Position numbers and translations under genes: made by a program. A DNA stretch of 64,000 nt from a virus, in the IMG/VR virus record IMGVR_UViG_3300032325_000464, positions 13,958-77,957 of that record, one strand, 5' to 3'. Positions 1-64,000 of the stretch are shown here, piece by piece. The stretch's first letter is position 1. Every line of letters begins with the position of its first letter. Under the pieces are notes generated by a model. The model saw only the letters and a list, made by a program, of their open reading frames with translations, was not told where the DNA came from and ran no database searches.

Positions 1-3000
1 GAGTATATAAGATTAGGATTTGTTATCTTTGGGTTAGCAGTCAGTAGTTTTGCTACAGTCGTGTTATTTTTACCAGCAATTCCAGAAAGAGTGTCTCCAG
101 GCTTAACAGTATATACTACTGGTTTTACAGTGGTAGTAGTAGTTACTGGCTTTACTGGAGTGACAGGAGCAACAGGAGCCAATGGCTTTGGGGCAGACTG
201 CTCTGCTATTGCGGCGGTGGCTAAAGCTTGGGCGGCTGTGAGAGTTGCCAAATAGGTAGAGGCAGAGGCTGCAGCCAAATCAACACTGATCTTTAACTGA
301 TCCCACTTGTTTTTTTCATCATCTAGCGCATCTAGCTTTATGTCTCTTGCAACTGTTGCTAGTCGTATTGACTCTTTGGCTGGCTCAAGCCTAGATTCTT
401 CTATTAAGAAAATTTCTTTTTCAATTTTTAGAATGTCATCTTCAATTTGTTTTCTGGTTTTCTTAACTCCGTTTACCGTAGCACTTAGGCCACCAAGCTC
501 TGTTTCTCTAGATTTCTCAATTAAATCTCTCTGTGTTTGAGAAGACTCTTTAGCCTCTAAGCTTCTAAACTCTTGTGCTGCCTTTGCTGCTGCAGCTATG
601 TCACCACGAGAAAGGGCTTCTGCAAGTCCAAGCTGAGCTTTTTGCGAGTTAGCTATTCTTTCATTTGCCTTTTCAACTTTATCTAGAGCTTCTAGTCTTT
701 CATCATAAGTTTTATTTATGGCATCTTCTTGCCAAGTAATTTGCTGCAGACCTGCCTGAAGGTCATCTAGTCCGCCAGGCTGATTTACCTTCTTGTCAAT
801 GTCTGCCTGTGCAGAAGACACTGCATCATTAAAAGGATCTGTTGCAATATCAAACTCGACCTGTATAGTTGCTTCCTTAGCATTAATCAGATCCATCTGT
901 GCATTATAGGTGTCATCAAACTTCTCTTGCATTGTCCTTGCTGACTCTACTGCTGCCTTTTCTTGCTTGTACAGACTAATAGCTTCTTTTATTGCCTTGT
1001 TTTTATCTTTTATTGCAGTGTTTGATTTTATTGCAGCAATAGCTTCGGCTAGGCCTGAGTCTCTAGCTGCCTCGGCTGCCTCTTTGTAAGACATGGTTGT
1101 AAGGCTTAGAATTGTTTTCCTAGCACTAAGCTCTTTATTTATAGCACCAATAGACTCTCTAATGCCTCTTTCAAAGTTTCCCAAAGTTACTGCAGCAAAT
1201 AGGTTTTGTAAGGCCTTTCCAGAATCTTTTAGTTTTACAACGCCCTTGTCGATGGTCATAAAACGTTTTTGATCTGCTTTGTCGGCATCGGCCATAAATC
1301 TTATAAACTCTTCACTGTATCCTTTTAGGCTAAGCTGTTGCTCAATACCACTAAAGCCAGTAAAGTTTTTACCACTTTGCAGTAGAGACATTAGTTCTTT
1401 TATTCCGCCATTAACATCTACAGAAGCTCTTCTAACATTCTGAAGTTTCTTTAATAGTTCGTCTAAGACATCTGTCTTTTTACTTCCGCCATCTTCTTCA
1501 TCTGGATCTGGATTTTCATTTGTTTTAGTGTTTGGATTCTCTTGCCCGTCTGCAAAAAATTGTGCCCTAGCTGCTGGCATCAATGAGGTCTGTACTGAAA
1601 TGGTGGCGTTTGCCAAAGCAGGGTTTTTTGATATATAGTATGCCCAGATTGCTGCGTCACTAGCTTTTCCAATTACATAGTCGACCATTACCTGGTAGTT
1701 AACCTTGTTGTCTCCACCTGTGAGAACATCCCAGTTTGAAAGCATTTCTTGTAGATTTGCTTTTTGTACAGGGTCCATTCCTGGATTATTTGCTATATAG
1801 TTTGTTACAATTTCTCTTGTAACTGGCTTACCCTTAAGTCCCCCAGTTGCCTGCAAGAAGGCACTAACATCTTGAAGCTTCTTTGCTCCGTTAACATTTA
1901 GGTCTATCTCAATACCATATTCTGCCTGCATGTTTGCAATTTGAGCGAGAGCCTCTTGGTCTTCTTTAAAAGTCTGTGGATTTTTATTTATGTAGTCTAG
2001 AATTACTCCATAGTTTTTAGAAGATACTCCAGCTTTTCCTATTAGCTGAAGAAGCTGGTTAGCTTCTGCAGTTCCTTGGGCAGATGTAATTAGGTTAAAG
2101 TTTGTTTCAATTGTTTTATCTTCCGCTGCAGCATTTGCTAAGTTTAGTGCAGCCATTGGACTAAATTCTCCAGATGCTAGACCAAACTGTACTGTTGCCT
2201 TAAAGGTATTAAATTTACCGTCAGTCCCAGTAGTAGGAATTGCTGCAAGGGCTTCCTTTGCCATGGTTGCCGAAAGCTTTAGAGATCCTGTTGCATCTTT
2301 AAATCTTTCATCAATTGCTAACCCAACAGAATCGTTAAAGGCGGGCCCCATGGCCTCTGCTTGCTTAATTAGCTCACTAAAGACTTCTTCATTTGCTTTT
2401 TTCTGGCTAGCAATTGCAGAACTTCTATCTCTAATTTTTTGAGTAATTTTATCTTCTATTTCTAATTTTTCTTTATCGGTTTTTGCATTTTCTTTTTTAA
2501 GCTCAAGCTCTTTTATTTCTGTATTATATCTGTCATTTAGGGAGTCCAATAATCCCTGATTTTGTGCAATCTGCTCAACACCCAAAGAAACTGCTAGGCC
2601 ACGCGCCTTGTTATTTTCTTGCTTGTCTCCCTCATTTGCAAGCTCTCCACCAATAAGCATTCCTCCACCTGCAAGGCCAGTAAGGGCTCCTGCTGCAGCA
2701 ATAAATGGTGCAGCAACTGCTCCTATTCCAGTAACAGCAGCGGCGCCCGAGGCCACAAATAGACCTGCAGAAAGGCTAGTTAGTGCACCGCCGACATCAG
2801 CCACCCAGTCATTTGCAGCATTTTCGTTTATTGCTTGAACTGCATTTTCGTATGCAGCAAGCTGTTCCGTTGAAGAATCTTTTTGAATCTTTAGTGCTAT
2901 CTGTAGTGGATCAGTTAGTAGGTTTTCTCCGTTTCTGCCATAAAGAGCTGTAAGGTTTCCAACTATATTTGCAGAAATAGAATAGTCTTGAAGCTTTTCT

Positions 3001-6000
3001 CCTAGAGCTGCGGCAATTGACGCTGCTTGCTCTTGAGTAACAGCACCTTGCAAAACAGCATAAGAAAGCTGATTAGAAAAGTTTTCAGCAATTTCTTTGT
3101 TGCTTTGACCGTTACTGGTCATAGACTCTGCGTCTGCAAGCATGGACTTTCCAGCATCTGATTCTAGGAAATTTTGTCCGTAGTACCTCTTTTTTGCAGA
3201 CTCACCAGTTAGCTGATTATCTCTTGTTTTTATTGCTTCTTGACTAGAGGTAACTACACCGTTCAAGGAAGCAAACTCATCAAGTTTTTTATTAGTCATG
3301 GACATTGACTTGCCCAGCTTTATACCAGACTTAGTGGCCTCATCTGCTTGAATCTTAAAGTAAACCATAGCTCCGACAAATGATGCAAGGCCAGCCACAA
3401 TTAAGCCAATTGGGTTTGCGATCATTGGCAAAATCATTGATAGCATCATTAGTGGCATAGCTACCTGGCCAGCAATGTCGGCTCCTGGGCCACCAGACAT
3501 TCCATACATCATTGCGCCCATTCCAGCAACGCCACCAACTGCTCCAAGTTTTCCAGCCACTGCTCCTGAAGTTTTTTGCTTTGGCTCGGCCCCTGCGGCA
3601 GCAGCGTTATTTTTGTATCTAGCCTCTGCCTCTTCTTTAGAAATTTTTCCTTCGCCCTTGGCGCCTACAAAGTATTGTCTACCGTTCTTGTCGGTTTTTG
3701 TTTCTACACCGTTATCAAACTCTCTACCATTTTTACTAACAACTGTTGCGGTTCCACCATTGAGCAATGAAAGAGCTTTTCCAACTGTTGCAGAATTTCC
3801 AATAGCATTTCCAATAGAGGTGCCTAGAATCTTAGACCTTCCAAGAACCTGTCCAAGACCTTTTCCAATAATTTCTGCAGCACGGTCACTGAAGCCACCT
3901 CCACTAGAGTTTCCAGCTGCTCCAGCCCTACCCTTAAAGTATCCTGGGACGTTTCCAGAAATCATAGAACTAATTAATGGACTATACTTCTTTGTCATCT
4001 CAGCAGGGATTACCGCCTCTCCTGGAGACAGCATCGCTGGAATTACATCGCCAGCACCCTTTGGACCAGGAACGCTAACTACCCCGTCCTCAAATCCAAA
4101 TATCTTGGCCATAATTCCAGAACGCTGGCCACGCACTGGAATCTTTAATCCCTGTGCTTTTAGGGCTGCCCTGATAAGCGGAATAGCTTCTGGGTTTTTT
4201 GTAATAATTTTTGAAATTTCTCTTAGGTCAAATCCACCTGGAGTGTAAGTCTCTATATAAGGGATTCCTGGATTTGATGTATATGGCTGATTTCCCCACT
4301 TGTCTGGTGGACCAGACTTGTAGCTTGTTCCAAATTGGTGAGAAAGTGTTGACTTTAGATTACCAGAATCTCTACCAAAGTCTTTTGCACCGTAAAGATT
4401 TTGTAATTGTGGTGCGTATTTACCACTAAATCCTTGTGGAAACTTAAGGTACTGATTTAATATGTCATTACCATAAAATTTTGATCTTCGGCCAATAGAG
4501 CGTTTACCAATTAGAGATGTATCTCCGTACAGATCTAGATTACTATTTAGGGGATTAGTAACATCAAGGAACTGTTTACCAGTTAGTCTTCCAAACAACT
4601 TGGCAAGAATTTTAGCAGCTGGACTAACGGTTGCTGCGGCACCATATGTTGGCCTATCTAAAGAGTTGGCTCCATACGGAATTCCAAATACATCGCTCTC
4701 AAGCTTGCTTCTTTGCTGCTTCCCATACTTATTTTCTGATCCCCTACCAGCTGAAGATCTATTCTTTGTAAAATCTGCACCATATCCAGTATCAAAGGCA
4801 GTCTTGTACTTGGTGTCACCCTTGCCCAGCATTTCAGTAAGCATGTCGCTAGGCATTCTAGTAGAAACTCTAGATTTTTTGAGCAATTCAGATAGCAGTT
4901 TTGATTGAGTTGTTGACTTTGCTATACCACCAAAACGTGCTCGTACGCCAAATAGTTTTGCTATTAACCCAGCTTTTCCAGGTGTCACACTCTTCGATGT
5001 AGATCCAAGAATTTCAGACATGTTAAACGTTTGAGCACCCTTGGTAGCTTTTGCTGCTTGCTTAACAACTTCTTTTTTAAGCTCTGGAGTTTTTAGAGTT
5101 TTATTATTAGCATCTTTAATAATTTTTGAAACATCTTCTTTACTTCCATCACTAGCAGATAGTGACAACATAAGCTTTTTGGCTTCATCTTCTGGCAAGG
5201 TTTTAAACAGATTTTTAATTGCGTCTCTGTCAGCCTGAGATGCTTTAGTTTTCATAGAATTCTTTGTAGCCCAGGTATCGGCTATCTTTGCAAAGCTCAT
5301 TAACCTTTTTCTAGTCTCTGGAGATCTTAGCTGTTTCTGAGTATCTTGATATTTAATGTATGGGTTGGGAAGATTTGTTCTTCCTGACTTTTCAGACCCT
5401 GGAACTACTGGGCTAGTCTTGGCTCTGCCAAAAACATTTGCCTTTCTAATACTTTCCTTTTCGTCAAACTTTACAATCTTTTTCTCTGCCTCGTCTTGAG
5501 CCTTTACAAAAATGTCTTGCAACTGTCTTTCAGAAAGGGCTTTTGACTTAGAGTTTGAAATCATTGATCTAAAGGTTTTGTCCAAGTCCTCTAGGTATTT
5601 TGTAGTTGTTGAATCACTGACCTTTCCAACCATACCATTTTTAACAAGGTAATCCATGTTTGGAATTAGGCTGCCTCCAGAAAGTGCCTTTGTTTTTGAA
5701 AGCTCGTTAAGAATACTAGTGACATCTTTTACAGCTCTTTTATCTGTAAAAAATTGATTAAATGTTTTGGTCAGCATTCCAGCTGTTTGGCTATTTAGTC
5801 TAACTTCTTTAGATATTCTTGAAATTATTGACCTATCTACCATAGATTCTTTTATAATTCCTTGTTTAATCAAATCATCAATTTCAGCATTCATGATCTG
5901 CTTGGCCTTATTAGAACTTAAGACATCTGTTCCAGGAGACATGTGAGAAGCTTCTAACAAGAATTTTGCAGGAAATGATATAGATGGGTCTGCAACACTA

Positions 6001-8195
6001 TACTTAAGCTTTGCAGGCTTGCCGCTCTCATAACCAGGGACATTGCCGCTAATCATAGAGTTGATTAGTGGACCATATTTTTGAGCCATCTTTGTTGGAA
6101 TAACTGCTTCCCCTGGTGAAAGCATGGCTGGGACAACATCGCCAGCGCCCTTTGGACCAGGCACAGAAACAACTCCAGTTTTATACTTCTTAACATTTGG
6201 AGTCTTTGGTAAAGTTTTTCCTCCAGCCCCAAGTGGAACACCTAAAAGCTTTGATTGGGCGATAATGGCCCTACCATAAGCAGAAGCTAGATTATTTACA
6301 GCACCAGTTTCTGAAGTAAAAGTTTGAATAAGTTTTGCATGTTTTTGATCTAGTGAGGATGCGACTGCGGCTGCTTCAAGCTGTTGCTGAGTCAAATATT
6401 CTGTCTGAGAGCCAAGAGTGTTGGACTGTCCACCCAACCCAGAAAATACATTTCGAAGCCCTGCAAAAAGTTTTATAATGTTTGCTGCACCGTTAGCTAT
6501 TAGACCAAATGTCATTAGCAATATTGGACCAATTCCAGCAACAACAGTTGTTATAAGCACCGTAAACTGCTTAGCCCCATCGCTCATTTCATTAAACTTG
6601 TCTAAGAAGCCCTTTACAAATTCAACAATAGGAGTTACAGCCTTTAGGAATGCCTCTCCCAGTGGAACCAAAGAAACCCTTATGTCTTCAACAGCCTTTT
6701 TAAACTTATACATTGGTGAATCTTCAATGCGCTTTAGCTCTCGCTCAGATAGTATTGCAAGCTCTTCTGCTGTAGATGAAGATAGCTTTAAGACTCGCTC
6801 TGCCTGCGTACCCTCTTTTACAACGTTCTGAAATAGTGTTGATAGTCTTGAGAACTGAAACTTTCCAAATAGTTGCTCAATAGCTCTAGACCTATTTAGT
6901 GGGTCTAGTGTATTCAGGGCGTTAGCTAGCTCAATAACTGTGGCAGTTACATCTCCTGCATTAGAGTCTACAATTTGTTTAATATTTACACCCAGGCTAG
7001 CCAAAAACTTGCTAGTTTTTTCTGCTGGATTAATCATGGATGCAAGGCCAGACTTAAGTGCGTTTGCACCCTCAGAGGCGTTTATTCCACCTTCTCGCAT
7101 GGCAGTAAGGAAGAAGGTTAGGTCTTCGACGTCTCCTCCAAGCTGCTGAATAACTGGACCAGCTTTTGGAACTGCAATTGTCAGGTCTTCAATGGAGGTT
7201 ACAGTTTGGTTTTCAACTGCGTTAAGGAAGTTTATTTTACCAGTCAGGTCTTCTGCTGCAAGACCGAAGGCGTTGGTCAGAGATATTGTTGTTTGTAGAG
7301 CTTGGTCTTGTTCTACGCCACCAAGAACTGCAAGCCTTGTTGCCTGGCCTACCTGGGCCAACAGGTCTGCACCCATCTGTCCCATAGCTGCAGCGTCGGC
7401 TGCCATCTTCATTGTTTTTTCTACAGCAACGCCATATTTTGTAAACTCGTTTGCTAACTCTTTAATCTGAACGACCATCTTGTCTGTCTCAGAAGATGCT
7501 GTAAATGAGTCTCCATATACACGCTTAAATCTAATTGCCTGCTCTTCCATTTCCATGAAAGTTTTTGCCGCAATAGTTCCTATGTATGCAAGAGGAATAG
7601 AGAATCCAACCATAAGCTGGCGACCAGCCCACTGAGTATTTTTACCAAAATTTAGTAGGTTGGTAGATCCCTGTTTTACTAGTTGATTGAAGATCTGCTG
7701 TTTTTGAGCGGCCATCTCAGTTTTTGTAGCCAGGTTATTCATATCCAAAGCCAAAGGCCGCACTGCTATGGCTTGAAGAGATCCATTTGCATTACGGCCT
7801 AGCTTTGTGAACTGAGTTTGAATAGTCTTTACTCTTTCACGAGCAACCTTTTCAATTGTGTCAAATTCATTTCTAAAAAGTTTACCAAAAGTTTTACTGG
7901 CTCCGCCAGCATAGCGGAAATACTCACCTAGGCCAAGCTTATTTTTTTCTAGCCTATTTGTAAAATTTTCTGTAGTATTAGTTATATTTTTTACATTTGC
8001 AGCAAACTGACCAGTAGCATTTATATTATTTAATAGATTTCGCTGAACGTTTTCTGCAGCACGTGCTTGAGCTGCTCCACTTTTCAGTAGCTGCGCATTA
8101 AGGGAAGCAACCTGCCTTTGCAGATTCTTAATCTCTGCGATACCAATTTTGGTATCAACATTTATAATTATGTTTGACTGTATGTTTTCAGCCAT
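1..8195 (-). CDS. Tape measure protein, >2,730 aa, 3' end beyond window; internal repeat-flanked insert and C-terminal LysM
   Basis: ATG at 8195 (MAENIQSNIIINVDT...). It is absent from the ORF track, consistent with no in-frame stop before the window edge. Manual translation gives the tape-measure core (NFGKNTQWAGRQLMVGFSIPL...FKRVYGD). It follows the major tail and chaperone genes. The frame at position 113 still reads YTVKPGDTLSGIA. Confidence 0.92.
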   Translation of the reverse strand, partial: MAENIQSNIIINVDTKIGIAEIKNLQRQVASLNAQLLKSGAAQARAAENVQRNLLNNINATGQFAANVKNITNTTENFTNRLEKNKLGLGEYFRYAGGASKTFGKLFRNEFDTIEKVARERVKTIQTQFTKLGRNANGSLQAIAVRPLALDMNNLATKTEMAAQKQQIFNQLVKQGSTNLLNFGKNTQWAGRQLMVGFSIPLAYIGTIAAKTFMEMEEQAIRFKRVYGDSFTASSETDKMVVQIKELANEFTKYGVAVEKTMKMAADAAAMGQMGADLLAQVGQATRLAVLGGVEQDQALQTTISLTNAFGLAAEDLTGKINFLNAVENQTVTSIEDLTIAVPKAGPVIQQLGGDVEDLTFFLTAMREGGINASEGANALKSGLASMINPAEKTSKFLASLGVNIKQIVDSNAGDVTATVIELANALNTLDPLNRSRAIEQLFGKFQFSRLSTLFQNVVKEGTQAERVLKLSSSTAEELAILSERELKRIEDSPMYKFKKAVEDIRVSLVPLGEAFLKAVTPIVEFVKGFLDKFNEMSDGAKQFTVLITTVVAGIGPILLMTFGLIANGAANIIKLFAGLRNVFSGLGGQSNTLGSQTEYLTQQQLEAAAVASSLDQKHAKLIQTFTSETGAVNNLASAYGRAIIAQSKLLGVPLGAGGKTLPKTPNVKKYKTGVVSVPGPKGAGDVVPAMLSPGEAVIPTKMAQKYGPLINSMISGNVPGYESGKPAKLKYSVADPSISFPAKFLLEASHMSPGTDVLSSNKAKQIMNAEIDDLIKQGIIKESMVDRSIISRISKEVRLNSQTAGMLTKTFNQFFTDKRAVKDVTSILNELSKTKALSGGSLIPNMDYLVKNGMVGKVSDSTTTKYLEDLDKTFRSMISNSKSKALSERQLQDIFVKAQDEAEKKIVKFDEKESIRKANVFGRAKTSPVVPGSEKSGRTNLPNPYIKYQDTQKQLRSPETRKRLMSFAKIADTWATKNSMKTKASQADRDAIKNLFKTLPEDEAKKLMLSLSASDGSKEDVSKIIKDANNKTLKTPELKKEVVKQAAKATKGAQTFNMSEILGSTSKSVTPGKAGLIAKLFGVRARFGGIAKSTTQSKLLSELLKKSRVSTRMPSDMLTEMLGKGDTKYKTAFDTGYGADFTKNRSSAGRGSENKYGKQQRSKLESDVFGIPYGANSLDRPTYGAAATVSPAAKILAKLFGRLTGKQFLDVTNPLNSNLDLYGDTSLIGKRSIGRRSKFYGNDILNQYLKFPQGFSGKYAPQLQNLYGAKDFGRDSGNLKSTLSHQFGTSYKSGPPDKWGNQPYTSNPGIPYIETYTPGGFDLREISKIITKNPEAIPLIRAALKAQGLKIPVRGQRSGIMAKIFGFEDGVVSVPGPKGAGDVIPAMLSPGEAVIPAEMTKKYSPLISSMISGNVPGYFKGRAGAAGNSSGGGFSDRAAEIIGKGLGQVLGRSKILGTSIGNAIGNSATVGKALSLLNGGTATVVSKNGREFDNGVETKTDKNGRQYFVGAKGEGKISKEEAEARYKNNAAAAGAEPKQKTSGAVAGKLGAVGGVAGMGAMMYGMSGGPGADIAGQVAMPLMMLSMILPMIANPIGLIVAGLASFVGAMVYFKIQADEATKSGIKLGKSMSMTNKKLDEFASLNGVVTSSQEAIKTRDNQLTGESAKKRYYGQNFLESDAGKSMLADAESMTSNGQSNKEIAENFSNQLSYAVLQGAVTQEQAASIAAALGEKLQDYSISANIVGNLTALYGRNGENLLTDPLQIALKIQKDSSTEQLAAYENAVQAINENAANDWVADVGGALTSLSAGLFVASGAAAVTGIGAVAAPFIAAAGALTGLAGGGMLIGGELANEGDKQENNKARGLAVSLGVEQIAQNQGLLDSLNDRYNTEIKELELKKENAKTDKEKLEIEDKITQKIRDRSSAIASQKKANEEVFSELIKQAEAMGPAFNDSVGLAIDERFKDATGSLKLSATMAKEALAAIPTTGTDGKFNTFKATVQFGLASGEFSPMAALNLANAAAEDKTIETNFNLITSAQGTAEANQLLQLIGKAGVSSKNYGVILDYINKNPQTFKEDQEALAQIANMQAEYGIEIDLNVNGAKKLQDVSAFLQATGGLKGKPVTREIVTNYIANNPGMDPVQKANLQEMLSNWDVLTGGDNKVNYQVMVDYVIGKASDAAIWAYYISKNPALANATISVQTSLMPAARAQFFADGQENPNTKTNENPDPDEEDGGSKKTDVLDELLKKLQNVRRASVDVNGGIKELMSLLQSGKNFTGFSGIEQQLSLKGYSEEFIRFMADADKADQKRFMTIDKGVVKLKDSGKALQNLFAAVTLGNFERGIRESIGAINKELSARKTILSLTTMSYKEAAEAARDSGLAEAIAAIKSNTAIKDKNKAIKEAISLYKQEKAAVESARTMQEKFDDTYNAQMDLINAKEATIQVEFDIATDPFNDAVSSAQADIDKKVNQPGGLDDLQAGLQQITWQEDAINKTYDERLEALDKVEKANERIANSQKAQLGLAEALSRGDIAAAAKAAQEFRSLEAKESSQTQRDLIEKSRETELGGLSATVNGVKKTRKQIEDDILKIEKEIFLIEESRLEPAKESIRLATVARDIKLDALDDEKNKWDQLKISVDLAAASASTYLATLTAAQALATAAIAEQSAPKPLAPVAPVTPVKPVTTTTTVKPVVYTVKPGDTLSGIAGKNNTTVAKLLTANPKITNPNLIY

Positions 8196-8217
8196 ACATC
8201 CGCACTTCCCTTTTTAA

Positions 8218-8529
8218 CTATTTAATAGATGTTGGAAGAAATGCTGTGTTTCCAGATGCCTCTTCAACAATCTTATATACTGTTGGCAAGTCAAGAATTT
8301 CTTCTAGCTTTGCCCTATCTTTTGCAAGATCGGGGTTAAATTGCTCCATAGCAATCATCACGCAATCCAGTAGTAAGTCCATGGACTTGTCGTTGTCTTC
8401 TGCCACATCTTGAATCGCAACAAACTTTTTCATAAATGTTCTTAGTAGCGAAATCTTTAGTGGTCTAACTGTTAAATCTGTTCCATCAAGTAGTTTAATT
8501 ACTTTTTCTTCACTTATTGTAGTTGCCAT
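8218..8529 (-). CDS. Tail assembly chaperone (short, G-like)
   Basis: 103 aa directly upstream of the tape measure gene; paralogous to the N-terminal half of 8566-9273. Confidence 0.7.
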   Translation of the reverse strand: MATTISEEKVIKLLDGTDLTVRPLKISLLRTFMKKFVAIQDVAEDNDKSMDLLLDCVMIAMEQFNPDLAKDRAKLEEILDLPTVYKIVEEASGNTAFLPTSIK

Positions 8530-8565
8530 TATTATTTTCCTCTCGATAATGCTTGTTTAATTATA

Positions 8566-9273
8566 TCACAGGGGCTTTTGTTTTTTCTCAATTTTTTCAT
8601 AGCCAAGCCCCATGCCAATTCCGAATCCAGCCTTGGCAGCATTAACACCTTGAAGAGCTGTAATGTCATTGGGGTTACTCGTTCCTCCGCCAGAAAATAC
8701 CCTGGCCTTCATCTTTTCCCAAGCATCGGAATTGTTTTTGCCAGAATGCTTGTCAAGATCTATCCCCTGAATAGATGCCTGAAACTTTTTATCTGAGTAT
8801 TCTAGCTCTCTTTTTGCAGTTAGTGTTGCAGTTAACTCTGACATAGAAAGCGACATCTCTAGGTCCTCGTAGTCTTTCCAAATGCCAAGCAAAAATACCT
8901 CTGACTCTAACTTTGCTAAGTCTAGGTCATCCCAAGAAGCCCCACTATCTTCTGCCTGTTTCTTTACAGTTTCTTCAGTTTTTTCTTGATTTATTTTAAT
9001 ACCAGCTGCAATGTTAATTATTTTATATATGGTCTGAAGATCAAAACTGTCGCCTACATCATCTATTGTTTTTATTTCTGGATAATACTGTTGCATAGCT
9101 ATTCTTGTGCAATAAAGCAATCTTTCTATAGCGCCGTCATCATCTTTAGCTAATTTAACAGTTTCAAATTCTTCTAAGAACATCCTTAGATATTTTATCT
9201 TTAGAGGGGTTATGTATATCTCTACCCCGTCTATAGTCTTTATGACTTCAGAATCATATATTTTAGTGGCCAT
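8566..9273 (-). CDS. Tail assembly chaperone (long, GT-like)
   Basis: 235 aa between major tail and tape measure; N-half similar to 8218-8529, C-half contains DLAKLESEVFLLGIWKDYEDLE. Confidence 0.65.
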   Translation of the reverse strand: MATKIYDSEVIKTIDGVEIYITPLKIKYLRMFLEEFETVKLAKDDDGAIERLLYCTRIAMQQYYPEIKTIDDVGDSFDLQTIYKIINIAAGIKINQEKTEETVKKQAEDSGASWDDLDLAKLESEVFLLGIWKDYEDLEMSLSMSELTATLTAKRELEYSDKKFQASIQGIDLDKHSGKNNSDAWEKMKARVFSGGGTSNPNDITALQGVNAAKAGFGIGMGLGYEKIEKKQKPL

Positions 9274-9291
9274 CTTATAAGTATACCAAAT

Positions 9292-9323
9292 ACAAAACCG
9301 CCCAGCTATTAAACTGGACGGTT
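9292..9323 (-). terminator. Intrinsic terminator after major tail gene
   Basis: Minus strand AACCGTCCAG-loop-CTGGGCGGTT followed by TTGT. Confidence 0.6.
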
Positions 9324-9348
9324 CTGCTATTAAGTTATTATTTAGTTA

Positions 9349-9993
9349 TTACGATACTAATGATAGGGTACGATCTACGATCTTACCGTATGATGCATCG
9401 TCGTTTGGTAGTAGACGGAATGAGACCTCAAACATTGTTGCCTCATCGCGCTTTGCTGATACTGTAACGCTCTCGATTGAAAGTGCACGGTATGCAACAT
9501 AGATACGCTCTAGTGAGCTTCCTACTGCACAGTCACCTGTACCTGGACCAACTGCAACTAGACCACGCTCAACTGGACATTCTCCAATGTCACCAGCTGA
9601 AAGATTTAGGGCTGGGTTACCAGCACCGAAAGATCCATTTGGAACGTTTGCTAGATCTGAGTCCTTGCCTGCAAGAGAGAACAGCAAGTTCTCTAGTGTA
9701 GATTCAGCAAATGTAGTATTCAGGTTAACCTGCATACCTTGCTTGTATAGCTTGGCTACGTCTAGAACCTGATCGACCTGTACCTCACCAAAATCAGGCT
9801 GGAACTGAATCTCCAGACCGTTCATGGTGTATCCGACGTTGCGGAAGTCTGCATCTGCTGACAAGGTTGTCTTGTAAGATACATCTTCAACTAGCGTTGG
9901 TAGGTCTGCATCTGTTAGCGTACCTGCCTCATATGTCCATAGTGCTGCTGCTCCAACAATAATGTTAGAACTTGAACCACGTGTATATGCCAT
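9349..9993 (-). CDS. Major tail (tube) protein
   Basis: NIIVGAAALW...VGYTMNGLEIQFQPDFGEVQVDQ...TTFAESTLENL tail-tube pattern; gene position; GAGGTG Shine-Dalgarno. Confidence 0.8.
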   Translation of the reverse strand: MAYTRGSSSNIIVGAAALWTYEAGTLTDADLPTLVEDVSYKTTLSADADFRNVGYTMNGLEIQFQPDFGEVQVDQVLDVAKLYKQGMQVNLNTTFAESTLENLLFSLAGKDSDLANVPNGSFGAGNPALNLSAGDIGECPVERGLVAVGPGTGDCAVGSSLERIYVAYRALSIESVTVSAKRDEATMFEVSFRLLPNDDASYGKIVDRTLSLVS

Positions 9994-10064
9994 AATTATT
10001 TCACCTCTTTTTCTTTAGAATAATAGGCGTGTTTCCTCAATTATAAGTATACCAGCCTTTATTG

Positions 10065-10706
10065 CTATAGTGTCGTTCCGTTATATGTTTCTGTCGGAAC
10101 TGGAATGTCGTTGTTTTGATTATTATCGTTATTGAGGGCTGTAGCCTCATCCCTGGCTGCTTTATTATATCCGACTGTGTGATAGCAATAATCAATAATT
10201 ATCTTATTTCCAGCAAAGGTTCTTGCTGTTCCAAAATCAATAATGTCCCTGGTTTCTTCTAGCTGATAGATTTTTATATCGTGAAAGTATACTAACGGGT
10301 ACTGGTCGCCCCTGTCGTCCAGTAGTGGATTTGCTGAAGCTTGTTTATTTTTAATCCATTCGTTTACCTCTTGGGCTGACTCATCTCCACGATCTAAAAG
10401 ATCCTGGACAATCTGTGAGGTTTCAATTAGGGCCACTGGGTCGCCGTGCATTTTATAAAAATAGTACAGTAGCTGCTCATCTTTAATATGAGGAAATGCA
10501 CGTCTTCTCATCTTAAACATTCTGTCATATACCGCAAAAACATCATTTGCAACATCTGGAAATGTTTCTGTCAATGAGTTTATGTCTGTAGGAAGTGTAG
10601 GGAAAAACCTCATTGTATCTTTTGAAAATCTACCAGAGCCCAAGGCTGCTGGAACCTTCTCTGATAAATAAGCATTTATAAAAATTGGTGGGTATGAAAT
10701 TGCCAT
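10065..10706 (-). CDS. Putative tail terminator/completion protein
   Basis: Size and position immediately upstream of major tail; synteny only. Confidence 0.5.
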   Translation of the reverse strand: MAISYPPIFINAYLSEKVPAALGSGRFSKDTMRFFPTLPTDINSLTETFPDVANDVFAVYDRMFKMRRRAFPHIKDEQLLYYFYKMHGDPVALIETSQIVQDLLDRGDESAQEVNEWIKNKQASANPLLDDRGDQYPLVYFHDIKIYQLEETRDIIDFGTARTFAGNKIIIDYCYHTVGYNKAARDEATALNNDNNQNNDIPVPTETYNGTTL

Positions 10707-10707
10707 G

Positions 10708-11379
10708 TTAAATTATACCAGCCTTTGCAATCCACTGTTTCCCAATAGAAATGCCAAGGGCACGTCCTCCAGACTTACCCTTAGAAAAGTTCTTTTTAAA
10801 ATCTGTTGGATTTTCTAAATATGATAAAATACCAGTTGATGCTAAAAATGATTGCTTAAAGTAAAGATTAAAAAAGCTATCAAATACTCTTTCGTACTCG
10901 CCCTGTACATTACCTCCAGGGTTTGTTACAGTAACTGGTGAAGAGGTAAAAACATCTTCTCCGTCAACATTAAAGGCTAAAACTCTATTTTTAGGAACTA
11001 TTGTTACTGGAATTCCGTTTTCCATAATTCTAGCCTTATCGTAAAAAGGAACTCTAGAACCATCCTTAATACTTCTTGACTGTTTAAATTTTGAATCAAA
11101 AGATAGCCCAACTCCGTTTACGGCATATCTAATATCAAACAGTCTTGCCTCTGGAGACCCTGTCTGATTCCATTCATAAACATGGTGCAATAATTCTGAA
11201 GAGACTCTGGCGTTAGAATCAATATAGTGTTTTAGTGATTCTAGAACTGTAAGACCAAAGCCCTTTAAAAACACTCCCTGTCCCTGCTCTACTCCAGTCA
11301 AAAACCCCACACTATAACCCATAAGGTTATTCATCTGTTTTTGAAATTTCTTGTTATTTACTTTAATTGAAATCATCAC
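10708..11379 (-). CDS. Putative neck/tail completion protein
   Basis: Position in the head-tail joining block; MENG..VTI.PK...LAF motif. Confidence 0.5.
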   Translation of the reverse strand: MMISIKVNNKKFQKQMNNLMGYSVGFLTGVEQGQGVFLKGFGLTVLESLKHYIDSNARVSSELLHHVYEWNQTGSPEARLFDIRYAVNGVGLSFDSKFKQSRSIKDGSRVPFYDKARIMENGIPVTIVPKNRVLAFNVDGEDVFTSSPVTVTNPGGNVQGEYERVFDSFFNLYFKQSFLASTGILSYLENPTDFKKNFSKGKSGGRALGISIGKQWIAKAGII

Positions 11380-11825
11380 ACATCTGCTGACTGGTTTTCT
11401 GATCTGCGCAAAATAACCTTATAATATTCTACAGCTCCAAATGGTCCAACAAATGGCTCTACTGTCGCCACCTCAAAAATTGTTGCTTTCCCAGATCTTG
11501 GACCAGAAGTCTCAATATAGACCTGCTCGGAGTTTCGATCTTTAATATTGCTTACAACAATATTAGTAATGGCATTTTTTGCATTTTTAGAAGATATTCT
11601 AATGTCTGTTTTAAGTCTTCCAAGCAATATCGATTCTTGGGTGATATTTACATTTGGAGTAACTTCTTCTTTAAAGGCAGATCCAGCATGAACTAGAGAA
11701 CAAGCTATCGTTCTATCGTGAATCCACTGTTTCACAATGTTTCCCAACGAGCCCTGCTCTACAATTGGGTAAAAAACGTCTGCACACATTGGAAAAGTAA
11801 AATCTGTTGTCTCATAAACAGTCAT
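11376..11825 (-). CDS. Putative head closure (stopper) protein
   Basis: 149 aa, beta-rich, between adaptor and neck genes. Confidence 0.5.
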   Translation of the reverse strand: MTVYETTDFTFPMCADVFYPIVEQGSLGNIVKQWIHDRTIACSLVHAGSAFKEEVTPNVNITQESILLGRLKTDIRISSKNAKNAITNIVVSNIKDRNSEQVYIETSGPRSGKATIFEVATVEPFVGPFGAVEYYKVILRRSENQSADV

Positions 11826-12739
11826 TATAATACTCCGACTTTAGTAATAGACTTGGCATACTTATTAAGTACCTTGTCCACTATTACGTTTCCTGTTCCG
11901 CTTAAGATGCTTTTATCAAATTGAATTCTAAACTGATCAGTATTGTAGGATGTTACATAGCGCTGATAGTAGTCAAGTCTGCCGCATTTTAGGTCATCGA
12001 TTAGCATCTCTGCTGCATGCTTGATGTCTGATGGAAGTCTTACAAATCCTTCATCTAAAATAAAATTATAGTTATATCTTTCTGGGAATGAGCCGTAATT
12101 GTATACCCCACTTGCAATGTCACCACTGGAGGCTGGAAGCTTGATTGTTGGGGATGCTATTCTATTTACCTCTCCAGACTCTACCCTATAAATAGCAGAC
12201 TTGTCTAGAGTTATTTGAAACACATACTCATAGTCTTCTGGATTTTCAGCGTCATAAATAAGAACATCATTTTCATACACCTTTAACACAGAGTTAGCAT
12301 TTAGCCATACTGGGACATAGTCTGCGCCAGTCCCCTTTGTCTCTAAAGATCTTTTACGATTATAAAACTCTACTGGGCTAGAATAGTTGTCGATAATAGC
12401 TCTAGCTATTAGCTCCCACTTTTTATACTCTGCAATTTCAGATGCTGTTGTCCCAAGTGTATTTGGATTTACATATGGTCGTACAATGTCATAGGTTTCT
12501 GAGAATATCGACACGCCATTTCTAGATAGGTCTACTAGATAAGAGTTATCATAGTTTTTATTTAGGTAAAATGTTAGGTCGGAACCGCCAGAAGTTTGAA
12601 CCTCTAGGGTAGAAATTGAGAGGTCGCCAAGGTCAGTAATAGACAAGATATGCTCAGACTGTGCGTGGGCCCCTGGTACTTCAATGGTTACCCCAATTCC
12701 AGCTGTGGTAATGTTCTCAGCAACTCTCAAAATTTCCAT
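11825..12739 (-). CDS. Head-tail adaptor protein
   Basis: ARAIIDNY and G...LPSDIKHAAEMLI adaptor-like motifs; start revised to MEILRV at 12739 so that it abuts the upstream stop. Confidence 0.6.
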   Translation of the reverse strand: MEILRVAENITTAGIGVTIEVPGAHAQSEHILSITDLGDLSISTLEVQTSGGSDLTFYLNKNYDNSYLVDLSRNGVSIFSETYDIVRPYVNPNTLGTTASEIAEYKKWELIARAIIDNYSSPVEFYNRKRSLETKGTGADYVPVWLNANSVLKVYENDVLIYDAENPEDYEYVFQITLDKSAIYRVESGEVNRIASPTIKLPASSGDIASGVYNYGSFPERYNYNFILDEGFVRLPSDIKHAAEMLIDDLKCGRLDYYQRYVTSYNTDQFRIQFDKSILSGTGNVIVDKVLNKYAKSITKVGVL

Positions 12740-12740
12740 A

Positions 12741-13214
12741 TTACTTACCGTACTCCCTGGCAACCTCTTCTGGGGTTGCAATACGGATATGGTCACGCTT
12801 GGCCCACTTGTCAGCGGCCTCTTTGGTTACAATATTATAGCCGATATATACTTTTCCAACACCGCTCCAGGTTACGTTGCGTGTTGAATGAACAGCAACG
12901 GTGTCCTTCTTATTTTCTTTATTTGGTGTTGCAGCCTTTTGTTTACTGGCTGCTGAAGAAACAGTAGTAGAGCCCATAGCTCCATTTCCAACAAAACCCA
13001 AAGCTGGTTTTTCTTCTGCTGGTTTGGGTGAGGTAATCAAAGACTCAGTCTTTGCCTCTTTTTCTTCAGTCAAGTCTTTCACTGAATCTTTATACTTTTC
13101 AACCAATTCATTTATGGCATCCCTATTATTATCTATGTACTCTTTTGAGATAACTGGCTCTCCAGGCTGCAAAGTTGCTAGTGTAATATTTTCGTTATTT
13201 GTATTTTCAAACAT
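12741..13214 (-). CDS. Hypothetical virion-module protein
   Basis: 157-aa ORF with GGAGG Shine-Dalgarno, downstream of the capsid gene. Confidence 0.7.
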   Translation of the reverse strand: MFENTNNENITLATLQPGEPVISKEYIDNNRDAINELVEKYKDSVKDLTEEKEAKTESLITSPKPAEEKPALGFVGNGAMGSTTVSSAASKQKAATPNKENKKDTVAVHSTRNVTWSGVGKVYIGYNIVTKEAADKWAKRDHIRIATPEEVAREYGK

Positions 13215-13249
13215 AATAACCTCCTAAACTATAATTATAACAGATATTG

Positions 13250-13284
13250 AAAAAGAGGGCAGGAGCCGAAACCCCTGCCCCCTC
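13250..13284 (-). terminator. Intrinsic terminator after major capsid gene
   Basis: GGGCAGG/CCTGCCC stem with a U-tract on the minus strand. Confidence 0.7.
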
Positions 13285-13302
13285 TAAAGGTCAAGCTAAG
13301 AT

Positions 13303-14454
13303 TTATGAATCTGAGCTGTCTGAGTCAGCGAATGCAATTGCATCCTCTTCTTCCCACTGAACGCCGAATCTTACGAATACGGTGTACTCAATGGTGTCCT
13401 TCTTTGGCTTGTACTCACGGTTTACTGTGATGTCGCGCTGGAATCCCCAGATACGGTTCTGTGGGAATGTAAGGTCTACATATCCTGCAGGGAAATAAGG
13501 AACTTCCTGAACATCAACGCCTAGAACACGTGTTGTACGTGCTCCACCGAATGTCTGACCGACACCGTCAAGGTAGTCCTGACGGTTAGCCTGAGTTGAT
13601 CCTGGAGTCATTCCTGCGAATGCCTCAGCAACAGCGTCAGCTAGGGTACCATTGTGCTTAACAATGCCCTGGAATGCATCAGTACCTGCGTAGAACTTAA
13701 GGTTGTTCTTAAGTGCGCGGTACTTACGAGGCATAGCCAAGATAATGTTCTGCATAACATCTGGAGTCCAAGCGTTGTCAGTTACTGTAACAACTGACTC
13801 GTGTGCATCTCCAGTCTTTGCTCGGTTAACGAAACCCTGCAAGATAGATAGGAATGCATCTGAACCTGTACCAGTACCGTTGATCGCTAGATCTTCGATG
13901 TCATTAGCAAAAGCGTTTGTCATCAAACGTACTAGGTGGTCTTCAAGTGCACCTCCTTCAATTCCATCTTCAAGTGCTTCAGCAGTTACTTCCCAGTCAA
14001 GACGAATCTTCTTGGTAGTAAGCTCAACCTTTGTAAACTGAGCTCCTGCGTTAGAGTAGTCTCCAACAGCCTGTGTGGCCGCACGGATAACACGCTCTCC
14101 GACATTAACCTTCTCAAGTTCCATGGTGTTGGCTCGCATTGTTACTCTGCGTCCATCCTTGGCGAGAACTGTGGCATCCCACACGTAGTCAATAAAACGA
14201 CGTGCTTGCTCTGGGCGTAGGATACCTGAACCTGCATCACCTGAAGGGTTAATAGCATTAGCCCCATTAGTATTGCCAAGGTAGGCATTGTCAATGTTTC
14301 CAAGAACACCAGCTGTGGTGTAGTTTCCTGGAATGTTCTGGCCAGCCTCTGACCCAGACGCAAATGATCCCTGGCCCTGATATAGACCTGGAGTAGTTCC
14401 GCCTAGCTCACCAGCCTCGCCTGGCTGATTTTTAATAATTTCTTGTTCCGACAT
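13303..14454 (-). CDS. Major capsid protein (HK97 fold)
   Basis: GILRPEQARRFIDY...KKIRLDWEVTAEALEDGIEG...FANDIEDLAINGTG; follows portal and protease; GGAGGTG SD favours ATG 14454. Confidence 0.9.
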   Translation of the reverse strand: MSEQEIIKNQPGEAGELGGTTPGLYQGQGSFASGSEAGQNIPGNYTTAGVLGNIDNAYLGNTNGANAINPSGDAGSGILRPEQARRFIDYVWDATVLAKDGRRVTMRANTMELEKVNVGERVIRAATQAVGDYSNAGAQFTKVELTTKKIRLDWEVTAEALEDGIEGGALEDHLVRLMTNAFANDIEDLAINGTGTGSDAFLSILQGFVNRAKTGDAHESVVTVTDNAWTPDVMQNIILAMPRKYRALKNNLKFYAGTDAFQGIVKHNGTLADAVAEAFAGMTPGSTQANRQDYLDGVGQTFGGARTTRVLGVDVQEVPYFPAGYVDLTFPQNRIWGFQRDITVNREYKPKKDTIEYTVFVRFGVQWEEEDAIAFADSDSSDS

Positions 14455-14480
14455 AATTGTCACCTCCTAAGTGATTTTGT

Positions 14481-15794
14481 TTATTTGAATAAATCGGCAG
14501 TTTTGAGGAAACGTCCGCCCCATAGGGATTTCTCAACCTGTTCTGGCTGAGTTTCCTGAATGATCTCGCCTAGATCACCAGACTTGCGGAAAGCTGTATC
14601 TGCCTCTACGGCGTCTACTCTCTTTCCAAACTCGTTAAATACGTCCTTGCTTGCAGTTACCTCATTTTTTACTGCTGCAATAGACTTGTGTAGTTCTGAA
14701 ATTTGCTCTGCTTGTGCACGAACAACTTCAGTTAGATCGCTAAAGGCTTTTGTAACAACATCCTTAACATCTGCAATAGATGCCTCAAGGGTGTTGTCTG
14801 ACTTAGACACTTCTTCCTCCGCAGCCTCTTCCTTCATGTCGTCAGACTTTAGAGTTTCCTCGTCATCTTCGTCCATGTCGTCAGACTTCTTTTCTTCCTT
14901 CATAGACTTTTCTTTCTCGTCCATGTCGTAAGACTTTTCTACTGCATCTTCGTTTGTAGCATCTGCCTCTGGAGCGACCTGTGATTCTTCAACCACATCA
15001 TCAGACTTTTCTGTGATGTCATTTGTTGTTTCAGTCATAAGACCTACCTCCTTGTTAATCTCAGTCTTAATGCCTTTAGCACTATCAACCAAGAACTTTA
15101 TCATATCTGTTTTTTCGTTATCTGATTTTTCAACGAAACCTATATTTTGCATTGGGGCTCCTGAAGTAGGGCTTACCTCTACTTCTTTTTCAGAAAGCAT
15201 TATAATTTGAGACTCTGGATCCCAAAAAACGTTTTCAATTTCTGTATTTACGCCATCACCTTTGATAACGTCTACTCCATCTACTTTTTCAACAGACAAA
15301 ATGTTCGCAAATTGGTTTGCTGGGGTATCTACCAGGGAAAGTTCCACTAGATCATACTCCTTAATAATGCGAATTGTAGAGTCCATTTTTTCATCATATG
15401 CGTCATCCCACTTGTTCATCTTGCCGCCAATAGAAAAACCTGAAAGAGTTCCATCTAGAACCTTTTCCCAGGTATCTTGTGCGCCTTTTGAAACATATGC
15501 AGACACATAGACTCCGCTGTAAAACTTTTTTGTTTCAGGATCAAAATACTTGTCTTCTTTGAACGCTACCATTTTACCAACGGCTAGTGGTTGGTGCATC
15601 TCACGGATATTGCCACGAAACTTTGAGAATGCCTTTACGGATGCCTCAGTTGTGACGATATCTTTTTGACGATCAACGTTGTCAAGTGTGGCAAACCCAG
15701 AAACGATACGACGTTCCTTGTCTACTTTAGAGAATGGCATAGAGAGGCGAACGTTGTCGCCCTCTGAATTCCAATGTGCTTTTGCTATAGTCAT
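14481..15794 (-). CDS. Prohead protease (HK97-type) with acidic scaffold-like C-terminus
   Basis: VSGFATLDNVD, REMH, GFSIGG and ELSLVDTPAN protease motifs; acidic coiled-coil tail. Confidence 0.88.
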   Translation of the reverse strand: MTIAKAHWNSEGDNVRLSMPFSKVDKERRIVSGFATLDNVDRQKDIVTTEASVKAFSKFRGNIREMHQPLAVGKMVAFKEDKYFDPETKKFYSGVYVSAYVSKGAQDTWEKVLDGTLSGFSIGGKMNKWDDAYDEKMDSTIRIIKEYDLVELSLVDTPANQFANILSVEKVDGVDVIKGDGVNTEIENVFWDPESQIIMLSEKEVEVSPTSGAPMQNIGFVEKSDNEKTDMIKFLVDSAKGIKTEINKEVGLMTETTNDITEKSDDVVEESQVAPEADATNEDAVEKSYDMDEKEKSMKEEKKSDDMDEDDEETLKSDDMKEEAAEEEVSKSDNTLEASIADVKDVVTKAFSDLTEVVRAQAEQISELHKSIAAVKNEVTASKDVFNEFGKRVDAVEADTAFRKSGDLGEIIQETQPEQVEKSLWGGRFLKTADLFK

Positions 15795-15850
15795 GGTACT
15801 TTAATTATACCCCCGTTTTAATAACATGTTAATAACTATGTTAATAACTT

Positions 15851-17476
15851 TTATTGTGAGGATCTTCCCTCTCCTTGAGCATTGCGCCCAGAGATGGTGG
15901 CAGTATTGTCAGAGGAGTTGTTTGCTCTCTCTGAATCCCTAGTTTTATTGCCAGCCATGTTACCCTTGGCATCAGCAGCGGCCCTAGCATTAAGCTCTAG
16001 AGGCTCATCGCCATCTGGTCTTTGAGGTAGTCCAAGGATTGTTCTAGCCTCATTAGGAACCATAATCTGATTCTTTACGTAACGCTCTAGAATTTGAGAT
16101 TGTGCAATCTCGTCAGTAAGTGTGAGCTCATTAAATTTAAGCTCAAGAAGATCTGTCTTTTCTTTAATAATTTTGCTCAAAAGCTTCTCAATGTTTCTTT
16201 GAGCTGGCCTAGCAACCTGCTCCTTAAAAGTACGATCCTGTGCTAGAGCAGCAGCAATAGCAGAAGAATCTCCACCACCAATCTTAGATAGTGGAACTTG
16301 GTGAGCAACAAGAATGTCATCACGATTACGGATGCGGTAATCATTGAAAGACGCCTCTTGAACACCATTTTCAATTGGTTCCATCTTAAACTCAACCTTG
16401 TTTGTATCTGAGTCTGCTGGCAAAGGAATATATAGTGTTCTATGGTTTTGGCCTTTTAGGCTAGTTTGCAAGAAGCGGAACATCTTGTCCTCTGCCTCTT
16501 CAGAAAGCTTTGCACCCTTTAGGGTTACTACATACCTAGGCACTGCCTTGTTTCCAAAGAAGTCAATGTTATATTGTGATGCTAGCTGGTCTCCATGTAA
16601 GGCTGAGATTGCCGACATAATGTCTGGAACGCCGTAAAAAGTGTTTAGTGGGGAGTATTCCTTAAAGTGAATAATCTCGTTTGGCCTATTATCTGTTGTT
16701 AGTGGGTTTTGGTTTTTTGCCCCAAAGTTTCTAAAGTAAACAACTTTCTGACCAATAATCTGTACATATCCATCACGCAATCTACGTGCTCGCATAGTTG
16801 TTGAAGGAATGTGCCCTAGATATCCAATCTCTCCAGCAGTAGTTCTACCAATTTCTAGATAACCATTTCCCGTGGCCTGTACATCAGTATATACCTTTTC
16901 CATCGTTAGGTTAAATGAATCATCATCATTTAAGCTTTCTAGCCAATCCTTTAACTCTACTTTTGCGCGTTCAATACGCTTTCTAGCCTTATCGGTTGCT
17001 GACTCATTGGTAGATGCCTCGATAGCCATAAGAGTTTTTTGTGTTGGCTTAAACTCATAGCCTAGCCCAACAATGTTTTCAACTTTTGCATCGATGGCAG
17101 CGTGATTAGCAAATGAGGTGTCATAATAGTTTGCAAGCTCGTAAAGGTTCCATGGTGGGGTAATAACATCGAATAGTCCGTAGCCATTGCGATATACAAC
17201 GCCAGGGTTGATTTCTTTTGAATATGCCCCGTTTATTCCACGGCTAGTGGTCAATGCGCTATCTTGGTATTCTGGCCTTGTCGTGTCTACATTGTTTCCT
17301 ATGGCTGATATGTCTGCCTTAGAGATGCGATCTGATCTGCGCTTAAAGTTTTTTTCTAAACCAGACAAGGACTTCAAATCATCCCAGGTTTTTGCAAATG
17401 GGTCTTGATCCTTAAAAATGTTGTTTTCTAGCTCCAACCTATCAAGGCCGAGGTCTCTAATATACTGTTCTGACAT
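15851..17476 (-). CDS. Portal protein
   Basis: 541 aa; TGNGYLEI, NEIIHFK..SP...FYGVP, FFGNKAVP and PNEARTILGL portal motifs. Confidence 0.9.
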   Translation of the reverse strand: MSEQYIRDLGLDRLELENNIFKDQDPFAKTWDDLKSLSGLEKNFKRRSDRISKADISAIGNNVDTTRPEYQDSALTTSRGINGAYSKEINPGVVYRNGYGLFDVITPPWNLYELANYYDTSFANHAAIDAKVENIVGLGYEFKPTQKTLMAIEASTNESATDKARKRIERAKVELKDWLESLNDDDSFNLTMEKVYTDVQATGNGYLEIGRTTAGEIGYLGHIPSTTMRARRLRDGYVQIIGQKVVYFRNFGAKNQNPLTTDNRPNEIIHFKEYSPLNTFYGVPDIMSAISALHGDQLASQYNIDFFGNKAVPRYVVTLKGAKLSEEAEDKMFRFLQTSLKGQNHRTLYIPLPADSDTNKVEFKMEPIENGVQEASFNDYRIRNRDDILVAHQVPLSKIGGGDSSAIAAALAQDRTFKEQVARPAQRNIEKLLSKIIKEKTDLLELKFNELTLTDEIAQSQILERYVKNQIMVPNEARTILGLPQRPDGDEPLELNARAAADAKGNMAGNKTRDSERANNSSDNTATISGRNAQGEGRSSQ

Positions 17477-17853
17477 TAGTCATCACTTCCATATTTAGCT
17501 AGGGTTTCTTTAGCTGCCATTACTGCACCAAGATCATTCATGCTTGGAATTAGGCCTTGCTTCATTCTGTCTAGCTGTTCGCTATACTCTTCTTCGGAAA
17601 CTCTTTCTACCCCTGGCATAAACTCGTATGAGCCGTCGCCTTGGCCAAGAGCCGTAGCCTCCTGTTGCAATTTATGAATCTGAAGTGCGTCACCCCTATG
17701 GGACGGAATGTTTAGAACATTACCACTACCATCTGTAAAAGCTTTGCCGTTAGCCTTTTTCCAGAAATAAATACCCCAGTCATACTGCTTATCTAAAACT
17801 GTAAGCTTTGACTCGCCAACCTGACCAGGAACTCTAAATTTTTCATCATTCAT
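17476..17853 (-). CDS. Hypothetical protein upstream of portal
   Basis: ORF track; start revised to the ATG 7 nt after TGGTATACT. Confidence 0.65.
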   Translation of the reverse strand: MNDEKFRVPGQVGESKLTVLDKQYDWGIYFWKKANGKAFTDGSGNVLNIPSHRGDALQIHKLQQEATALGQGDGSYEFMPGVERVSEEEYSEQLDRMKQGLIPSMNDLGAVMAAKETLAKYGSDD

Positions 17854-17871
17854 AACCACCAGTATACCATA

Positions 17872-20800
17872 TTATACTGCTGATATTGTTTGTGTTTGCC
17901 AAGAAATATCCTTTAACACGTTATACTCATAAGACTTTAGCGTCAATGGTCTTGTATCATCAACAATTATTTTGTTAGTTCCAGTATAGGTTTTGTATAT
18001 GTCTGACGGATCAACTCCGTAGTAGCTTCTTGAAGAAAGTATCAGAACTCCATTCCAAATATATGATGTATCCCAATATTCCCAGTCAAAGTCTAATGAT
18101 CCAGAGGTTTTAACCTTTATCCATGGCCTTGAGGTAATCTGCTGCACCTCTTGTAGGTTTGTTGATTGATAGTGAGAAAGCATATTTATTAAAATTGGAC
18201 CAGATATTCTTAAAAATCCTATGTAATTATTTAAATTAAGAGTATTAGAAAAGCTGATTCCAAGCATACCCCACTGTTTCACAGTTATGTTTGGCTCTTT
18301 TACAATTTTCCCATTCCAGTAAAAAGCTATTCCATTCTCAAGCAGTCCAGTCTTAGCATTAACTGCATAAATTTTTGCTCTTTTGCCGCCTGGATGGTTG
18401 GCCACTAGATAAAACTTTAGCAATGATCCCCTTGACTCAATTTGAAAAATTTCTGTTGGGGCAAATGGGAAGAAGTCTTCGTCGTATCTTATAGCCATTT
18501 GAGAGGCTATTATCTTATAGTCTGACGACCTACCCTCATTTAATGGTATTGATAGGCCACGGTCTACTAGGGGATCGTAGTCGCCCCTTACCTGTATGCC
18601 ACTTGTTCTTGTAAGATATAGGTAAGGAGAGCTTCCTTTATAAATACTAAATGGGTTTCTGCTCTTGTAGTCATAGTAAACTCCAGACTTCTTGTATGGA
18701 TATATTTTTGTTCCAAACCTGGTTCCAACCCCTACTGGGGTAGTGTCATTAAGTGCCTGGGACGAGTACTGAAGCTTTTTAATCTTAATTGGGTTATAAC
18801 TTAAACCATCTACAATAAACTCTATATGGGTTACTAGAGCCAACTCACTAAAGTTAACCCCAGACGGTGGATAAATTATCATATTGTCTACTACCTCATA
18901 TTTTGTGCTAGACCAGTCTTCTAGAGAGCTTCCTGGAATAATTACCCCATTTTTAGGTGCAGGTATTGTGCTTGTAAAGTATTCAGAAGACTCGTTAGCT
19001 CCGTTTTTTAAATACTGAAAAGTTATGTATGTCTTTACTAGTGATGAAGATGTGTCATAGCTGTAGGACTTGATTGCTTTATTTTTTAGATCAAGGTAGT
19101 CCTGATATCCAGTAAACAACTGATTATCTAAAGAAGAGTATGTTCTTTGTACTGGAACAGCATATTGCGATTGTAGCTGATCGTAGGTCCATGAACTGGA
19201 TGTTTCGTCTTCAGAAAATATTGATGGTGCTGGGTAGTTTATATTAAACTGAATAAAGTCCAGCTCGTATCTAGATTGATTGTTTGCGTCTGTTACATAT
19301 TTGGCAAAATAGCTAAGTGGAATGTAGTCTTCCCAATAAGAGTCTGCAGAAATATCTAGCACAAAATTGCCAAAATATGATTTGGGAGATATGGTGTAGC
19401 TTGCAATATGTGGCTGTAGGTTAGCTGTTGCTATTGTTGCTGGAGTTCCACCATCATAAAGAATAGTCCAAAATGTTGTTGATGCCTCCCCGCCGTCGAG
19501 CTCTAATCCATCCAGCAAATACTGAAGGTCTTGCTGATCAACAACTATACCTCTATTGCTAAACAGGTGAGATATTTTCTTGAGGTTTCTTTTAGTACAA
19601 AATCCAACATTATATATATGGCCCAAGAATGTTTTGTCAAATTCTTTATTTCCACCAACAGACATGCTTAAGAGTGACTTTTTTCCAAAAAATGATGCAA
19701 GGTTGCCGCCAAAATAACTAACAAATGACTGTATATTTATACCAACAGAAAAGTCTTCACCAAGATAATGTTTTTGCGCTCTATAGATTATCTCTTCTTG
19801 TGAATTAAAATATAAAATATAATCTATCGAGTCTGACGCAAGTTTTATTTGAAAATAATTAGAGCTAGACACGTCATCTATCTGAAAAAGTATCTGCTCT
19901 CTATTTGCTGAATCTATTTCACGAAAAACGCCGTAGAAGCCTTTTACATCTTCTGAAAGAACACTGAGCCTATCTACCAAAACATATCCCTGAGTTTGAT
20001 CCCATTGAGAGTTTGGGTATAGCGACACAAAGCTATCAGACATTTCTGACTGGGCTAGTGCTATATCAATATTCCACTCATCCCTTGTTTTATTGTTAAA
20101 TATAACTTTAGGCTCTGGCAGAGTTGGAGAAGATAGCATACCATTATCAACAGATAGGTTTTCAACTATGGCCTGATCCCACTTACCGATATCTGGATAG
20201 CTATAGCTATTTGCATAATTTGCAAACGGATAGTCTATAAAAACTGAGGTTCCGCTATATGCAGTATTAATGTTTTCTGGAAACTCTACGCCCTGGCCAT
20301 AAATCCATCTACGCTTTAGCATTATTTGAGATGTCTTGTATGGATATATTGCTATGCAGTCTATTTCTATTGGGGATACATCCTGATAAGAATAAAATCC
20401 AATCCAGTCCTGACTTTTACCAGAAGAATTTGTTTTATCTGGAAAATTTAAAACACTATTTGCTATATTTAATGACACTACCTCTTCGCCATTTATAAGT
20501 AAGCTAGCCGAAGATCTTGAATAATTAATATTAATAAGCATAGGCCTTTGCCATTCACCAACAAAGTAGGACCCAAAAAGATCTCCAATTTTTAAAATAA
20601 TCAACGGACCGTGAACATACACCCCATCTTCAGAAGATATTGGCCCTAGGATTCTTTTTTCTATTGGACTATCTGAGCTTATTCTTAGCCATGCCTCAAA
20701 GGTATAGTCACGATACTCTCCAGATGAATTCAAAAATCCGTATCCAGGAACAATTAAAGATGGACCAGCACTTGGAGACAAAATTGTTACGTTTGAAGCA

Positions 20801-21576
20801 CCATAAACCATAGGCATTCCAGTATTTTTTGCTAAAAGTGCATAGTCGTCAATAAAGTAATATCCAGGAGATTCCTGAATTCCATAAGCATTTGCCTCTA
20901 CCACCTTGGATGCAGGGAGGGCTATAGATGATGGAAGATTTTGTTGAGCAACCCCTAGGGAAACAGAGTTAAACTCTTCTGACCATTGTCCTACAGATAG
21001 TCCATTTATTAAAAATTTATAGTCTTCTACTGAGGAGGCGCCACCGATATAGTTAATTTTAAACAATATTCTCATTGTAGAATTATCGCTTGGAATATCA
21101 AATGTTTCTGCAATAAACATCCATTTTTGAGAAACACTTGTATCAAATCTTTTTGTTTTTTGAACATTTTCTGCTGATACAGAGTCGTAATACTCGTATC
21201 CTATTTCTATGCTATCTAGGTATGCCCCATCAGAATAAACATAGGCTCCAATGGCAAAGGTTGAAAGATCAGAGTTTAGTAATGAAAAATTAATGCCGTC
21301 TGGTCCACCGATATTGTCTGGACTAATACATACAACCTGTCCAAAATCTTGATCAGTCAAACTTCCAGTTATTTCTGTTGTGTAACTGGCGCTAAATGGC
21401 TCGTCTACAACTGATGATTTTAAAATTGCTGAGCCACCAGAAATATTCCAATCAGAGATGTCTCTGTCTTGCTCTGATATTAATGATACAAAGTCTGCTA
21501 CGTCATCAAGTGCCCACAAAGCCAGTGGGTGTTCGCTAAATATTTTTTCAGCATATACATTTGATGGGCTAGACAT
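17872..21576 (-). CDS. Large virion structural protein with LamG/concanavalin-like beta-sandwich domains
   Basis: 1,234 aa; EHPLALWALDD N-terminus and YTFEAWLR...ASLLINGEEV LamG-like pattern. Confidence 0.6.
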   Translation of the reverse strand: MSSPSNVYAEKIFSEHPLALWALDDVADFVSLISEQDRDISDWNISGGSAILKSSVVDEPFSASYTTEITGSLTDQDFGQVVCISPDNIGGPDGINFSLLNSDLSTFAIGAYVYSDGAYLDSIEIGYEYYDSVSAENVQKTKRFDTSVSQKWMFIAETFDIPSDNSTMRILFKINYIGGASSVEDYKFLINGLSVGQWSEEFNSVSLGVAQQNLPSSIALPASKVVEANAYGIQESPGYYFIDDYALLAKNTGMPMVYGASNVTILSPSAGPSLIVPGYGFLNSSGEYRDYTFEAWLRISSDSPIEKRILGPISSEDGVYVHGPLIILKIGDLFGSYFVGEWQRPMLININYSRSSASLLINGEEVVSLNIANSVLNFPDKTNSSGKSQDWIGFYSYQDVSPIEIDCIAIYPYKTSQIMLKRRWIYGQGVEFPENINTAYSGTSVFIDYPFANYANSYSYPDIGKWDQAIVENLSVDNGMLSSPTLPEPKVIFNNKTRDEWNIDIALAQSEMSDSFVSLYPNSQWDQTQGYVLVDRLSVLSEDVKGFYGVFREIDSANREQILFQIDDVSSSNYFQIKLASDSIDYILYFNSQEEIIYRAQKHYLGEDFSVGINIQSFVSYFGGNLASFFGKKSLLSMSVGGNKEFDKTFLGHIYNVGFCTKRNLKKISHLFSNRGIVVDQQDLQYLLDGLELDGGEASTTFWTILYDGGTPATIATANLQPHIASYTISPKSYFGNFVLDISADSYWEDYIPLSYFAKYVTDANNQSRYELDFIQFNINYPAPSIFSEDETSSSWTYDQLQSQYAVPVQRTYSSLDNQLFTGYQDYLDLKNKAIKSYSYDTSSSLVKTYITFQYLKNGANESSEYFTSTIPAPKNGVIIPGSSLEDWSSTKYEVVDNMIIYPPSGVNFSELALVTHIEFIVDGLSYNPIKIKKLQYSSQALNDTTPVGVGTRFGTKIYPYKKSGVYYDYKSRNPFSIYKGSSPYLYLTRTSGIQVRGDYDPLVDRGLSIPLNEGRSSDYKIIASQMAIRYDEDFFPFAPTEIFQIESRGSLLKFYLVANHPGGKRAKIYAVNAKTGLLENGIAFYWNGKIVKEPNITVKQWGMLGISFSNTLNLNNYIGFLRISGPILINMLSHYQSTNLQEVQQITSRPWIKVKTSGSLDFDWEYWDTSYIWNGVLILSSRSYYGVDPSDIYKTYTGTNKIIVDDTRPLTLKSYEYNVLKDISWQTQTISAV

Positions 21577-21801
21577 GATAGTCTATTTTATCACACTATG
21601 AGCGAAAACCATCTAGGAATTGTATAAGCGGTCATTTATGAATCTAATTGTCTTAAGAAAATGACATTGATCCGTGTGAGGAATGAGACCCATTTTTGCA
21701 TCTACTACATGAGCTAAGGGTTGCCTCAGTAACAGGACATTTAGCAGTTACAATATTGTGACCACGAAAAAAGCATATTACTTTATTTTTTAGATTCTTG
21801 T

Positions 21802-22446
21802 TCAATTTAAAGGTATCCAATGCTGTTCATGCTTTATGCCTGCGCCCATTAAATCTTTGAGTGGAATTATGTCATAAGCTATTGTTATTCTAGGACCATC
21901 CCAACTCCAATCACCCATTGCATGAGGGTGTCCCATTTCTGAGAGAACTGCACGATTATCTAAATTCACGTTAGTCTTTGGACCCTGTGTAGTGATATAG
22001 TGAGTTTCTGATGGCTCTGCCTTGACGCAGTAATATCCGTGAAAATTAGGAGCACCTTCGTGACCATGCTCATGCCAATCAAGTTTCCCGCTACCTGCAT
22101 GATTAATGTTAAACCATCCTTGCAACATAAATCGTTGATCTTCAAAATTTAATTCATAATATTCGCAGGCTTCACGAACCATTTGCCCAACGGCCTTATA
22201 TAATGAATAGATTTCCTTGGTATGGAATTGAAAAACATTATACTGTGACCACTTCATTGTAGAAATGCTTCCAGATGATTTCCAAACTTCATTATCTGTT
22301 TCTGGAGTCACACCGATAATTTCTGCATTTTTTATTAATTCATATCTTTTTGTTAAATCATTCGATAACTTTTCTAGATTATTATCTAGAAAATATTCAA
22401 AGAATTTATGTGGCTGTGATGATTTACTTACTGGTGCTAAACTCAT
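21802..22446 (-). CDS. 2OG-Fe(II) oxygenase-like protein
   Basis: WFNIN...WHEH...GYYCV...HPH...RITIAYD double-stranded beta-helix pattern. Confidence 0.7.
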   Translation of the reverse strand: MSLAPVSKSSQPHKFFEYFLDNNLEKLSNDLTKRYELIKNAEIIGVTPETDNEVWKSSGSISTMKWSQYNVFQFHTKEIYSLYKAVGQMVREACEYYELNFEDQRFMLQGWFNINHAGSGKLDWHEHGHEGAPNFHGYYCVKAEPSETHYITTQGPKTNVNLDNRAVLSEMGHPHAMGDWSWDGPRITIAYDIIPLKDLMGAGIKHEQHWIPLN

Positions 22447-22528
22447 TATTTTCCCATCTGTAATAATATTGCTTTTTCTATAACAATATTATACACCATA
22501 CGGAGATAATTACAAAAGGTATTTTATT

Positions 22529-23206
22529 TTAGAAAAAATAGAAATAGGCTGGTGCAAAACCAAATACACCAAAGAAGCTAAATACCGAAAATGGAACAAA
22601 AGAGAATGTTGTAACGCTTGGAGATGCGGCTGATGCCAGAGATCTACCATTAGCATTATCTGCATAAACAGTATATGTTTGTGCAGTTCCTGCCTCCTGA
22701 CCAACATTTTTTGTTGTTGTTGCACTATTGTCAACTTTTCCATCAGACGATGTTATGTAGTAATTAGTTATTGCCTTACCACCATTAGCGCCTGCCGTCC
22801 AAGAAACAGTGTCATAGTTAGCTCCTCCTGGAGACGTTGCAGTAACTGAAGTTGGTGCTGCTGGAACAGTTGTTGCTGTTACTGAAGAGGATGCTGAAGA
22901 TGTTCCAGAAACTCCCTGAGCATTTGCTGCAGTTACAGTAAAAGTATACGCAGTATCTGACTGTAGTCCTTCGACCGTTAAAGGCGAAGCTGAGCCAGAT
23001 GCAGTGTATGATCCTGGTGAAGATGTAACTGTATAGCTAGTTGCTGCTGGTGAGTTAGCAGGCAAAGAGAATGATACTGATGCTGCTCCATTGTTAAATG
23101 CTCTTGATGTTCCGACATCTGTAGCCACAACGTTTATTGGGGTAGCTGGTTGCAAAAAGTCGTTTTGTGCAAGAGACTTTTTACCTACTCTTTTATTTGC
23201 TGCCAT
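22529..23206 (-). CDS. Fibronectin type III virion protein with Phe/Tyr-rich C-terminus
   Basis: Two Fn3 repeats (GLQSDTAYTFTVTAANAQG; VSW...GGKAITNYYI...YTVYADNANG). Confidence 0.8.
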   Translation of the reverse strand: MAANKRVGKKSLAQNDFLQPATPINVVATDVGTSRAFNNGAASVSFSLPANSPAATSYTVTSSPGSYTASGSASPLTVEGLQSDTAYTFTVTAANAQGVSGTSSASSSVTATTVPAAPTSVTATSPGGANYDTVSWTAGANGGKAITNYYITSSDGKVDNSATTTKNVGQEAGTAQTYTVYADNANGRSLASAASPSVTTFSFVPFSVFSFFGVFGFAPAYFYFF

Positions 23207-23228
23207 TTATTATATTCCCCTTCTAGGA

Positions 23229-24629
23229 TTAAGCTGATAGATCTCCGAAAACAACCCAAGTGTTTTCAGCTCTCTTGAATAATGTAGCAGATGACCACTG
23301 GGTACGTAGTTTTAGACCTGGAGTAGCGTTAACTGTAACTCCACCTGCACCTGCGATAGTAACCTGTCCAGCACCTGTCTGTAGGATATCAATAGACGTT
23401 CCTACTGGGTATGCAACAGATGAATTTGTAGGGATAGTAATAGTAACCCCTGAAGCCGAAGAGACCTCTACGAGCTTGTCACGGTCTGTGAGGACTGTTG
23501 TGTAAGCAGATGTCTTCTGATTGATTTCAGTAAGTGATGGTACACCCTGCTTAACCTGGGTTCCGTCAGCATATTCGATTCCGCCTACCTTTAGAGTATC
23601 GTAAACAGCCTGTGAGAAGTTAACTGTAGTTGTTGGCTCATCCTCAACGCTTGAGAATAGCTTCCAAACACCATCAGAGGCGTCACGAACGATACCTGCA
23701 TGCTGGTATGAACCATTGTTGAATGATGAAACAAGACCAAGGTCTACAATGTTTGCCTCGTTTCCTTCACCGATATAGATCAGTGGGTCAGTTACAACTA
23801 GGTCTGTTGCGTTAACAGTAGTTGTAGTTCCGCCAACAGTTAGATCTCCAGTAATAGAGATATCTCCAGCTGCTAGTGTACCAGTAAATGTTGGGTTAGC
23901 TAGTGGTGCCTTTGCATCTAGCTGAGTCTGAATAGCTGATGTAACTCCATCAACATAGTTTAGTTCTGTAACTGTTAGGGTAGCGCCATCAAGAATATTT
24001 AGTTCTCCTGCTGAAGCAGTTACGTCAATAATGTCTGCTGCATTTACTGTTACGGTATTATTTGCTGCAGAAATTGTCTTTCCAGTAAGTGTCTGAGTTC
24101 CAGTTAGAGTTACCAAAGCTGAGGTGTCTGAGATACCGTGAACATCTGTAGTGTCTGCTGCGTGAGTAGATACATATCCAGAAGCAGTAGTTTCTGCACC
24201 AGATTTAGCATTATTAGCCTTTGTAGTTGCATCTAGCGCTGCTGCAGAAGCAGTGGATGTGTCACCGCCAGAGATAGCAGTTGAAAGAACAGTGTAAACT
24301 TTGCTAAGGGTATTGATTGTATCCCCTGCACCACCACGAACGTCGTTGAGGATTGCGGTACCATTTGCAACTGGAACCTGTCCACTTGAATTTAGTGGTG
24401 CAACACCGCTATTGGCACCAACCGAAGTTAGCAGAACATAGTCATCTAGATTGCCACCAAGGTCTTCTAGGTTCTTAAAGTATGAAAGGTCTGCCCAGTG
24501 ATTGGTTCCGTCACCAATCTTGAACTGACCAGTATCTGATTCAAATCCGATTTCACCAGCAGCGAGAATTGGATCTGCTGTTGTCCACTGAGAGGCTGTT
24601 CCTCTTCTTTGCTGCATTCTTGTTGCCAT
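23229..24629 (-). CDS. Tail fibre-like protein with Mtd N-terminal-like domain
   Basis: RMQQRRGTASQW...PILAAGEIGFESDTGQFKIGDG N-terminus; TELNYVDGVTSAIQTQLDAK shaft repeat; C-terminal ...WVVFGDL domain. Confidence 0.75.
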   Translation of the reverse strand: MATRMQQRRGTASQWTTADPILAAGEIGFESDTGQFKIGDGTNHWADLSYFKNLEDLGGNLDDYVLLTSVGANSGVAPLNSSGQVPVANGTAILNDVRGGAGDTINTLSKVYTVLSTAISGGDTSTASAAALDATTKANNAKSGAETTASGYVSTHAADTTDVHGISDTSALVTLTGTQTLTGKTISAANNTVTVNAADIIDVTASAGELNILDGATLTVTELNYVDGVTSAIQTQLDAKAPLANPTFTGTLAAGDISITGDLTVGGTTTTVNATDLVVTDPLIYIGEGNEANIVDLGLVSSFNNGSYQHAGIVRDASDGVWKLFSSVEDEPTTTVNFSQAVYDTLKVGGIEYADGTQVKQGVPSLTEINQKTSAYTTVLTDRDKLVEVSSASGVTITIPTNSSVAYPVGTSIDILQTGAGQVTIAGAGGVTVNATPGLKLRTQWSSATLFKRAENTWVVFGDLSA

Positions 24630-24694
24630 GGTAATTGTCTCCTAATTGGGTTGGGGTGTTTCCCTTTTATAATTATAACATCTATTTTAGATGA

Positions 24695-25294
24695 TTAATT
24701 AAAGTTGTCTATTGCAAGACCTCCATCATAGGAGTTATCCCATGATTCGGTATTGTAAAATCCTGCTGAAACTAGAGATCCATCTGTATTTAGATAAAAC
24801 CCAGAATCTACAAAAGTCGATACAACCATTCCATTTCCGCCAATTGACGTGTCATGGATGTGTTGAGGTATTTCAGTAATTCCTGCGTCCGTAAGGTTTG
24901 CAAGAATAAACCATTGATTGTTATAAAAAACCGAAAGTCTGTTGGTTTCGGTATTAAAGTAAAGATCTCCATTTTGTCCAGTTTCAGGGGCTGTAGGATA
25001 AGTTCCTACAACGCTAGCAACGCCGATGCCACCTGCATCTATGATGGCATTCCATGAGATTGTTCCTGGGGTGCCGCCGTCATAGGTATCATCCCATGAT
25101 TCGGTATCTGCAAATCCTGCATCTTTATAGAGTACACCCTGAACGGCAGCGTTAACCTGGGTATCTACATATAGCTTAGTTGTTGCTTCATTAGAAAATT
25201 GAGCCTCGGCAATCTGAACAGTACCGCCAAAGCGACCACCTGCTGCTACCAGCAGTCCATTTTTGACCTTAAAGTCTTTTTCGACCGATGCCAT
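24695..25294 (-). CDS. Virion fibre/accessory protein
   Basis: N-terminus KDFKVKNGL shared with 25367-27628; two TESWD..YDGG repeats. Confidence 0.6.
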   Translation of the reverse strand: MASVEKDFKVKNGLLVAAGGRFGGTVQIAEAQFSNEATTKLYVDTQVNAAVQGVLYKDAGFADTESWDDTYDGGTPGTISWNAIIDAGGIGVASVVGTYPTAPETGQNGDLYFNTETNRLSVFYNNQWFILANLTDAGITEIPQHIHDTSIGGNGMVVSTFVDSGFYLNTDGSLVSAGFYNTESWDNSYDGGLAIDNFN

Positions 25295-25366
25295 CTAATT
25301 CTCCTAATTAAAACTTTTTGAGTGGGGGGGGTTTTTAAGGAACCCCCCCATAAACCTTTAATTCAA

Positions 25367-27628
25367 TTATACTAGCAATGTTCCAACAACAGTAACTGTA
25401 GAGCTATTGTTGGCAGTTGTTGCTAGCAGTCTTACGTTTGAGCCTGAAATATCTGCTGAAATTGTTGATGCTGAACCATTGGTTCCAACAATTCCATACT
25501 CGGTGATTGCAATGTTGTCTGAGGTATCTAGGGTCAAAAGAACCTTGGAAATCTCTGTGTGGGTTCCGTATGCAACCTTAACCAGGAATTCTGCTGAACG
25601 GTATTCTGCCTTAGCAAAAGAGTAAGCTGTCTGAATACCTGCAGTTGGTGCTGAAAGAGTTGCTGCGACCTGCTTAGCAACTGAGTTTAGCTCAACTGCA
25701 TCAAAGTCTGGAACAACTGCCTCAAGAGCGGTTACTGCACGAGCATTTGTAAAGTAAAGGTTTGTACCTTCTGCAAGATCAGTGGTTGTAGAATCTGCAA
25801 CACCGTTTTCTGCAGTAATTGTAAGTCCTGAACCATTGCCAGTGATAGTAATGTTAGTCTTTGAAGCACCAGTCAACAACTCAGCAGCTGCAGTCTTAGC
25901 ACGAGCAGCTGTAAAGTACTCATTAGTACCCTCTTCAATAACTGTGGTAGTCAGTGCGTCAATTGCTGTTGTGATGTTTGCAGGTGTAGCCTTGGCATCC
26001 AACTGAGTCTGGATAGCAGAGGTTACGCCATCTACATAGTTAAGCTCTACTGTAGAAGCAGTAATACCATCAAGTACGTTTAGCTCAGATGCTGATGCAG
26101 TCAAGTCAGAAACATCTGCAACCACAACAGTGATGTCGTTGCTTGCAGTGTTAATTGTCTTGTTGATTAGTGTCTCTGTCTTAGATGCAGTTGACTTATC
26201 GTCCAACTGTGTCTGGATTGCAGAGGTAACTCCATTAAGGTAACCAATTTCAGTGTCTGTTACATCTGCCACACGGGTCTGAGTAATTGCTGTGTCAATT
26301 GTAAAGGTGTTACCAGTTAGAGTCAGACCATTGCCTGCTAGGAATGTTCCAGCACCAGAGAACTGAGTAAAGCTAATTGCATCTGTACCGATTATAGCTG
26401 GCTTGTTTGTCTGTACCCATCCAGTACTTGCGTTTACTGTACCTGAGTATACGAATATAAAGTCACCGCCGTCAACTTCTTGTGCGGTGTCAAAATCAGT
26501 TGCACGAGTTGGTTGACCCGAAGCCTGAACAACGTAGATACCGTTTTCTGAAGCGGTTGTCTGATTCTTGACAAGAACACGGTTGCCAGTAGCAAGAGTA
26601 ATTCCGTCAAGAACGTCTCCATTTTCAAGAGCATTTGCAAGGTTAACGTTTGCAGTTGTTGCTGCAATTGCAGCCTCATGAATGTGAAGACCCTCTGATA
26701 CTGAGTCTACATATGCCTTTGTTGCTGCGTCAGCTGAATCTGTTGGTGTGCCAAGACCAGTGATCTTGTTTGTGCCCATTGCAATGGCACCAGTCATGGT
26801 ACCGCCAGCTAGGGCTAGCTTTGCGTCGAGCTGGGTTTGAATTGCAGAGGTTACGCCGTCAACATAATTAAGCTCAGTGGTGCTTAGAGTTGCACCATCT
26901 AGAATATTTAGCTCAGTAGCAGTAGCGGTAAGAGCAACATCCTCGTTAATCTTTGGTGAGGTTAGTGTCTTGTTAGTTAGTGTCTGAGTGTCGGTAGTTC
27001 CAACAATTGCACCAGTAACACCGTGAGTTGAAGTGTCTGACATGTGAGTAGTCAGGTCGCCAGCAACTGCAGAAGCTGAACCATATGCATCATATGTATT
27101 TGCAGTTACAGAGATTGCACCAGTTGTATCGTTGTAGGTAAGACCAGTTCCAACTGCGTTACCCACTGCATCTTGTGCTCTTTCGACTGTGAAGTACTCG
27201 TTTGTTCCTTCTTCAATAACGCTTGTTGTAATTGCATCTACTGCTGCAGTGATGTCTGAAGTAAGTGCTACTGTTCCAGTTGCGTTTGGAAGTGTAATTG
27301 TACGGTCTGCTGTTGGGTCTACTACTGCAAGAGTTGTTTCGTAACCATCTGCTGTAGCACCTTCAAAAATAATGCTTTCTGTAAATACGCCAACTGCTGC
27401 TGGGTCTGACCACTCAACTCCATATGTTGCACCTGAATTTGCTGTAAGAACCTGACCATTTGTTCCAACTCCTAAAGGAGCAACTGCATCATCTGCACTA
27501 CCTACAATCAAATCACCCTTGGCATTAGAAATGCCTGCTGTGATAATTGATTTTCCATTAATGGTACCTGTGGTACCTTCTACGACTAGACCACTTTTGA
27601 TCTTAAAGTCTTTATTTACTGTTGCCAT
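25367..27628 (-). CDS. Long tail fibre-like protein
   Basis: 753 aa, Thr/Ala-rich; three GVTSAIQTQLD repeats, three EGTN.YFT..RA repeats and an RVLVKNQT...ENGIY module. Confidence 0.75.
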   Translation of the reverse strand: MATVNKDFKIKSGLVVEGTTGTINGKSIITAGISNAKGDLIVGSADDAVAPLGVGTNGQVLTANSGATYGVEWSDPAAVGVFTESIIFEGATADGYETTLAVVDPTADRTITLPNATGTVALTSDITAAVDAITTSVIEEGTNEYFTVERAQDAVGNAVGTGLTYNDTTGAISVTANTYDAYGSASAVAGDLTTHMSDTSTHGVTGAIVGTTDTQTLTNKTLTSPKINEDVALTATATELNILDGATLSTTELNYVDGVTSAIQTQLDAKLALAGGTMTGAIAMGTNKITGLGTPTDSADAATKAYVDSVSEGLHIHEAAIAATTANVNLANALENGDVLDGITLATGNRVLVKNQTTASENGIYVVQASGQPTRATDFDTAQEVDGGDFIFVYSGTVNASTGWVQTNKPAIIGTDAISFTQFSGAGTFLAGNGLTLTGNTFTIDTAITQTRVADVTDTEIGYLNGVTSAIQTQLDDKSTASKTETLINKTINTASNDITVVVADVSDLTASASELNVLDGITASTVELNYVDGVTSAIQTQLDAKATPANITTAIDALTTTVIEEGTNEYFTAARAKTAAAELLTGASKTNITITGNGSGLTITAENGVADSTTTDLAEGTNLYFTNARAVTALEAVVPDFDAVELNSVAKQVAATLSAPTAGIQTAYSFAKAEYRSAEFLVKVAYGTHTEISKVLLTLDTSDNIAITEYGIVGTNGSASTISADISGSNVRLLATTANNSSTVTVVGTLLV

Positions 27629-27647
27629 TTTTATCTCCTAGGGTTAA

Positions 27648-28094
27648 TTAAGCCTTGAGTCCAATACGAGCAAATCGTACTGTGACTGGCTTTATGATTG
27701 AGTCTGGGGTAACAGTTAAAGCAACTGTATTCCCAGCTCTAGAGACGCTAACGGTGCCAATATTCCCATCGTTGTCTATTGTTCCATACTCAGAGACGTT
27801 AACATTTGTTCCGTCTACAAGAATGGTAAGTTCGGTTGCATAGAATTTGTTATCCCCTGCTGATGTTTTTGAAATTGAAACAAGGTACTTAACCATACGC
27901 CATACAGTTGCATCAAATGAGTCAATAACTGTTGGGTTCTCGACACCGCTAATGGTGTTTTCGTTATTACCAAAAGTACCCAAATCAGTTGATTGGGCAG
28001 ATGAGGTATCAATAAGATCTACATAGTCCTGTTCTTCAGGACGGTCGCCAGTTTGAAACTTGTTTTTTACATAAGATAGGGTTTGTCTAGACAT
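27648..28094 (-). CDS. Virion accessory protein
   Basis: FQTGDRP...YVDLID N-terminus; C-domain similar to the C-terminus of 25367-27628 (EYG motif). Confidence 0.6.
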   Translation of the reverse strand: MSRQTLSYVKNKFQTGDRPEEQDYVDLIDTSSAQSTDLGTFGNNENTISGVENPTVIDSFDATVWRMVKYLVSISKTSAGDNKFYATELTILVDGTNVNVSEYGTIDNDGNIGTVSVSRAGNTVALTVTPDSIIKPVTVRFARIGLKA

Positions 28095-28118
28095 GTAATA
28101 ATTATATCAGCTTTTATT

Positions 28119-28343
28119 CTACATTACATAATTGTTTACGCCAATAACGGCAATGCCAATTGGGGCTGGCTGTGAGGAGCCATAGCTTGTAATTCCAATA
28201 TTTATAAACTTAACCTTAAATGGCAAAGTGTGACTAATTTTTACATTGCCAGACTTATACTTTATTTTTGAGTTAAAAAAATCTGCTAGCTTTATTGACC
28301 TAGTTATATGTTTTGTCTTATTGCTAATTACTGCCTTGGACAT
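28119..28343 (-). CDS. Small hypothetical protein
   Basis: ORF track; translationally coupled to the upstream gene. Confidence 0.55.
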   Translation of the reverse strand: MSKAVISNKTKHITRSIKLADFFNSKIKYKSGNVKISHTLPFKVKFINIGITSYGSSQPAPIGIAVIGVNNYVM

Positions 28344-28729
28344 TAATCAGTCACGTCTTCAATAATTATCATTTTACCCTGGGCAACTGTCCAAACAGTG
28401 CCAGGCTGAGATAGTTGGATATCGAAAATGTCTCCTGTTTGCAAAATCAAAGACTGTGATGCAGTAAGTGATACTGTAAACTCTCCAGCTAAATCATCTG
28501 GGTCGGCAACTGGCGAAAGCGTTAAGACTACTGTGGCATCGTCAGTTATAATTCCAAGATTTTTTGCAAGGTTTGGACGCTTGACCTTCATAGAAATTGT
28601 CCAGTCTGAAATTGTCAGTGCTGATTTTGCATCGTCTGTTACATATACCTTGAATGCTGCGGTATCTCCACGAACTACGGTCCATGCTACTTGTGGCGGT
28701 ACGTTGCCAACGCTATATCCTCTAGCCAT
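28343..28729 (-). CDS. Small beta-sandwich virion protein (GDT motif), paralog 1 of 3
   Basis: WTVVRGDT...FDIQL...G.MII..DVT; similar to 34540-34884 and 37388-37780. Confidence 0.6.
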   Translation of the reverse strand: MARGYSVGNVPPQVAWTVVRGDTAAFKVYVTDDAKSALTISDWTISMKVKRPNLAKNLGIITDDATVVLTLSPVADPDDLAGEFTVSLTASQSLILQTGDIFDIQLSQPGTVWTVAQGKMIIIEDVTD

Positions 28730-28764
28730 TTTATAATTATATCACGATTAAGCTAAGATAAAGG

Positions 28765-29328
28765 CTAAACAATAAAGTTGGATAATTCTTTAGTTTTATC
28801 AAACGTTAGAAAAGAAGTTAAGGTATACCTGACCGCATTTTCTATTTTTGTAACCCCATGCATATGATCTGCACTTGCTGGGTGTACGGCCATCTTTCCA
28901 GGCTCTGGGGTAATTTCAAAACTATGTTGTGGATAAAATGTTTTTCCTCCAGAAAAATCATCATTTAGATATATAACAATCCCATACTCCCTATGCTTAT
29001 GTATTTCATGATCGTTAGTGTTTTCCATGTTGTCTGAATGAGGTGACTGTGCCATGCCAGGAAACCATCTGGTTATGCTTAACAAGTCTGCATATAGCTT
29101 TTGGTCTAGCCCATAAGTATCTTGCACTGCATCAACAATTCTATGTTTTATAATATCTAGCGTCTTTCCTAGCTCATGATTTTCTAAATAGATTGAGTGT
29201 GCACCCAGAACACGATTATCCCAAAATGATTCTGGAATGCGAGACCAAAGATCTGTATTTTTTGCAAAAGTTAAAATATCTTCAATTTCTTTTTTAGTTA
29301 AGAAATTAGAAAATTCTTTGGCTATCAT
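28765..29328 (-). CDS. Prolyl 4-hydroxylase-like 2OG-Fe(II) oxygenase
   Basis: HSD...IYLNDDFSGG...HMHGV...RYT: HxD...H triad plus 2OG-binding Arg. Confidence 0.85.
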   Translation of the reverse strand: MIAKEFSNFLTKKEIEDILTFAKNTDLWSRIPESFWDNRVLGAHSIYLENHELGKTLDIIKHRIVDAVQDTYGLDQKLYADLLSITRWFPGMAQSPHSDNMENTNDHEIHKHREYGIVIYLNDDFSGGKTFYPQHSFEITPEPGKMAVHPASADHMHGVTKIENAVRYTLTSFLTFDKTKELSNFIV

Positions 29329-29347
29329 TTTTATGACTATATCGCTA

Positions 29348-29851
29348 TTAGCTTAGTCCAGCTTTTAGTGCACCCCAAGTACCATTTCCCTTTGAGTCAA
29401 CTGAGATTATTCCATTTTCTGAAGCATAGACAACTACTGCTACTGCTCCACCAATATCCTGAGTAGTAGTCAGTCCTCCAGATGTACCAGCATATAAAAT
29501 ATTACCAGCAGAAAATCCAGACGTATTAATGTTTTCTAAAACTCCAGAAACAACAATAATGCCATTTGCCCCATTAGGAATTGAGGTTTTTGCTAAACCA
29601 AGAATTGGCTGAGTAGTTGAAGAGGTTGCTTTGCTTACTGTAGTTGCAGTAGTATATCCAGTTACAAATACTGGGTCGCCTGCAGAAATTAATACACCGC
29701 TATTATTTAACACTCTAATTTGAGAATATGATGACAGCGGAAGAACAGCTTCTAGCTTTTCAACTAGTTGCTTAATATCTCCATGAACATTAACACTATC
29801 TTCTGCTAATGGGTATGGTAAGTCGTAAGAGTTTGATTGTCCTGTAGCCAT
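29348..29851 (-). CDS. Virion accessory protein
   Basis: LPYP...NVHGD N-terminal virion-protein motif; Gly-rich beta domain. Confidence 0.55.
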   Translation of the reverse strand: MATGQSNSYDLPYPLAEDSVNVHGDIKQLVEKLEAVLPLSSYSQIRVLNNSGVLISAGDPVFVTGYTTATTVSKATSSTTQPILGLAKTSIPNGANGIIVVSGVLENINTSGFSAGNILYAGTSGGLTTTQDIGGAVAVVVYASENGIISVDSKGNGTWGALKAGLS

Positions 29852-30099
29852 TCAATAATTATACCACGCAAAAAGTTTGAATACAGGGTAAAAAACTGGT
29901 ATAATTGTAGTTAACTTCTTGAAAAAGAAGTTTTTGTTCTAAGGAGGACAAATGATTAAACAGAGTAATAACAAAGTGAAAATCAGCATTAACTCTAAAA
30001 GACAGACAATTTTATTGCTATCGCACTAATAAAAATATTGTCGCCAAGGTATTGAAACTGGTACCGTAACAACGAAAAGAATAAAAAGGAGGTAGCAAA

Positions 30100-30849
30100 A
30101 TGAATAAAAAATTTGCTGCAATTAGTACTATCGCACTATTAACTACTGGATCTGGGGCTGCATTTGCTCAGATGTCAGATTTGTCCAGTTCAAAAACTGA
30201 ACAGATAATAACAGAAGTAACAAAACCAGCCCCAATAATTAACTCCCCAATAATAAAAGAAGTTCTTTTTTCTGGGCCAGTCAGGTATATAAGCCTAGAG
30301 GATGGACCAGTACTTACTTCAGATGCCCCACTTATTGGCTCTGTTGACTGGATGGCTCAGGAAAAAGCTGCCAAGGATAGACTTAAGCTTGAGGCTCAGA
30401 AAAAACAAGACGAGCTAGAAGCAGAGATTTCGAAACTAGAAAAAATTGCTAGTGATACTAAGACGCTAAATGAAACTTTGATCTTGGTAAAAAAGCAAAT
30501 TGGCAAAACCCCCTGGGTGTTTTCTGGATCTACTCCAGCAGCCTGGGATTGTTCAGGCCTAGTTATGTGGACATATGCTCACTTAGGTGTTGACCTAGAG
30601 CACAGCGCAACAAAGCAAAGAGTGTCGGGTAAGTTCGTCACTGAACCCAAAATTGGAGACCTGGTGTCTTTTAATCATCGAAGCTATGGAAGTGCATATC
30701 ACATTGGAATCTATATAGGTCCTGATGAAATGATACACGCAGGGGGCAAGCCAGGGGATAGGACCGAAGTACGTTCAATCAAGGGCTGGGCCAAGGGCAA
30801 TGGTGGTAGCGAGATTACATATACTAGAATTATTGAAACTAATAACTAA
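30100..30849 (+). CDS. Secreted NlpC/P60 cell-wall endopeptidase
   Basis: Signal peptide and coiled coil, then GKTPWVFSG...WDCSGL...GDLV.F...HIGIY...MIHA (Cys-His-His); AAGGAGG SD. Confidence 0.9.
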   Translation: MNKKFAAISTIALLTTGSGAAFAQMSDLSSSKTEQIITEVTKPAPIINSPIIKEVLFSGPVRYISLEDGPVLTSDAPLIGSVDWMAQEKAAKDRLKLEAQKKQDELEAEISKLEKIASDTKTLNETLILVKKQIGKTPWVFSGSTPAAWDCSGLVMWTYAHLGVDLEHSATKQRVSGKFVTEPKIGDLVSFNHRSYGSAYHIGIYIGPDEMIHAGGKPGDRTEVRSIKGWAKGNGGSEITYTRIIETNN

Positions 30850-30922
30850 AAATACGCTTTATTTTATTGACTTTAACCATACAACACTATATAATATTAA
30901 ATAATAATAACAAAAGGAAAAA

Positions 30923-31165
30923 ATGAAAAACATATATAAAAGCATAGTTGTTTCTGTTGTATTTGGAAATATAATTTCGTTTTCGGCAGTGGCCTGGACT
31001 TTCCCATGGGATACCTATCTTATTGATCCAACACCATATTACATTGTTGAGTCTGGAGCACTTGGATTGCTTATTGCCAGCTGTATATTTATTTATGAAT
31101 GGGTAAGATATGGCGAGAAGAAATGGCTTACCAAGATCACTGCTAGCGCAAAAATAAAGAAATAG
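30923..31165 (+). CDS. Small two-TM membrane protein
   Basis: Own TTGACT-17-TATAAT promoter and AAGGA SD; two hydrophobic segments. Confidence 0.6.
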   Translation: MKNIYKSIVVSVVFGNIISFSAVAWTFPWDTYLIDPTPYYIVESGALGLLIASCIFIYEWVRYGEKKWLTKITASAKIKK

Positions 31166-31174
31166 CATTAAAAC

Positions 31175-31212
31175 AAAAAGATACCCTCGGTTAATTCTGA
31201 GGGTATTTTTTT
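31175..31212. terminator. Bidirectional terminator
   Basis: ATACCCTC/GAGGGTAT stem flanked by an A-tract and a T-tract, between convergent genes. Confidence 0.75.
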
Positions 31213-31240
31213 AATATTTGTAAAGATATACAAATATTAT

Positions 31241-31531
31241 TTACCATTTCCCTAAAGGGCATGTAGCTTTCTCTAGTTTTGTTTTTAGATTCATAAAGCA
31301 GCCGCACTTCTTACACTGATTTGTCAAAGATATAAGTTCTGGACATAGTTTACAAATTTCTAACCTATACAAAGCCTTTTCGTCAGTAGACTTTTCGGAT
31401 TTTGGATTTATAAGATCTAGAGGTGTGACTCTTGAAGCCCTATTATCTTTAGATGCACTAACTGCATCCAAGAAACTAGAAGACTTTTTAAGATCCTTGT
31501 ATTTTTTCCAAGGACTTTTACTTTCTTCCAT
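31241..31531 (-). CDS. Cys-cluster protein (R..IC..CP...C..CGCFM..KT.L..A.CP..KW), paralog 1
   Basis: Six-Cys motif shared with 38568-38786. Confidence 0.7.
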   Translation of the reverse strand: MEESKSPWKKYKDLKKSSSFLDAVSASKDNRASRVTPLDLINPKSEKSTDEKALYRLEICKLCPELISLTNQCKKCGCFMNLKTKLEKATCPLGKW

Positions 31532-31536
31532 TTTAC

Positions 31537-31929
31537 CTACTCTGTTCCGCTAAGCCTAATTGTTGGATTGCTCTGTAGTGCCGCAATTAATGCACTCATT
31601 GGGCCGCCGTCGTCTTGCCTAAGAATTAAATTTCCATAAACAGTTTCTCCAACCAAGTATACAAATCTAAATGTTCCATCTAGAGAGTCTGGAATTGTGA
31701 TATTTTCTGAATTATCCAGATTAGTAAAAGTATTGGACTCTTCGCTATACACACTCATTTTTTGAGGCACGTAGTTTAAATCAGTAACTTCTACTACCCT
31801 GGCATTATTCTCAAATGCGTATATTTTATCTTCCATGTATGGATTTACTGCAGTACCATCTTGATTACAGTCATAGGCAAAAAATGGAAGAACGTCTTCT
31901 CCAACCACTAATTCAAATATTTTTTTCAT
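31537..31929 (-). CDS. Hypothetical acidic protein
   Basis: ORF track, 130 aa, ends IAALQSNPTI. Confidence 0.65.
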   Translation of the reverse strand: MKKIFELVVGEDVLPFFAYDCNQDGTAVNPYMEDKIYAFENNARVVEVTDLNYVPQKMSVYSEESNTFTNLDNSENITIPDSLDGTFRFVYLVGETVYGNLILRQDDGGPMSALIAALQSNPTIRLSGTE

Positions 31930-31957
31930 AGTATATTATCTCATACTTTCTCTATTT

Positions 31958-32590
31958 TTAACATGGGCAACAGTATCCGCTGCCAGTTACAATACTTCTA
32001 TTTTGGTATCCACAGTTAGTGCTTATTTCATAGTATCCAACTTCATAGTAAAGCGATCCGTTAATACATGTTTCACTGTCATAGTAGTTTCCAAAGCTCC
32101 ACGTTGGCTCACATGCTGGCGGTGGCGGTGGTGGTGGCGTACAAGAGCAACAATACTGATATGGATAGGTTACTATATCTCTAGTTTCGTAGCCAGTTAT
32201 GCTACAGTTTCTGAATTCATAGTATCCAGCCTCTGAGTAAAGACTTCCATTAATACATTCTTCACGATCCCAATAGTTTCCAAATGTCCAATCTGAACAT
32301 TCATTTGTTGGAGGTGGTGGTGGAGGTGGTGGAGGTGGTGGTGCTGAATAAGAGTATAACACAATAGAAATTGATGTTTCATAATCGACTAGTGTCCCAC
32401 TGGCTATTGAGCTACTTGAAACTGTTCCATTATTACCAGAGCTTGCTCCGCTAGATGTAGTGGTAGCTTGATCAAAAGTAAGACCAGCAGAAATAATGGC
32501 TGATTGTGCTGCTGATGAGCTTAGCCCAGAAAGATTTGGCACAGTAGTCATGCCCTTAGATGAAAAAAGTCCAGATGATAGCCCAAGCAT
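31958..32590 (-). CDS. PASTA-domain protein with poly-Pro linkers and tandem Cys-rich repeats
   Basis: TVPNLSGLS...AQSAIISAGL...GTV...GTLV PASTA pattern; P11 and P7 tracts; two FGNY.D.E.CINGSLY.E.GYYE repeats. Confidence 0.75.
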   Translation of the reverse strand: MLGLSSGLFSSKGMTTVPNLSGLSSSAAQSAIISAGLTFDQATTTSSGASSGNNGTVSSSSIASGTLVDYETSISIVLYSYSAPPPPPPPPPPPTNECSDWTFGNYWDREECINGSLYSEAGYYEFRNCSITGYETRDIVTYPYQYCCSCTPPPPPPPACEPTWSFGNYYDSETCINGSLYYEVGYYEISTNCGYQNRSIVTGSGYCCPC

Positions 32591-32593
32591 TTA

Positions 32594-33226
32594 TTAGGCC
32601 TTAAGGTCACCTATGATTAGCCACTCATTCGTGCCAATTTTAGTTAGGGTTGCGCCAGTATATTGTGAAGAAAGCTTTTTATTTGAGTTCTTGCTTCTAA
32701 TTGTAACTCCCACGCCTTCTCTAAAGGCTACTTCCCCAGTGCCTAGCCTCATGACTTCTAGTCTTGTGCCTACTGACAGTGGAACAGATGAATTAGGTGG
32801 TATGTCCAAGAAAGTGTCTGAAGAAGAGCTAATATTTATAGTTTTACCAAAGTCTGAAGCAACTAGTACGTATGTGCCTGTTTTTGTTGCTATCTGAACG
32901 TCATTAGCCGAAACCCATGTAGATAGAGTAAGGGAATAGTAAAATATTTGATTAATTACGTTTCCAGAAGAGTCTTCTCTTATAAAACAAACTGCACCAT
33001 TTTGTGGCGTTGGTATTGCCGCATCTCTAGCAGCTGGATTTTGAAAATTGTTAACTCCAGCTTTTGAATTTACGACATCTCTAAAAGATACTGAGGCAGA
33101 AAATGAATGATCTCCAGTCCAGTCGTAATCAGCTGATGTGCTGGCACTTCCTGATACTGGATACCAGGTATCTGTTGGTTCATCGTAAATATAAGCTAAT
33201 TTACCGCTAGTGCTAACCGTTGCCAT
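32594..33226 (-). CDS. Virion fibre-associated protein
   Basis: C-terminal domain homologous to the C-terminus of 23229-24629 (TY.LV..D...IP.NSSV..VGT...W...GDL). Confidence 0.65.
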   Translation of the reverse strand: MATVSTSGKLAYIYDEPTDTWYPVSGSASTSADYDWTGDHSFSASVSFRDVVNSKAGVNNFQNPAARDAAIPTPQNGAVCFIREDSSGNVINQIFYYSLTLSTWVSANDVQIATKTGTYVLVASDFGKTINISSSSDTFLDIPPNSSVPLSVGTRLEVMRLGTGEVAFREGVGVTIRSKNSNKKLSSQYTGATLTKIGTNEWLIIGDLKA

Positions 33227-33951
33227 TATCTATAGCTCCAAACTTCATATGTTCCACCGTCAAAACTAGCTGTTGGGGTCAGCGATAGCTGTACTGAGGA
33301 TATTTCATTAGTATTTTTGTAATAACCAAAATATTGACCAGCTTCAGTGCTAGCACTAGTAGATACTGGCTTTAGGGATGCAGCGGTATTTGCCAAATCA
33401 ACTGATATAGTTATGTCTTGAGTGTCAGTATTTGAAAAAAGCGGAGAGTATAATGCTCCAGCAGATAGCAATCCACCAGTATTTACATAGTTTGGCCCTG
33501 CATCATTATTAAACTTAATTACTAGCCCAGATGTTGCTGAAGAGTTATTGTGACTCCAGTCTTTTAATACTATAAAAAATTTATCGGCATCTAGCCCTGT
33601 AACACTTATAGACAATCCAGAAAGCGATCCACTGGCTGACAACACCCAAGTAGCTTTTTCAACCAAAGGGGCAATAACTGATGTTGAATCTACCCAAATA
33701 AATCCGTCTTGTGGAGAAGATGGCTTAGTAGATCCGTAATCAGATCCAATACCTGTGGACTCTACTGCGTCAATTCTTGTATCTAATGCTTTTATGTGAC
33801 CAACAACAGAGTTTGCCACAATTTGTGATTCTTGGCTAATTGGGGTGGCTGTTCCATAGTGATAAAGTTTTAGTGCAGCTTGAATATCTGCAGCATCCTC
33901 GTATCCTGGGATTTGCGTTTTATATATAGTGCCGATGTCTTCAGATGCCAT
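33226..33951 (-). CDS. Virion accessory protein
   Basis: ADIQAALKLYHYG N-terminus; PSSPQDGFIWVD fibre motif. Confidence 0.55.
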   Translation of the reverse strand: MASEDIGTIYKTQIPGYEDAADIQAALKLYHYGTATPISQESQIVANSVVGHIKALDTRIDAVESTGIGSDYGSTKPSSPQDGFIWVDSTSVIAPLVEKATWVLSASGSLSGLSISVTGLDADKFFIVLKDWSHNNSSATSGLVIKFNNDAGPNYVNTGGLLSAGALYSPLFSNTDTQDITISVDLANTAASLKPVSTSASTEAGQYFGYYKNTNEISSVQLSLTPTASFDGGTYEVWSYR

Positions 33952-33970
33952 TTTTTATCACCATTTTAAA

Positions 33971-34540
33971 TTATACCACAGTAATGAATACGTGGACTAT
34001 CTTTGTTCCAGATAAATTTGACCAAGAACTGCCAGAGTATTCCACTGCCTTTATTGTAATAGGCAATACCTGACTTCCATCAACTATTTGAATTGTTCCA
34101 ATAGTTAGTGATGCTGAAACTGGGTTACTGTTAATAATATTTAACTGAATATTAAAGTTTGTTGCTGTAAGATTTTGTTTTTCTGTAATACTTGAAATTG
34201 GAATATTGATCTGTGTTTGACCACTAACAAAAGATTTGCTATAGTTCTGACTGTAAGTATTTGGTATTAGTTTAAATAGTGGAACCCAAGCATTCGCAGC
34301 ACCAAGATTTTGATACTGATACATAAACAAATATTCTTCATCAGAGGTTAGTGTGTTTATGCAAAGATCAAATACTTCTGGAGTCTGCCCTAATACAGTT
34401 AACGGATCAGTTGGATCGCCAGCTGCAATAAAAATTTGACTGCCACGTTTACCAGTTGCACCAAGATCAACATTTACGTTAATAGAGGATGGTCCACCAA
34501 GAACTACCAAGTCATCGTTGGCTATTAAAACTTCTGGCAT
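33971..34540 (-). CDS. Virion accessory protein
   Basis: ORF track; G..G.RGS motif; lies in the structural block. Confidence 0.55.
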   Translation of the reverse strand: MPEVLIANDDLVVLGGPSSINVNVDLGATGKRGSQIFIAAGDPTDPLTVLGQTPEVFDLCINTLTSDEEYLFMYQYQNLGAANAWVPLFKLIPNTYSQNYSKSFVSGQTQINIPISSITEKQNLTATNFNIQLNIINSNPVSASLTIGTIQIVDGSQVLPITIKAVEYSGSSWSNLSGTKIVHVFITVV

Positions 34541-34884
34541 TAAACTGCTCCAGTGACATCTGCGGTAACAGAGATTGTCCCAGTAAGTAGTGTGTGTACG
34601 ACTGAATCACTGCTTTTGGCAATTTGAACATCATAGAAATAAGTAACTCCTGGAGTTAGACTTCTACCTCTTGCTGGAAGAATAGTACAAGTTATTACTC
34701 CATTTGAAATTGAAGATGTGGCCTCATACTGAGTCGCACCAGTGCCTCTCTTAGTTGCAATAAAGAATTTGCTTGAGTATCCAGCTAGGCTGAATGCTGA
34801 GCCGTCTGATGCTTTTGGGGTAACGGTGAACTCAAAAGTATCACCGTGATAGTATGAAATATTATAGGTTCCTGGAAATGCCAT
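34540..34884 (-). CDS. Small beta-sandwich virion protein (GDT motif), paralog 2 of 3
   Basis: YYHGDTF...YFYDVQI...LLTGTISV..DVT; start revised to the ATG 6 nt after TATAAT. Confidence 0.6.
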   Translation of the reverse strand: MAFPGTYNISYYHGDTFEFTVTPKASDGSAFSLAGYSSKFFIATKRGTGATQYEATSSISNGVITCTILPARGRSLTPGVTYFYDVQIAKSSDSVVHTLLTGTISVTADVTGAV

Positions 34885-34898
34885 AAGTTTATTATACA

Positions 34899-35612
34899 CT
34901 AATTAACTGATATATATATTGATTTTATTTTCACTTCGGAATCAAGATCTGTCCTTATTTGTGGGACAATTCCTGCATTTTTATGTGCCTCTGAAAATAT
35001 TGCCATGTTATGGGTTATTGACATTTCATAAGTATGCTGATATTTTAAATTTGCACAAAATGTTGTGACCGAATCATCTAATCCAAAAAATTGAGATCTC
35101 ATCCATACTTCTGTATTTGAACTAAAAGTTGTAATCTCAATATCATAGGTTATCTGTACTTGAGCACCTACCTTTAGTCCTCTTGTATTTATTTTTCTGG
35201 TATCTTTAATGTAAAGACTTACTGAATCTTCTGGTAGAAAATCTTCGATAGATGCTTCTGAATCTACATAAAGATCAACCCAACCATCTACCCCCCTAGA
35301 AGCGCCTGCAGCGGTGGCTTTAGGCTTTTTATTTTTATAAAGTGCCCAGCCAACATTTTGATTATATTTTGGAAAATACGATTTACCATCTTTACCATCT
35401 TTTCCAGGAATCCCGCGCTCACCCCTAGGTCCAGTAATGCTTTCTCCAGGATCTCCATTTTTTCCAGGATCTCCCTTTGGTCCTATTGGACCTGGAGGGC
35501 CTTGAGGACCAGGAACAGCAAAAAATACTCCTTCTTGTGGTGTTTCGACGGATTGTTTTACTTTTGAGGCATACCCAGATGTGGGGAAATCGATGTTAGA
35601 TGAAGTTGCCAT
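34899..35612 (-). CDS. Collagen-like (Gly-X-Y) virion protein
   Basis: GPQGPPGPIGPKGDPGKNGDPGE...GPRGERGIPGKDGKDG. Confidence 0.8.
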   Translation of the reverse strand: MATSSNIDFPTSGYASKVKQSVETPQEGVFFAVPGPQGPPGPIGPKGDPGKNGDPGESITGPRGERGIPGKDGKDGKSYFPKYNQNVGWALYKNKKPKATAAGASRGVDGWVDLYVDSEASIEDFLPEDSVSLYIKDTRKINTRGLKVGAQVQITYDIEITTFSSNTEVWMRSQFFGLDDSVTTFCANLKYQHTYEMSITHNMAIFSEAHKNAGIVPQIRTDLDSEVKIKSIYISVN

Positions 35613-35629
35613 ACATCTATTATCTCAGA

Positions 35630-37018
35630 CTATTCGGCAGCTATGTAAGTACCGCTAACATAAAAATAATTTGCTGTTGTTAGCGTTATCGGTGTATTGT
35701 GATCAAATGCTATATCTCTAGCACTTGAGCCTGGGTGCCATAAAGTCATTTGCACAGTTCCATCTTCTGCATCTGCTGATATTGCATGGTGATTTCCAGT
35801 TGATGTATCGTGGAACCCACCGTCTCTAAATATATAGTCTGAAATTGGAGCAAACGGCAAAGTTAGGGAGTACTGGCCAGTTCCAAAGTTTGTAACATTT
35901 GTTAAAGTAACTTTAATATTAAAGCTAACCAAGTCACCAATTCTAACATATGAGCCAACCGCTGGAGTGCCAGTATACGCTAGACCAGTTCCAGTCCAAC
36001 TAGGGGTATAGGATGATGTGGTTGTTCCAATAGCATCTACGTAACCACGAGTAGCAATTCTTGTTTCTCCACCAACAGTTGGCGTACCAAGATAGGCATA
36101 TGAACTTCCTGGGTAAAGAATAATATCATTATCTGCTTCAATAGTTAAATTAGATCCATCTGATGCAATTTTTTCAGTTTCATTATCACCAAAAACAATT
36201 CCTCCTTTAGATGAATCTTGATTTCCTTGGATAGAAATATGATTGGCCTCATTTACGTCACCAATCCAAGCATCGTCACCGATCTTAACATTTTGCCCAT
36301 CGCCATTGTGAGTTACATAAAGTTTGTCATAGCTATTCCCTGCAATTGCACCAGTGTCTGTTAGATAAAGTCCGTATTCGTTTTCATCTGTAATGCCAGA
36401 TGCAATAGCGTTGTAGGCAGTAGAGTTATACTCTAAGACCCAAATTTCTTTGTTTGGAGCAGTATTCTCTACGTTTGGTACTGGGACACCTAGTGTCAGA
36501 GTAAAACTTTCATCGGATCCGAAAGACTTAAATGTCCAGGATTGAGGAACACCTTTTGAGATAGCATAATTAATGTAAGCATCTACCTGTGGAGTTCTTG
36601 CAATTGCAATTGAATTACCATATGTAGCATGGCTAAAGTATCCATAGTCAACAGAATAGTCGCTTGCTTCTTGAAAAGCCTTTAATGGTAGATAAGCTGA
36701 AAGACCTGCAACTATAAGACCATTTGTGTATTCTGTCCAAGAATCGGTTCCTGGCGGATACCCTGGATTGCCTGGGTTGGTGGCTCTTATAAAAAGTTGT
36801 CCTGGATTTCCATATGGACTTCCAACTGGAATACTTACGATCGCACCAATTGGATAGCTTGCTCCGTTGTTATATTCACCTAAGTAATTAGGATATTGAC
36901 CATCTGCACCATCGGCACCTGGGGCACCGTCAGCGCCATCTGCTCCGTCAGCACCTGCTGGCCCCTGTGGTCCTGGAGTTCCTTCTCCACTACCACCTAT
37001 AGTAGTGAAACGTGCCAT
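35630..37018 (-). CDS. Collagen-like tail fibre protein
   Basis: GTPGPQGPAGADGADGADGAPGADGADG; C-terminal YTPSW...GSYVRIGDLV...LTLPF fibre-tip domain. Confidence 0.75.
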   Translation of the reverse strand: MARFTTIGGSGEGTPGPQGPAGADGADGADGAPGADGADGQYPNYLGEYNNGASYPIGAIVSIPVGSPYGNPGQLFIRATNPGNPGYPPGTDSWTEYTNGLIVAGLSAYLPLKAFQEASDYSVDYGYFSHATYGNSIAIARTPQVDAYINYAISKGVPQSWTFKSFGSDESFTLTLGVPVPNVENTAPNKEIWVLEYNSTAYNAIASGITDENEYGLYLTDTGAIAGNSYDKLYVTHNGDGQNVKIGDDAWIGDVNEANHISIQGNQDSSKGGIVFGDNETEKIASDGSNLTIEADNDIILYPGSSYAYLGTPTVGGETRIATRGYVDAIGTTTSSYTPSWTGTGLAYTGTPAVGSYVRIGDLVSFNIKVTLTNVTNFGTGQYSLTLPFAPISDYIFRDGGFHDTSTGNHHAISADAEDGTVQMTLWHPGSSARDIAFDHNTPITLTTANYFYVSGTYIAAE

Positions 37019-37302
37019 TAGCTGCCAGCCTCTAGGCTAGTCTTAAGAATAGCAACAGTCGAACCATTGGTTGCAGAAATTGCGTATAGTGGGCTTGGCC
37101 CAGAAAGCTCTACAGACCAGGCTGTCCCTGGTGCAAGGCGGAATCCAAAGCTTGAAGATGTTACGCCTTCTCCACCAAGATATACATATGCTGATTCGTG
37201 CAGATTCTGTACTGTAATGTCAGTTCCAGTGTGCAAACCATTTGGGGTAAGTCTGGTTGCTGTTGAGTTACTCAAAGTAACTATTGCATGTGTAGTTGCC
37301 AT
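37018..37302 (-). CDS. Small beta-rich virion protein
   Basis: ITVQN...VYLGG..VT...GFRL.PG motif; ORF track. Confidence 0.55.
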   Translation of the reverse strand: MATTHAIVTLSNSTATRLTPNGLHTGTDITVQNLHESAYVYLGGEGVTSSSFGFRLAPGTAWSVELSGPSPLYAISATNGSTVAILKTSLEAGS

Positions 37303-37387
37303 TATTTATTCACCTTATATATTTTAGACCCAATTTTAATAACTGGGGGTAGTGCTAAATTGTTTGTAGTAACCTTAATAACTGGCA

Positions 37388-37780
37388 TTATAGACTTCCT
37401 CCAGTTACATCACCAATAACAGTAATTGTTCCTAATACTGGTGTCCAGACAGTATCATCAATGATAATTTCTAGGTCAAAGGCTAGCTCTGCAACTACAG
37501 ATCCAGATCCAGTACCCCAATTTGCAGTAATGTCAGAGGATGCTACAATATCTACATATCCTACGCCCTCAATAACCTCTAGTTCGTCAAGTAGGTCTCC
37601 TCTGGTATCATATGCAGAAGATGCAAATTCCCAGTCAGATGTGTCAAAAAAAGTTACCTCATCGTTATCAAGAAACTGGACACGGAGTTTGGCGGTATCG
37701 CCTCGGACTATATTCCATTTAATAACAATAGGATTTGATCCAAAATATTCATCAGGGCAGCAGGTTGCAGAAGTAGTCAT
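37388..37780 (-). CDS. Small beta-sandwich virion protein (GDT motif), paralog 3 of 3
   Basis: WNIVRGDT...FDLEI...VWT.V.G.I.V..DVT. Confidence 0.6.
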   Translation of the reverse strand: MTTSATCCPDEYFGSNPIVIKWNIVRGDTAKLRVQFLDNDEVTFFDTSDWEFASSAYDTRGDLLDELEVIEGVGYVDIVASSDITANWGTGSGSVVAELAFDLEIIIDDTVWTPVLGTITVIGDVTGGSL

Positions 37781-37878
37781 AGTAATATAATTATACATCA
37801 ATATAAGAAAAAACTAGCACCCAAGGAGGTGGGTATGAGAGACATCCCTGGGCGCCAGTCTATATAGATTATATCACA

Positions 37879-38095
37879 TTATCCACAGATTTTTTGTAGT
37901 TATTCACAGTTTTGTATTAGTTATCCACAGTTTTTTAATAGTTTTAAAAAATTTACACAATCGTAACAATTGATTTTATATATTTTGTTGCTTTTGGCTT
38001 TTTTATGTGTATAATATCTATATATATTAAATAATAAAAGATATGTTAACTAGCTTTATAGCTTTATATATTATATATAATAATCGGTTTTAAGT
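37879..38095 (+). promoter_or_regulatory. DnaA-box cluster plus AT-rich tract (oriC-like putative origin)
   Basis: TTATCCACA 37879, TTATTCACA 37900, TTATCCACA 37921 (21-bp period), then a very AT-rich intergenic stretch. Confidence 0.65.
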
Positions 38096-38105
38096 TTTCG
38101 CAGTT

Positions 38106-38390
38106 TTACTTCTGACGAGATACGTAGTTGATAAACATTTCTGTTAGATGATCTAGTTTAGAATCTAGCTTTTCGTGATATTCTTCACCTTTTATATTTT
38201 GATTCTTTAGACTAACTATATCTCGTTCTAGCCTATTAACCTGATCTTTCATTGATGATCCACCGTTAGGCTTTAGCTCTTGAAGCACGTCTTTTAGATA
38301 GTGGCGTATCGCCCACCTGACAGAAACACCGATGATTGTTAAAATTGATAGGGTTGTAAGGGTTAGGCCTAGCCAGTCTTGAATTGTCAT
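38106..38390 (-). CDS. Single-TM membrane protein (actinophage ELKPNGGSS type, holin-like)
   Basis: N-terminal TM followed by ELKPNGGSSMKDQVNRLE coiled coil. Confidence 0.6.
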   Translation of the reverse strand: MTIQDWLGLTLTTLSILTIIGVSVRWAIRHYLKDVLQELKPNGGSSMKDQVNRLERDIVSLKNQNIKGEEYHEKLDSKLDHLTEMFINYVSRQK

Positions 38391-38567
38391 GATAATACAA
38401 TTATAAGTGATTTTTTTTATATATAGAATATAAAGTTCGCGGCTATAAGTTCAAAATTAAAAACGAAAAATTCGGCGGAATAAGAGATACTACACACATA
38501 TCTACAAGTAATGAATGCAAGCATTCTCTATGTAGACAAGGTGAGAATTTTATGGTATTATTGCTGT

Positions 38568-38786
38568 ATGGCTTCTGGAGACGATAAGAAAAAAGATGTG
38601 GTGTTCTTTGACTTATTTGATCCGAGGCAGCCTAGAAGCGACAGAGAGCTAATAGAGGCACGTTTAGCAATTTGCAATGAATGTCCCTGGCTAGATAAAA
38701 GATTAACAAAATGTCGACAGTGTGGCTGCTTTATGAAACTAAAGTCTACATTAAAACAGGCCTCGTGCCCTTTAGAGAAATGGTGA
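38568..38786 (+). CDS. Cys-cluster protein, paralog 2
   Basis: RLAICNECP...KCRQCGCFMKLKSTL..ASCPLEKW; start revised to leaderless ATG 38568. Confidence 0.7.
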   Translation: MASGDDKKKDVVFFDLFDPRQPRSDRELIEARLAICNECPWLDKRLTKCRQCGCFMKLKSTLKQASCPLEKW

Positions 38787-38788
38787 GT

Positions 38789-38977
38789 ATGGAAAAAGAA
38801 AAAGTAGTCGAAATGATGACTAATTTTGTAATTAATCTAAATAGAGAAGAAATGGCTAAAACTGGTCAACTAAATCAAACCCAGATAGATCAAATGATTC
38901 AGCAAGTAACAGAGTCAATCTATATGATTAACTCAAAAATATATGATCTGCTAGATGATAATGGAATTATTTCATAA
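38789..38977 (+). CDS. Small hypothetical protein
   Basis: MEKEKVVEMM..., coupled to its neighbours. Confidence 0.55.
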   Translation: MEKEKVVEMMTNFVINLNREEMAKTGQLNQTQIDQMIQQVTESIYMINSKIYDLLDDNGIIS

Positions 38978-39159
38978 TGGTAGATAAGGTCCCATATGTA
39001 AAAGATTATCAGAATAAAGCAGTTCTGGAATCATATCTAGTAAAAGGTTATGGATCAAGAGAGATTGCTAAAGACTATCATGTATCATATAAGCTTGTTA
39101 ATTTATGGTTGTTACAACATGGACTCATCAGACCAACGTCAGAGCTGGCTCTTCCGTAA
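38977..39159 (+). CDS. Small helix-turn-helix protein
   Basis: GYGSREIAKDYHVSYKLVNLWL HTH-like pattern. Confidence 0.55.
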   Translation: MVDKVPYVKDYQNKAVLESYLVKGYGSREIAKDYHVSYKLVNLWLLQHGLIRPTSELALP

Positions 39160-39654
39160 TACCGTTGAAAATTAAAAACTATGTTTAATAAGATATTATA
39201 TATTGCAGGAGCTGTTATTGTTCTATACCTATGGATAGGCACATTCCATAGTTTTGTTAACTATTTAGCATTTTAGTTGTTTTTGCATTTGCAATTATCG
39301 CATTTGCATTCAGACTTAATTTCATTAGCAACATCTGGTATAGACATTATTTGCTTCCAGGGTTATTCTTGCCACAAGTGCAGTTACCATCACACATAAT
39401 AGATCCTTTCGTTAGTTCTATTATACATCAGAGCTGATTCGTATACCGCCAAAATCTGAAAAATTTTAAATTTACCAAAATCTGAATATTTTGTAGTTAT
39501 GTATGATACATGATCGGTATAAGAAACACAAACTTTTTTAGTGCGCACACATTTACGGGCTTGTTTTTATTTTATCCTTGCGCTACCCGTACGACCCTTT
39601 TGTTTAGCAGTAGTGCCACCCTTTTCTATGCGACTACCGCCAGCCCTAACTTTT

Positions 39655-40212
39655 TTGCTTACGCAATTCACCACACTTGACTAGGTCGTGTCCCTTGTTC
39701 CATTGCTTACGGTCAAGGTAATAACTCAGAACAGTAGTCTGTTCGTATTCGCAATTTGAACACTTAGTTTTTCTCCACATTGTTGTTGTTGTCATTAGTT
39801 ATTTTCCTTTTCTGTTAGTGCGATTGTTAGTGAGGTGATACCGCTAATGGCTTGGTCAAATTCTTCCCAAGTGTCGAATGTTAGGACTACCATTTTCTAA
39901 TTGACCCCTTTGCTTTTGCTAATGATGTGAGCATTGACAATTCACGCTCAAACTCTGATGTGATGTTCCAATCACTATCTTCTGCTATCTTGAGATAAGC
40001 CTCTAGAGTTTTCTCTAGTTGGGCTAATGACATCTTCATAAAATCTGATGAAGTAGCGTATCTGTTCATACTAATTACACTCTCCATAAGCCTCGAAGCA
40101 GTATTCGCAACATTCCTGCTGGAATTCTTCTACATACACTCTTGGAGTGTAGTTGTCGCAGATTTCACACATTGCTACATCTGCTACATTTATCTTTAGT
40201 AAGTTCATCATT
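39655..40212 (-). other. Leftward unit of 3-4 tiny ORFs (two CxxC-containing; includes 39887-40087)
   Basis: GAAAGGA SDs, own promoter at 40241-40262; e.g. MNLLKINVADVAMCEICDNY...CCEYC. Confidence 0.55.
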
Positions 40213-40620
40213 CTGAACTCCTTTCTTTCTAACTACTTATACACTATCACCACCTACCGACATTTATGCTCATTTTACTAAACATTTTTATACAAACTTT
40301 TGCCCTCTTTTTTGTAGGGTATCTACAAGAACGACACGCCCGAGTGAGCGCGGGCCTGTGGATAACTATGTGTATAACTCTTTATAAGAACGTTATAAAA
40401 AACCCCCTAATTCCTGGCGTGTCGCTTGACAAATGTCGTAGGCCTATGATAGATTTTTACTAACAACAAAAGAAAAGGATAATCAAATGACAGTAGAAGT
40501 AATGTTTCACGATGGTTCAGCAATCTACCCTAGCTATGACCCAGAACACCGCAAAACTATTTTAGAATTCTACGCTAACCTTTTTGATAAGGGTGAAATT
40601 ATGTCTTGGAAGGTAATCTA

Positions 40621-40794
40621 ATGATGAGTCGCAAAGACTATGAGGCAATTGCCGAAATAATCAAAACATACAATCTACAACTTCCAGAAATTACTTTGGA
40701 AAGTATTGTGAATGACTTTTGTGAAATGCTAACAGAAGATAACCCACGGTTTGACGCTAACCGTTTTCGTGTTGCTGCTATGGAGGTAAACTAA
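40621..40794 (+). CDS. Small phage protein (SRKDYEAIA...DNPRFD..RF)
   Basis: ORF track with revised start; motif typical of small early phage proteins. Confidence 0.65.
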   Translation: MMSRKDYEAIAEIIKTYNLQLPEITLESIVNDFCEMLTEDNPRFDANRFRVAAMEVN

Positions 40795-41756
40795 TGATGT
40801 TTTACAACGGATTCAATCTAATGATTGACCTAATACTAATTGCTGTTGTGTATGTAATTGCTCACGGCATTGGATACCGCAAAAATAAAACACCATTCTA
40901 ACGGCGTGTTGATTTGACAGATCCCTCGAAAGAGGGCGCGGGCCTGTGGATAACCCTGTGAACAACTCCGTTATGAACTTGTTATGAAACACCCCAAAAG
41001 TATGCCAGAAATGTCAGTGGTTTGTGATAGGGTTTTTAGTAAGCCAAAAGAAAGGAATACCAAATGGATAAGATGTGTGTTTACTGCGAGAGTGTTTTCA
41101 CTAACGATACTATTGTTTGCCACAACTGTAATGAGTATGACGGAATGATGCCGTTGGAAAAAGCGGTTGACTATCTCAACCTTGACCCTAATGACTTTTA
41201 CTAAAATGTCAGACCCCTATACTAAGTTTATAGTAATCAGAAAGGATAACAGATGAAGCAATCAGTAATCACAGACACCACCATAAGCACTATTGTTGCT
41301 AAGGCAGAAGATGTCATTGACAGACCTCTAACCTACATGGAGAACGCACTTATAGAGTATGTAGTTGACCAGATTCGTTTAGGGTTGGTAGAGAAATGAC
41401 AATCGAAGAACTAGAAACTTTGATTTACCAAATTGACCTAATGCTAACTGAAAGTGTTAGCCAACTATTCACAACACCAGAGGAGAAATAAATGGAACTA
41501 GGTTTGATTCTTATTTTTATTGCTGTTGGCGTTTCAATTTTTGTTGGAACTTCGGTTGCCACAATTTTATTTTTGCTACAAGAAAATAACAGACTTGGCG
41601 AAGAGCTAGAAAAAAACGAAACCCCATTCTAAACGACACGCCCGAGAGGGCGCGGCCCATCGCAGGATAATAAATAACCTTAAGAATATTTTAAGATCTC
41701 CCCCAAAATGTCCTAGGTTAGTGATAAGATAATCTTATTAACGAAAGGAAACCCCA

Positions 41757-42278
41757 ATGACTAACCATGTAGAGATTTATTCAGAGATTGCAAGTCGTGC
41801 AACATTCGGCCAGGTAGAGCAGGCAACTAAGTGGTACCTTGACGCAGAGACAGTAGCACGTGAAGTTGCAGCCAACCTAGGCGTGACACTTGAAGTAGGT
41901 GCAACTATTGTTTCAGCATTCAGCCCTCGTGAGCGCTGGGCACGTAATGTTTCTAATGCTATCAAGTTTTCACTAGGCGAACATGTTACCGCTCTAGGCA
42001 ATAACATTCGCATGGCTAACGCTGCATTTGACTTAGGCTTCAAGGCTTTGAATGGTCAGAAGACTAATGCATTTGCTAAGGCTATTGCAGGCAATGAAGA
42101 ATCAGTTGTGATTGACGTATGGATGTTGCGAGCAGTTGGTATTGAGAAGAAGACACCTAACCAGTCTGGCTATAACGAACTTGCTAAAGCAGTGACTACT
42201 GTTGCAGTTAAGCATGGCATGACACCACGTGCAATGCAAGCCCTAATCTGGATTGTTGTTAGAGGAAGTGGAGAGTGA
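41757..42278 (+). CDS. Helical DNA-glycosylase-like phage protein (DUF7178-like)
   Basis: WY...SAFSPRERWARN...GQKTNAF...VVIDVWM...QALIW pattern; own promoter and GAAAGGA SD. Confidence 0.6.
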   Translation: MTNHVEIYSEIASRATFGQVEQATKWYLDAETVAREVAANLGVTLEVGATIVSAFSPRERWARNVSNAIKFSLGEHVTALGNNIRMANAAFDLGFKALNGQKTNAFAKAIAGNEESVVIDVWMLRAVGIEKKTPNQSGYNELAKAVTTVAVKHGMTPRAMQALIWIVVRGSGE

Positions 42279-42569
42279 TTGACAACAAAACCCTAGTATG
42301 GGATAATGGTAAGTAGTGGAGTATTATATTTGGTTGCCAGTATTTGTTTTGTTGTTTTTACTTTTGCTTTTTGCCCTGCTTCCAATTTTTGTTGGCATAA
42401 TTTTCTTTCTAGAATATTTGGCAGAAATATTTAGCAAAATAAAAAGCTGACAGACACTCACCGATCTGGAGGGCGCGGCACTTTTTCTATCAGAAGTCAA
42501 TTACGTTATGCATTAAAAATCTCCTAGAATATCCCCCAAAATGTCTGATGGTCATGCTAAGATAAATCT

Positions 42570-42725
42570 ATGAAGCTAGGAAAAGGTAATGAGGCAAGAC
42601 GTAAGGCAGAAAGCCAAGCGCTATTCTTTACTATGCTCAAAGCCCCTCACCTAGTAGCAACCCCCAAGAAATACAAAGGAAGCCGTCAGTCTAACAAGGC
42701 TAAGGCAATAAAGGAAAGTGAATAA
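42570..42725 (+). CDS. 51-aa basic protein (leaderless)
   Basis: ATG 6 nt after TAAGAT; MKLGKGNEARRKAESQ...KKYKGSRQSNKAKAIKESE. Confidence 0.6.
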   Translation: MKLGKGNEARRKAESQALFFTMLKAPHLVATPKKYKGSRQSNKAKAIKESE

Positions 42726-42864
42726 TGTACAGTTATATCTGTCAGGATTGTAATCGCTTTATCAACGGAGTTGAGACAATTTACTCCTATGCCCTCAAAA
42801 ATGTCTGTGGCAGATGTTATGCTATTCAGGCAGGACACCCCTCAACAAGAAAGCTGGTAAAGTA

Positions 42865-43059
42865 ATGCCAAAGTATAATGTAGCAGTTCAGTTATCAGGT
42901 AATGATGGAAACGCATTCTCAGTAATGGGAGCCGTAAAGTCTGCCCTCAAAAAAGCTGGAGCAAGTAGAGAAGAACTTGACGAATACGTATCAGACTCAA
43001 TGTCTGGCGACTATGACAACTTATTGCGTGTAGCAATGGAATGGGTAAAGGTAAAGTAA
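42865..43059 (+). CDS. Small phage protein (DGNAF motif family)
   Basis: LSGNDGNAFSVMG.V..AL..AG...MSGDYDNLL. Confidence 0.7.
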   Translation: MPKYNVAVQLSGNDGNAFSVMGAVKSALKKAGASREELDEYVSDSMSGDYDNLLRVAMEWVKVK

Positions 43060-43340
43060 TGGGAATGATGACAGCAATGGACTTGGCAGGTAGCGAAGTC
43101 TCATTAGAGCAACAACTATCAATTCACTTTAGTAGCAACTGTTATCCACCAATTCCACAACAGATGATTCCAACAGCTATTGCAGCGATTGACGCTTGTT
43201 GGGAAGAAGACTATGACTTGATGATACCGTTGCCAGATGGAGTATCTTTCAGAGGACAGACTGAAGTGTCTGCTAGAAATGTTGTTGAGTCTTACAGGCT
43301 TGACGCCTGGTTGGTTGATTACTACGAAGATGAAGAGTAG
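43059..43340 (+). CDS. Small acidic phage protein
   Basis: H..SNCYPP.P...I.LPDG motif; TAATG coupling. Confidence 0.65.
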   Translation: MGMMTAMDLAGSEVSLEQQLSIHFSSNCYPPIPQQMIPTAIAAIDACWEEDYDLMIPLPDGVSFRGQTEVSARNVVESYRLDAWLVDYYEDEE

Positions 43341-43550
43341 CTAACGCTGCCCCAGAAATGGGGCGCGGCCCAGGATCAGTCAAAAGTCAAACCGACACGC
43401 CCTTAAGAAGATAACAATTTATTCCCCAAATCGTTATAATTATTTTGCCTTTGGGGGTAGATAAATGTCGGTGGTTAGTGGTAAAATAAACCTATCAACA
43501 AAAGTTGGTAATAAAAACAAAACAGTCCCTCTGGGGCGGAACGGAAGCAA

Positions 43551-43703
43551 ATGTCAAACGCAACTCTAACTGTTGGCTCACAGTTCACCACTCTAAAGTC
43601 TGGAGTATCAGGCACAATTCAGGAAATCGTAAACAACAAGAACGGCACTCAGCGTGTTCGCCTTGATGTAAACGGACAGCCACGCTGGACTACTGTAAAG
43701 TAA
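43551..43703 (+). CDS. 50-aa beta-rich protein
   Basis: Manual translation MSNATLTVGSQFTTLKSGVSGTIQEIVNNKNGTQRVRLDVNGQPRWTTVK; GGAAG SD. Confidence 0.65.
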   Translation: MSNATLTVGSQFTTLKSGVSGTIQEIVNNKNGTQRVRLDVNGQPRWTTVK

Positions 43704-43851
43704 TAAACTAATTATTGTTGTGGCGTTAGACTACATAAAAGGGTGAATCAGAGTCTAGTTGAGAACCCCTGCCACTAACAATAAATGTCAGACCCTAATG
43801 ATAAAATAATGAAGTAAACAAAACCCCACAAGTAAAGGAAGCAATAAAATT

Positions 43852-44301
43852 ATGGCTAGAACTATGTCAGTAAAAATCCCTGTATCCGCACTAATCTCAG
43901 ACATTGAGAAGTCTATTGCCAAGATTGACGAAGCAATTACAAACTACGCATCAGACCGAAAGAAGTATGAGGTAGATGTTGCCGCATACAAAGAAAGTGT
44001 TGCTGAGTTTGTTTCTAATTTCATTAGCAAGAACGCATCAAGCATTGGCTATGACTACGAAAGTCTAATCCGTATCAACCACGCTTACAATGGCAAGGTA
44101 GAGTTGATACTTGACAAGGACTCCATTGAGGGTTTCCCTGAGAAGCCAGAAGAGCCAAGCAAGCCAAATGAGAAAGAGTGGTTTGGTCGTGAACACCAGA
44201 CACGCAAACAAATCCTAGAGCGTAATCTCAAGGTGCTGCGTATGACTACACAGGAAGAAGTTTCTGCTAGTTCATACTCCTCAGTAATGGAACTAATCTA
44301 A
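43852..44301 (+). CDS. Hypothetical coiled-coil protein
   Basis: 149-aa ORF with own promoter and AAAGGA SD. Confidence 0.75.
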   Translation: MARTMSVKIPVSALISDIEKSIAKIDEAITNYASDRKKYEVDVAAYKESVAEFVSNFISKNASSIGYDYESLIRINHAYNGKVELILDKDSIEGFPEKPEEPSKPNEKEWFGREHQTRKQILERNLKVLRMTTQEEVSASSYSSVMELI

Positions 44302-44549
44302 ATAATCAAACAACCTGAGCAAGTTGTAAAACTGCTTCCCGAATTGGGGTAGCGACTAGACGGGTAAAATAATTTCGCTCCACATCCCCCTCACAAAAGC
44401 TGAAGATCGCAAGATCACAAATACTGAGAGGGGGAAAAGGTGGGCGCGGCCCCCATAACGAATTGGTAACAAGTTTAAGAAACACTATTAAGAGCCCTTG
44501 TAAATGTCAGTGGTTGGCTGTAAAATATAGCTATAACGAAAGGAACCCC

Positions 44550-45352
44550 ATGGACGAGCAAGCAGAAGAAATCAAACAGGACCTAGCCGACTACTATGCT
44601 AACCCACAAGAATACACACTCTTTGACTTTGAGGAAATCTTTCAGGACAGGGACCCATTTGAATTCCTATAATGTCGTAGGGTCCTGGTAGAATTCAAAC
44701 AAATAACGAAAGGAAAATAATGAGCTTACTAAATAACATTGGATACGTTTCCTATGACGGAAACTATGGAGCTGAAGCGGACCTACTAGTTTTCGACAGC
44801 AATGACCTCACTCTACAACAGTGGGAAACCCTAGGTGAGATAAACGACAACTCTAGGTATGAGTATGTTGAAGCTATTTTTGCAGGTAAAGACCTATCTG
44901 AGTGGGAGGGCTAATGCTACGTACAGATGAGACTTACTGGAAAATCAAAGAGTACACAGATGAGGCCAAGGGTATAGCTTGGGACACATGTCACAAAATT
45001 TATATTCTTATGGATGACAATCAGGTAGCGCTAATGCGTGAGTATGAATATGACCCAATCATCACGTCAGAACAAATAAACCCAGCCGAAATGGCAACGG
45101 TTGCAGCTGTTTGGTTTGAAAAGTCTTGTGCACTAAGATTTGTAAATGCAGTCTACAGTGATACTTCAATTGGACACGAGGGTTTTGTCAACGTCATTGC
45201 GCAGTTTGAAGGCGATGAAGAAGAAGACGATGAATATGATGAGGATGAAGATGAGTAATATTTGGGAGCCAGCTCCAGGTGGAGTCTGGGATAGCTTCTT
45301 CCGTGAAGCAGGCTTTGACAATGGAGATAGCGAAGACGACGAAGACCTGTAG
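44550..45352 (+). other. Unit of small acidic ORFs (44550-44672, 44720-44914, 44914-45258 and a short terminal ORF)
   Basis: ORF track, GAAAGGA SDs, promoters at 44505 and 44673. Confidence 0.65.
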
Positions 45353-45544
45353 TGCATTCCCTTACTTCCTTTCTGGAATGTACTACCGTCCTGGCCATGA
45401 CGTAAATCTGGCCACCTTTTGTGCGCGGCCCACTTAACAGATCCATAACAACTTTAAGAAGAATTAAGATGTTTCCCTAAAACCCCTTGTAAATGTCGGT
45501 GGGTAGCTGTAAAATGATACTACCCGAAAAGAAAGGAACCCCCA

Positions 45545-46048
45545 ATGGGAACCAGAAACCTAACAGTAGTAAAGAATAAAGCAGGGAAAAACAAGATTGC
45601 TCAATACGGACAATGGGACGGCTACCCAAGTTATTCAGGTGTTCAAGCCCTAGCATTTCTAAGAGACGAAGGCAACCAAGCCCTGCTACAAGCAAAGCTA
45701 GACCTTGTCCAGTTTGTTGGTGATGAGGAAGTAGATACCCTGTATAAGCAGTATGAAACTACCGATTGGGAGAATAAAGATTTCCTAAACGCATACCCTG
45801 GACTTCACAGAGATACTGGTGTTGGTATCCTATCAGTAGTTGCTAACGCTGTTGCTCCTGTCAAGACTGTTGATAACACAGAGTTTGCTAAAGATGAATT
45901 GTTTTGTGAAGGTATCTTTGAGGTAGACTTCAAGACTAACAAGTTTATTACTGTCTATGCTGACAAGAAGGTTGAGTTTGACCTTGCCACTCTACCAACA
46001 GATGAAGAATACCTAGCCCAGTGGGAAGTGCAGCAAGTTGCTTCATAA
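45545..46048 (+). CDS. Uncharacterised phage protein (MGTR...QWDGYP family)
   Basis: MGTRNL...AQYGQWDGYP motif; own promoter and SD. Confidence 0.75.
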   Translation: MGTRNLTVVKNKAGKNKIAQYGQWDGYPSYSGVQALAFLRDEGNQALLQAKLDLVQFVGDEEVDTLYKQYETTDWENKDFLNAYPGLHRDTGVGILSVVANAVAPVKTVDNTEFAKDELFCEGIFEVDFKTNKFITVYADKKVEFDLATLPTDEEYLAQWEVQQVAS

Positions 46049-46462
46049 TCTAGATACCAAATACCTAACAGGGGACATCGCAAAGGATGTTCAGTTTATA
46101 AAAGATAACCTTAGTATTGATGACGAAGAGTTCTTTAGAAGGGCTATGGCTAACATAATGTCTGAGGGTAATGCTAGAATTGACTTACTTACTGGAGAGG
46201 AACTAAACAAACTATGAAGAAAACTTGGCAAGTAGAGTATAGTGCTACCTATTGGGTAGAAGCAGAAACAGAAGATGAAGCAATTGAATTGGCTATTGAA
46301 TCACACGCTGACCTACCAGACGGTAGTTGGGAAGCAATGATTGACCCCTATGATAGCAACAACTTCAATACGCTAGGAGAAAAGTGATTATCGAATGCCC
46401 CAACCATGAGGGCAACTTTGACTGTACACCATTTTGCAATTTGTGTGAAGGAGAACAAGAGT

Positions 46463-46645
46463 ATGTCAGTGAGTGAACTAGAACAAATCGGGTATGAAGA
46501 AGGAATGAAGGATACCTATGCTTACATTATCAATACTATACGTAAGGCAATAGAGAATCCTTCACTTGATGTCATACCGTCAAAAATGGCACTACAAGTC
46601 CTGTTGGCAAGTTTAGAAGCTGACAGGGAAGAGAGCACGGTCTAA
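46463..46645 (+). CDS. Small hypothetical protein
   Basis: AAGGAG SD; GYEEG motif. Confidence 0.55.
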   Translation: MSVSELEQIGYEEGMKDTYAYIINTIRKAIENPSLDVIPSKMALQVLLASLEADREESTV

Positions 46646-46795
46646 GCTCCCCGAAAGGGGCGCGGCCCCAATATAACAGATCTATAACAACTTTAAGAAC
46701 CTTAAGAATGTTTCCCCAGATGGCTTGACATTGTCGGTGGGTCATGGGATAATAGTCTTACTAAACATTCACCCCTAAAAGAAAGTTGAACACAA

Positions 46796-47809
46796 ATGGC
46801 TCATGACCTAGAATCCGCAAACGGCCAGACTGCTTTTGCTTCATTGCGACAGCCAGCTTGGCATGGTCTTGGAACTGTTTTCCAAGACGAGGTAGACACA
46901 TCAGAAATGTTGTCTCTGGCTCACCTAAACGATTGGAACGTCCGTCTTGAAGATGTAGAGACTCCAGAGGGTTTCAACAGCGACAAGTCTTATTCATTCG
47001 TGACAAGAACTAACCCATTCGACAGAAACACTAACGACATTCTTGGTGTTGTTGGTGAACGCTATGTCCCTCTTCAGAATGAGGACTTATTTTCATTCGG
47101 AGACAACCTGCTAGACGGCGGAGGTCGTTGGGAAACTGCTGGCTCTATCAAGGGTGGGCGTGTTGTCTTTGGCTCTATCGCATTGGATAACTCAATTACC
47201 CTAGACCCAAATGGCATTGCTGATAAGATTGATAACTATCTTCTAATCAACACTAGCCACGACGGCTCTATTGCGATTCAGGCTTCTATCACACCTGTTC
47301 GTGTTGTTTGTGCCAACACTCTAAACCTTGCTCTATCTTCATTCAAGGGCAAGAAAGATGTCAAGCAAACTTTCAAGATTCGCCACACACAGACTGCCGA
47401 AGGTAAAATTGCGGTTGCTCGTGAGGCTCTTGGACTTGCTCACAAATACATTGACGAGTTCTCAACTATGGCTAACGAAATGATTCAGACTGAAATTACT
47501 AAGGCTCAGTTTGATAAGATTGTTGAACTTGCCTACCCTGCCCCTGCTAAGGACGCCAAGGGTTCACAGAAAAAGTATGACAGCAAAATTGATTTGCTTC
47601 AGTCTATTTATGTTGGCGATTTCAATAACACCATTAGCGGAACTGCTTGGGGTGCTTTCAATGCTCTAACCGAAAGACTAGACTGGTATCGCAATTCCCG
47701 AGGCGGAAAGAACGAAAGCATTCTTGCTTCTGCTTCTGGCTTTGACCCAATGATAAACGCTGAGAAGAATCGTTTGATGAAAGTTGTTCGCCAAGCCGTA
47801 ATGGCATAA
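46796..47809 (+). CDS. DUF932 / TIGR03299-family phage-plasmid protein
   Basis: MAHDLE...PAWHGLG...YVPLQNE...WETAGSIKGG...SHDGS...RVVCANTL...RHT...TAWGAFNALTE. Confidence 0.85.
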   Translation: MAHDLESANGQTAFASLRQPAWHGLGTVFQDEVDTSEMLSLAHLNDWNVRLEDVETPEGFNSDKSYSFVTRTNPFDRNTNDILGVVGERYVPLQNEDLFSFGDNLLDGGGRWETAGSIKGGRVVFGSIALDNSITLDPNGIADKIDNYLLINTSHDGSIAIQASITPVRVVCANTLNLALSSFKGKKDVKQTFKIRHTQTAEGKIAVAREALGLAHKYIDEFSTMANEMIQTEITKAQFDKIVELAYPAPAKDAKGSQKKYDSKIDLLQSIYVGDFNNTISGTAWGAFNALTERLDWYRNSRGGKNESILASASGFDPMINAEKNRLMKVVRQAVMA

Positions 47810-47952
47810 GCGACACGCAGACCTCCTGGCTTGACAGCTGGGAGGATCTGTGGCGCGGCCCCCTTATCACTAATAAGATATTAACTTATAAAAAACCTAT
47901 TAAGAAGTCCTTGACTTTTTCCCCAAAACGTGAGAGAATATATTTATCAAAC

Positions 47953-50414
47953 CATTCAACCCTAGGAGATAAATGCCTTATTTCAAAGTACAAAGAGAAT
48001 ATACTAACTGGGAACAGATTACAGTTGAAGCTGATTCAAAAGAGCATGCAGAAGAGCTTGCAGAAGATGATGAGATATGGGATAATGCCTATGATGTAAA
48101 CTCATATAACTACACTGGAGATACATGGGTAGGAGAAGCAGATGAGTAAAAAGCACACGCATTACTATACTTATGGAGCCTGCACATGGTGCGGTAAGAA
48201 AATAAATAAAGGATTGGGCGTAGACCTATACAAGGGAAAGAGAGTCTAATGCAGATTTATGCTGACAAGAAGCCTAGCGTAAAAGATACTACTTGGACCA
48301 GGATCTATCACTACAACACCGTCCAGGTTATGGAGTCCGATCGCTACTACGACTTTTATAAGTTAGTTATTGATGGCCAGAGACCTAAGTATTTCTTTGG
48401 TGAGGCAGCGTGGATGGATTGCCAGAGAGCAGCTGTTGACAAAGTAGGCCTTTCAGGCTATAATATATTTAGAAGATAACCCTAAAAGAAAGAACCCCAA
48501 ATGCACGTATTACAATACATAGCAGTACAATCAGATGACCAAGACATGGCCTTTCGTACAGTCAAAGACACATTAGAATCAGAGCTGGGTGGTATTGAAT
48601 CTACGACTAACTCTTGGTTTGATTGGTTTGTAGCAGGTGGTGGTAGATTTGTAGAGGGCGACCCATATAAAGAATCTACTAATAATATAATCTCATATGA
48701 TGAAGACCCTAAGACGTTTCTCAAACAGGTTGAGGTTTCTATTGAATCTCGTATGGATGAGTTCAGGGCCTATCGCAAACAGTTTGAGGAAAAGAATGTT
48801 GACCTCAATGATAAGTTAGATAACTATAAAGGTATCATGAACTATGATTTTGAGCTGTACCCTTTGAAAAAGATGATTGATATGATTCAGGGTACATGGG
48901 ATTTCAATTCCTACTTCTATGACATGCACCACGCCAGTACTAACCCTGAACACATGTATAAGTCTATTGACACAGGCAACAAGAACTGGTATGCTGTACC
49001 TGTAGACTTTCACTTCTAAGGAGACCAAATGACTAACTATGTATCACTAACTTGGAAAGAATGGCAAGAGCGCTTCAAGCCTATCAAGAATCATTTTGCT
49101 AAGAACGACCCAGACCTAGAGATGTTTGAGACTTATGGCGAAGAGGTAGATTTTGTTATCTCTAAAGCCGAGGAAAATAAAGTTTGGACTTGGGGAGATG
49201 GAGACTTTGCTAGCTACATTAGCAATGGCTATCACTATGTAAATAGGATTGGCTATTATGTTTGTGAGGTTCCTTATGACGAGGATACCGAATACGAAAT
49301 AATCATAAGTACCGAAGAAGAGTGTAAGTGCTATCTTGAAGACGGCTATGACGACGGAGAGTATGGACGCTCAGACTGTGAAGAATGTGAGGGTAGTGGG
49401 TATGTCACAAGATACAATGATTAGAAACAAGAACAAGGATAAGACTGAGATTATCTATGACCTGAACATCTATCAGCTGGAGGACCTAGACGCCGATGGT
49501 GAGTATCGACACATGGGGCCATGGTACATTCATGTCTACGAATACGACGGTAGAACAACTGAGGAAGTTACAGCTCCTATAGAATTAACTGAAGATGAGT
49601 ATAACAGTCTTATTAGGGATGATTCATACTATGATGAGCTAGACGTCTGGTATGGCCTGCAAGGGTTTATCTTTGAAAAGTGGGATGTGCTCAGCGATCG
49701 TCTTAAGTATGCATTCGAATGCCTGCCCAAGTACAAGGAAGATGTTTTGTTCTAACCCTTGTGTTATCCCCCCATTTTTGATACAATAGAAGATTGTAAG
49801 TGAGTAGGAGTTATGCCTAGAAAAGAATCAGTAGAGCAGAAAATAGTAGCAAAAGTGTCCAACCTGATAAATGATTTGACCGTGGACTTAGAGCAGACAG
49901 GTATTTACTTTGGAAGAACAAATGGAACGACCTATCGTAGACTAATGACTATTGCCGAATCAGCAAAGTATGAGAGAGAAGAAGAAAAAGATGACTACAC
50001 CTATTGAGAATAAAACAGCAATCCTTGCGGACTTGTTTCTGAACTATCGAGATGACGAGGAGTTCACAGATTTTATTTCTTATAATGACATTGGACTTCC
50101 AGTAGCCTATGCGATTGATAATCAGATAGTAAAGGGAACTGAGATGTCTGACCAGTTTATCAATGAAACCTTTGAGTTGCTAATTGGGGCTTTGGGGATT
50201 GAGGACATTGGGTTTGAAACTTTAGATGAAATGTTTACCGAAGCACAATAACTAGATAATTTAAATAGGAGACAGCGTGGGTAGTTATAAAGGATACATC
50301 ACTTATAGATATCAGATCGAGGCAGACAGTCTTGAAGAGGCCTATGAAAAGATGTACACTGGTCAAGGCGAAGAGGTTGACTATGCCTCTGACGTACAAG
50401 AAGACGACGAGTAA
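47953..50414 (+). other. Run of small hypothetical genes (48249-48479, 48501-49019, 49029-49424, 49417-49755, 49813-50007, 49991-50251 and shorter ORFs)
   Basis: ORF track; tightly packed, acidic. 48501-49019 has WFDWFVAGGGRF...PVDFHF; 49029-49424 ends in CEECEGSG. Confidence 0.7.
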
Positions 50415-50779
50415 ATAATTAATAATTCCTAGTCCAGCGAAAGCTGGGCGCGGCCATCTATTTATCCTATTAGTCATAGCAATTTACGAAAAGACATTAA
50501 GAACCCTAAAAAAAATTTCCCAGAAACTTGACAATAAGGTTCATATGAGCTACAATTATATTACAAAATTAAAAAAGGTTTGGCAGGTTGAGTTTTGCTC
50601 CCTGTCATATAGTGATAGCACAACGGTCTAAGGGGTTGGACTGGCTATCACGAATAGGGGGAAGTTAGTATTTTTATAGATATTGGCTTCCCCCTTATTA
50701 TTTAATATAATGTTGAAATCTATTTATCAATACTATTACGATAGAATATATATTTTCCAAATCGAGGTATAATATATAT

Positions 50780-50992
50780 ATGAGCCCACGTAACTTTGAT
50801 AAAATAAGTAAGACACCTTTACCTCAAGAAACATTAGATCAGCTAAAGCCAGGTATGAACCTATGGTATGCCTTTACTACTATTACTGGTATAGATAAGA
50901 TCTTCTCATATACCCCAGATGAAATCAATACTAATCCTGTTAAGGATTCGCAAAGCGGTACAGATCAATCTGATATTAATTATTACTTTTAA
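50780..50992 (+). CDS. Small hypothetical protein (leaderless)
   Basis: GGTATAAT-6nt-ATG. Confidence 0.5.
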   Translation: MSPRNFDKISKTPLPQETLDQLKPGMNLWYAFTTITGIDKIFSYTPDEINTNPVKDSQSGTDQSDINYYF

Positions 50993-51535
50993 TCCCTAGT
51001 ATATATAACACCCCTAGTAGAAATACATAGGGGTTTTTAGCTATCTGAAATATGTGGATAAAACATATATGTTTCAATAAAAAAGATATGTGTTTATTTA
51101 AATAACATTACGATATGGCCATATTTTTCCCAGAAAGTTATACAAAAAATACTTGACATTTGGCCCTATGTGTGCTAGGAGATATTCTGCTATTGGATAT
51201 ATGGACAGAAGATTATGCGGAAAAACCATTACGTTTACGAAGATTATGCGTTCCATTATCCATAGTTTATTTCCTATTATATCTCTACAACATATCCCTA
51301 TATAATCAGTAAGATCTTTTAGCTAGATATCATCCATAAACATCATCTATAAAGCCCTGTGGGGCTTGTAGAAAGGTTTAAAAGCTGGGGGTATACATAT
51401 TATCGGTAAGGGCTTATATGTCGGATATGGGGATATCCAGCAAGCACTTTATCCTATTTCTTGAGTGTTATTAATGAGCCTAGGAGGGTTATTACTATCA
51501 TCCAAACCATCACGTTATCTAACATAGGGTATTCT

Positions 51536-51949
51536 TTATACTAGGGATTGTGAGGACATCTCTTGATACCCCGAAATTTTTGCTAGAAGGATTGCTTCTT
51601 GCTCTTTGAGCTTATACTCAACAAAGTCATTTACTGCTAGCTGATCTTCTTTAGTGTGTGATGAGTCTAGCACTAGGCTATTGTGTTCAAATTTAATCAT
51701 GTGTATAGTATAGAGCATTACGAAGCTCTTGTCAATACCCGCTTAAAGTTATATCTGCTAATTCCAGTGACCTGGATGTCTAAGTCCAGCTTCTCTGTGA
51801 ATTCTATTGTGCATCTCTTTAAGCTTACTAGGACCTAGCTCAATGGCTATAGTGTTGGCAAACATAGTTTTACATTCAGGACAATATAGATATTCTCTAT
51901 GTTCTGAGTCATACCTAACTTCAAATTCATCTTTGAAATGATCTGTCAT
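51536..51949 (-). other. Two small leaderless ORFs (51536-51700; 51758-51949 with CxxC...H..H)
   Basis: ORF track; TATACT/TATAAT-6nt-ATG. Confidence 0.55.
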
Positions 51950-52022
51950 ATGTACATTATACTAGATATTATTGTAGGTTTCAAGCCCCTATTTTATCTT
52001 TTATGTATGATAGAATAATCTC

Positions 52023-52286
52023 ATGAAAGAAATTATTCACTTTACTATCTCTGGCTCTACTGTTTGTGAACAGATGCAGCCAACCATAGATAAGCTACTA
52101 TCTAACTGTCCAGATATTCATTACACCAAAATCAATGTTGACGAGGATCCTAAGATGCACAGCTTTTACTCTGCTAAATACAACCTATCCCAATACCCTT
52201 CTTTTTTAGGTTTGGTAGATGGTAAGGTACAAGATGGACATATCGGATTTGCCCCTTTGCTTGTTTTAGAAGCTCTAGTTAATTAA
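52023..52286 (+). CDS. Thioredoxin-like protein (SxxC active site)
   Basis: IIHFT..GSTVCEQMQP...KINVDE...YPSF thioredoxin pattern. Confidence 0.7.
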   Translation: MKEIIHFTISGSTVCEQMQPTIDKLLSNCPDIHYTKINVDEDPKMHSFYSAKYNLSQYPSFLGLVDGKVQDGHIGFAPLLVLEALVN

Positions 52287-52347
52287 CCCATAGTGCTACG
52301 TTAGTAGCCTGGAGTGGGTTTAGTATCTCTTATTTACCGCCGAACTT

Positions 52348-52790
52348 TTACGCCCGAATTTTATATTTTTTATCTTGTTCGATTACAGTTTCCGCCCACC
52401 CCATCAATAGGCCCAAGGCAATGATCCCTGCAAATACAGCAAGGATGGCTAAAAAGAATGGGATAGTCGTTATGATGAACCAACCAAGTGCAGCCAAGAT
52501 TCCAATTCCCATTCCAATTATAGACACAACGCCCATCCAATAAATTATCTTAGCTGTCATTAGTTTCATTACTTTATCTCCCTAGGGTAATCAGCCATCC
52601 AGTAAAAGATAGCATCTATTTGTGTTGTTGTATTAGATAGTAGATCTACTATGTGTCCACCGTCTGCCCCGAAATCTTTTGTAAGGGTCTTGCGTAGGTG
52701 GTCAGTTAGATACTCTAAGTAATCGTCAATATCAAATTGTGTTTTCATTCTTTCCCCAATCTGTTTGTAGCCATGCTCTCTCGTGGACAT
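52348..52790 (-). other. Two small ORFs (two-TM protein 52348-52569; hypothetical 52569-52790)
   Basis: ORF track. Confidence 0.55.
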
Positions 52791-52944
52791 AGTATAGAAT
52801 AAAGTTAATTATGTTAGATACTATAGTTAGTGATAGTGCAAATGACCAACTGCTTGTCATAGCATAACCAATTAGAAGAGTGCTAATAATAGCTATTGCT
52901 CTCCAGGTTAATGATTTGGCAAGTGATCGTCTTTTACTTATCAA
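52732..52944 (-). CDS. DUF2061-like membrane protein
   Basis: RSLAKSLTWR...YYVHERAW...WG. Confidence 0.75.
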   Translation of the reverse strand: MISKRRSLAKSLTWRAIAIISTLLIGYAMTSSWSFALSLTIVSNIINFILYYVHERAWLQTDWGKNENTI

Positions 52945-53040
52945 ACTAAAGCCTTTTGTTTATTGCAATGATGATTGCAGCAATAATGATACCTGCAAGA
53001 TAGGCCCAACCACTGCCAAACACTTCTCTCAGCGGATCCA

Positions 53041-53268
53041 TTAAGACATCTCCTTTTCATCGGATTTCCAGTGTAGGTACGATTTAATATATACCGCAGC
53101 ATATGCAACAGCAGAAACAATAAACCCGTACTGCTCTGTTATTAGTGCATAGGCAATCCAGATAGTCTCATTAAACAGCAAGACAAGCCATCCCCAGATA
53201 GTCTTCTTCCCTACAAAGTATATTCCAGACACACCAATGGCGGCAAGTATCCATGACCAGTATTCCAC
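53041..53268 (-). CDS. PnuC-like three-TM membrane protein
   Basis: G.K.IWGW...NE.IWI.YA...QYG...YLHW. Confidence 0.55.
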   Translation of the reverse strand: MEYWSWILAAIGVSGIYFVGKKTIWGWLVLLFNETIWIAYALITEQYGFIVSAVAYAAVYIKSYLHWKSDEKEMS

Positions 53269-53270
53269 AT

Positions 53271-53912
53271 CTACTCCTTATGCCATATTTCTAGACCCAT
53301 ATATAGGTTTAGTATCTTAAGGGTAATTGATCTATCATACAAGCTAATAGTTGCTGAAATACCCCAATCATCTGCCCTGCCTACATAAAAGCAAACAACG
53401 TTAAATAGCACAAGGCTTCCCGATAGTCCCCAAGGACTCTTTTCAATCTTAATCCATTTAGCCATTTGTCCACTCCTCAATATAGCTTTCAATTAGATTT
53501 GCAAACTCCTGACAGTTGTCAGCCTTACCACAATGCCTTAAGTCATCCACACGATCTTTGATGTTTTTGTTAATGCGTTCACGCTCATCCAAAGTTCCAG
53601 CCTGGTATCCAAGATTAAAGTCTGCCATGTCGTCGTGCTTTAAAAAATGTGTTTTAGCCATTATGCCATTTCCATCTCATCGAAGTCTTCTTTACGTGCA
53701 ACGTAAGTAGTCTTAAAATCTAGTGATCTGCCCCAGACTATAATCTCTGGCACTAGAGGATGCATAAAATACCCCTGGCCCTCAAGCTCTTTAATTATCT
53801 TATTGTTGTTCTCTATTAGGAACAAAGGCTCAAGGCTGTCCCACTCCATCTCGTATTCAACGTTGCCAGTACACACTAAGGTGGTAGGTTTATTACTGAT
53901 TAATAGCTTCAT
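53271..53912 (-). other. Three small hypothetical ORFs (53271-53492, 53458-53661, 53661-53912)
   Basis: ORF track, coupled starts and stops. Confidence 0.55.
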
Positions 53913-53951
53913 AAATAAAGTATATAGCCCAAAGAGGTATTTGTCAATAGG

Positions 53952-54668
53952 TTAGCGGTATTTTGCTATTGCAATCTCAAAAAGATTATTAAGGCTACTA
54001 ATGTCTGAATCATAGTCCTTAAGGCTATTCTTAACATTTTCATAGAGTGGGTCTAGATCTCTGGGGGTATGGCCCGTCTTAGCAAAGTCATCCGCACCTT
54101 TGTAGTATGGAGAGATTATGCTCCTAGTATGCTTCAGGATGTCTTCATTAGAATTATAAACCCTGGGTGGTAGACCATATCTAGATGCTAGTCTATCTAA
54201 TACTTCATTTACATTTTCAACAGCATCCTGGAATGGTATCACAAACACGTTGTTGTTTTCTATAACTGCCGTAATAGATTGTCTGTATGCACGTATACTA
54301 TTTTCTATATCTTTAAAGTGAGATAAATTTTCTTTAGCATTGGCAAATACCGTCCAGGAAACTATGGCATCCTCTGGCTTTCTTACCATTGAGACAATTG
54401 GAGTATCTTTTCCTGCATTCTCAATGTCCATTGGATCATGACTATGACTTTTGATAATCATGTCTGGCCATGACAACCTTAAAGCAATATGCATAAAGGT
54501 GTTGCCAGAGCGTGGAAAGCTCTCCAGAATAAGGTCTGGAGCTTTGTCCAAGCCATCTACTGGTCCAAGGCCACCAGCTACTGGCCCAAGGCCTTGCAAT
54601 ATTTTTTTAAATCCAGGGGGCCGCTCGGCACTTAAGTTACTATTTTCTGATGGTGAAGAGTTTATCAT
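53952..54668 (-). CDS. Sulfotransferase-like protein 1
   Basis: 5'-PSB-like SFPRSGNTF and 3'-PB-like VRKPEDAIVS. Confidence 0.7.
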   Translation of the reverse strand: MINSSPSENSNLSAERPPGFKKILQGLGPVAGGLGPVDGLDKAPDLILESFPRSGNTFMHIALRLSWPDMIIKSHSHDPMDIENAGKDTPIVSMVRKPEDAIVSWTVFANAKENLSHFKDIENSIRAYRQSITAVIENNNVFVIPFQDAVENVNEVLDRLASRYGLPPRVYNSNEDILKHTRSIISPYYKGADDFAKTGHTPRDLDPLYENVKNSLKDYDSDISSLNNLFEIAIAKYR

Positions 54669-55079
54669 TAAACATTTTGCCTTACGGCTGCAATTCCCTC
54701 AGACAATTCATACATAGGTGTGCACCTATCATGTTCGCATTTACCGTCCGCATTAAAGTCCTCACAAATTTGTGCAGACAAAAGTTTTACTACAATTTTA
54801 AGTGCATCTTTAAATCCATTATTATATTGATCTTTTCCAATATTTTCAAAATCTGACAACTTCATGTTTGCTAAATTATTAAGATTCACTATTGCCCCTT
54901 TTGCTAGTCACAGAATATGTTTCGTGACATCCGTAGCAGTAGTGAGTAGGAAGATTATTTAAAAATGGGCGGCCTGCGATAGCAATATCTTCGTTTCTAG
55001 CCATATTAATTAATTTAGACGATGGCTTACCATAGATTATGTTAACTAGCTCGTAGTTACAGTTTGAACAATTATTCAT
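54668..55079 (-). other. Two small Cys-containing ORFs (54668-54889, 54879-55079)
   Basis: ORF track; CSNC...IIYG.P...CYGC. Confidence 0.55.
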
Positions 55080-55098
55080 AATAATAGTATATCAAACA

Positions 55099-55713
55099 AT
55101 GCCTCAAAAATATAGCAAAATGGCCAATATTTCAAATATGATATACTTATTTTATAAAATAGAAAGAAAAGTTGTGCAAATAAATTTAGTTACGTACCCA
55201 AGATCTGGCTCTAGATTTTTAAGAGATTTAATCAATCAATCTGCAAACCCAAACGATTTGAGATTAGAGTTTAATCATACACCAGGATACTATGACCCAG
55301 AACATTTAACCGTATCGGTGGTTAGAAACCCATTTGATGCAATTCTTTCTTTGGTAAGCATGGATATTCATCATTTTCCAGATAATGACATAGAAGATTT
55401 GATAAAAAAAAGAATTAACTTCTATATCTTATTTAATAAGGATATATTGGAAAATTTTGATATGTGGTTTAATTTTGACTTTTTGATTAATAATCCGAGC
55501 AAGGTGGTAGACATTATTTTTAAAAGGGCAGGCATAAAAAGATCTGGCTTCGAATACATTGACATGATAGTTGATCGCCCAGACAAAAGAAACTTAAAAA
55601 CATCAAAAACTTCACCATATTTCAATGAGGTTAAGGATATTTTAAAGCTTTATGATTTATCAAAGTGCGAAGATCTTTACAGAAAACTAATAGATTTATC
55701 GATAAAGGAATAG
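55099..55713 (+). CDS. Sulfotransferase-like protein 2
   Basis: TYPRSGSRFL and VRNPFDAILS; true start probably GTG 55174. Confidence 0.7.
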   Translation: MPQKYSKMANISNMIYLFYKIERKVVQINLVTYPRSGSRFLRDLINQSANPNDLRLEFNHTPGYYDPEHLTVSVVRNPFDAILSLVSMDIHHFPDNDIEDLIKKRINFYILFNKDILENFDMWFNFDFLINNPSKVVDIIFKRAGIKRSGFEYIDMIVDRPDKRNLKTSKTSPYFNEVKDILKLYDLSKCEDLYRKLIDLSIKE

Positions 55714-55717
55714 TCCA

Positions 55718-56317
55718 GTGAAAGATCCAGCTAAATTGTTTTTAACAACCTACCCAAGATGTGCCTCAAACTTTTTTGTAGACTATCTGGAACAAGCCTA
55801 TGGCGTAGTGTTTACTAGACATTTTAGTGGGGCTAGGGTGGGGGTGGCAATTCCTGGTAATCCAAACTTTATAAAAACCCACAGCATGGATAAAAATCAA
55901 AAGAACCAAGTTAGTATTATTAGAGACCCAGCCGAAAGCCTAGTGTCCATTATGGCCATGGAAAATACCTTTTTTGAAAGAAGCCTTCTAGAAATTGCTC
56001 ATAGTCGACTTATTGAATACATTGAGTACTATTCGTATCTTCTAAAATATGTTGACATTATTTACACATATGAAGATGTAAGTCAAAAAACAAAAATGGT
56101 TGCAGAAGATATTGCAAAAAGACTTAAAATAAAAATAATAGATTATGAATATGTAAGTGGGACAGATCGTAACCACACTAGCAATACTAACGTTAGTTCA
56201 TCTAAAACATTGCCAAATTACGAAGACTCTATCGCCACATTGCCATCATTGGACCATTTACTTTTTACTGCCAAACTAATCTATGATATGGTAAAAGAAA
56301 AAGCAATCGCAATTTAG
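55718..56317 (+). CDS. Sulfotransferase-like protein 3
   Basis: TYPRCASNFF, IKTH, IRDPAESLVS. Confidence 0.68.
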   Translation: MKDPAKLFLTTYPRCASNFFVDYLEQAYGVVFTRHFSGARVGVAIPGNPNFIKTHSMDKNQKNQVSIIRDPAESLVSIMAMENTFFERSLLEIAHSRLIEYIEYYSYLLKYVDIIYTYEDVSQKTKMVAEDIAKRLKIKIIDYEYVSGTDRNHTSNTNVSSSKTLPNYEDSIATLPSLDHLLFTAKLIYDMVKEKAIAI

Positions 56318-58245
56318 CGATGCTCGTGATATATCTCGGCATCGTGAATGATATAGACATTGCCGTAGCCCTTGTCATGAAAGCTCTGACACACCACAAC
56401 CATCTCGCAGTCAAAATCGTTATTTACTTTATTAATCCATCCGTATCTAATTCCTTCACGGAATGGCTCTGCTCTATATAGACATATACCATTAGAAGTA
56501 GAATAATATCTATCATATGACCTCATCCTATAGTCATCAGGTATTGGATACGTACCCTCTTCATATAGTGGCTGTTTCCTGGTTGCCCACTGATCGTACA
56601 GTCTTCTATTACGAATAGTAAAACCAGAAACTATGTCAAAGTCTGGTACTACGTTCTTAAAGTTTAATATCTTTGCAACTACATCCATATCAAACTCAAC
56701 ATCAGCCTCAACCATCATTACATAATCTACAAATGATAGAAAGCCACCTGCCTCAATTGCCTTGTTTCTAGCCATAGAAAGGTTTTTAACCCTCTCGGCG
56801 GCCTTAACTGACCCAAAGTATTCCGTTGCTATGTCCTCTGATATAATAGATACCCCAGAAAAAGCAGACCAATCTTTATTTAAAATCTTTTGCTTAGTTC
56901 CATCGGTTGAATCATTTTCATATATAGATAGATAGAATTCAAATTGTGGGAATGTGCGTACAATATCGTTAAGCTTACTGTAATAAGAATTTATATATTT
57001 ACTTTCATTTCTAATAATAGAATAAAGCAATATTTTTTCTCTTTTTTCTTGAGTGAGCTCATCTTTTGTGTTAATTATATTCTTTGTTTTTTTATTATTA
57101 ATCATACTTTCGATAGCTTCGGTAAAATCATTACCAATCTTTTCCCAGTCATACTTCTGAGACAACTCTAGTGAATTAAAAGACATGTCCATGTAGGTCT
57201 TTTTATTAGAAACAGTTTTAATTGCTTTTGCCATATCCTCAATTTTATCTGCAACCACCATGCATGCATCTTTTTCAGCCTTAGAAAATCCTCTGGCACC
57301 AATAGATGAGGTTATGATTGGCAATCCGTAGCTTAGTGCCTTCATCATTTTTAGATGAGTTCCAGATCCAGATGTCATTGGATTTATAAAAGCAAAAGCA
57401 TTAGCAAACATATCGTCCACCTCATCATTGCTTATTTGTTTTATTTTAATTACATTGCTTGTGTGTGGGAGATGGTCGATCCCACCAACACAGCTACCAG
57501 CAATAACAAAGTTATACTCTGGCACTATGGCAGCAAGCTCTAGCAATTCTTTTGCTGCAATCACGTTTGGCGGATGTCCGCTACCAACAAAGACAACATT
57601 CTTAGAGTCAATATTTTTACCAAAAACAACATCTGGCAGATACCTGGCACCATTAGGAATATAAAATGTTGGCTTATCTATAATAAAATACTTCTTCATT
57701 AAGTCAAAGTCGTCTTTGGAGCAGTATCCGATGGCGTCTGAACGATGAATAATGCTTTTCTCTGTCTCATTAATAAACCTAATGTCATCAGAATTTTTGG
57801 GAAACATCTGCTTTGCAAGGTCTGTTTCACAGTTTTGAGAAGAATAAAATATTGGAATGTTTTTGTTATTAAGATATTCGGTTAGTGGTGCTGTTGCATA
57901 GTGATCTACAACAATAGCATCGTGCGTGTCTGCCAACTCATTTAGCTTTGCCCTATACCTCTTGAAATACTTCTTAAAATAACTAATTAATGTGTCATTA
58001 TTAGGTTTTTTTAGTGTGGTCCTTCTGGTCTTTGCAGTTTTGACCACTTCTGGCTCTACCGCAACTGAAATGTGCGTAATCCCGTCGACAACCTTTTCAA
58101 AAGATTCACCAGACCAGCTTAGGGATAGTAGTGTGACGTTGTGCCTTTTGGATAGGGATGTTGTAAGTCTAATTAAACGCTGCTTACCGCCATGATCTTC
58201 CAGAAAAGGCTCTGGCGTGGCAGATAATATTAATATTTTAGACAA
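56314..58245 (-). CDS. Two-domain glycosyltransferase (GT-B/GT4-like fused to GT-A)
   Basis: N-part FVGS.HPPN...GSGTHLKMM.ALSYGLPII...YDW; C-part IRNE...YENDSTDGT...ARNKAI...EAD. Confidence 0.82.
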   Translation of the reverse strand: MSKILILSATPEPFLEDHGGKQRLIRLTTSLSKRHNVTLLSLSWSGESFEKVVDGITHISVAVEPEVVKTAKTRRTTLKKPNNDTLISYFKKYFKRYRAKLNELADTHDAIVVDHYATAPLTEYLNNKNIPIFYSSQNCETDLAKQMFPKNSDDIRFINETEKSIIHRSDAIGYCSKDDFDLMKKYFIIDKPTFYIPNGARYLPDVVFGKNIDSKNVVFVGSGHPPNVIAAKELLELAAIVPEYNFVIAGSCVGGIDHLPHTSNVIKIKQISNDEVDDMFANAFAFINPMTSGSGTHLKMMKALSYGLPIITSSIGARGFSKAEKDACMVVADKIEDMAKAIKTVSNKKTYMDMSFNSLELSQKYDWEKIGNDFTEAIESMINNKKTKNIINTKDELTQEKREKILLYSIIRNESKYINSYYSKLNDIVRTFPQFEFYLSIYENDSTDGTKQKILNKDWSAFSGVSIISEDIATEYFGSVKAAERVKNLSMARNKAIEAGGFLSFVDYVMMVEADVEFDMDVVAKILNFKNVVPDFDIVSGFTIRNRRLYDQWATRKQPLYEEGTYPIPDDYRMRSYDRYYSTSNGICLYRAEPFREGIRYGWINKVNNDFDCEMVVVCQSFHDKGYGNVYIIHDAEIYHEHR

Positions 58246-58304
58246 TATAAACTCCTAAATACAAGTGTATCATATGATATACTTTTTATTAGATTGGATT
58301 ATAA

Positions 58305-59339
58305 ATGAAAAAAGCTTTAATCACAGGCATAACTGGACAAGATGGTTCATACTTAGCCGAATTACTATTGAACATTGGTTATGAGGTTCATGGACTAGTT
58401 AGACGATCGTCAATAGATAACTTTACAAGAATAAAATATATTCTGGATAATGATAGCTTGTTTCTTCACCAAGGTGATTTGACTGATTCTGGATCGATAA
58501 CCAATCTAATTAAAATAATTGAACCAGATGAGATATATAATCTTGGTGCTCAGAGCCATGTTCAGATATCATTTGATACCGCAGAGTTTACTGCCAATAC
58601 AGATGCACTTGGCCCACTAAGAATTCTAGAGGCAATTAGAGTTTTAGGATTAAAAGATAAGACTAGGTTTTATCAAGCATCTACCTCTGAAATGTTTGGA
58701 GAGGTTCAGGAAGTTCCGCAAAAAGAGACTACCCCGTTTCACCCTAGGTCTCCGTATGGGGTTGCCAAGCTTTATGGACACTGGATTACCAAAAACTACC
58801 GTGAGTCTTATGGAATGCATGCCTCTAGTGGAATCCTCTTTAACCACGAGAGTCCTCGTCGTGGAGCAAATTTCGTTACCAGCAAGATCGTTCTTGGCTT
58901 AAATAATATTGTGAATGGTAAACAAGACATGCTTGAACTTGGGAATCTAGACGCTATGCGTGACTGGGGTCATGCAAAGGATTTTGTCTATGCTATGTGG
59001 TTAATGCTACAACAAGATGAACCTGGAGACTATGTCATCTCTACAGGAGAGCAGCACTCCGTCAGGGAATTTATCGAAAAAGCTGGAACACACTTTGGCA
59101 TGAAAATCTGGTGGAAAAATGAAGGCCTGAATGAAATAGGATTTGATGCAAATACTGGTAAAGAGATTATTAAGATTAATCCTAAATTCTTTAGGCCAGC
59201 AGAAGTAGAAACTCTACTAGGAGACTCTAGGAAGGCCTCAGAGGCCCTAGGATGGGTTAGAAAACGTTCTTTTGACGATTTAGTAGCTGATATGTGCATC
59301 AATACACCAAAGGTATTCCCAGACCATATTGGAGAGTAG
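58305..59339 (+). CDS. gmd: GDP-mannose 4,6-dehydratase
   Basis: [59 protein letters not shown]. Confidence 0.96.
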
Positions 59340-60028
59340 TGGACTACGTCTATATCTGTCGTAAGGGAGATAACGAAGAGCTTCGATACTCCATTAGATC
59401 TGTTGTTGACCATATGCCGCCAGGAAACATTTGGCTAGTGGGGAACAAGCCAGCCTGGTATGTTGGAGACTTTATTCCAGTACAGGATGTTGGCGGAAAG
59501 TTTGCCAACATAACCAATGCAATATCAGCTGCTGCAAACAGTGATCAAATCTCAGATAAATTTGTATTGATGCATGATGATTTTTTTGCTATTAAACCAG
59601 TTAAAGATATTACAATTATGCATAATGGGTTTTTATTAGATAAAATTAAAGAATATAGAGAGCTGGACCCTGGATCTAGATATGCCGAAATACTTTTTGA
59701 GGCATATGAGTACCTGATAGGAATGGGAATTAGTGATCCACTAGACTATGACATTCACCTACCAATGATTATGAACAAAAACAATTTAAAAACTGTTGTA
59801 AACAAAACCAATGCACCAATGTCAGTATACGGAAACATTTTTAATGTTGGTGGGCAAAGGGTTAGGGATGTTAAGATATACCCCAAGCATAGTAAGTTTA
59901 AAAAAAGATCTCATGATATTTTTAATAGTGACTCTCCTTTTGTATCTTGTCAAGATAGTTCTTTTTCCGATTTGCACAGAACGATACTTAACAAAATGTT
60001 TATAAATAAAACTATTTACGAAAATTAA
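59339..60028 (+). CDS. Stealth-like sugar-phosphate transferase
   Basis: DYVY...DNEELRYSIRSV...FVLMHDDFF...H.P Stealth CR1/CR2-like motifs; GTG start overlaps the gmd stop. Confidence 0.65.
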   Translation: MDYVYICRKGDNEELRYSIRSVVDHMPPGNIWLVGNKPAWYVGDFIPVQDVGGKFANITNAISAAANSDQISDKFVLMHDDFFAIKPVKDITIMHNGFLLDKIKEYRELDPGSRYAEILFEAYEYLIGMGISDPLDYDIHLPMIMNKNNLKTVVNKTNAPMSVYGNIFNVGGQRVRDVKIYPKHSKFKKRSHDIFNSDSPFVSCQDSSFSDLHRTILNKMFINKTIYEN

Positions 60029-60048
60029 GAAACATTATATCATCTTTG

Positions 60049-60121
60049 TCCCCTCGGCAGGAATCGAACCTGCGACCAAGAGATTAGAAGGCTCTTGCTC
60101 TATCCACTGAGCTACGAAGGG
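60049..60121 (-). tRNA. tRNA-Arg(UCU)
   Basis: Cloverleaf; anticodon loop CTTCTAA; GGTTCGATTCC T-arm. Confidence 0.93.
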
Positions 60122-60128
60122 AAGTCGG

Positions 60129-60201
60129 TGCTCCCAGTAGGACTTGAACCTACGGCCTACGGATTAAAAGTCCGCAGCTCTACCAACTGAGCTATAGGAG
60201 C
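60129..60201 (-). tRNA. tRNA-Lys(UUU)
   Basis: Cloverleaf; anticodon loop CTTTTAA. Confidence 0.93.
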
Positions 60202-60207
60202 CAAACA

Positions 60208-60825
60208 TTATAAAGAAGGCCTTTGACAAATTTTTAGCATTGCTTGATACTTTTCATTCGCTTCATCAAACAAGGAGTCTTCAAATTCATAATCTAAAAG
60301 TTCTTTGTAAAAGTTTGTATTTACAACACTCCAAAAAGTTGGATCTGCATCTTTTGGCATTGGCTTTAATACAAAATTATCTGGAACTTTTAGCCCTAGC
60401 TTATTTACAATGTCAAAGAAGGCCCACTCTAAATAGTTAAAGTCATAAAAATTTATGTATTCTATGTTTTCATTAAATGAATCCAGTACTTTGCAGTACT
60501 CTTGCAAATTAGCTATAACTGACGCCTTTATGTTTTTATGGGCTCCAGGATTATTATACTCTGAGTGAGCAATACAAGAAAAGACCGTGTCCCTTGGATT
60601 TCTTATTATTACAATTTGAAAATAACTTTTATCTTTACGGATCTCACCCATTCTAGGTGGAATTTTTTGAACAATTTGGTGACCAATTAGCCTATTCAGG
60701 TTAAACCTAGTAAACTGAGTTCCACTTCTGGGAAAACTATTTATTGAAATATTCACAGTGGGAGGTTCCCTAAATTTTAATTGCTTTTGCAAAGACCACC
60801 CTTGATGCCATTTTAGATGCAGCAA
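60208..60825 (-). CDS. Sulfotransferase-like protein 4
   Basis: NSFPRSGTQF and IRNPRDTVFS; true start probably GTG 60756. Confidence 0.7.
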   Translation of the reverse strand: MLHLKWHQGWSLQKQLKFREPPTVNISINSFPRSGTQFTRFNLNRLIGHQIVQKIPPRMGEIRKDKSYFQIVIIRNPRDTVFSCIAHSEYNNPGAHKNIKASVIANLQEYCKVLDSFNENIEYINFYDFNYLEWAFFDIVNKLGLKVPDNFVLKPMPKDADPTFWSVVNTNFYKELLDYEFEDSLFDEANEKYQAMLKICQRPSL

Positions 60826-61366
60826 TAATTGCAGTTGGAGCAGAGATACCTAGAATTACTCCAGCCCACATCCTTGGCTCGCTCCAATCCCAGGACCAAA
60901 AGTCAAAAGAGTGGAAAGCATTTGCTAAAACAGCCAGCCCACCAAAAGCGATCATTCCAAGAATAGCTCCAAAAGTTTTTTCTGGCTTTCCCAGTTCTGT
61001 AATTCTAGATGCTAATACAAGATAAGCAACTAAGAACAAAAGATACATAAGCTCAATAAAGAAAAAGAATAGTCCAGCCATCCAGGTCTGAGATAGTCCA
61101 ACAAAAGCTGCTACAGATGTAATTCCATTAAAAGACACTATTGCTGAAGATACAAAGGCAAGTGAAACCCCCAATAGCCAAGCCCACAAAATTATTTTTT
61201 GATCTATCTGAATCTTTGGAGCTCTTTTTGACTCCTGGAACTCATAGAGTTTTCGCTTTTGATCCTCTACTCTATTTTTTGTAGCCTCTTCTGGGGACTC
61301 TACTGGCTTGTTCCTGGAATCCATGATGGCCCTTCTTCTGGGGCTAATACTGTCAAATGCACTCAT
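60770..61366 (-). CDS. Four-TM membrane protein
   Basis: Four hydrophobic helices; leaderless ATG 61366. Confidence 0.65.
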   Translation of the reverse strand: MSAFDSISPRRRAIMDSRNKPVESPEEATKNRVEDQKRKLYEFQESKRAPKIQIDQKIILWAWLLGVSLAFVSSAIVSFNGITSVAAFVGLSQTWMAGLFFFFIELMYLLFLVAYLVLASRITELGKPEKTFGAILGMIAFGGLAVLANAFHSFDFWSWDWSEPRMWAGVILGISAPTAIIAASKMASRVVFAKAIKI

Positions 61367-61421
61367 ATGAAAATTATAGCACAGTAAAGCAAAATACACA
61401 ATACCCAATTTCTGTGGGGGG

Positions 61422-61502
61422 TACTCCTGGTGGGACTCGAACCCACACGACTTTCGTCTCCAGATTTTAAGTCTAGTATGTCTGCCATTCCATCACAAGA
61501 GC
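61422..61502 (-). tRNA. tRNA-Leu(UAA)
   Basis: Cloverleaf with long variable arm; anticodon loop CTTAAAA. Confidence 0.9.
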
Positions 61503-61503
61503 G

Positions 61504-61577
61504 TACTGCGACTGGGACTTGAACCCAGATATTCCACCTTATAAGAGTGGTTCCTTGACCTATTAGGATATCGCAGA
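61504..61577 (-). tRNA. tRNA-Ile(UAU), atypical
   Basis: CCACT-CTTATAA-GGTGG anticodon arm; CTGGG-TTCAAGT-CCCAG T-arm; U:U at 1-72. Confidence 0.8.
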
Positions 61578-61578
61578 G

Positions 61579-61652
61579 TGGGGTGTGTGGGACTTGAACC
61601 CACGACCGACGGATTATGAGTCCGTTGCTCTAACCAGCTGAGCTAACACCCC
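61579..61652 (-). tRNA. tRNA(CAU), probably Ile2 (otherwise elongator Met)
   Basis: ACGGA-CTCATAA-TCCGT arm; lacks the initiator GGG/CCC stem and the 1-72 mismatch. Confidence 0.85.
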
Positions 61653-61669
61653 AAAGGTTGGCAACAGTT

Positions 61670-62606
61670 TTAGCTACAAAGCTTTCTTACTTCTGGGTAG
61701 TCCAGGTATCCTGGATGATCACTGAATAGATCATTAGCAAACTTAGCAATGTCATCCCAGTTTGCCAACATCTGTGACCAAACACCTAACGGGACTACAT
61801 CAACCCAGTTACCGTCGATATACATTGTAGGAACCTTTGTCCTATCAATAATCGTATAGCCCCACTGGAGACCACCTTCTTCATGCGGTGCGATCAGTAT
61901 CCCCTGTGGGTCTAGACGAAGCCCTATGCCACGTAGCTGACCTTCGATTGGCTGCTCATCCATTTTAATATTCTTTCTTATCGTGGCTTACACCATGCTT
62001 GTCATCAATATATTTGTGGATCTTACGCAATGCTACCGCTCTCGATACTACAAATCCGACAAGTACAAATACTGCATTCCAGAAAAATTCTGACACCATG
62101 TGCTCTAGCCCAAAGGTAACCTCAAGGATAGTGTCAAATACTGTCTCACCTTCGTGAGAGTGCTCTTCTAGTTCTGTTAGGATGTTCATTTATTTAACTA
62201 CGCTTTCTATACATTCATTTACAATACGGTGCCAAGCCAAAGCTGGGATCCACTCTACGTTAGAGGTAATGCCTCTAGCAGAATGTTTGTACCAAGTAAT
62301 ATTAATACCGCTAGGCTTATAGATAAAATTAGGGGGGCATGCGTCTTCGTGACTTTTAATAGCACCATCGCACCAACAATAAGTGCGCATAGTAAAAATT
62401 TTATTATCATATTCCTGATCTCCCTCATTAGATGTTAGCAGTGGGCCATAACCATACTTATCTTGTTTATGTCCTCGATGTTCTGCAATTACTTCTGCAA
62501 TTGCGTCTAGGCCACTTGTTGCCCAATCAGCTTCATGCTCAAGAGTTTTAGTGTTTGTTAAAAGTATTTGCCCAATTTCTGTATAGGCTGGTCCATGCAG
62601 TAGCAC
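61670..62606 (-). other. Three hypothetical ORFs (61670-61963, 61965-62189 membrane, 62190-62606)
   Basis: ORF track, tightly packed. Confidence 0.6.
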
Positions 62607-62612
62607 CTGCAG

Positions 62613-62903
62613 CTACTCATTAATTACGGCAAAGATGTCACGATATGCAATAATAAGATATTTCTTGCCATCGTGTTCGATTTCTGTGCCCTGGTATTTA
62701 GAGAAAATAACCTTGTCTCCGACCTCAACAGCAAGCTCCATAGTAGTGCCATCTGCGAACTTTGCACCCGAACCAACAGCAACTACGATAGCCTCTTGTG
62801 GCTTTTCATCGTCAGATCCTGCAATAATAAGACCAAAACTGGTAGTCTTTTCTTCTTTTTTAGGTAGCTCTAAAACTACCTTATCTTCTAGTGGTCTAAT
62901 CAA
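62613..62903 (-). CDS. groES: Co-chaperonin GroES
   Basis: IRPLEDKVV...T..GLII...EKPQ...VVAVGSG...VEVGDKVIFSKY.GTEI. Confidence 0.92.
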   Translation of the reverse strand: MIRPLEDKVVLELPKKEEKTTSFGLIIAGSDDEKPQEAIVVAVGSGAKFADGTTMELAVEVGDKVIFSKYQGTEIEHDGKKYLIIAYRDIFAVINE

Positions 62904-63087
62904 TCTTCATGTCCTTTACCTTTTGCATTATGGTCTTGATTGCATGCTCGTATACAATGTCTTCGCCTTTGTTTTTATAAAGCTCTCGCTCCAGCATGCT
63001 AACGATAGCATCAATTATAGATGCTGCACCAGTTTTCAGGCCGTCTTCGTACATAGGCATATAGTCTAAGTCTAGAATTCTACTCAT
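62896..63087 (-). CDS. Small hypothetical protein
   Basis: ORF track; leaderless start. Confidence 0.55.
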   Translation of the reverse strand: MSRILDLDYMPMYEDGLKTGAASIIDAIVSMLERELYKNKGEDIVYEHAIKTIMQKVKDMKID

Positions 63088-63170
63088 GTTTATATGATAC
63101 CTTAATTGTAGGGTGTTGTCAAGTGTTGTGGGCAGTTTATTCTCATGCCCAGGAGGCCATGACTAATAGA

Positions 63171-63590
63171 TTAGTTAATAGTAATCTTCTTAGGCTTCTT
63201 TTCTTCTGGAACATTCTTCCATAAATAGATATATAACATTCCATCTTCCATTTTTGCATCAGTTACTTCTAGGTGCTCTGGAAGGGTGAATGATCTTGAG
63301 AATTTACGAGCAGCAATTCCCTTATAGACATAGCCCTCACCATCCATAAAATTGCGTTCAGGCTTGTCACCAACGATGGAGAGAACTCCATTGTCAATAC
63401 TAATGCTAATGTCATCTTTTGAAAAGCCAGCTACAGCAAATTCTAAAAAGTATTCATCTGTTACTGAGCCATCGCCATACTTAATAATGTTGTATGGTGG
63501 GTATGTTGATTTTGTTGGTTGTGTAAATACCTTCTCAAATTCCTGAGCTAGGCTTACAAATGGGTCATTAAAAATAACCATATATATCAT
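63171..63590 (-). CDS. Small heat-shock protein (Hsp20/IbpA family)
   Basis: YPPYNI...LEFAVAGF...YKGIAARKFSRSFTL...A.MEDGML.I...PEEKKPKKI. Confidence 0.92.
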   Translation of the reverse strand: MIYMVIFNDPFVSLAQEFEKVFTQPTKSTYPPYNIIKYGDGSVTDEYFLEFAVAGFSKDDISISIDNGVLSIVGDKPERNFMDGEGYVYKGIAARKFSRSFTLPEHLEVTDAKMEDGMLYIYLWKNVPEEKKPKKITIN

Positions 63591-63688
63591 CTCCTATTAA
63601 GCGAGTTAATTGCCCCCAAATGGCAGGCATATATATTATAACATAAAACAGGCCACCTATTCAACTAGGTGACCTGCTATTTTATATG

Positions 63689-64000
63689 CTAATTACTTCT
63701 TTTTCCATTTTTTTTAGATTCTCCAAAACCAGGAACTGGATTAACAAGTTTTCCAGTTGGTTTCTTTTTTGCAGCCAAGTGGCTTACATCAAAGCTTGGA
63801 GGAGTCTCATCAACCACACCGTTATCTGGAGTTGCGTCTGGTGCAGAATCTCTTAGTTTTTCATAAGCCATAACAGCCTCAACAAACTCAATTGGGCTAA
63901 CAAATCCCTTACCGTTTAGATCCCAGCGATGAACCTTGCCTTCAACAATTTCAAAGTGTAGGTGTCTGCCTGCCGAAGCTCCAGTGTTTCCCATAATTCC
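63689..64000 (-). CDS. M23 peptidase (endolysin-like), 5' part beyond window
   Basis: GNTGAS.G.HLHFEI (M23 HxH motif). Confidence 0.8.
   Translation of the reverse strand, partial: GIMGNTGASAGRHLHFEIVEGKVHRWDLNGKGFVSPIEFVEAVMAYEKLRDSAPDATPDNGVVDETPPSFDVSHLAAKKKPTGKLVNPVPGFGESKKNGKRSN

Follow-up and report, generated by a model that had tools for sequence, protein, structure and literature searches.

A lineage-specific GC-rich word at the joints of an early-gene cassette array in relatives of Streptomyces BE-cluster phages

The cassette array and its joints

The window analysed here comprises 64,000 nt, positions 13,958-77,957 of the virus record IMGVR_UViG_3300032325_000464, which is 77,957 bp long as a whole and has a completeness of only 69%. 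The early-gene array in it belongs to a ~110-kb siphophage with an actinobacterial host, a far relative of the Streptomyces BE-cluster phages (Stanwilliamsviridae). This early-gene block consists of small genes, predicted to be the first expressed, in about ten self-contained cassettes, each opening with a GC-rich word of 8-11 letters, after which come boxes that are loosely conserved, a promoter of host type, in most cases with PafBC geometry, then one to several small genes and a stable hairpin, which bears out the self-contained units proposed in a preliminary description of this DNA. The word is the exact joint between the hairpin of the preceding cassette and the promoter region of the following one. 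Read from the sequence, every copy has a stop codon on its 5' side and, on its 3' side, a promoter with the ribosome site and start codon that follow it, and so stands between gene units, as had been described.

Most cargo genes have no family assignment, and the role in host takeover or anti-defence that had been proposed for them is putative. Exceptions are a DUF7178/phrog_3842 gene (41757..42278, +) and a DUF932-like gene (phrog_1221; 46796..47809, +), whose homologue in Streptomyces BE phages sits in their terminal repeat and which was used to fetch 39 related loci (given L-numbers below; G-numbers denote related genomes). The gene for a 64-aa three-helix protein (49813..50007, +) recurs in 35 of 40 arrays, and no covariation of this protein with the word was found among the 40. 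The array probably lies in the phage's long terminal repeat, as suggested by contig depth and by homology to phage Samisti12. Exact-match contigs of the source run have depths of 21.6-29.2 inside ~41.15-51.33 kb versus 12.8 and 9.2 outside, an about twofold difference in contig depth that is not a copy number, and a homologous array with its word is found in the 10,666-bp repeat of Samisti12. The probable direct terminal repeat would span ~10.2 kb (41150..51335, approximate bounds, no strand assigned).

In the window, the core of the word, GCGCGG, occurs 12 times where 3.2 ± 1.9 occurrences would be expected; 100 shuffles never gave as many as 12. Ten of them are the array joints, all on the + strand and each at the very coordinate reported in the preliminary description; the other two, at 13715 (+) and 35413 (-), are the sporadic copies it had noted outside the array. 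The genome-wide count that it had called for, run on the 77,957-bp record, adds no further copy, and the word is enriched, with 10/10 joint copies on the gene strand. Ten of the 14 runs of at least nine consecutive G/C in the record are array words. The original observation is real, and its interpretation is partly supported. Going beyond it, the motif is lineage-specific, quasi-palindromic and probably located inside a terminal repeat.

The ten words (c1-c10, all +) differ in their surroundings. The first, c1 (40348..40356), is a GCGCGGGCC variant whose own letters are paired in a hairpin and which is directly followed by two DnaA-box-like elements, TGTGGATAAC/TGTGTATAAC (40357-40379). Word c2 (GGGCGCGGGCC; 40934..40944) has a hairpin, CCCTC-GAAA-GAGGG, at 40923-40936, a TTGACA arm at 40914-40919, 16 nt upstream of GCGCGG, and a DnaA-box-like element after it (40945-40954). 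At c3 (41648..41658) the hairpin at 41639-41652 pairs the GACACGCCCGA box with the word, and at c4 (GGGCGCGGC; 42471..42479) a weak upstream stem is the only one. The 3' arm of the c5 hairpin (43349-43364) extends into the word (43360..43371), as does an outer stem outside the long c6 hairpin (44386-44434; word at 44442..44454). The hairpin of c7 (45423..45431) lies 9 nt upstream, at 45393-45413; that of c8 (46657..46669), CCCC-GAAA-GGGG, is at 46649-46660; that of c9 (47852..47863), at 47822-45, has CTTGACA in its loop; and that of c10 (50446..50455), CCAGC-GAAA-GCTGG, is at 50434-50447. The five GNRA hairpins described earlier (c2, c3, c5, c8 and c10) are thus present as written, and those of c6, c7 and c9 are longer.

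Although hairpins are found at 9/10 copies, only about half of the copies reach significant RNA-fold z-scores (c1, -1.8; c5, -2.3; c6, -3.1; c9, -4.0; remaining copies near 0). In c1, c5, c6, c8 and c9 the word is itself the 3' arm. Each hairpin is followed by GC-rich sequence and not by the T/U tract of an intrinsic terminator: no T-tract follows the word at any of the ten copies and none was picked up in a scan for terminators, in agreement with the earlier remark that a U-tract is missing. An Rfam search gave no family matching the array elements.

Downstream of each boundary a promoter had been proposed, and one is indeed predicted after 10/10 words, with a -10 element plus a -35 or a PafBC-type -26 element, the latter two lying 54-95 nt downstream of the word. 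These class-1 promoters (+, 40426..50556) are located at 40426-55, 41012-33, 41709-30, 42542-63 and 43466-87 for c1-c5, and at 44498-526, 45487-515, 46725-53, 47911-39 and 50528-56 for c6-c10. The majority conform to the PafBC geometry TGTCNN-N10-TANNNT, and in some TTGACA lies immediately upstream. In Mycobacterium and other actinobacteria, promoters that depend on PafBC (sigma adaptation) have the consensus tGTCgg(N10)tA(N3)T (PMC8635444), to which 12 + strand promoters within 6 kb conform; the likeness concerns the promoter and not the word, and PafBC dependence is putative. Promoters without a word also occur inside cassettes, namely compact class-2 promoters of the type AAATGTCAGACCC..TAnnnT (41207-28, 43786-807 and 44673-94, +) and one with TTGACA-17-GATAAT (42279-307, +), and a PafBC-type promoter on the - strand (40241..40262) marks the divergence point at the array head. 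Between word and promoter there are loosely conserved ATAAC, TTAAGA/TTACGA and CCCCAAA boxes. When the linker modules of the window are aligned, mean column identity is 41%, and the only invariant part is the 6-9 nt word.

Private words and cassette order among relatives

Each relative has its own GC-rich word at the same joints, mostly quasi-palindromic, usually an 8-mer of the form GG-NNNN-CC, and restricted to one 8-11 kb block. Such a private word is the top GC-rich 8-mer in six of the seven whole records scanned, the exception being G006, which has no private confined word. G001 has GGTCGGGC 16 times within 3.6-14.4 kb of its 92.9 kb, G002 and G003 have eight copies each of GGCGAGCC, and G007 has eight of GGCGCACC. 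In the divergent blocks of G002 and G003 the word lies on opposite strands, following the direction of transcription. The closest relative of the window, L007, differs by a single letter at its copies (GGGCGGCC versus GCGCGGCC). At joints orthologous between the window and L033 the flanks are 85-95% identical and only the 8-10 bp word is swapped, a pattern that recurs at four joints in L021, L022 and L042.

On the available sequences, the repertoire of words is limited and reused across divergent genomes. GCCGACC is the word of eight loci, two of whose genomes (G004 and G005) have only ~54% median protein identity, and its reverse complement is the word of L028; similarly, GGTGCGCC is the word of L017, L020 and L024, and its complement is found in L033. 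Most words are perfectly palindromic or quasi-palindromic (GGTCGACC, GGCCTAGGCC), and at a few single joints the word is inverted while the orientation of the flanks is unchanged. In many relatives the word is flanked at a distance of 15 nt by TTGACA on its upstream side and by TGTCAA on its downstream side. Among 150 site-orientations, 43 have a TTGACW that ends 13-16 nt before the word (mode 15), 47 have a WGTCAA that starts 14-16 nt after it, and 18 have both arms.

This distribution bears on the earlier suggestion of a polar host signal of the Chi or KOPS type. Such a signal would be short, GC-rich and strand-biased, as the word is within the array, but the word is confined to 10 kb of the 78 kb, strictly intergenic, private to each phage, different even between close relatives, quasi-palindromic, and oriented by transcription in divergent blocks, which leaves this explanation barely conceivable.

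The same kind of array is present in cultured Streptomyces phages. Samisti12 and Daubenski have the word TGTCGGGCCCGGACA, with 26 of the 28 matches in Samisti12 falling in its two terminal repeats, Coruscant has GGCGCCCGGCGCC (13 copies) and LukeCage has GCCGCCCCGGC (14 copies), where the word lies 7-23 nt from the promoter. In Coruscant, a canonical hairpin with a T-run precedes the word, which stands at a fixed 23 nt before the -35 element; there it belongs to the promoter side and is not required for termination. The proposal of a plain terminator is not supported, given this observation. The whole Coruscant module of ~100 bp is homogenised among linkers.

Cassettes are reordered, gained and lost among relatives, with the breaks at the word, as the preliminary description had anticipated. 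Synteny between the window and L033 breaks within ±3 nt of c6, a contig of a co-occurring relative joins 40348 to 40943, word to word, and, of about 220 alignments between genomes, no more than 11 run across a word. These breakpoints, together with a pseudo-dyad of ~50 bp around an 8-bp core, could be taken to indicate an integron-like or lox-like site for site-specific recombination, with the word as crossover core. We consider this highly improbable. The absence of a recognisable recombinase, noted before for the window, holds in profile searches of six genomes, four of them complete, which detected no tyrosine or serine recombinase or HUH protein (Phage_integrase, Resolvase, Y1_Tnp); PF00589 (IntI-type) is absent from the same genomes and positive in control genomes, and ParB_N and Sigma70_r2 are also absent from the six. 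Furthermore, the 15-nt segments adjoining the core are not conserved, and contig joints that appear to go back are explained by relatives with another cassette order (from contigs only). The comparison with integron attC arrays is unsupported on similar grounds: both have cassettes in one orientation and a structured element at every boundary, but here the six genomes gave no integrase, attC anatomy is lacking (the array sequence has no imperfect palindrome of attC type around a GTTRRRY core) and, in place of a common Pc promoter, every cassette has its own.

Possible roles of the word

In our view, with a probability of roughly 45%, the word is a lineage-private DNA recognition site for a putative factor that insulates or controls the early cassettes, and is at the same time the crossover point for their shuffling. 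The word would be recognised as double-stranded DNA by a sequence-specific factor, most likely phage-encoded, which may insulate, silence or time the early cassettes, in the manner of the stoperators of cluster A mycobacteriophages or of an early-shut-off operator. Recognition on double-stranded DNA rather than RNA is suggested because the words are palindromic or quasi-palindromic and inverted at single joints, and since each relative replaces the word by its own, it looks like a fast-switching docking site. The restriction of each private word to one block, the swap of the word alone between conserved flanks, the small and reused repertoire, the regular spacing of the TTGACA and TGTCAA arms and the arrays of the cultured phages also favour this reading, for which stoperators offer a precedent. 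Because all joints have only the word in common, cassette exchange, loss and reordering would also take place there, as they do at PeSL (promoter-early stem-loop) linkers.

Some observations sit uneasily with this reading. Among the conserved array proteins none was found to covary with the word class, and no candidate reader stands out across 13 genomes, many of them incomplete. The distance from word to promoter varies, from 54-95 nt here to the much shorter spacing in LukeCage, a variation that classical operator or activator sites seldom show, and the 8-16 sites of a genome must change together with their reader, which is evolutionarily demanding. Moreover, since the word is a hairpin 3' arm in about half of the window copies, a role as RNA or single-stranded DNA also fits.

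If the signal acts at the RNA level, early transcripts would have the word in common as their 3' arm or tail; bound by a lineage-specific RNA-binding factor, it would act as a factor-dependent terminator, processing site or 3'-end stabiliser. The stable GNRA or UUCG tetraloop hairpins that extend into the word, the lack of a T-tract in the window and the co-orientation of word and genes agree with such a signal. It is nevertheless quite unlikely, given the quasi-palindromic words and their inversion at joints that keep their orientation, the complete terminators upstream of the word in Coruscant, the half of the window copies that fold no better than shuffles, and the lack of an Rfam match.

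The TTGACA arm raises a different question, as TTGACA followed by 15 nt and an 8-mer puts the word at -14 to -7, where it would replace the -10 element. The site would then be a middle-class promoter used by a divergent sigma-like or appropriator factor of the phage, or else a disabled one on which host RNA polymerase is parked. Lineage-specific promoter words exist for phage polymerases (T7 group), and the co-orientation of the word with the genes and its position upstream of each cassette also speak for such a site. However, the arm accompanies only ~30% of words (2 or 3 of 10 in the window), the same arm is mirrored downstream, the six genomes lack Sigma70_r2, and in Coruscant the terminator occupies the would-be -35 position, all of which renders a promoter-like site very unlikely.

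Another reading is a PeSL-type linker without a dedicated reader: the word would be a GC-rich clamp at the foot of a terminator, its effect would be cassette shuffling, and frequent recombination over short homologies, or template switching from joint to joint, would keep it uniform within a genome by concerted evolution. PeSLs are by definition conserved promoter and stem-loop linkers that recombine (PMC2839356), and the breaks at the word, the homogenised module of Coruscant and the failure to find a reader gene in the arrays or the 13 genomes are in line with this. It would, on the other hand, need conversion tracts of 8-10 bp that leave the flanks untouched, and the low identity of the window modules outside the word also speaks against it. 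In addition, drift and homogenisation would not predict a few words reused in very divergent genomes and in both orientations, and the fixed 15-nt spacing to the TTGACA arms points to a complex of defined shape. We therefore regard such a linker as unlikely.

Should the recognition-site reading hold, word and putative reader may form a fast-switching lock-and-key pair, which we put forward as a doubtful extension: it would give private control of the first-expressed genes, an immunity-type specificity outside lysogeny, and the swap points of a shared cassette pool. A phage would shut off its own early cassettes on schedule, would silence co-infecting relatives with the same or a different word, or escape their silencing, and would use the same site to set swap points in the common pool. 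The phages concerned are apparently virulent and of the terminal-repeat type, and include a freshwater group without isolates.

Nearest known systems

PeSL linkers and stoperators are the nearest analogues of the word array. PeSL cassettes are known from the T4-type phages RB49/phi1, T4/PST and KVP40/nt-1 (PMC2839356, PMC4122927), and the analogy, already drawn in the preliminary description, is a fair one in function. In both cases, a composite of a hairpin, here only a candidate terminator, and a host-type early promoter stands at each joint between small orphan genes, insertions, deletions, replacements and reorderings among relatives map to the linker, and a dedicated recombinase is not known. 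In PeSLs, however, ~100 bp are conserved among the linkers of one genome, which is found in Coruscant but not in the window, whereas the invariant part here is a short lineage-private word that switches between close relatives, and the hairpin is upstream of the word and not within the promoter. The two also differ in phage family, in host phylum and probably in that the array here lies in a terminal repeat. Mini-circles between neighbouring linkers are a PeSL feature; the present array is known from contigs alone.

The stoperators of cluster A mycobacteriophages (L5 gp71, Bxb1; PMC6550527, PMC9283540) lie between genes and follow the direction of transcription; their consensus varies from one phage group to another in step with the repressor (PMC6550527). 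The array shares with them a short site in many copies in the intergenic gaps of an actinobacteriophage, mostly along transcription, and a phage-group-specific consensus with graded differences. In contrast, stoperators are 13-bp asymmetric sites, 20-30 per genome and genome-wide, in temperate phages with a known repressor, whereas here 8-16 quasi-palindromic 8-13-mers lie in one early block, with no integrase in the six genomes. A third resemblance is to the host-takeover modules of SPO1 and T5, blocks of ~10-13 kb in which some 20-26 small early genes form several operons driven by strong promoters of their own, and which lie in a long direct terminal repeat, as is probable here. No lineage-private junction word for SPO1 or T5 was described in the literature found, nor did we find a description of the word system in papers on the phages studied here.

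If the word is a private recognition site, these phages would possess a regulator-site pair not described before, whose specificity shifts by single letters over 8-16 sites and which would offer a natural system for studying the co-evolution of DNA recognition and its targets. It would also fix precisely where early genes for host takeover or counter-defence are swapped, and so explain the trading of such genes in a large, mostly uncultured group of actinobacterial phages. Since the feature is present in the cultured Streptomyces phages Coruscant, Samisti12 and LukeCage, the question is testable at the bench now. Coruscant is predicted to be virulent.

The boundary word and the layout of the cassettes

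In the preliminary description, ten copies of the GC-rich word GCGCGG had been placed between early-gene cassettes, at 40348, 40936, 41650, 42473, 43363, 44444, 45423, 46660, 47853, and 50448 (c1 to c10), and a count confirmed all of them, 10/10 on the + strand, leaving two sporadic copies, likewise as described, at 13715 (+) and 35413 (-). These 12 matches compare with 3.2 ± 1.9 expected, and no shuffle reached 12. The entire 77,957-bp record, which is rated 69% complete and of which the window is bases 13958-77957, holds no further GCGCGG, and of its 14 runs of at least nine consecutive G/C, ten are word sites. Written out more fully, the consensus is (G)GGCGCGGCC(C), with the variant GCGCGGGCC at c1 and c2. 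From 40348 to 50448 the words are set progressively wider apart in the order of transcription (588, 714, 823, 890, 1081, 979, 1237, 1193, and 2595 nt); the short cassettes come first, and a similar trend is seen in one relative's whole record (G001). GATC is rare in the array (40200-50600), at 1.25 per kb vs 2.95 per kb over the whole window; nevertheless, 9 of its 13 copies there are found no more than 45 nt from a word, while such positions make up 9% of the region.

When the ten spacers were aligned, the mean column identity was 41% and the only invariant part was the word. Each unit reads, from 5' to 3', stop codon, hairpin, word, boxes, promoter, ribosome site, and one to several small genes, and the 3' arm of the hairpin often continues into the word. 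The five GNRA hairpins named previously were all found in the sequence; longer hairpins are present at c6, c7, and c9, the word itself is paired at c1, and the hairpin at c4 is weak. The reported lack of a U-tract also held, with a T-tract after the word at 0/10 copies. RNA-fold z-scores are clearly negative at c1, c5, c6, and c9 only, c10 being marginal (z -1.5), and a permissive Rfam search of 38-53 kb returned two matches only, both at chance level. That the word acts as an RNA-level signal, into which such hairpins would lead, seems to us improbable.

The boxes 3' of the word are loosely conserved (ATAAC, TTAAGA/TTACGA, and CCCCAAA), and the ATAAC boxes of c1 and c2 are perfect DnaA-box-like TGTGGATAAC. 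Pairs of this 10-mer adjoin the word at 40357-40379 and 40945-40967, and also in eight related loci (L007, L008, L020, L027, L032, L035, L037, and L042). They stand downstream of the word at some joints and mirrored upstream at others, as do GACACGCC boxes; judged by their sequence, the joints are mirrored box pairs built around the word.

A promoter follows 54-95 nt downstream of the word in each unit, and most of these promoters match the consensus of the actinobacterial activator PafBC, tGTCgg(N10)tA(N3)T (PMC8635444). There are 12 such matches on the + strand within 40.4-46.2 kb (40434-46180), vs about nine per strand expected for the whole 78 kb. The phage may borrow this single-stranded-DNA alarm activator of its host. 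At the head of the array one divergent PafBC-type promoter lies on the - strand (40241-40262). Promoters of a second, compact type occur inside cassettes and carry no word, and the word is thus one-to-one with the long spacers. The proposal that the word replaces a -10 element, marking an alternative or disabled promoter, we consider decidedly improbable.

Private words in related phages

Using the DUF932-like protein (cargo gene 46796-47809) as query, we retrieved 39 related loci (L-numbers below; G-numbers are whole records of relatives). GCGCGG, sought on both strands, is absent from all 39, and each locus has a hairpin and another GC-rich word at the same joints. The ORF calls for relatives were crude and excessive in spacers, so that no statement on whether words there are intergenic is drawn from them. 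The word of L007, GGGCGGCC, is one letter off that of the window. Eight loci carry GGCCGACC (core GCCGACC) and L028 its complement, GGTCGGCC; similarly, GGTGCGCC is found in L017, L020, and L024, and its complement, GGCGCACC, in L033/G007. The other words are GGTCGACC (L035, L036), GGTCGGGC (G001), GGTGCCCC (L027), GGCGAGCC (G002, G003), GAGCGCCC (L014-L016, L029), GGCCTAGGCC (L022), and GCACCGATGC (L042). Among cultured Streptomyces phages, Samisti12 and Daubenski have TGTCGGGCCCGGACA, Coruscant has GGCGCCCGGCGCC in 13 copies, and LukeCage has GCCGCCCCGGC in 14; the accessible papers on these phages make no mention of the word.

In 6 of the 7 whole records of relatives scanned, the top GC-rich 8-mer is the word, located within one 8-11 kb block, and in Samisti12 26 of 28 matches (≤2 mismatches) fall within its two 10,666-bp repeats. 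A polar signal of the Chi or KOPS kind had been offered as an alternative, but the confinement and lineage-specificity of the word exclude it, and we regard such a role as scarcely conceivable. A packaging or end-forming role was also dropped, as the word is absent from both physical ends in Samisti12 and in Coruscant. T5-type nick sites contain 5'-GCGC, but a function as such a site is opposed by divergent blocks that carry words on both strands.

In most cases the word is a quasi-palindromic 8-mer with the pattern GG-NNNN-CC, and these words are connected with one another through changes of one letter at a time. At orthologous joints of the window and L033 the flanks are kept and the word is exchanged, and at four joints of L021, L022, and L042 the word is exchanged within surroundings that are 90-95% identical; pairs were too few for an ungapped footprint of orthologous joints. 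An identical word also occurs in genomes at only ~54% median protein identity, and some joints have the word in reverse orientation between flanks whose direction is unchanged. We examined 150 site-orientations: in 43, TTGACW is found upstream of the word with its end 13-16 nt away (mode 15), and in 47 WGTCAA begins 14-16 nt downstream. In the 18 that have both arms, the full element is a pseudo-dyad of ~50 bp with the word at its centre. In the window the upstream arm is present at c2 and c9 only, and the downstream arm at c4 and c5. The Coruscant module is rigid: a TTCG hairpin with its T-run is followed by the word and then by a second palindrome, and the -35 stands exactly 23 nt past the word, ahead of a -10. 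In this phage the word lies on the promoter side and is not needed for termination.

A putative DNA recognition site and its reader

The word would be, with a probability that we put at roughly 45%, a lineage-private recognition site in double-stranded DNA, placed at the cassette boundary for a putative reader. This reading is favoured because the word swaps are coordinated and leave the flanks conserved, a small repertoire of words is reused in both orientations, the words are quasi-palindromic, and the arm geometry is fixed, and because of the Coruscant layout. The factor reading the word, probably phage-encoded, would insulate, silence, or time the early cassettes.

The reader was sought in three ways. 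Clustering 3,418 ORFs of 40 arrays gave no protein tracking the word across these arrays. The best association was that of a 76-aa cargo protein, yet it is present in only 12 loci and is explained by local relatedness. A near-universal 64-aa array protein was rejected as it is common to L019 and L020, whose words differ; its AlphaFold model has three helices (pLDDT 86) and no structural match in the PDB. Within 15 conserved families, differences specific to a word class were limited to single alignment positions, and a residual-identity scan across 13 genomes produced no outstanding candidate. ParB_N and Sigma70_r2 were both absent in profile scans of six genomes. The terminal-repeat arrays of Coruscant, Daubenski, and LukeCage encode small ParB-N-like (GHHR motif) and Lsr2-like proteins, which have no tblastn counterpart in the lake-type relatives; tblastn with the Streptomyces-phage Dps-like 'DNA binding protein', small ParB-like proteins, and Lsr2 gave no match in the records of 13 uncultured relatives.

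Cassette shuffling and genomic setting

The expectation that cassettes are reordered at the motif was borne out by alignment of relatives, in which cassette order differs and the break between the window and L033 falls within 3 nt of word c6. In L033 the DUF932 cassette stands ahead of two cassettes that precede it in the window. In co-occurring relatives, contigs have a word-to-word junction of 40348 with 40943 and another junction of 44444 with 45487; they also have the DUF932 cassette in front of cassette 7. Of ~220 cross-genome alignments, only 11 run across a word with 30 nt to either side. The integron-like mechanism suggested earlier did not hold up: each cassette has its own promoter, and six genomes (four complete) are without a tyrosine/serine recombinase or HUH protein, profile scans giving no Phage_integrase, Resolvase, or Y1_Tnp, so that such a mechanism lacks its enzyme. 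On the same grounds, a site-specific recombination site is very improbable, even with breaks so close to the word. With the word as a recognition site, shuffling there would be a consequence.

The window's linkers work like the PeSLs of T4-type phages, and a linker of that type, kept uniform through recombination with no reader, is a possible though rather unlikely explanation. As a private, oriented, and intergenic site, the word acts like the stoperators of cluster A mycobacteriophages, and the overall architecture is like that of the SPO1 and T5 terminal-repeat host-takeover modules; by their defining features, the array belongs to none of the three.

The closest cultured relatives are Streptomyces cluster BE phages (Stanwilliamsviridae), with 47% identity in the portal and 55% in the DUF932-like protein; the array itself had no megablast match among cultured phages. 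An actinobacterial host is indicated by the PafBC-type promoters along with WhiB, which 4/4 complete metagenomic relatives encode. Cluster BE phages carry the DUF932-like gene and about 20 other small genes inside a ~11 kb direct terminal repeat. Contigs matching exactly over 41.4-51.3 kb have, in the probable source run, a depth of 21.6-29.2, and flanking contigs 12.8 and 9.2; we infer that a ~10.2-kb terminal repeat fits these values, contig depth not being copy number. With bounds near 41.15 and 51.33 kb, such a repeat would leave c1 and c2 just beyond its edge.

The structural genes (portal, prohead protease, capsid, and tail) are on the - strand at 8-37 kb, and this arm includes two very long ORFs of about 2,834 and 1,490 aa, also on the - strand, in the record bases before the window and window positions 1-8195. 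Past c10, a near-consensus promoter, TTGACA-17-TACAAT (region 50528-50695), is followed about 100 nt on by the region's only canonical hairpin-plus-T-run terminator (50656-50695), with no evident ORF between; the pair may specify a small RNA, for which there is no Rfam match. In the 3' untranslated part before c6, a 56-nt segment (44340-44395) is missing from the contigs of all four runs, and its core, GGGGTAGCGACTAGACGGGTAAAATAATTTCGCT, is found again before joints in L024 and L025; we see the segment as a candidate small insertion element or structured RNA.
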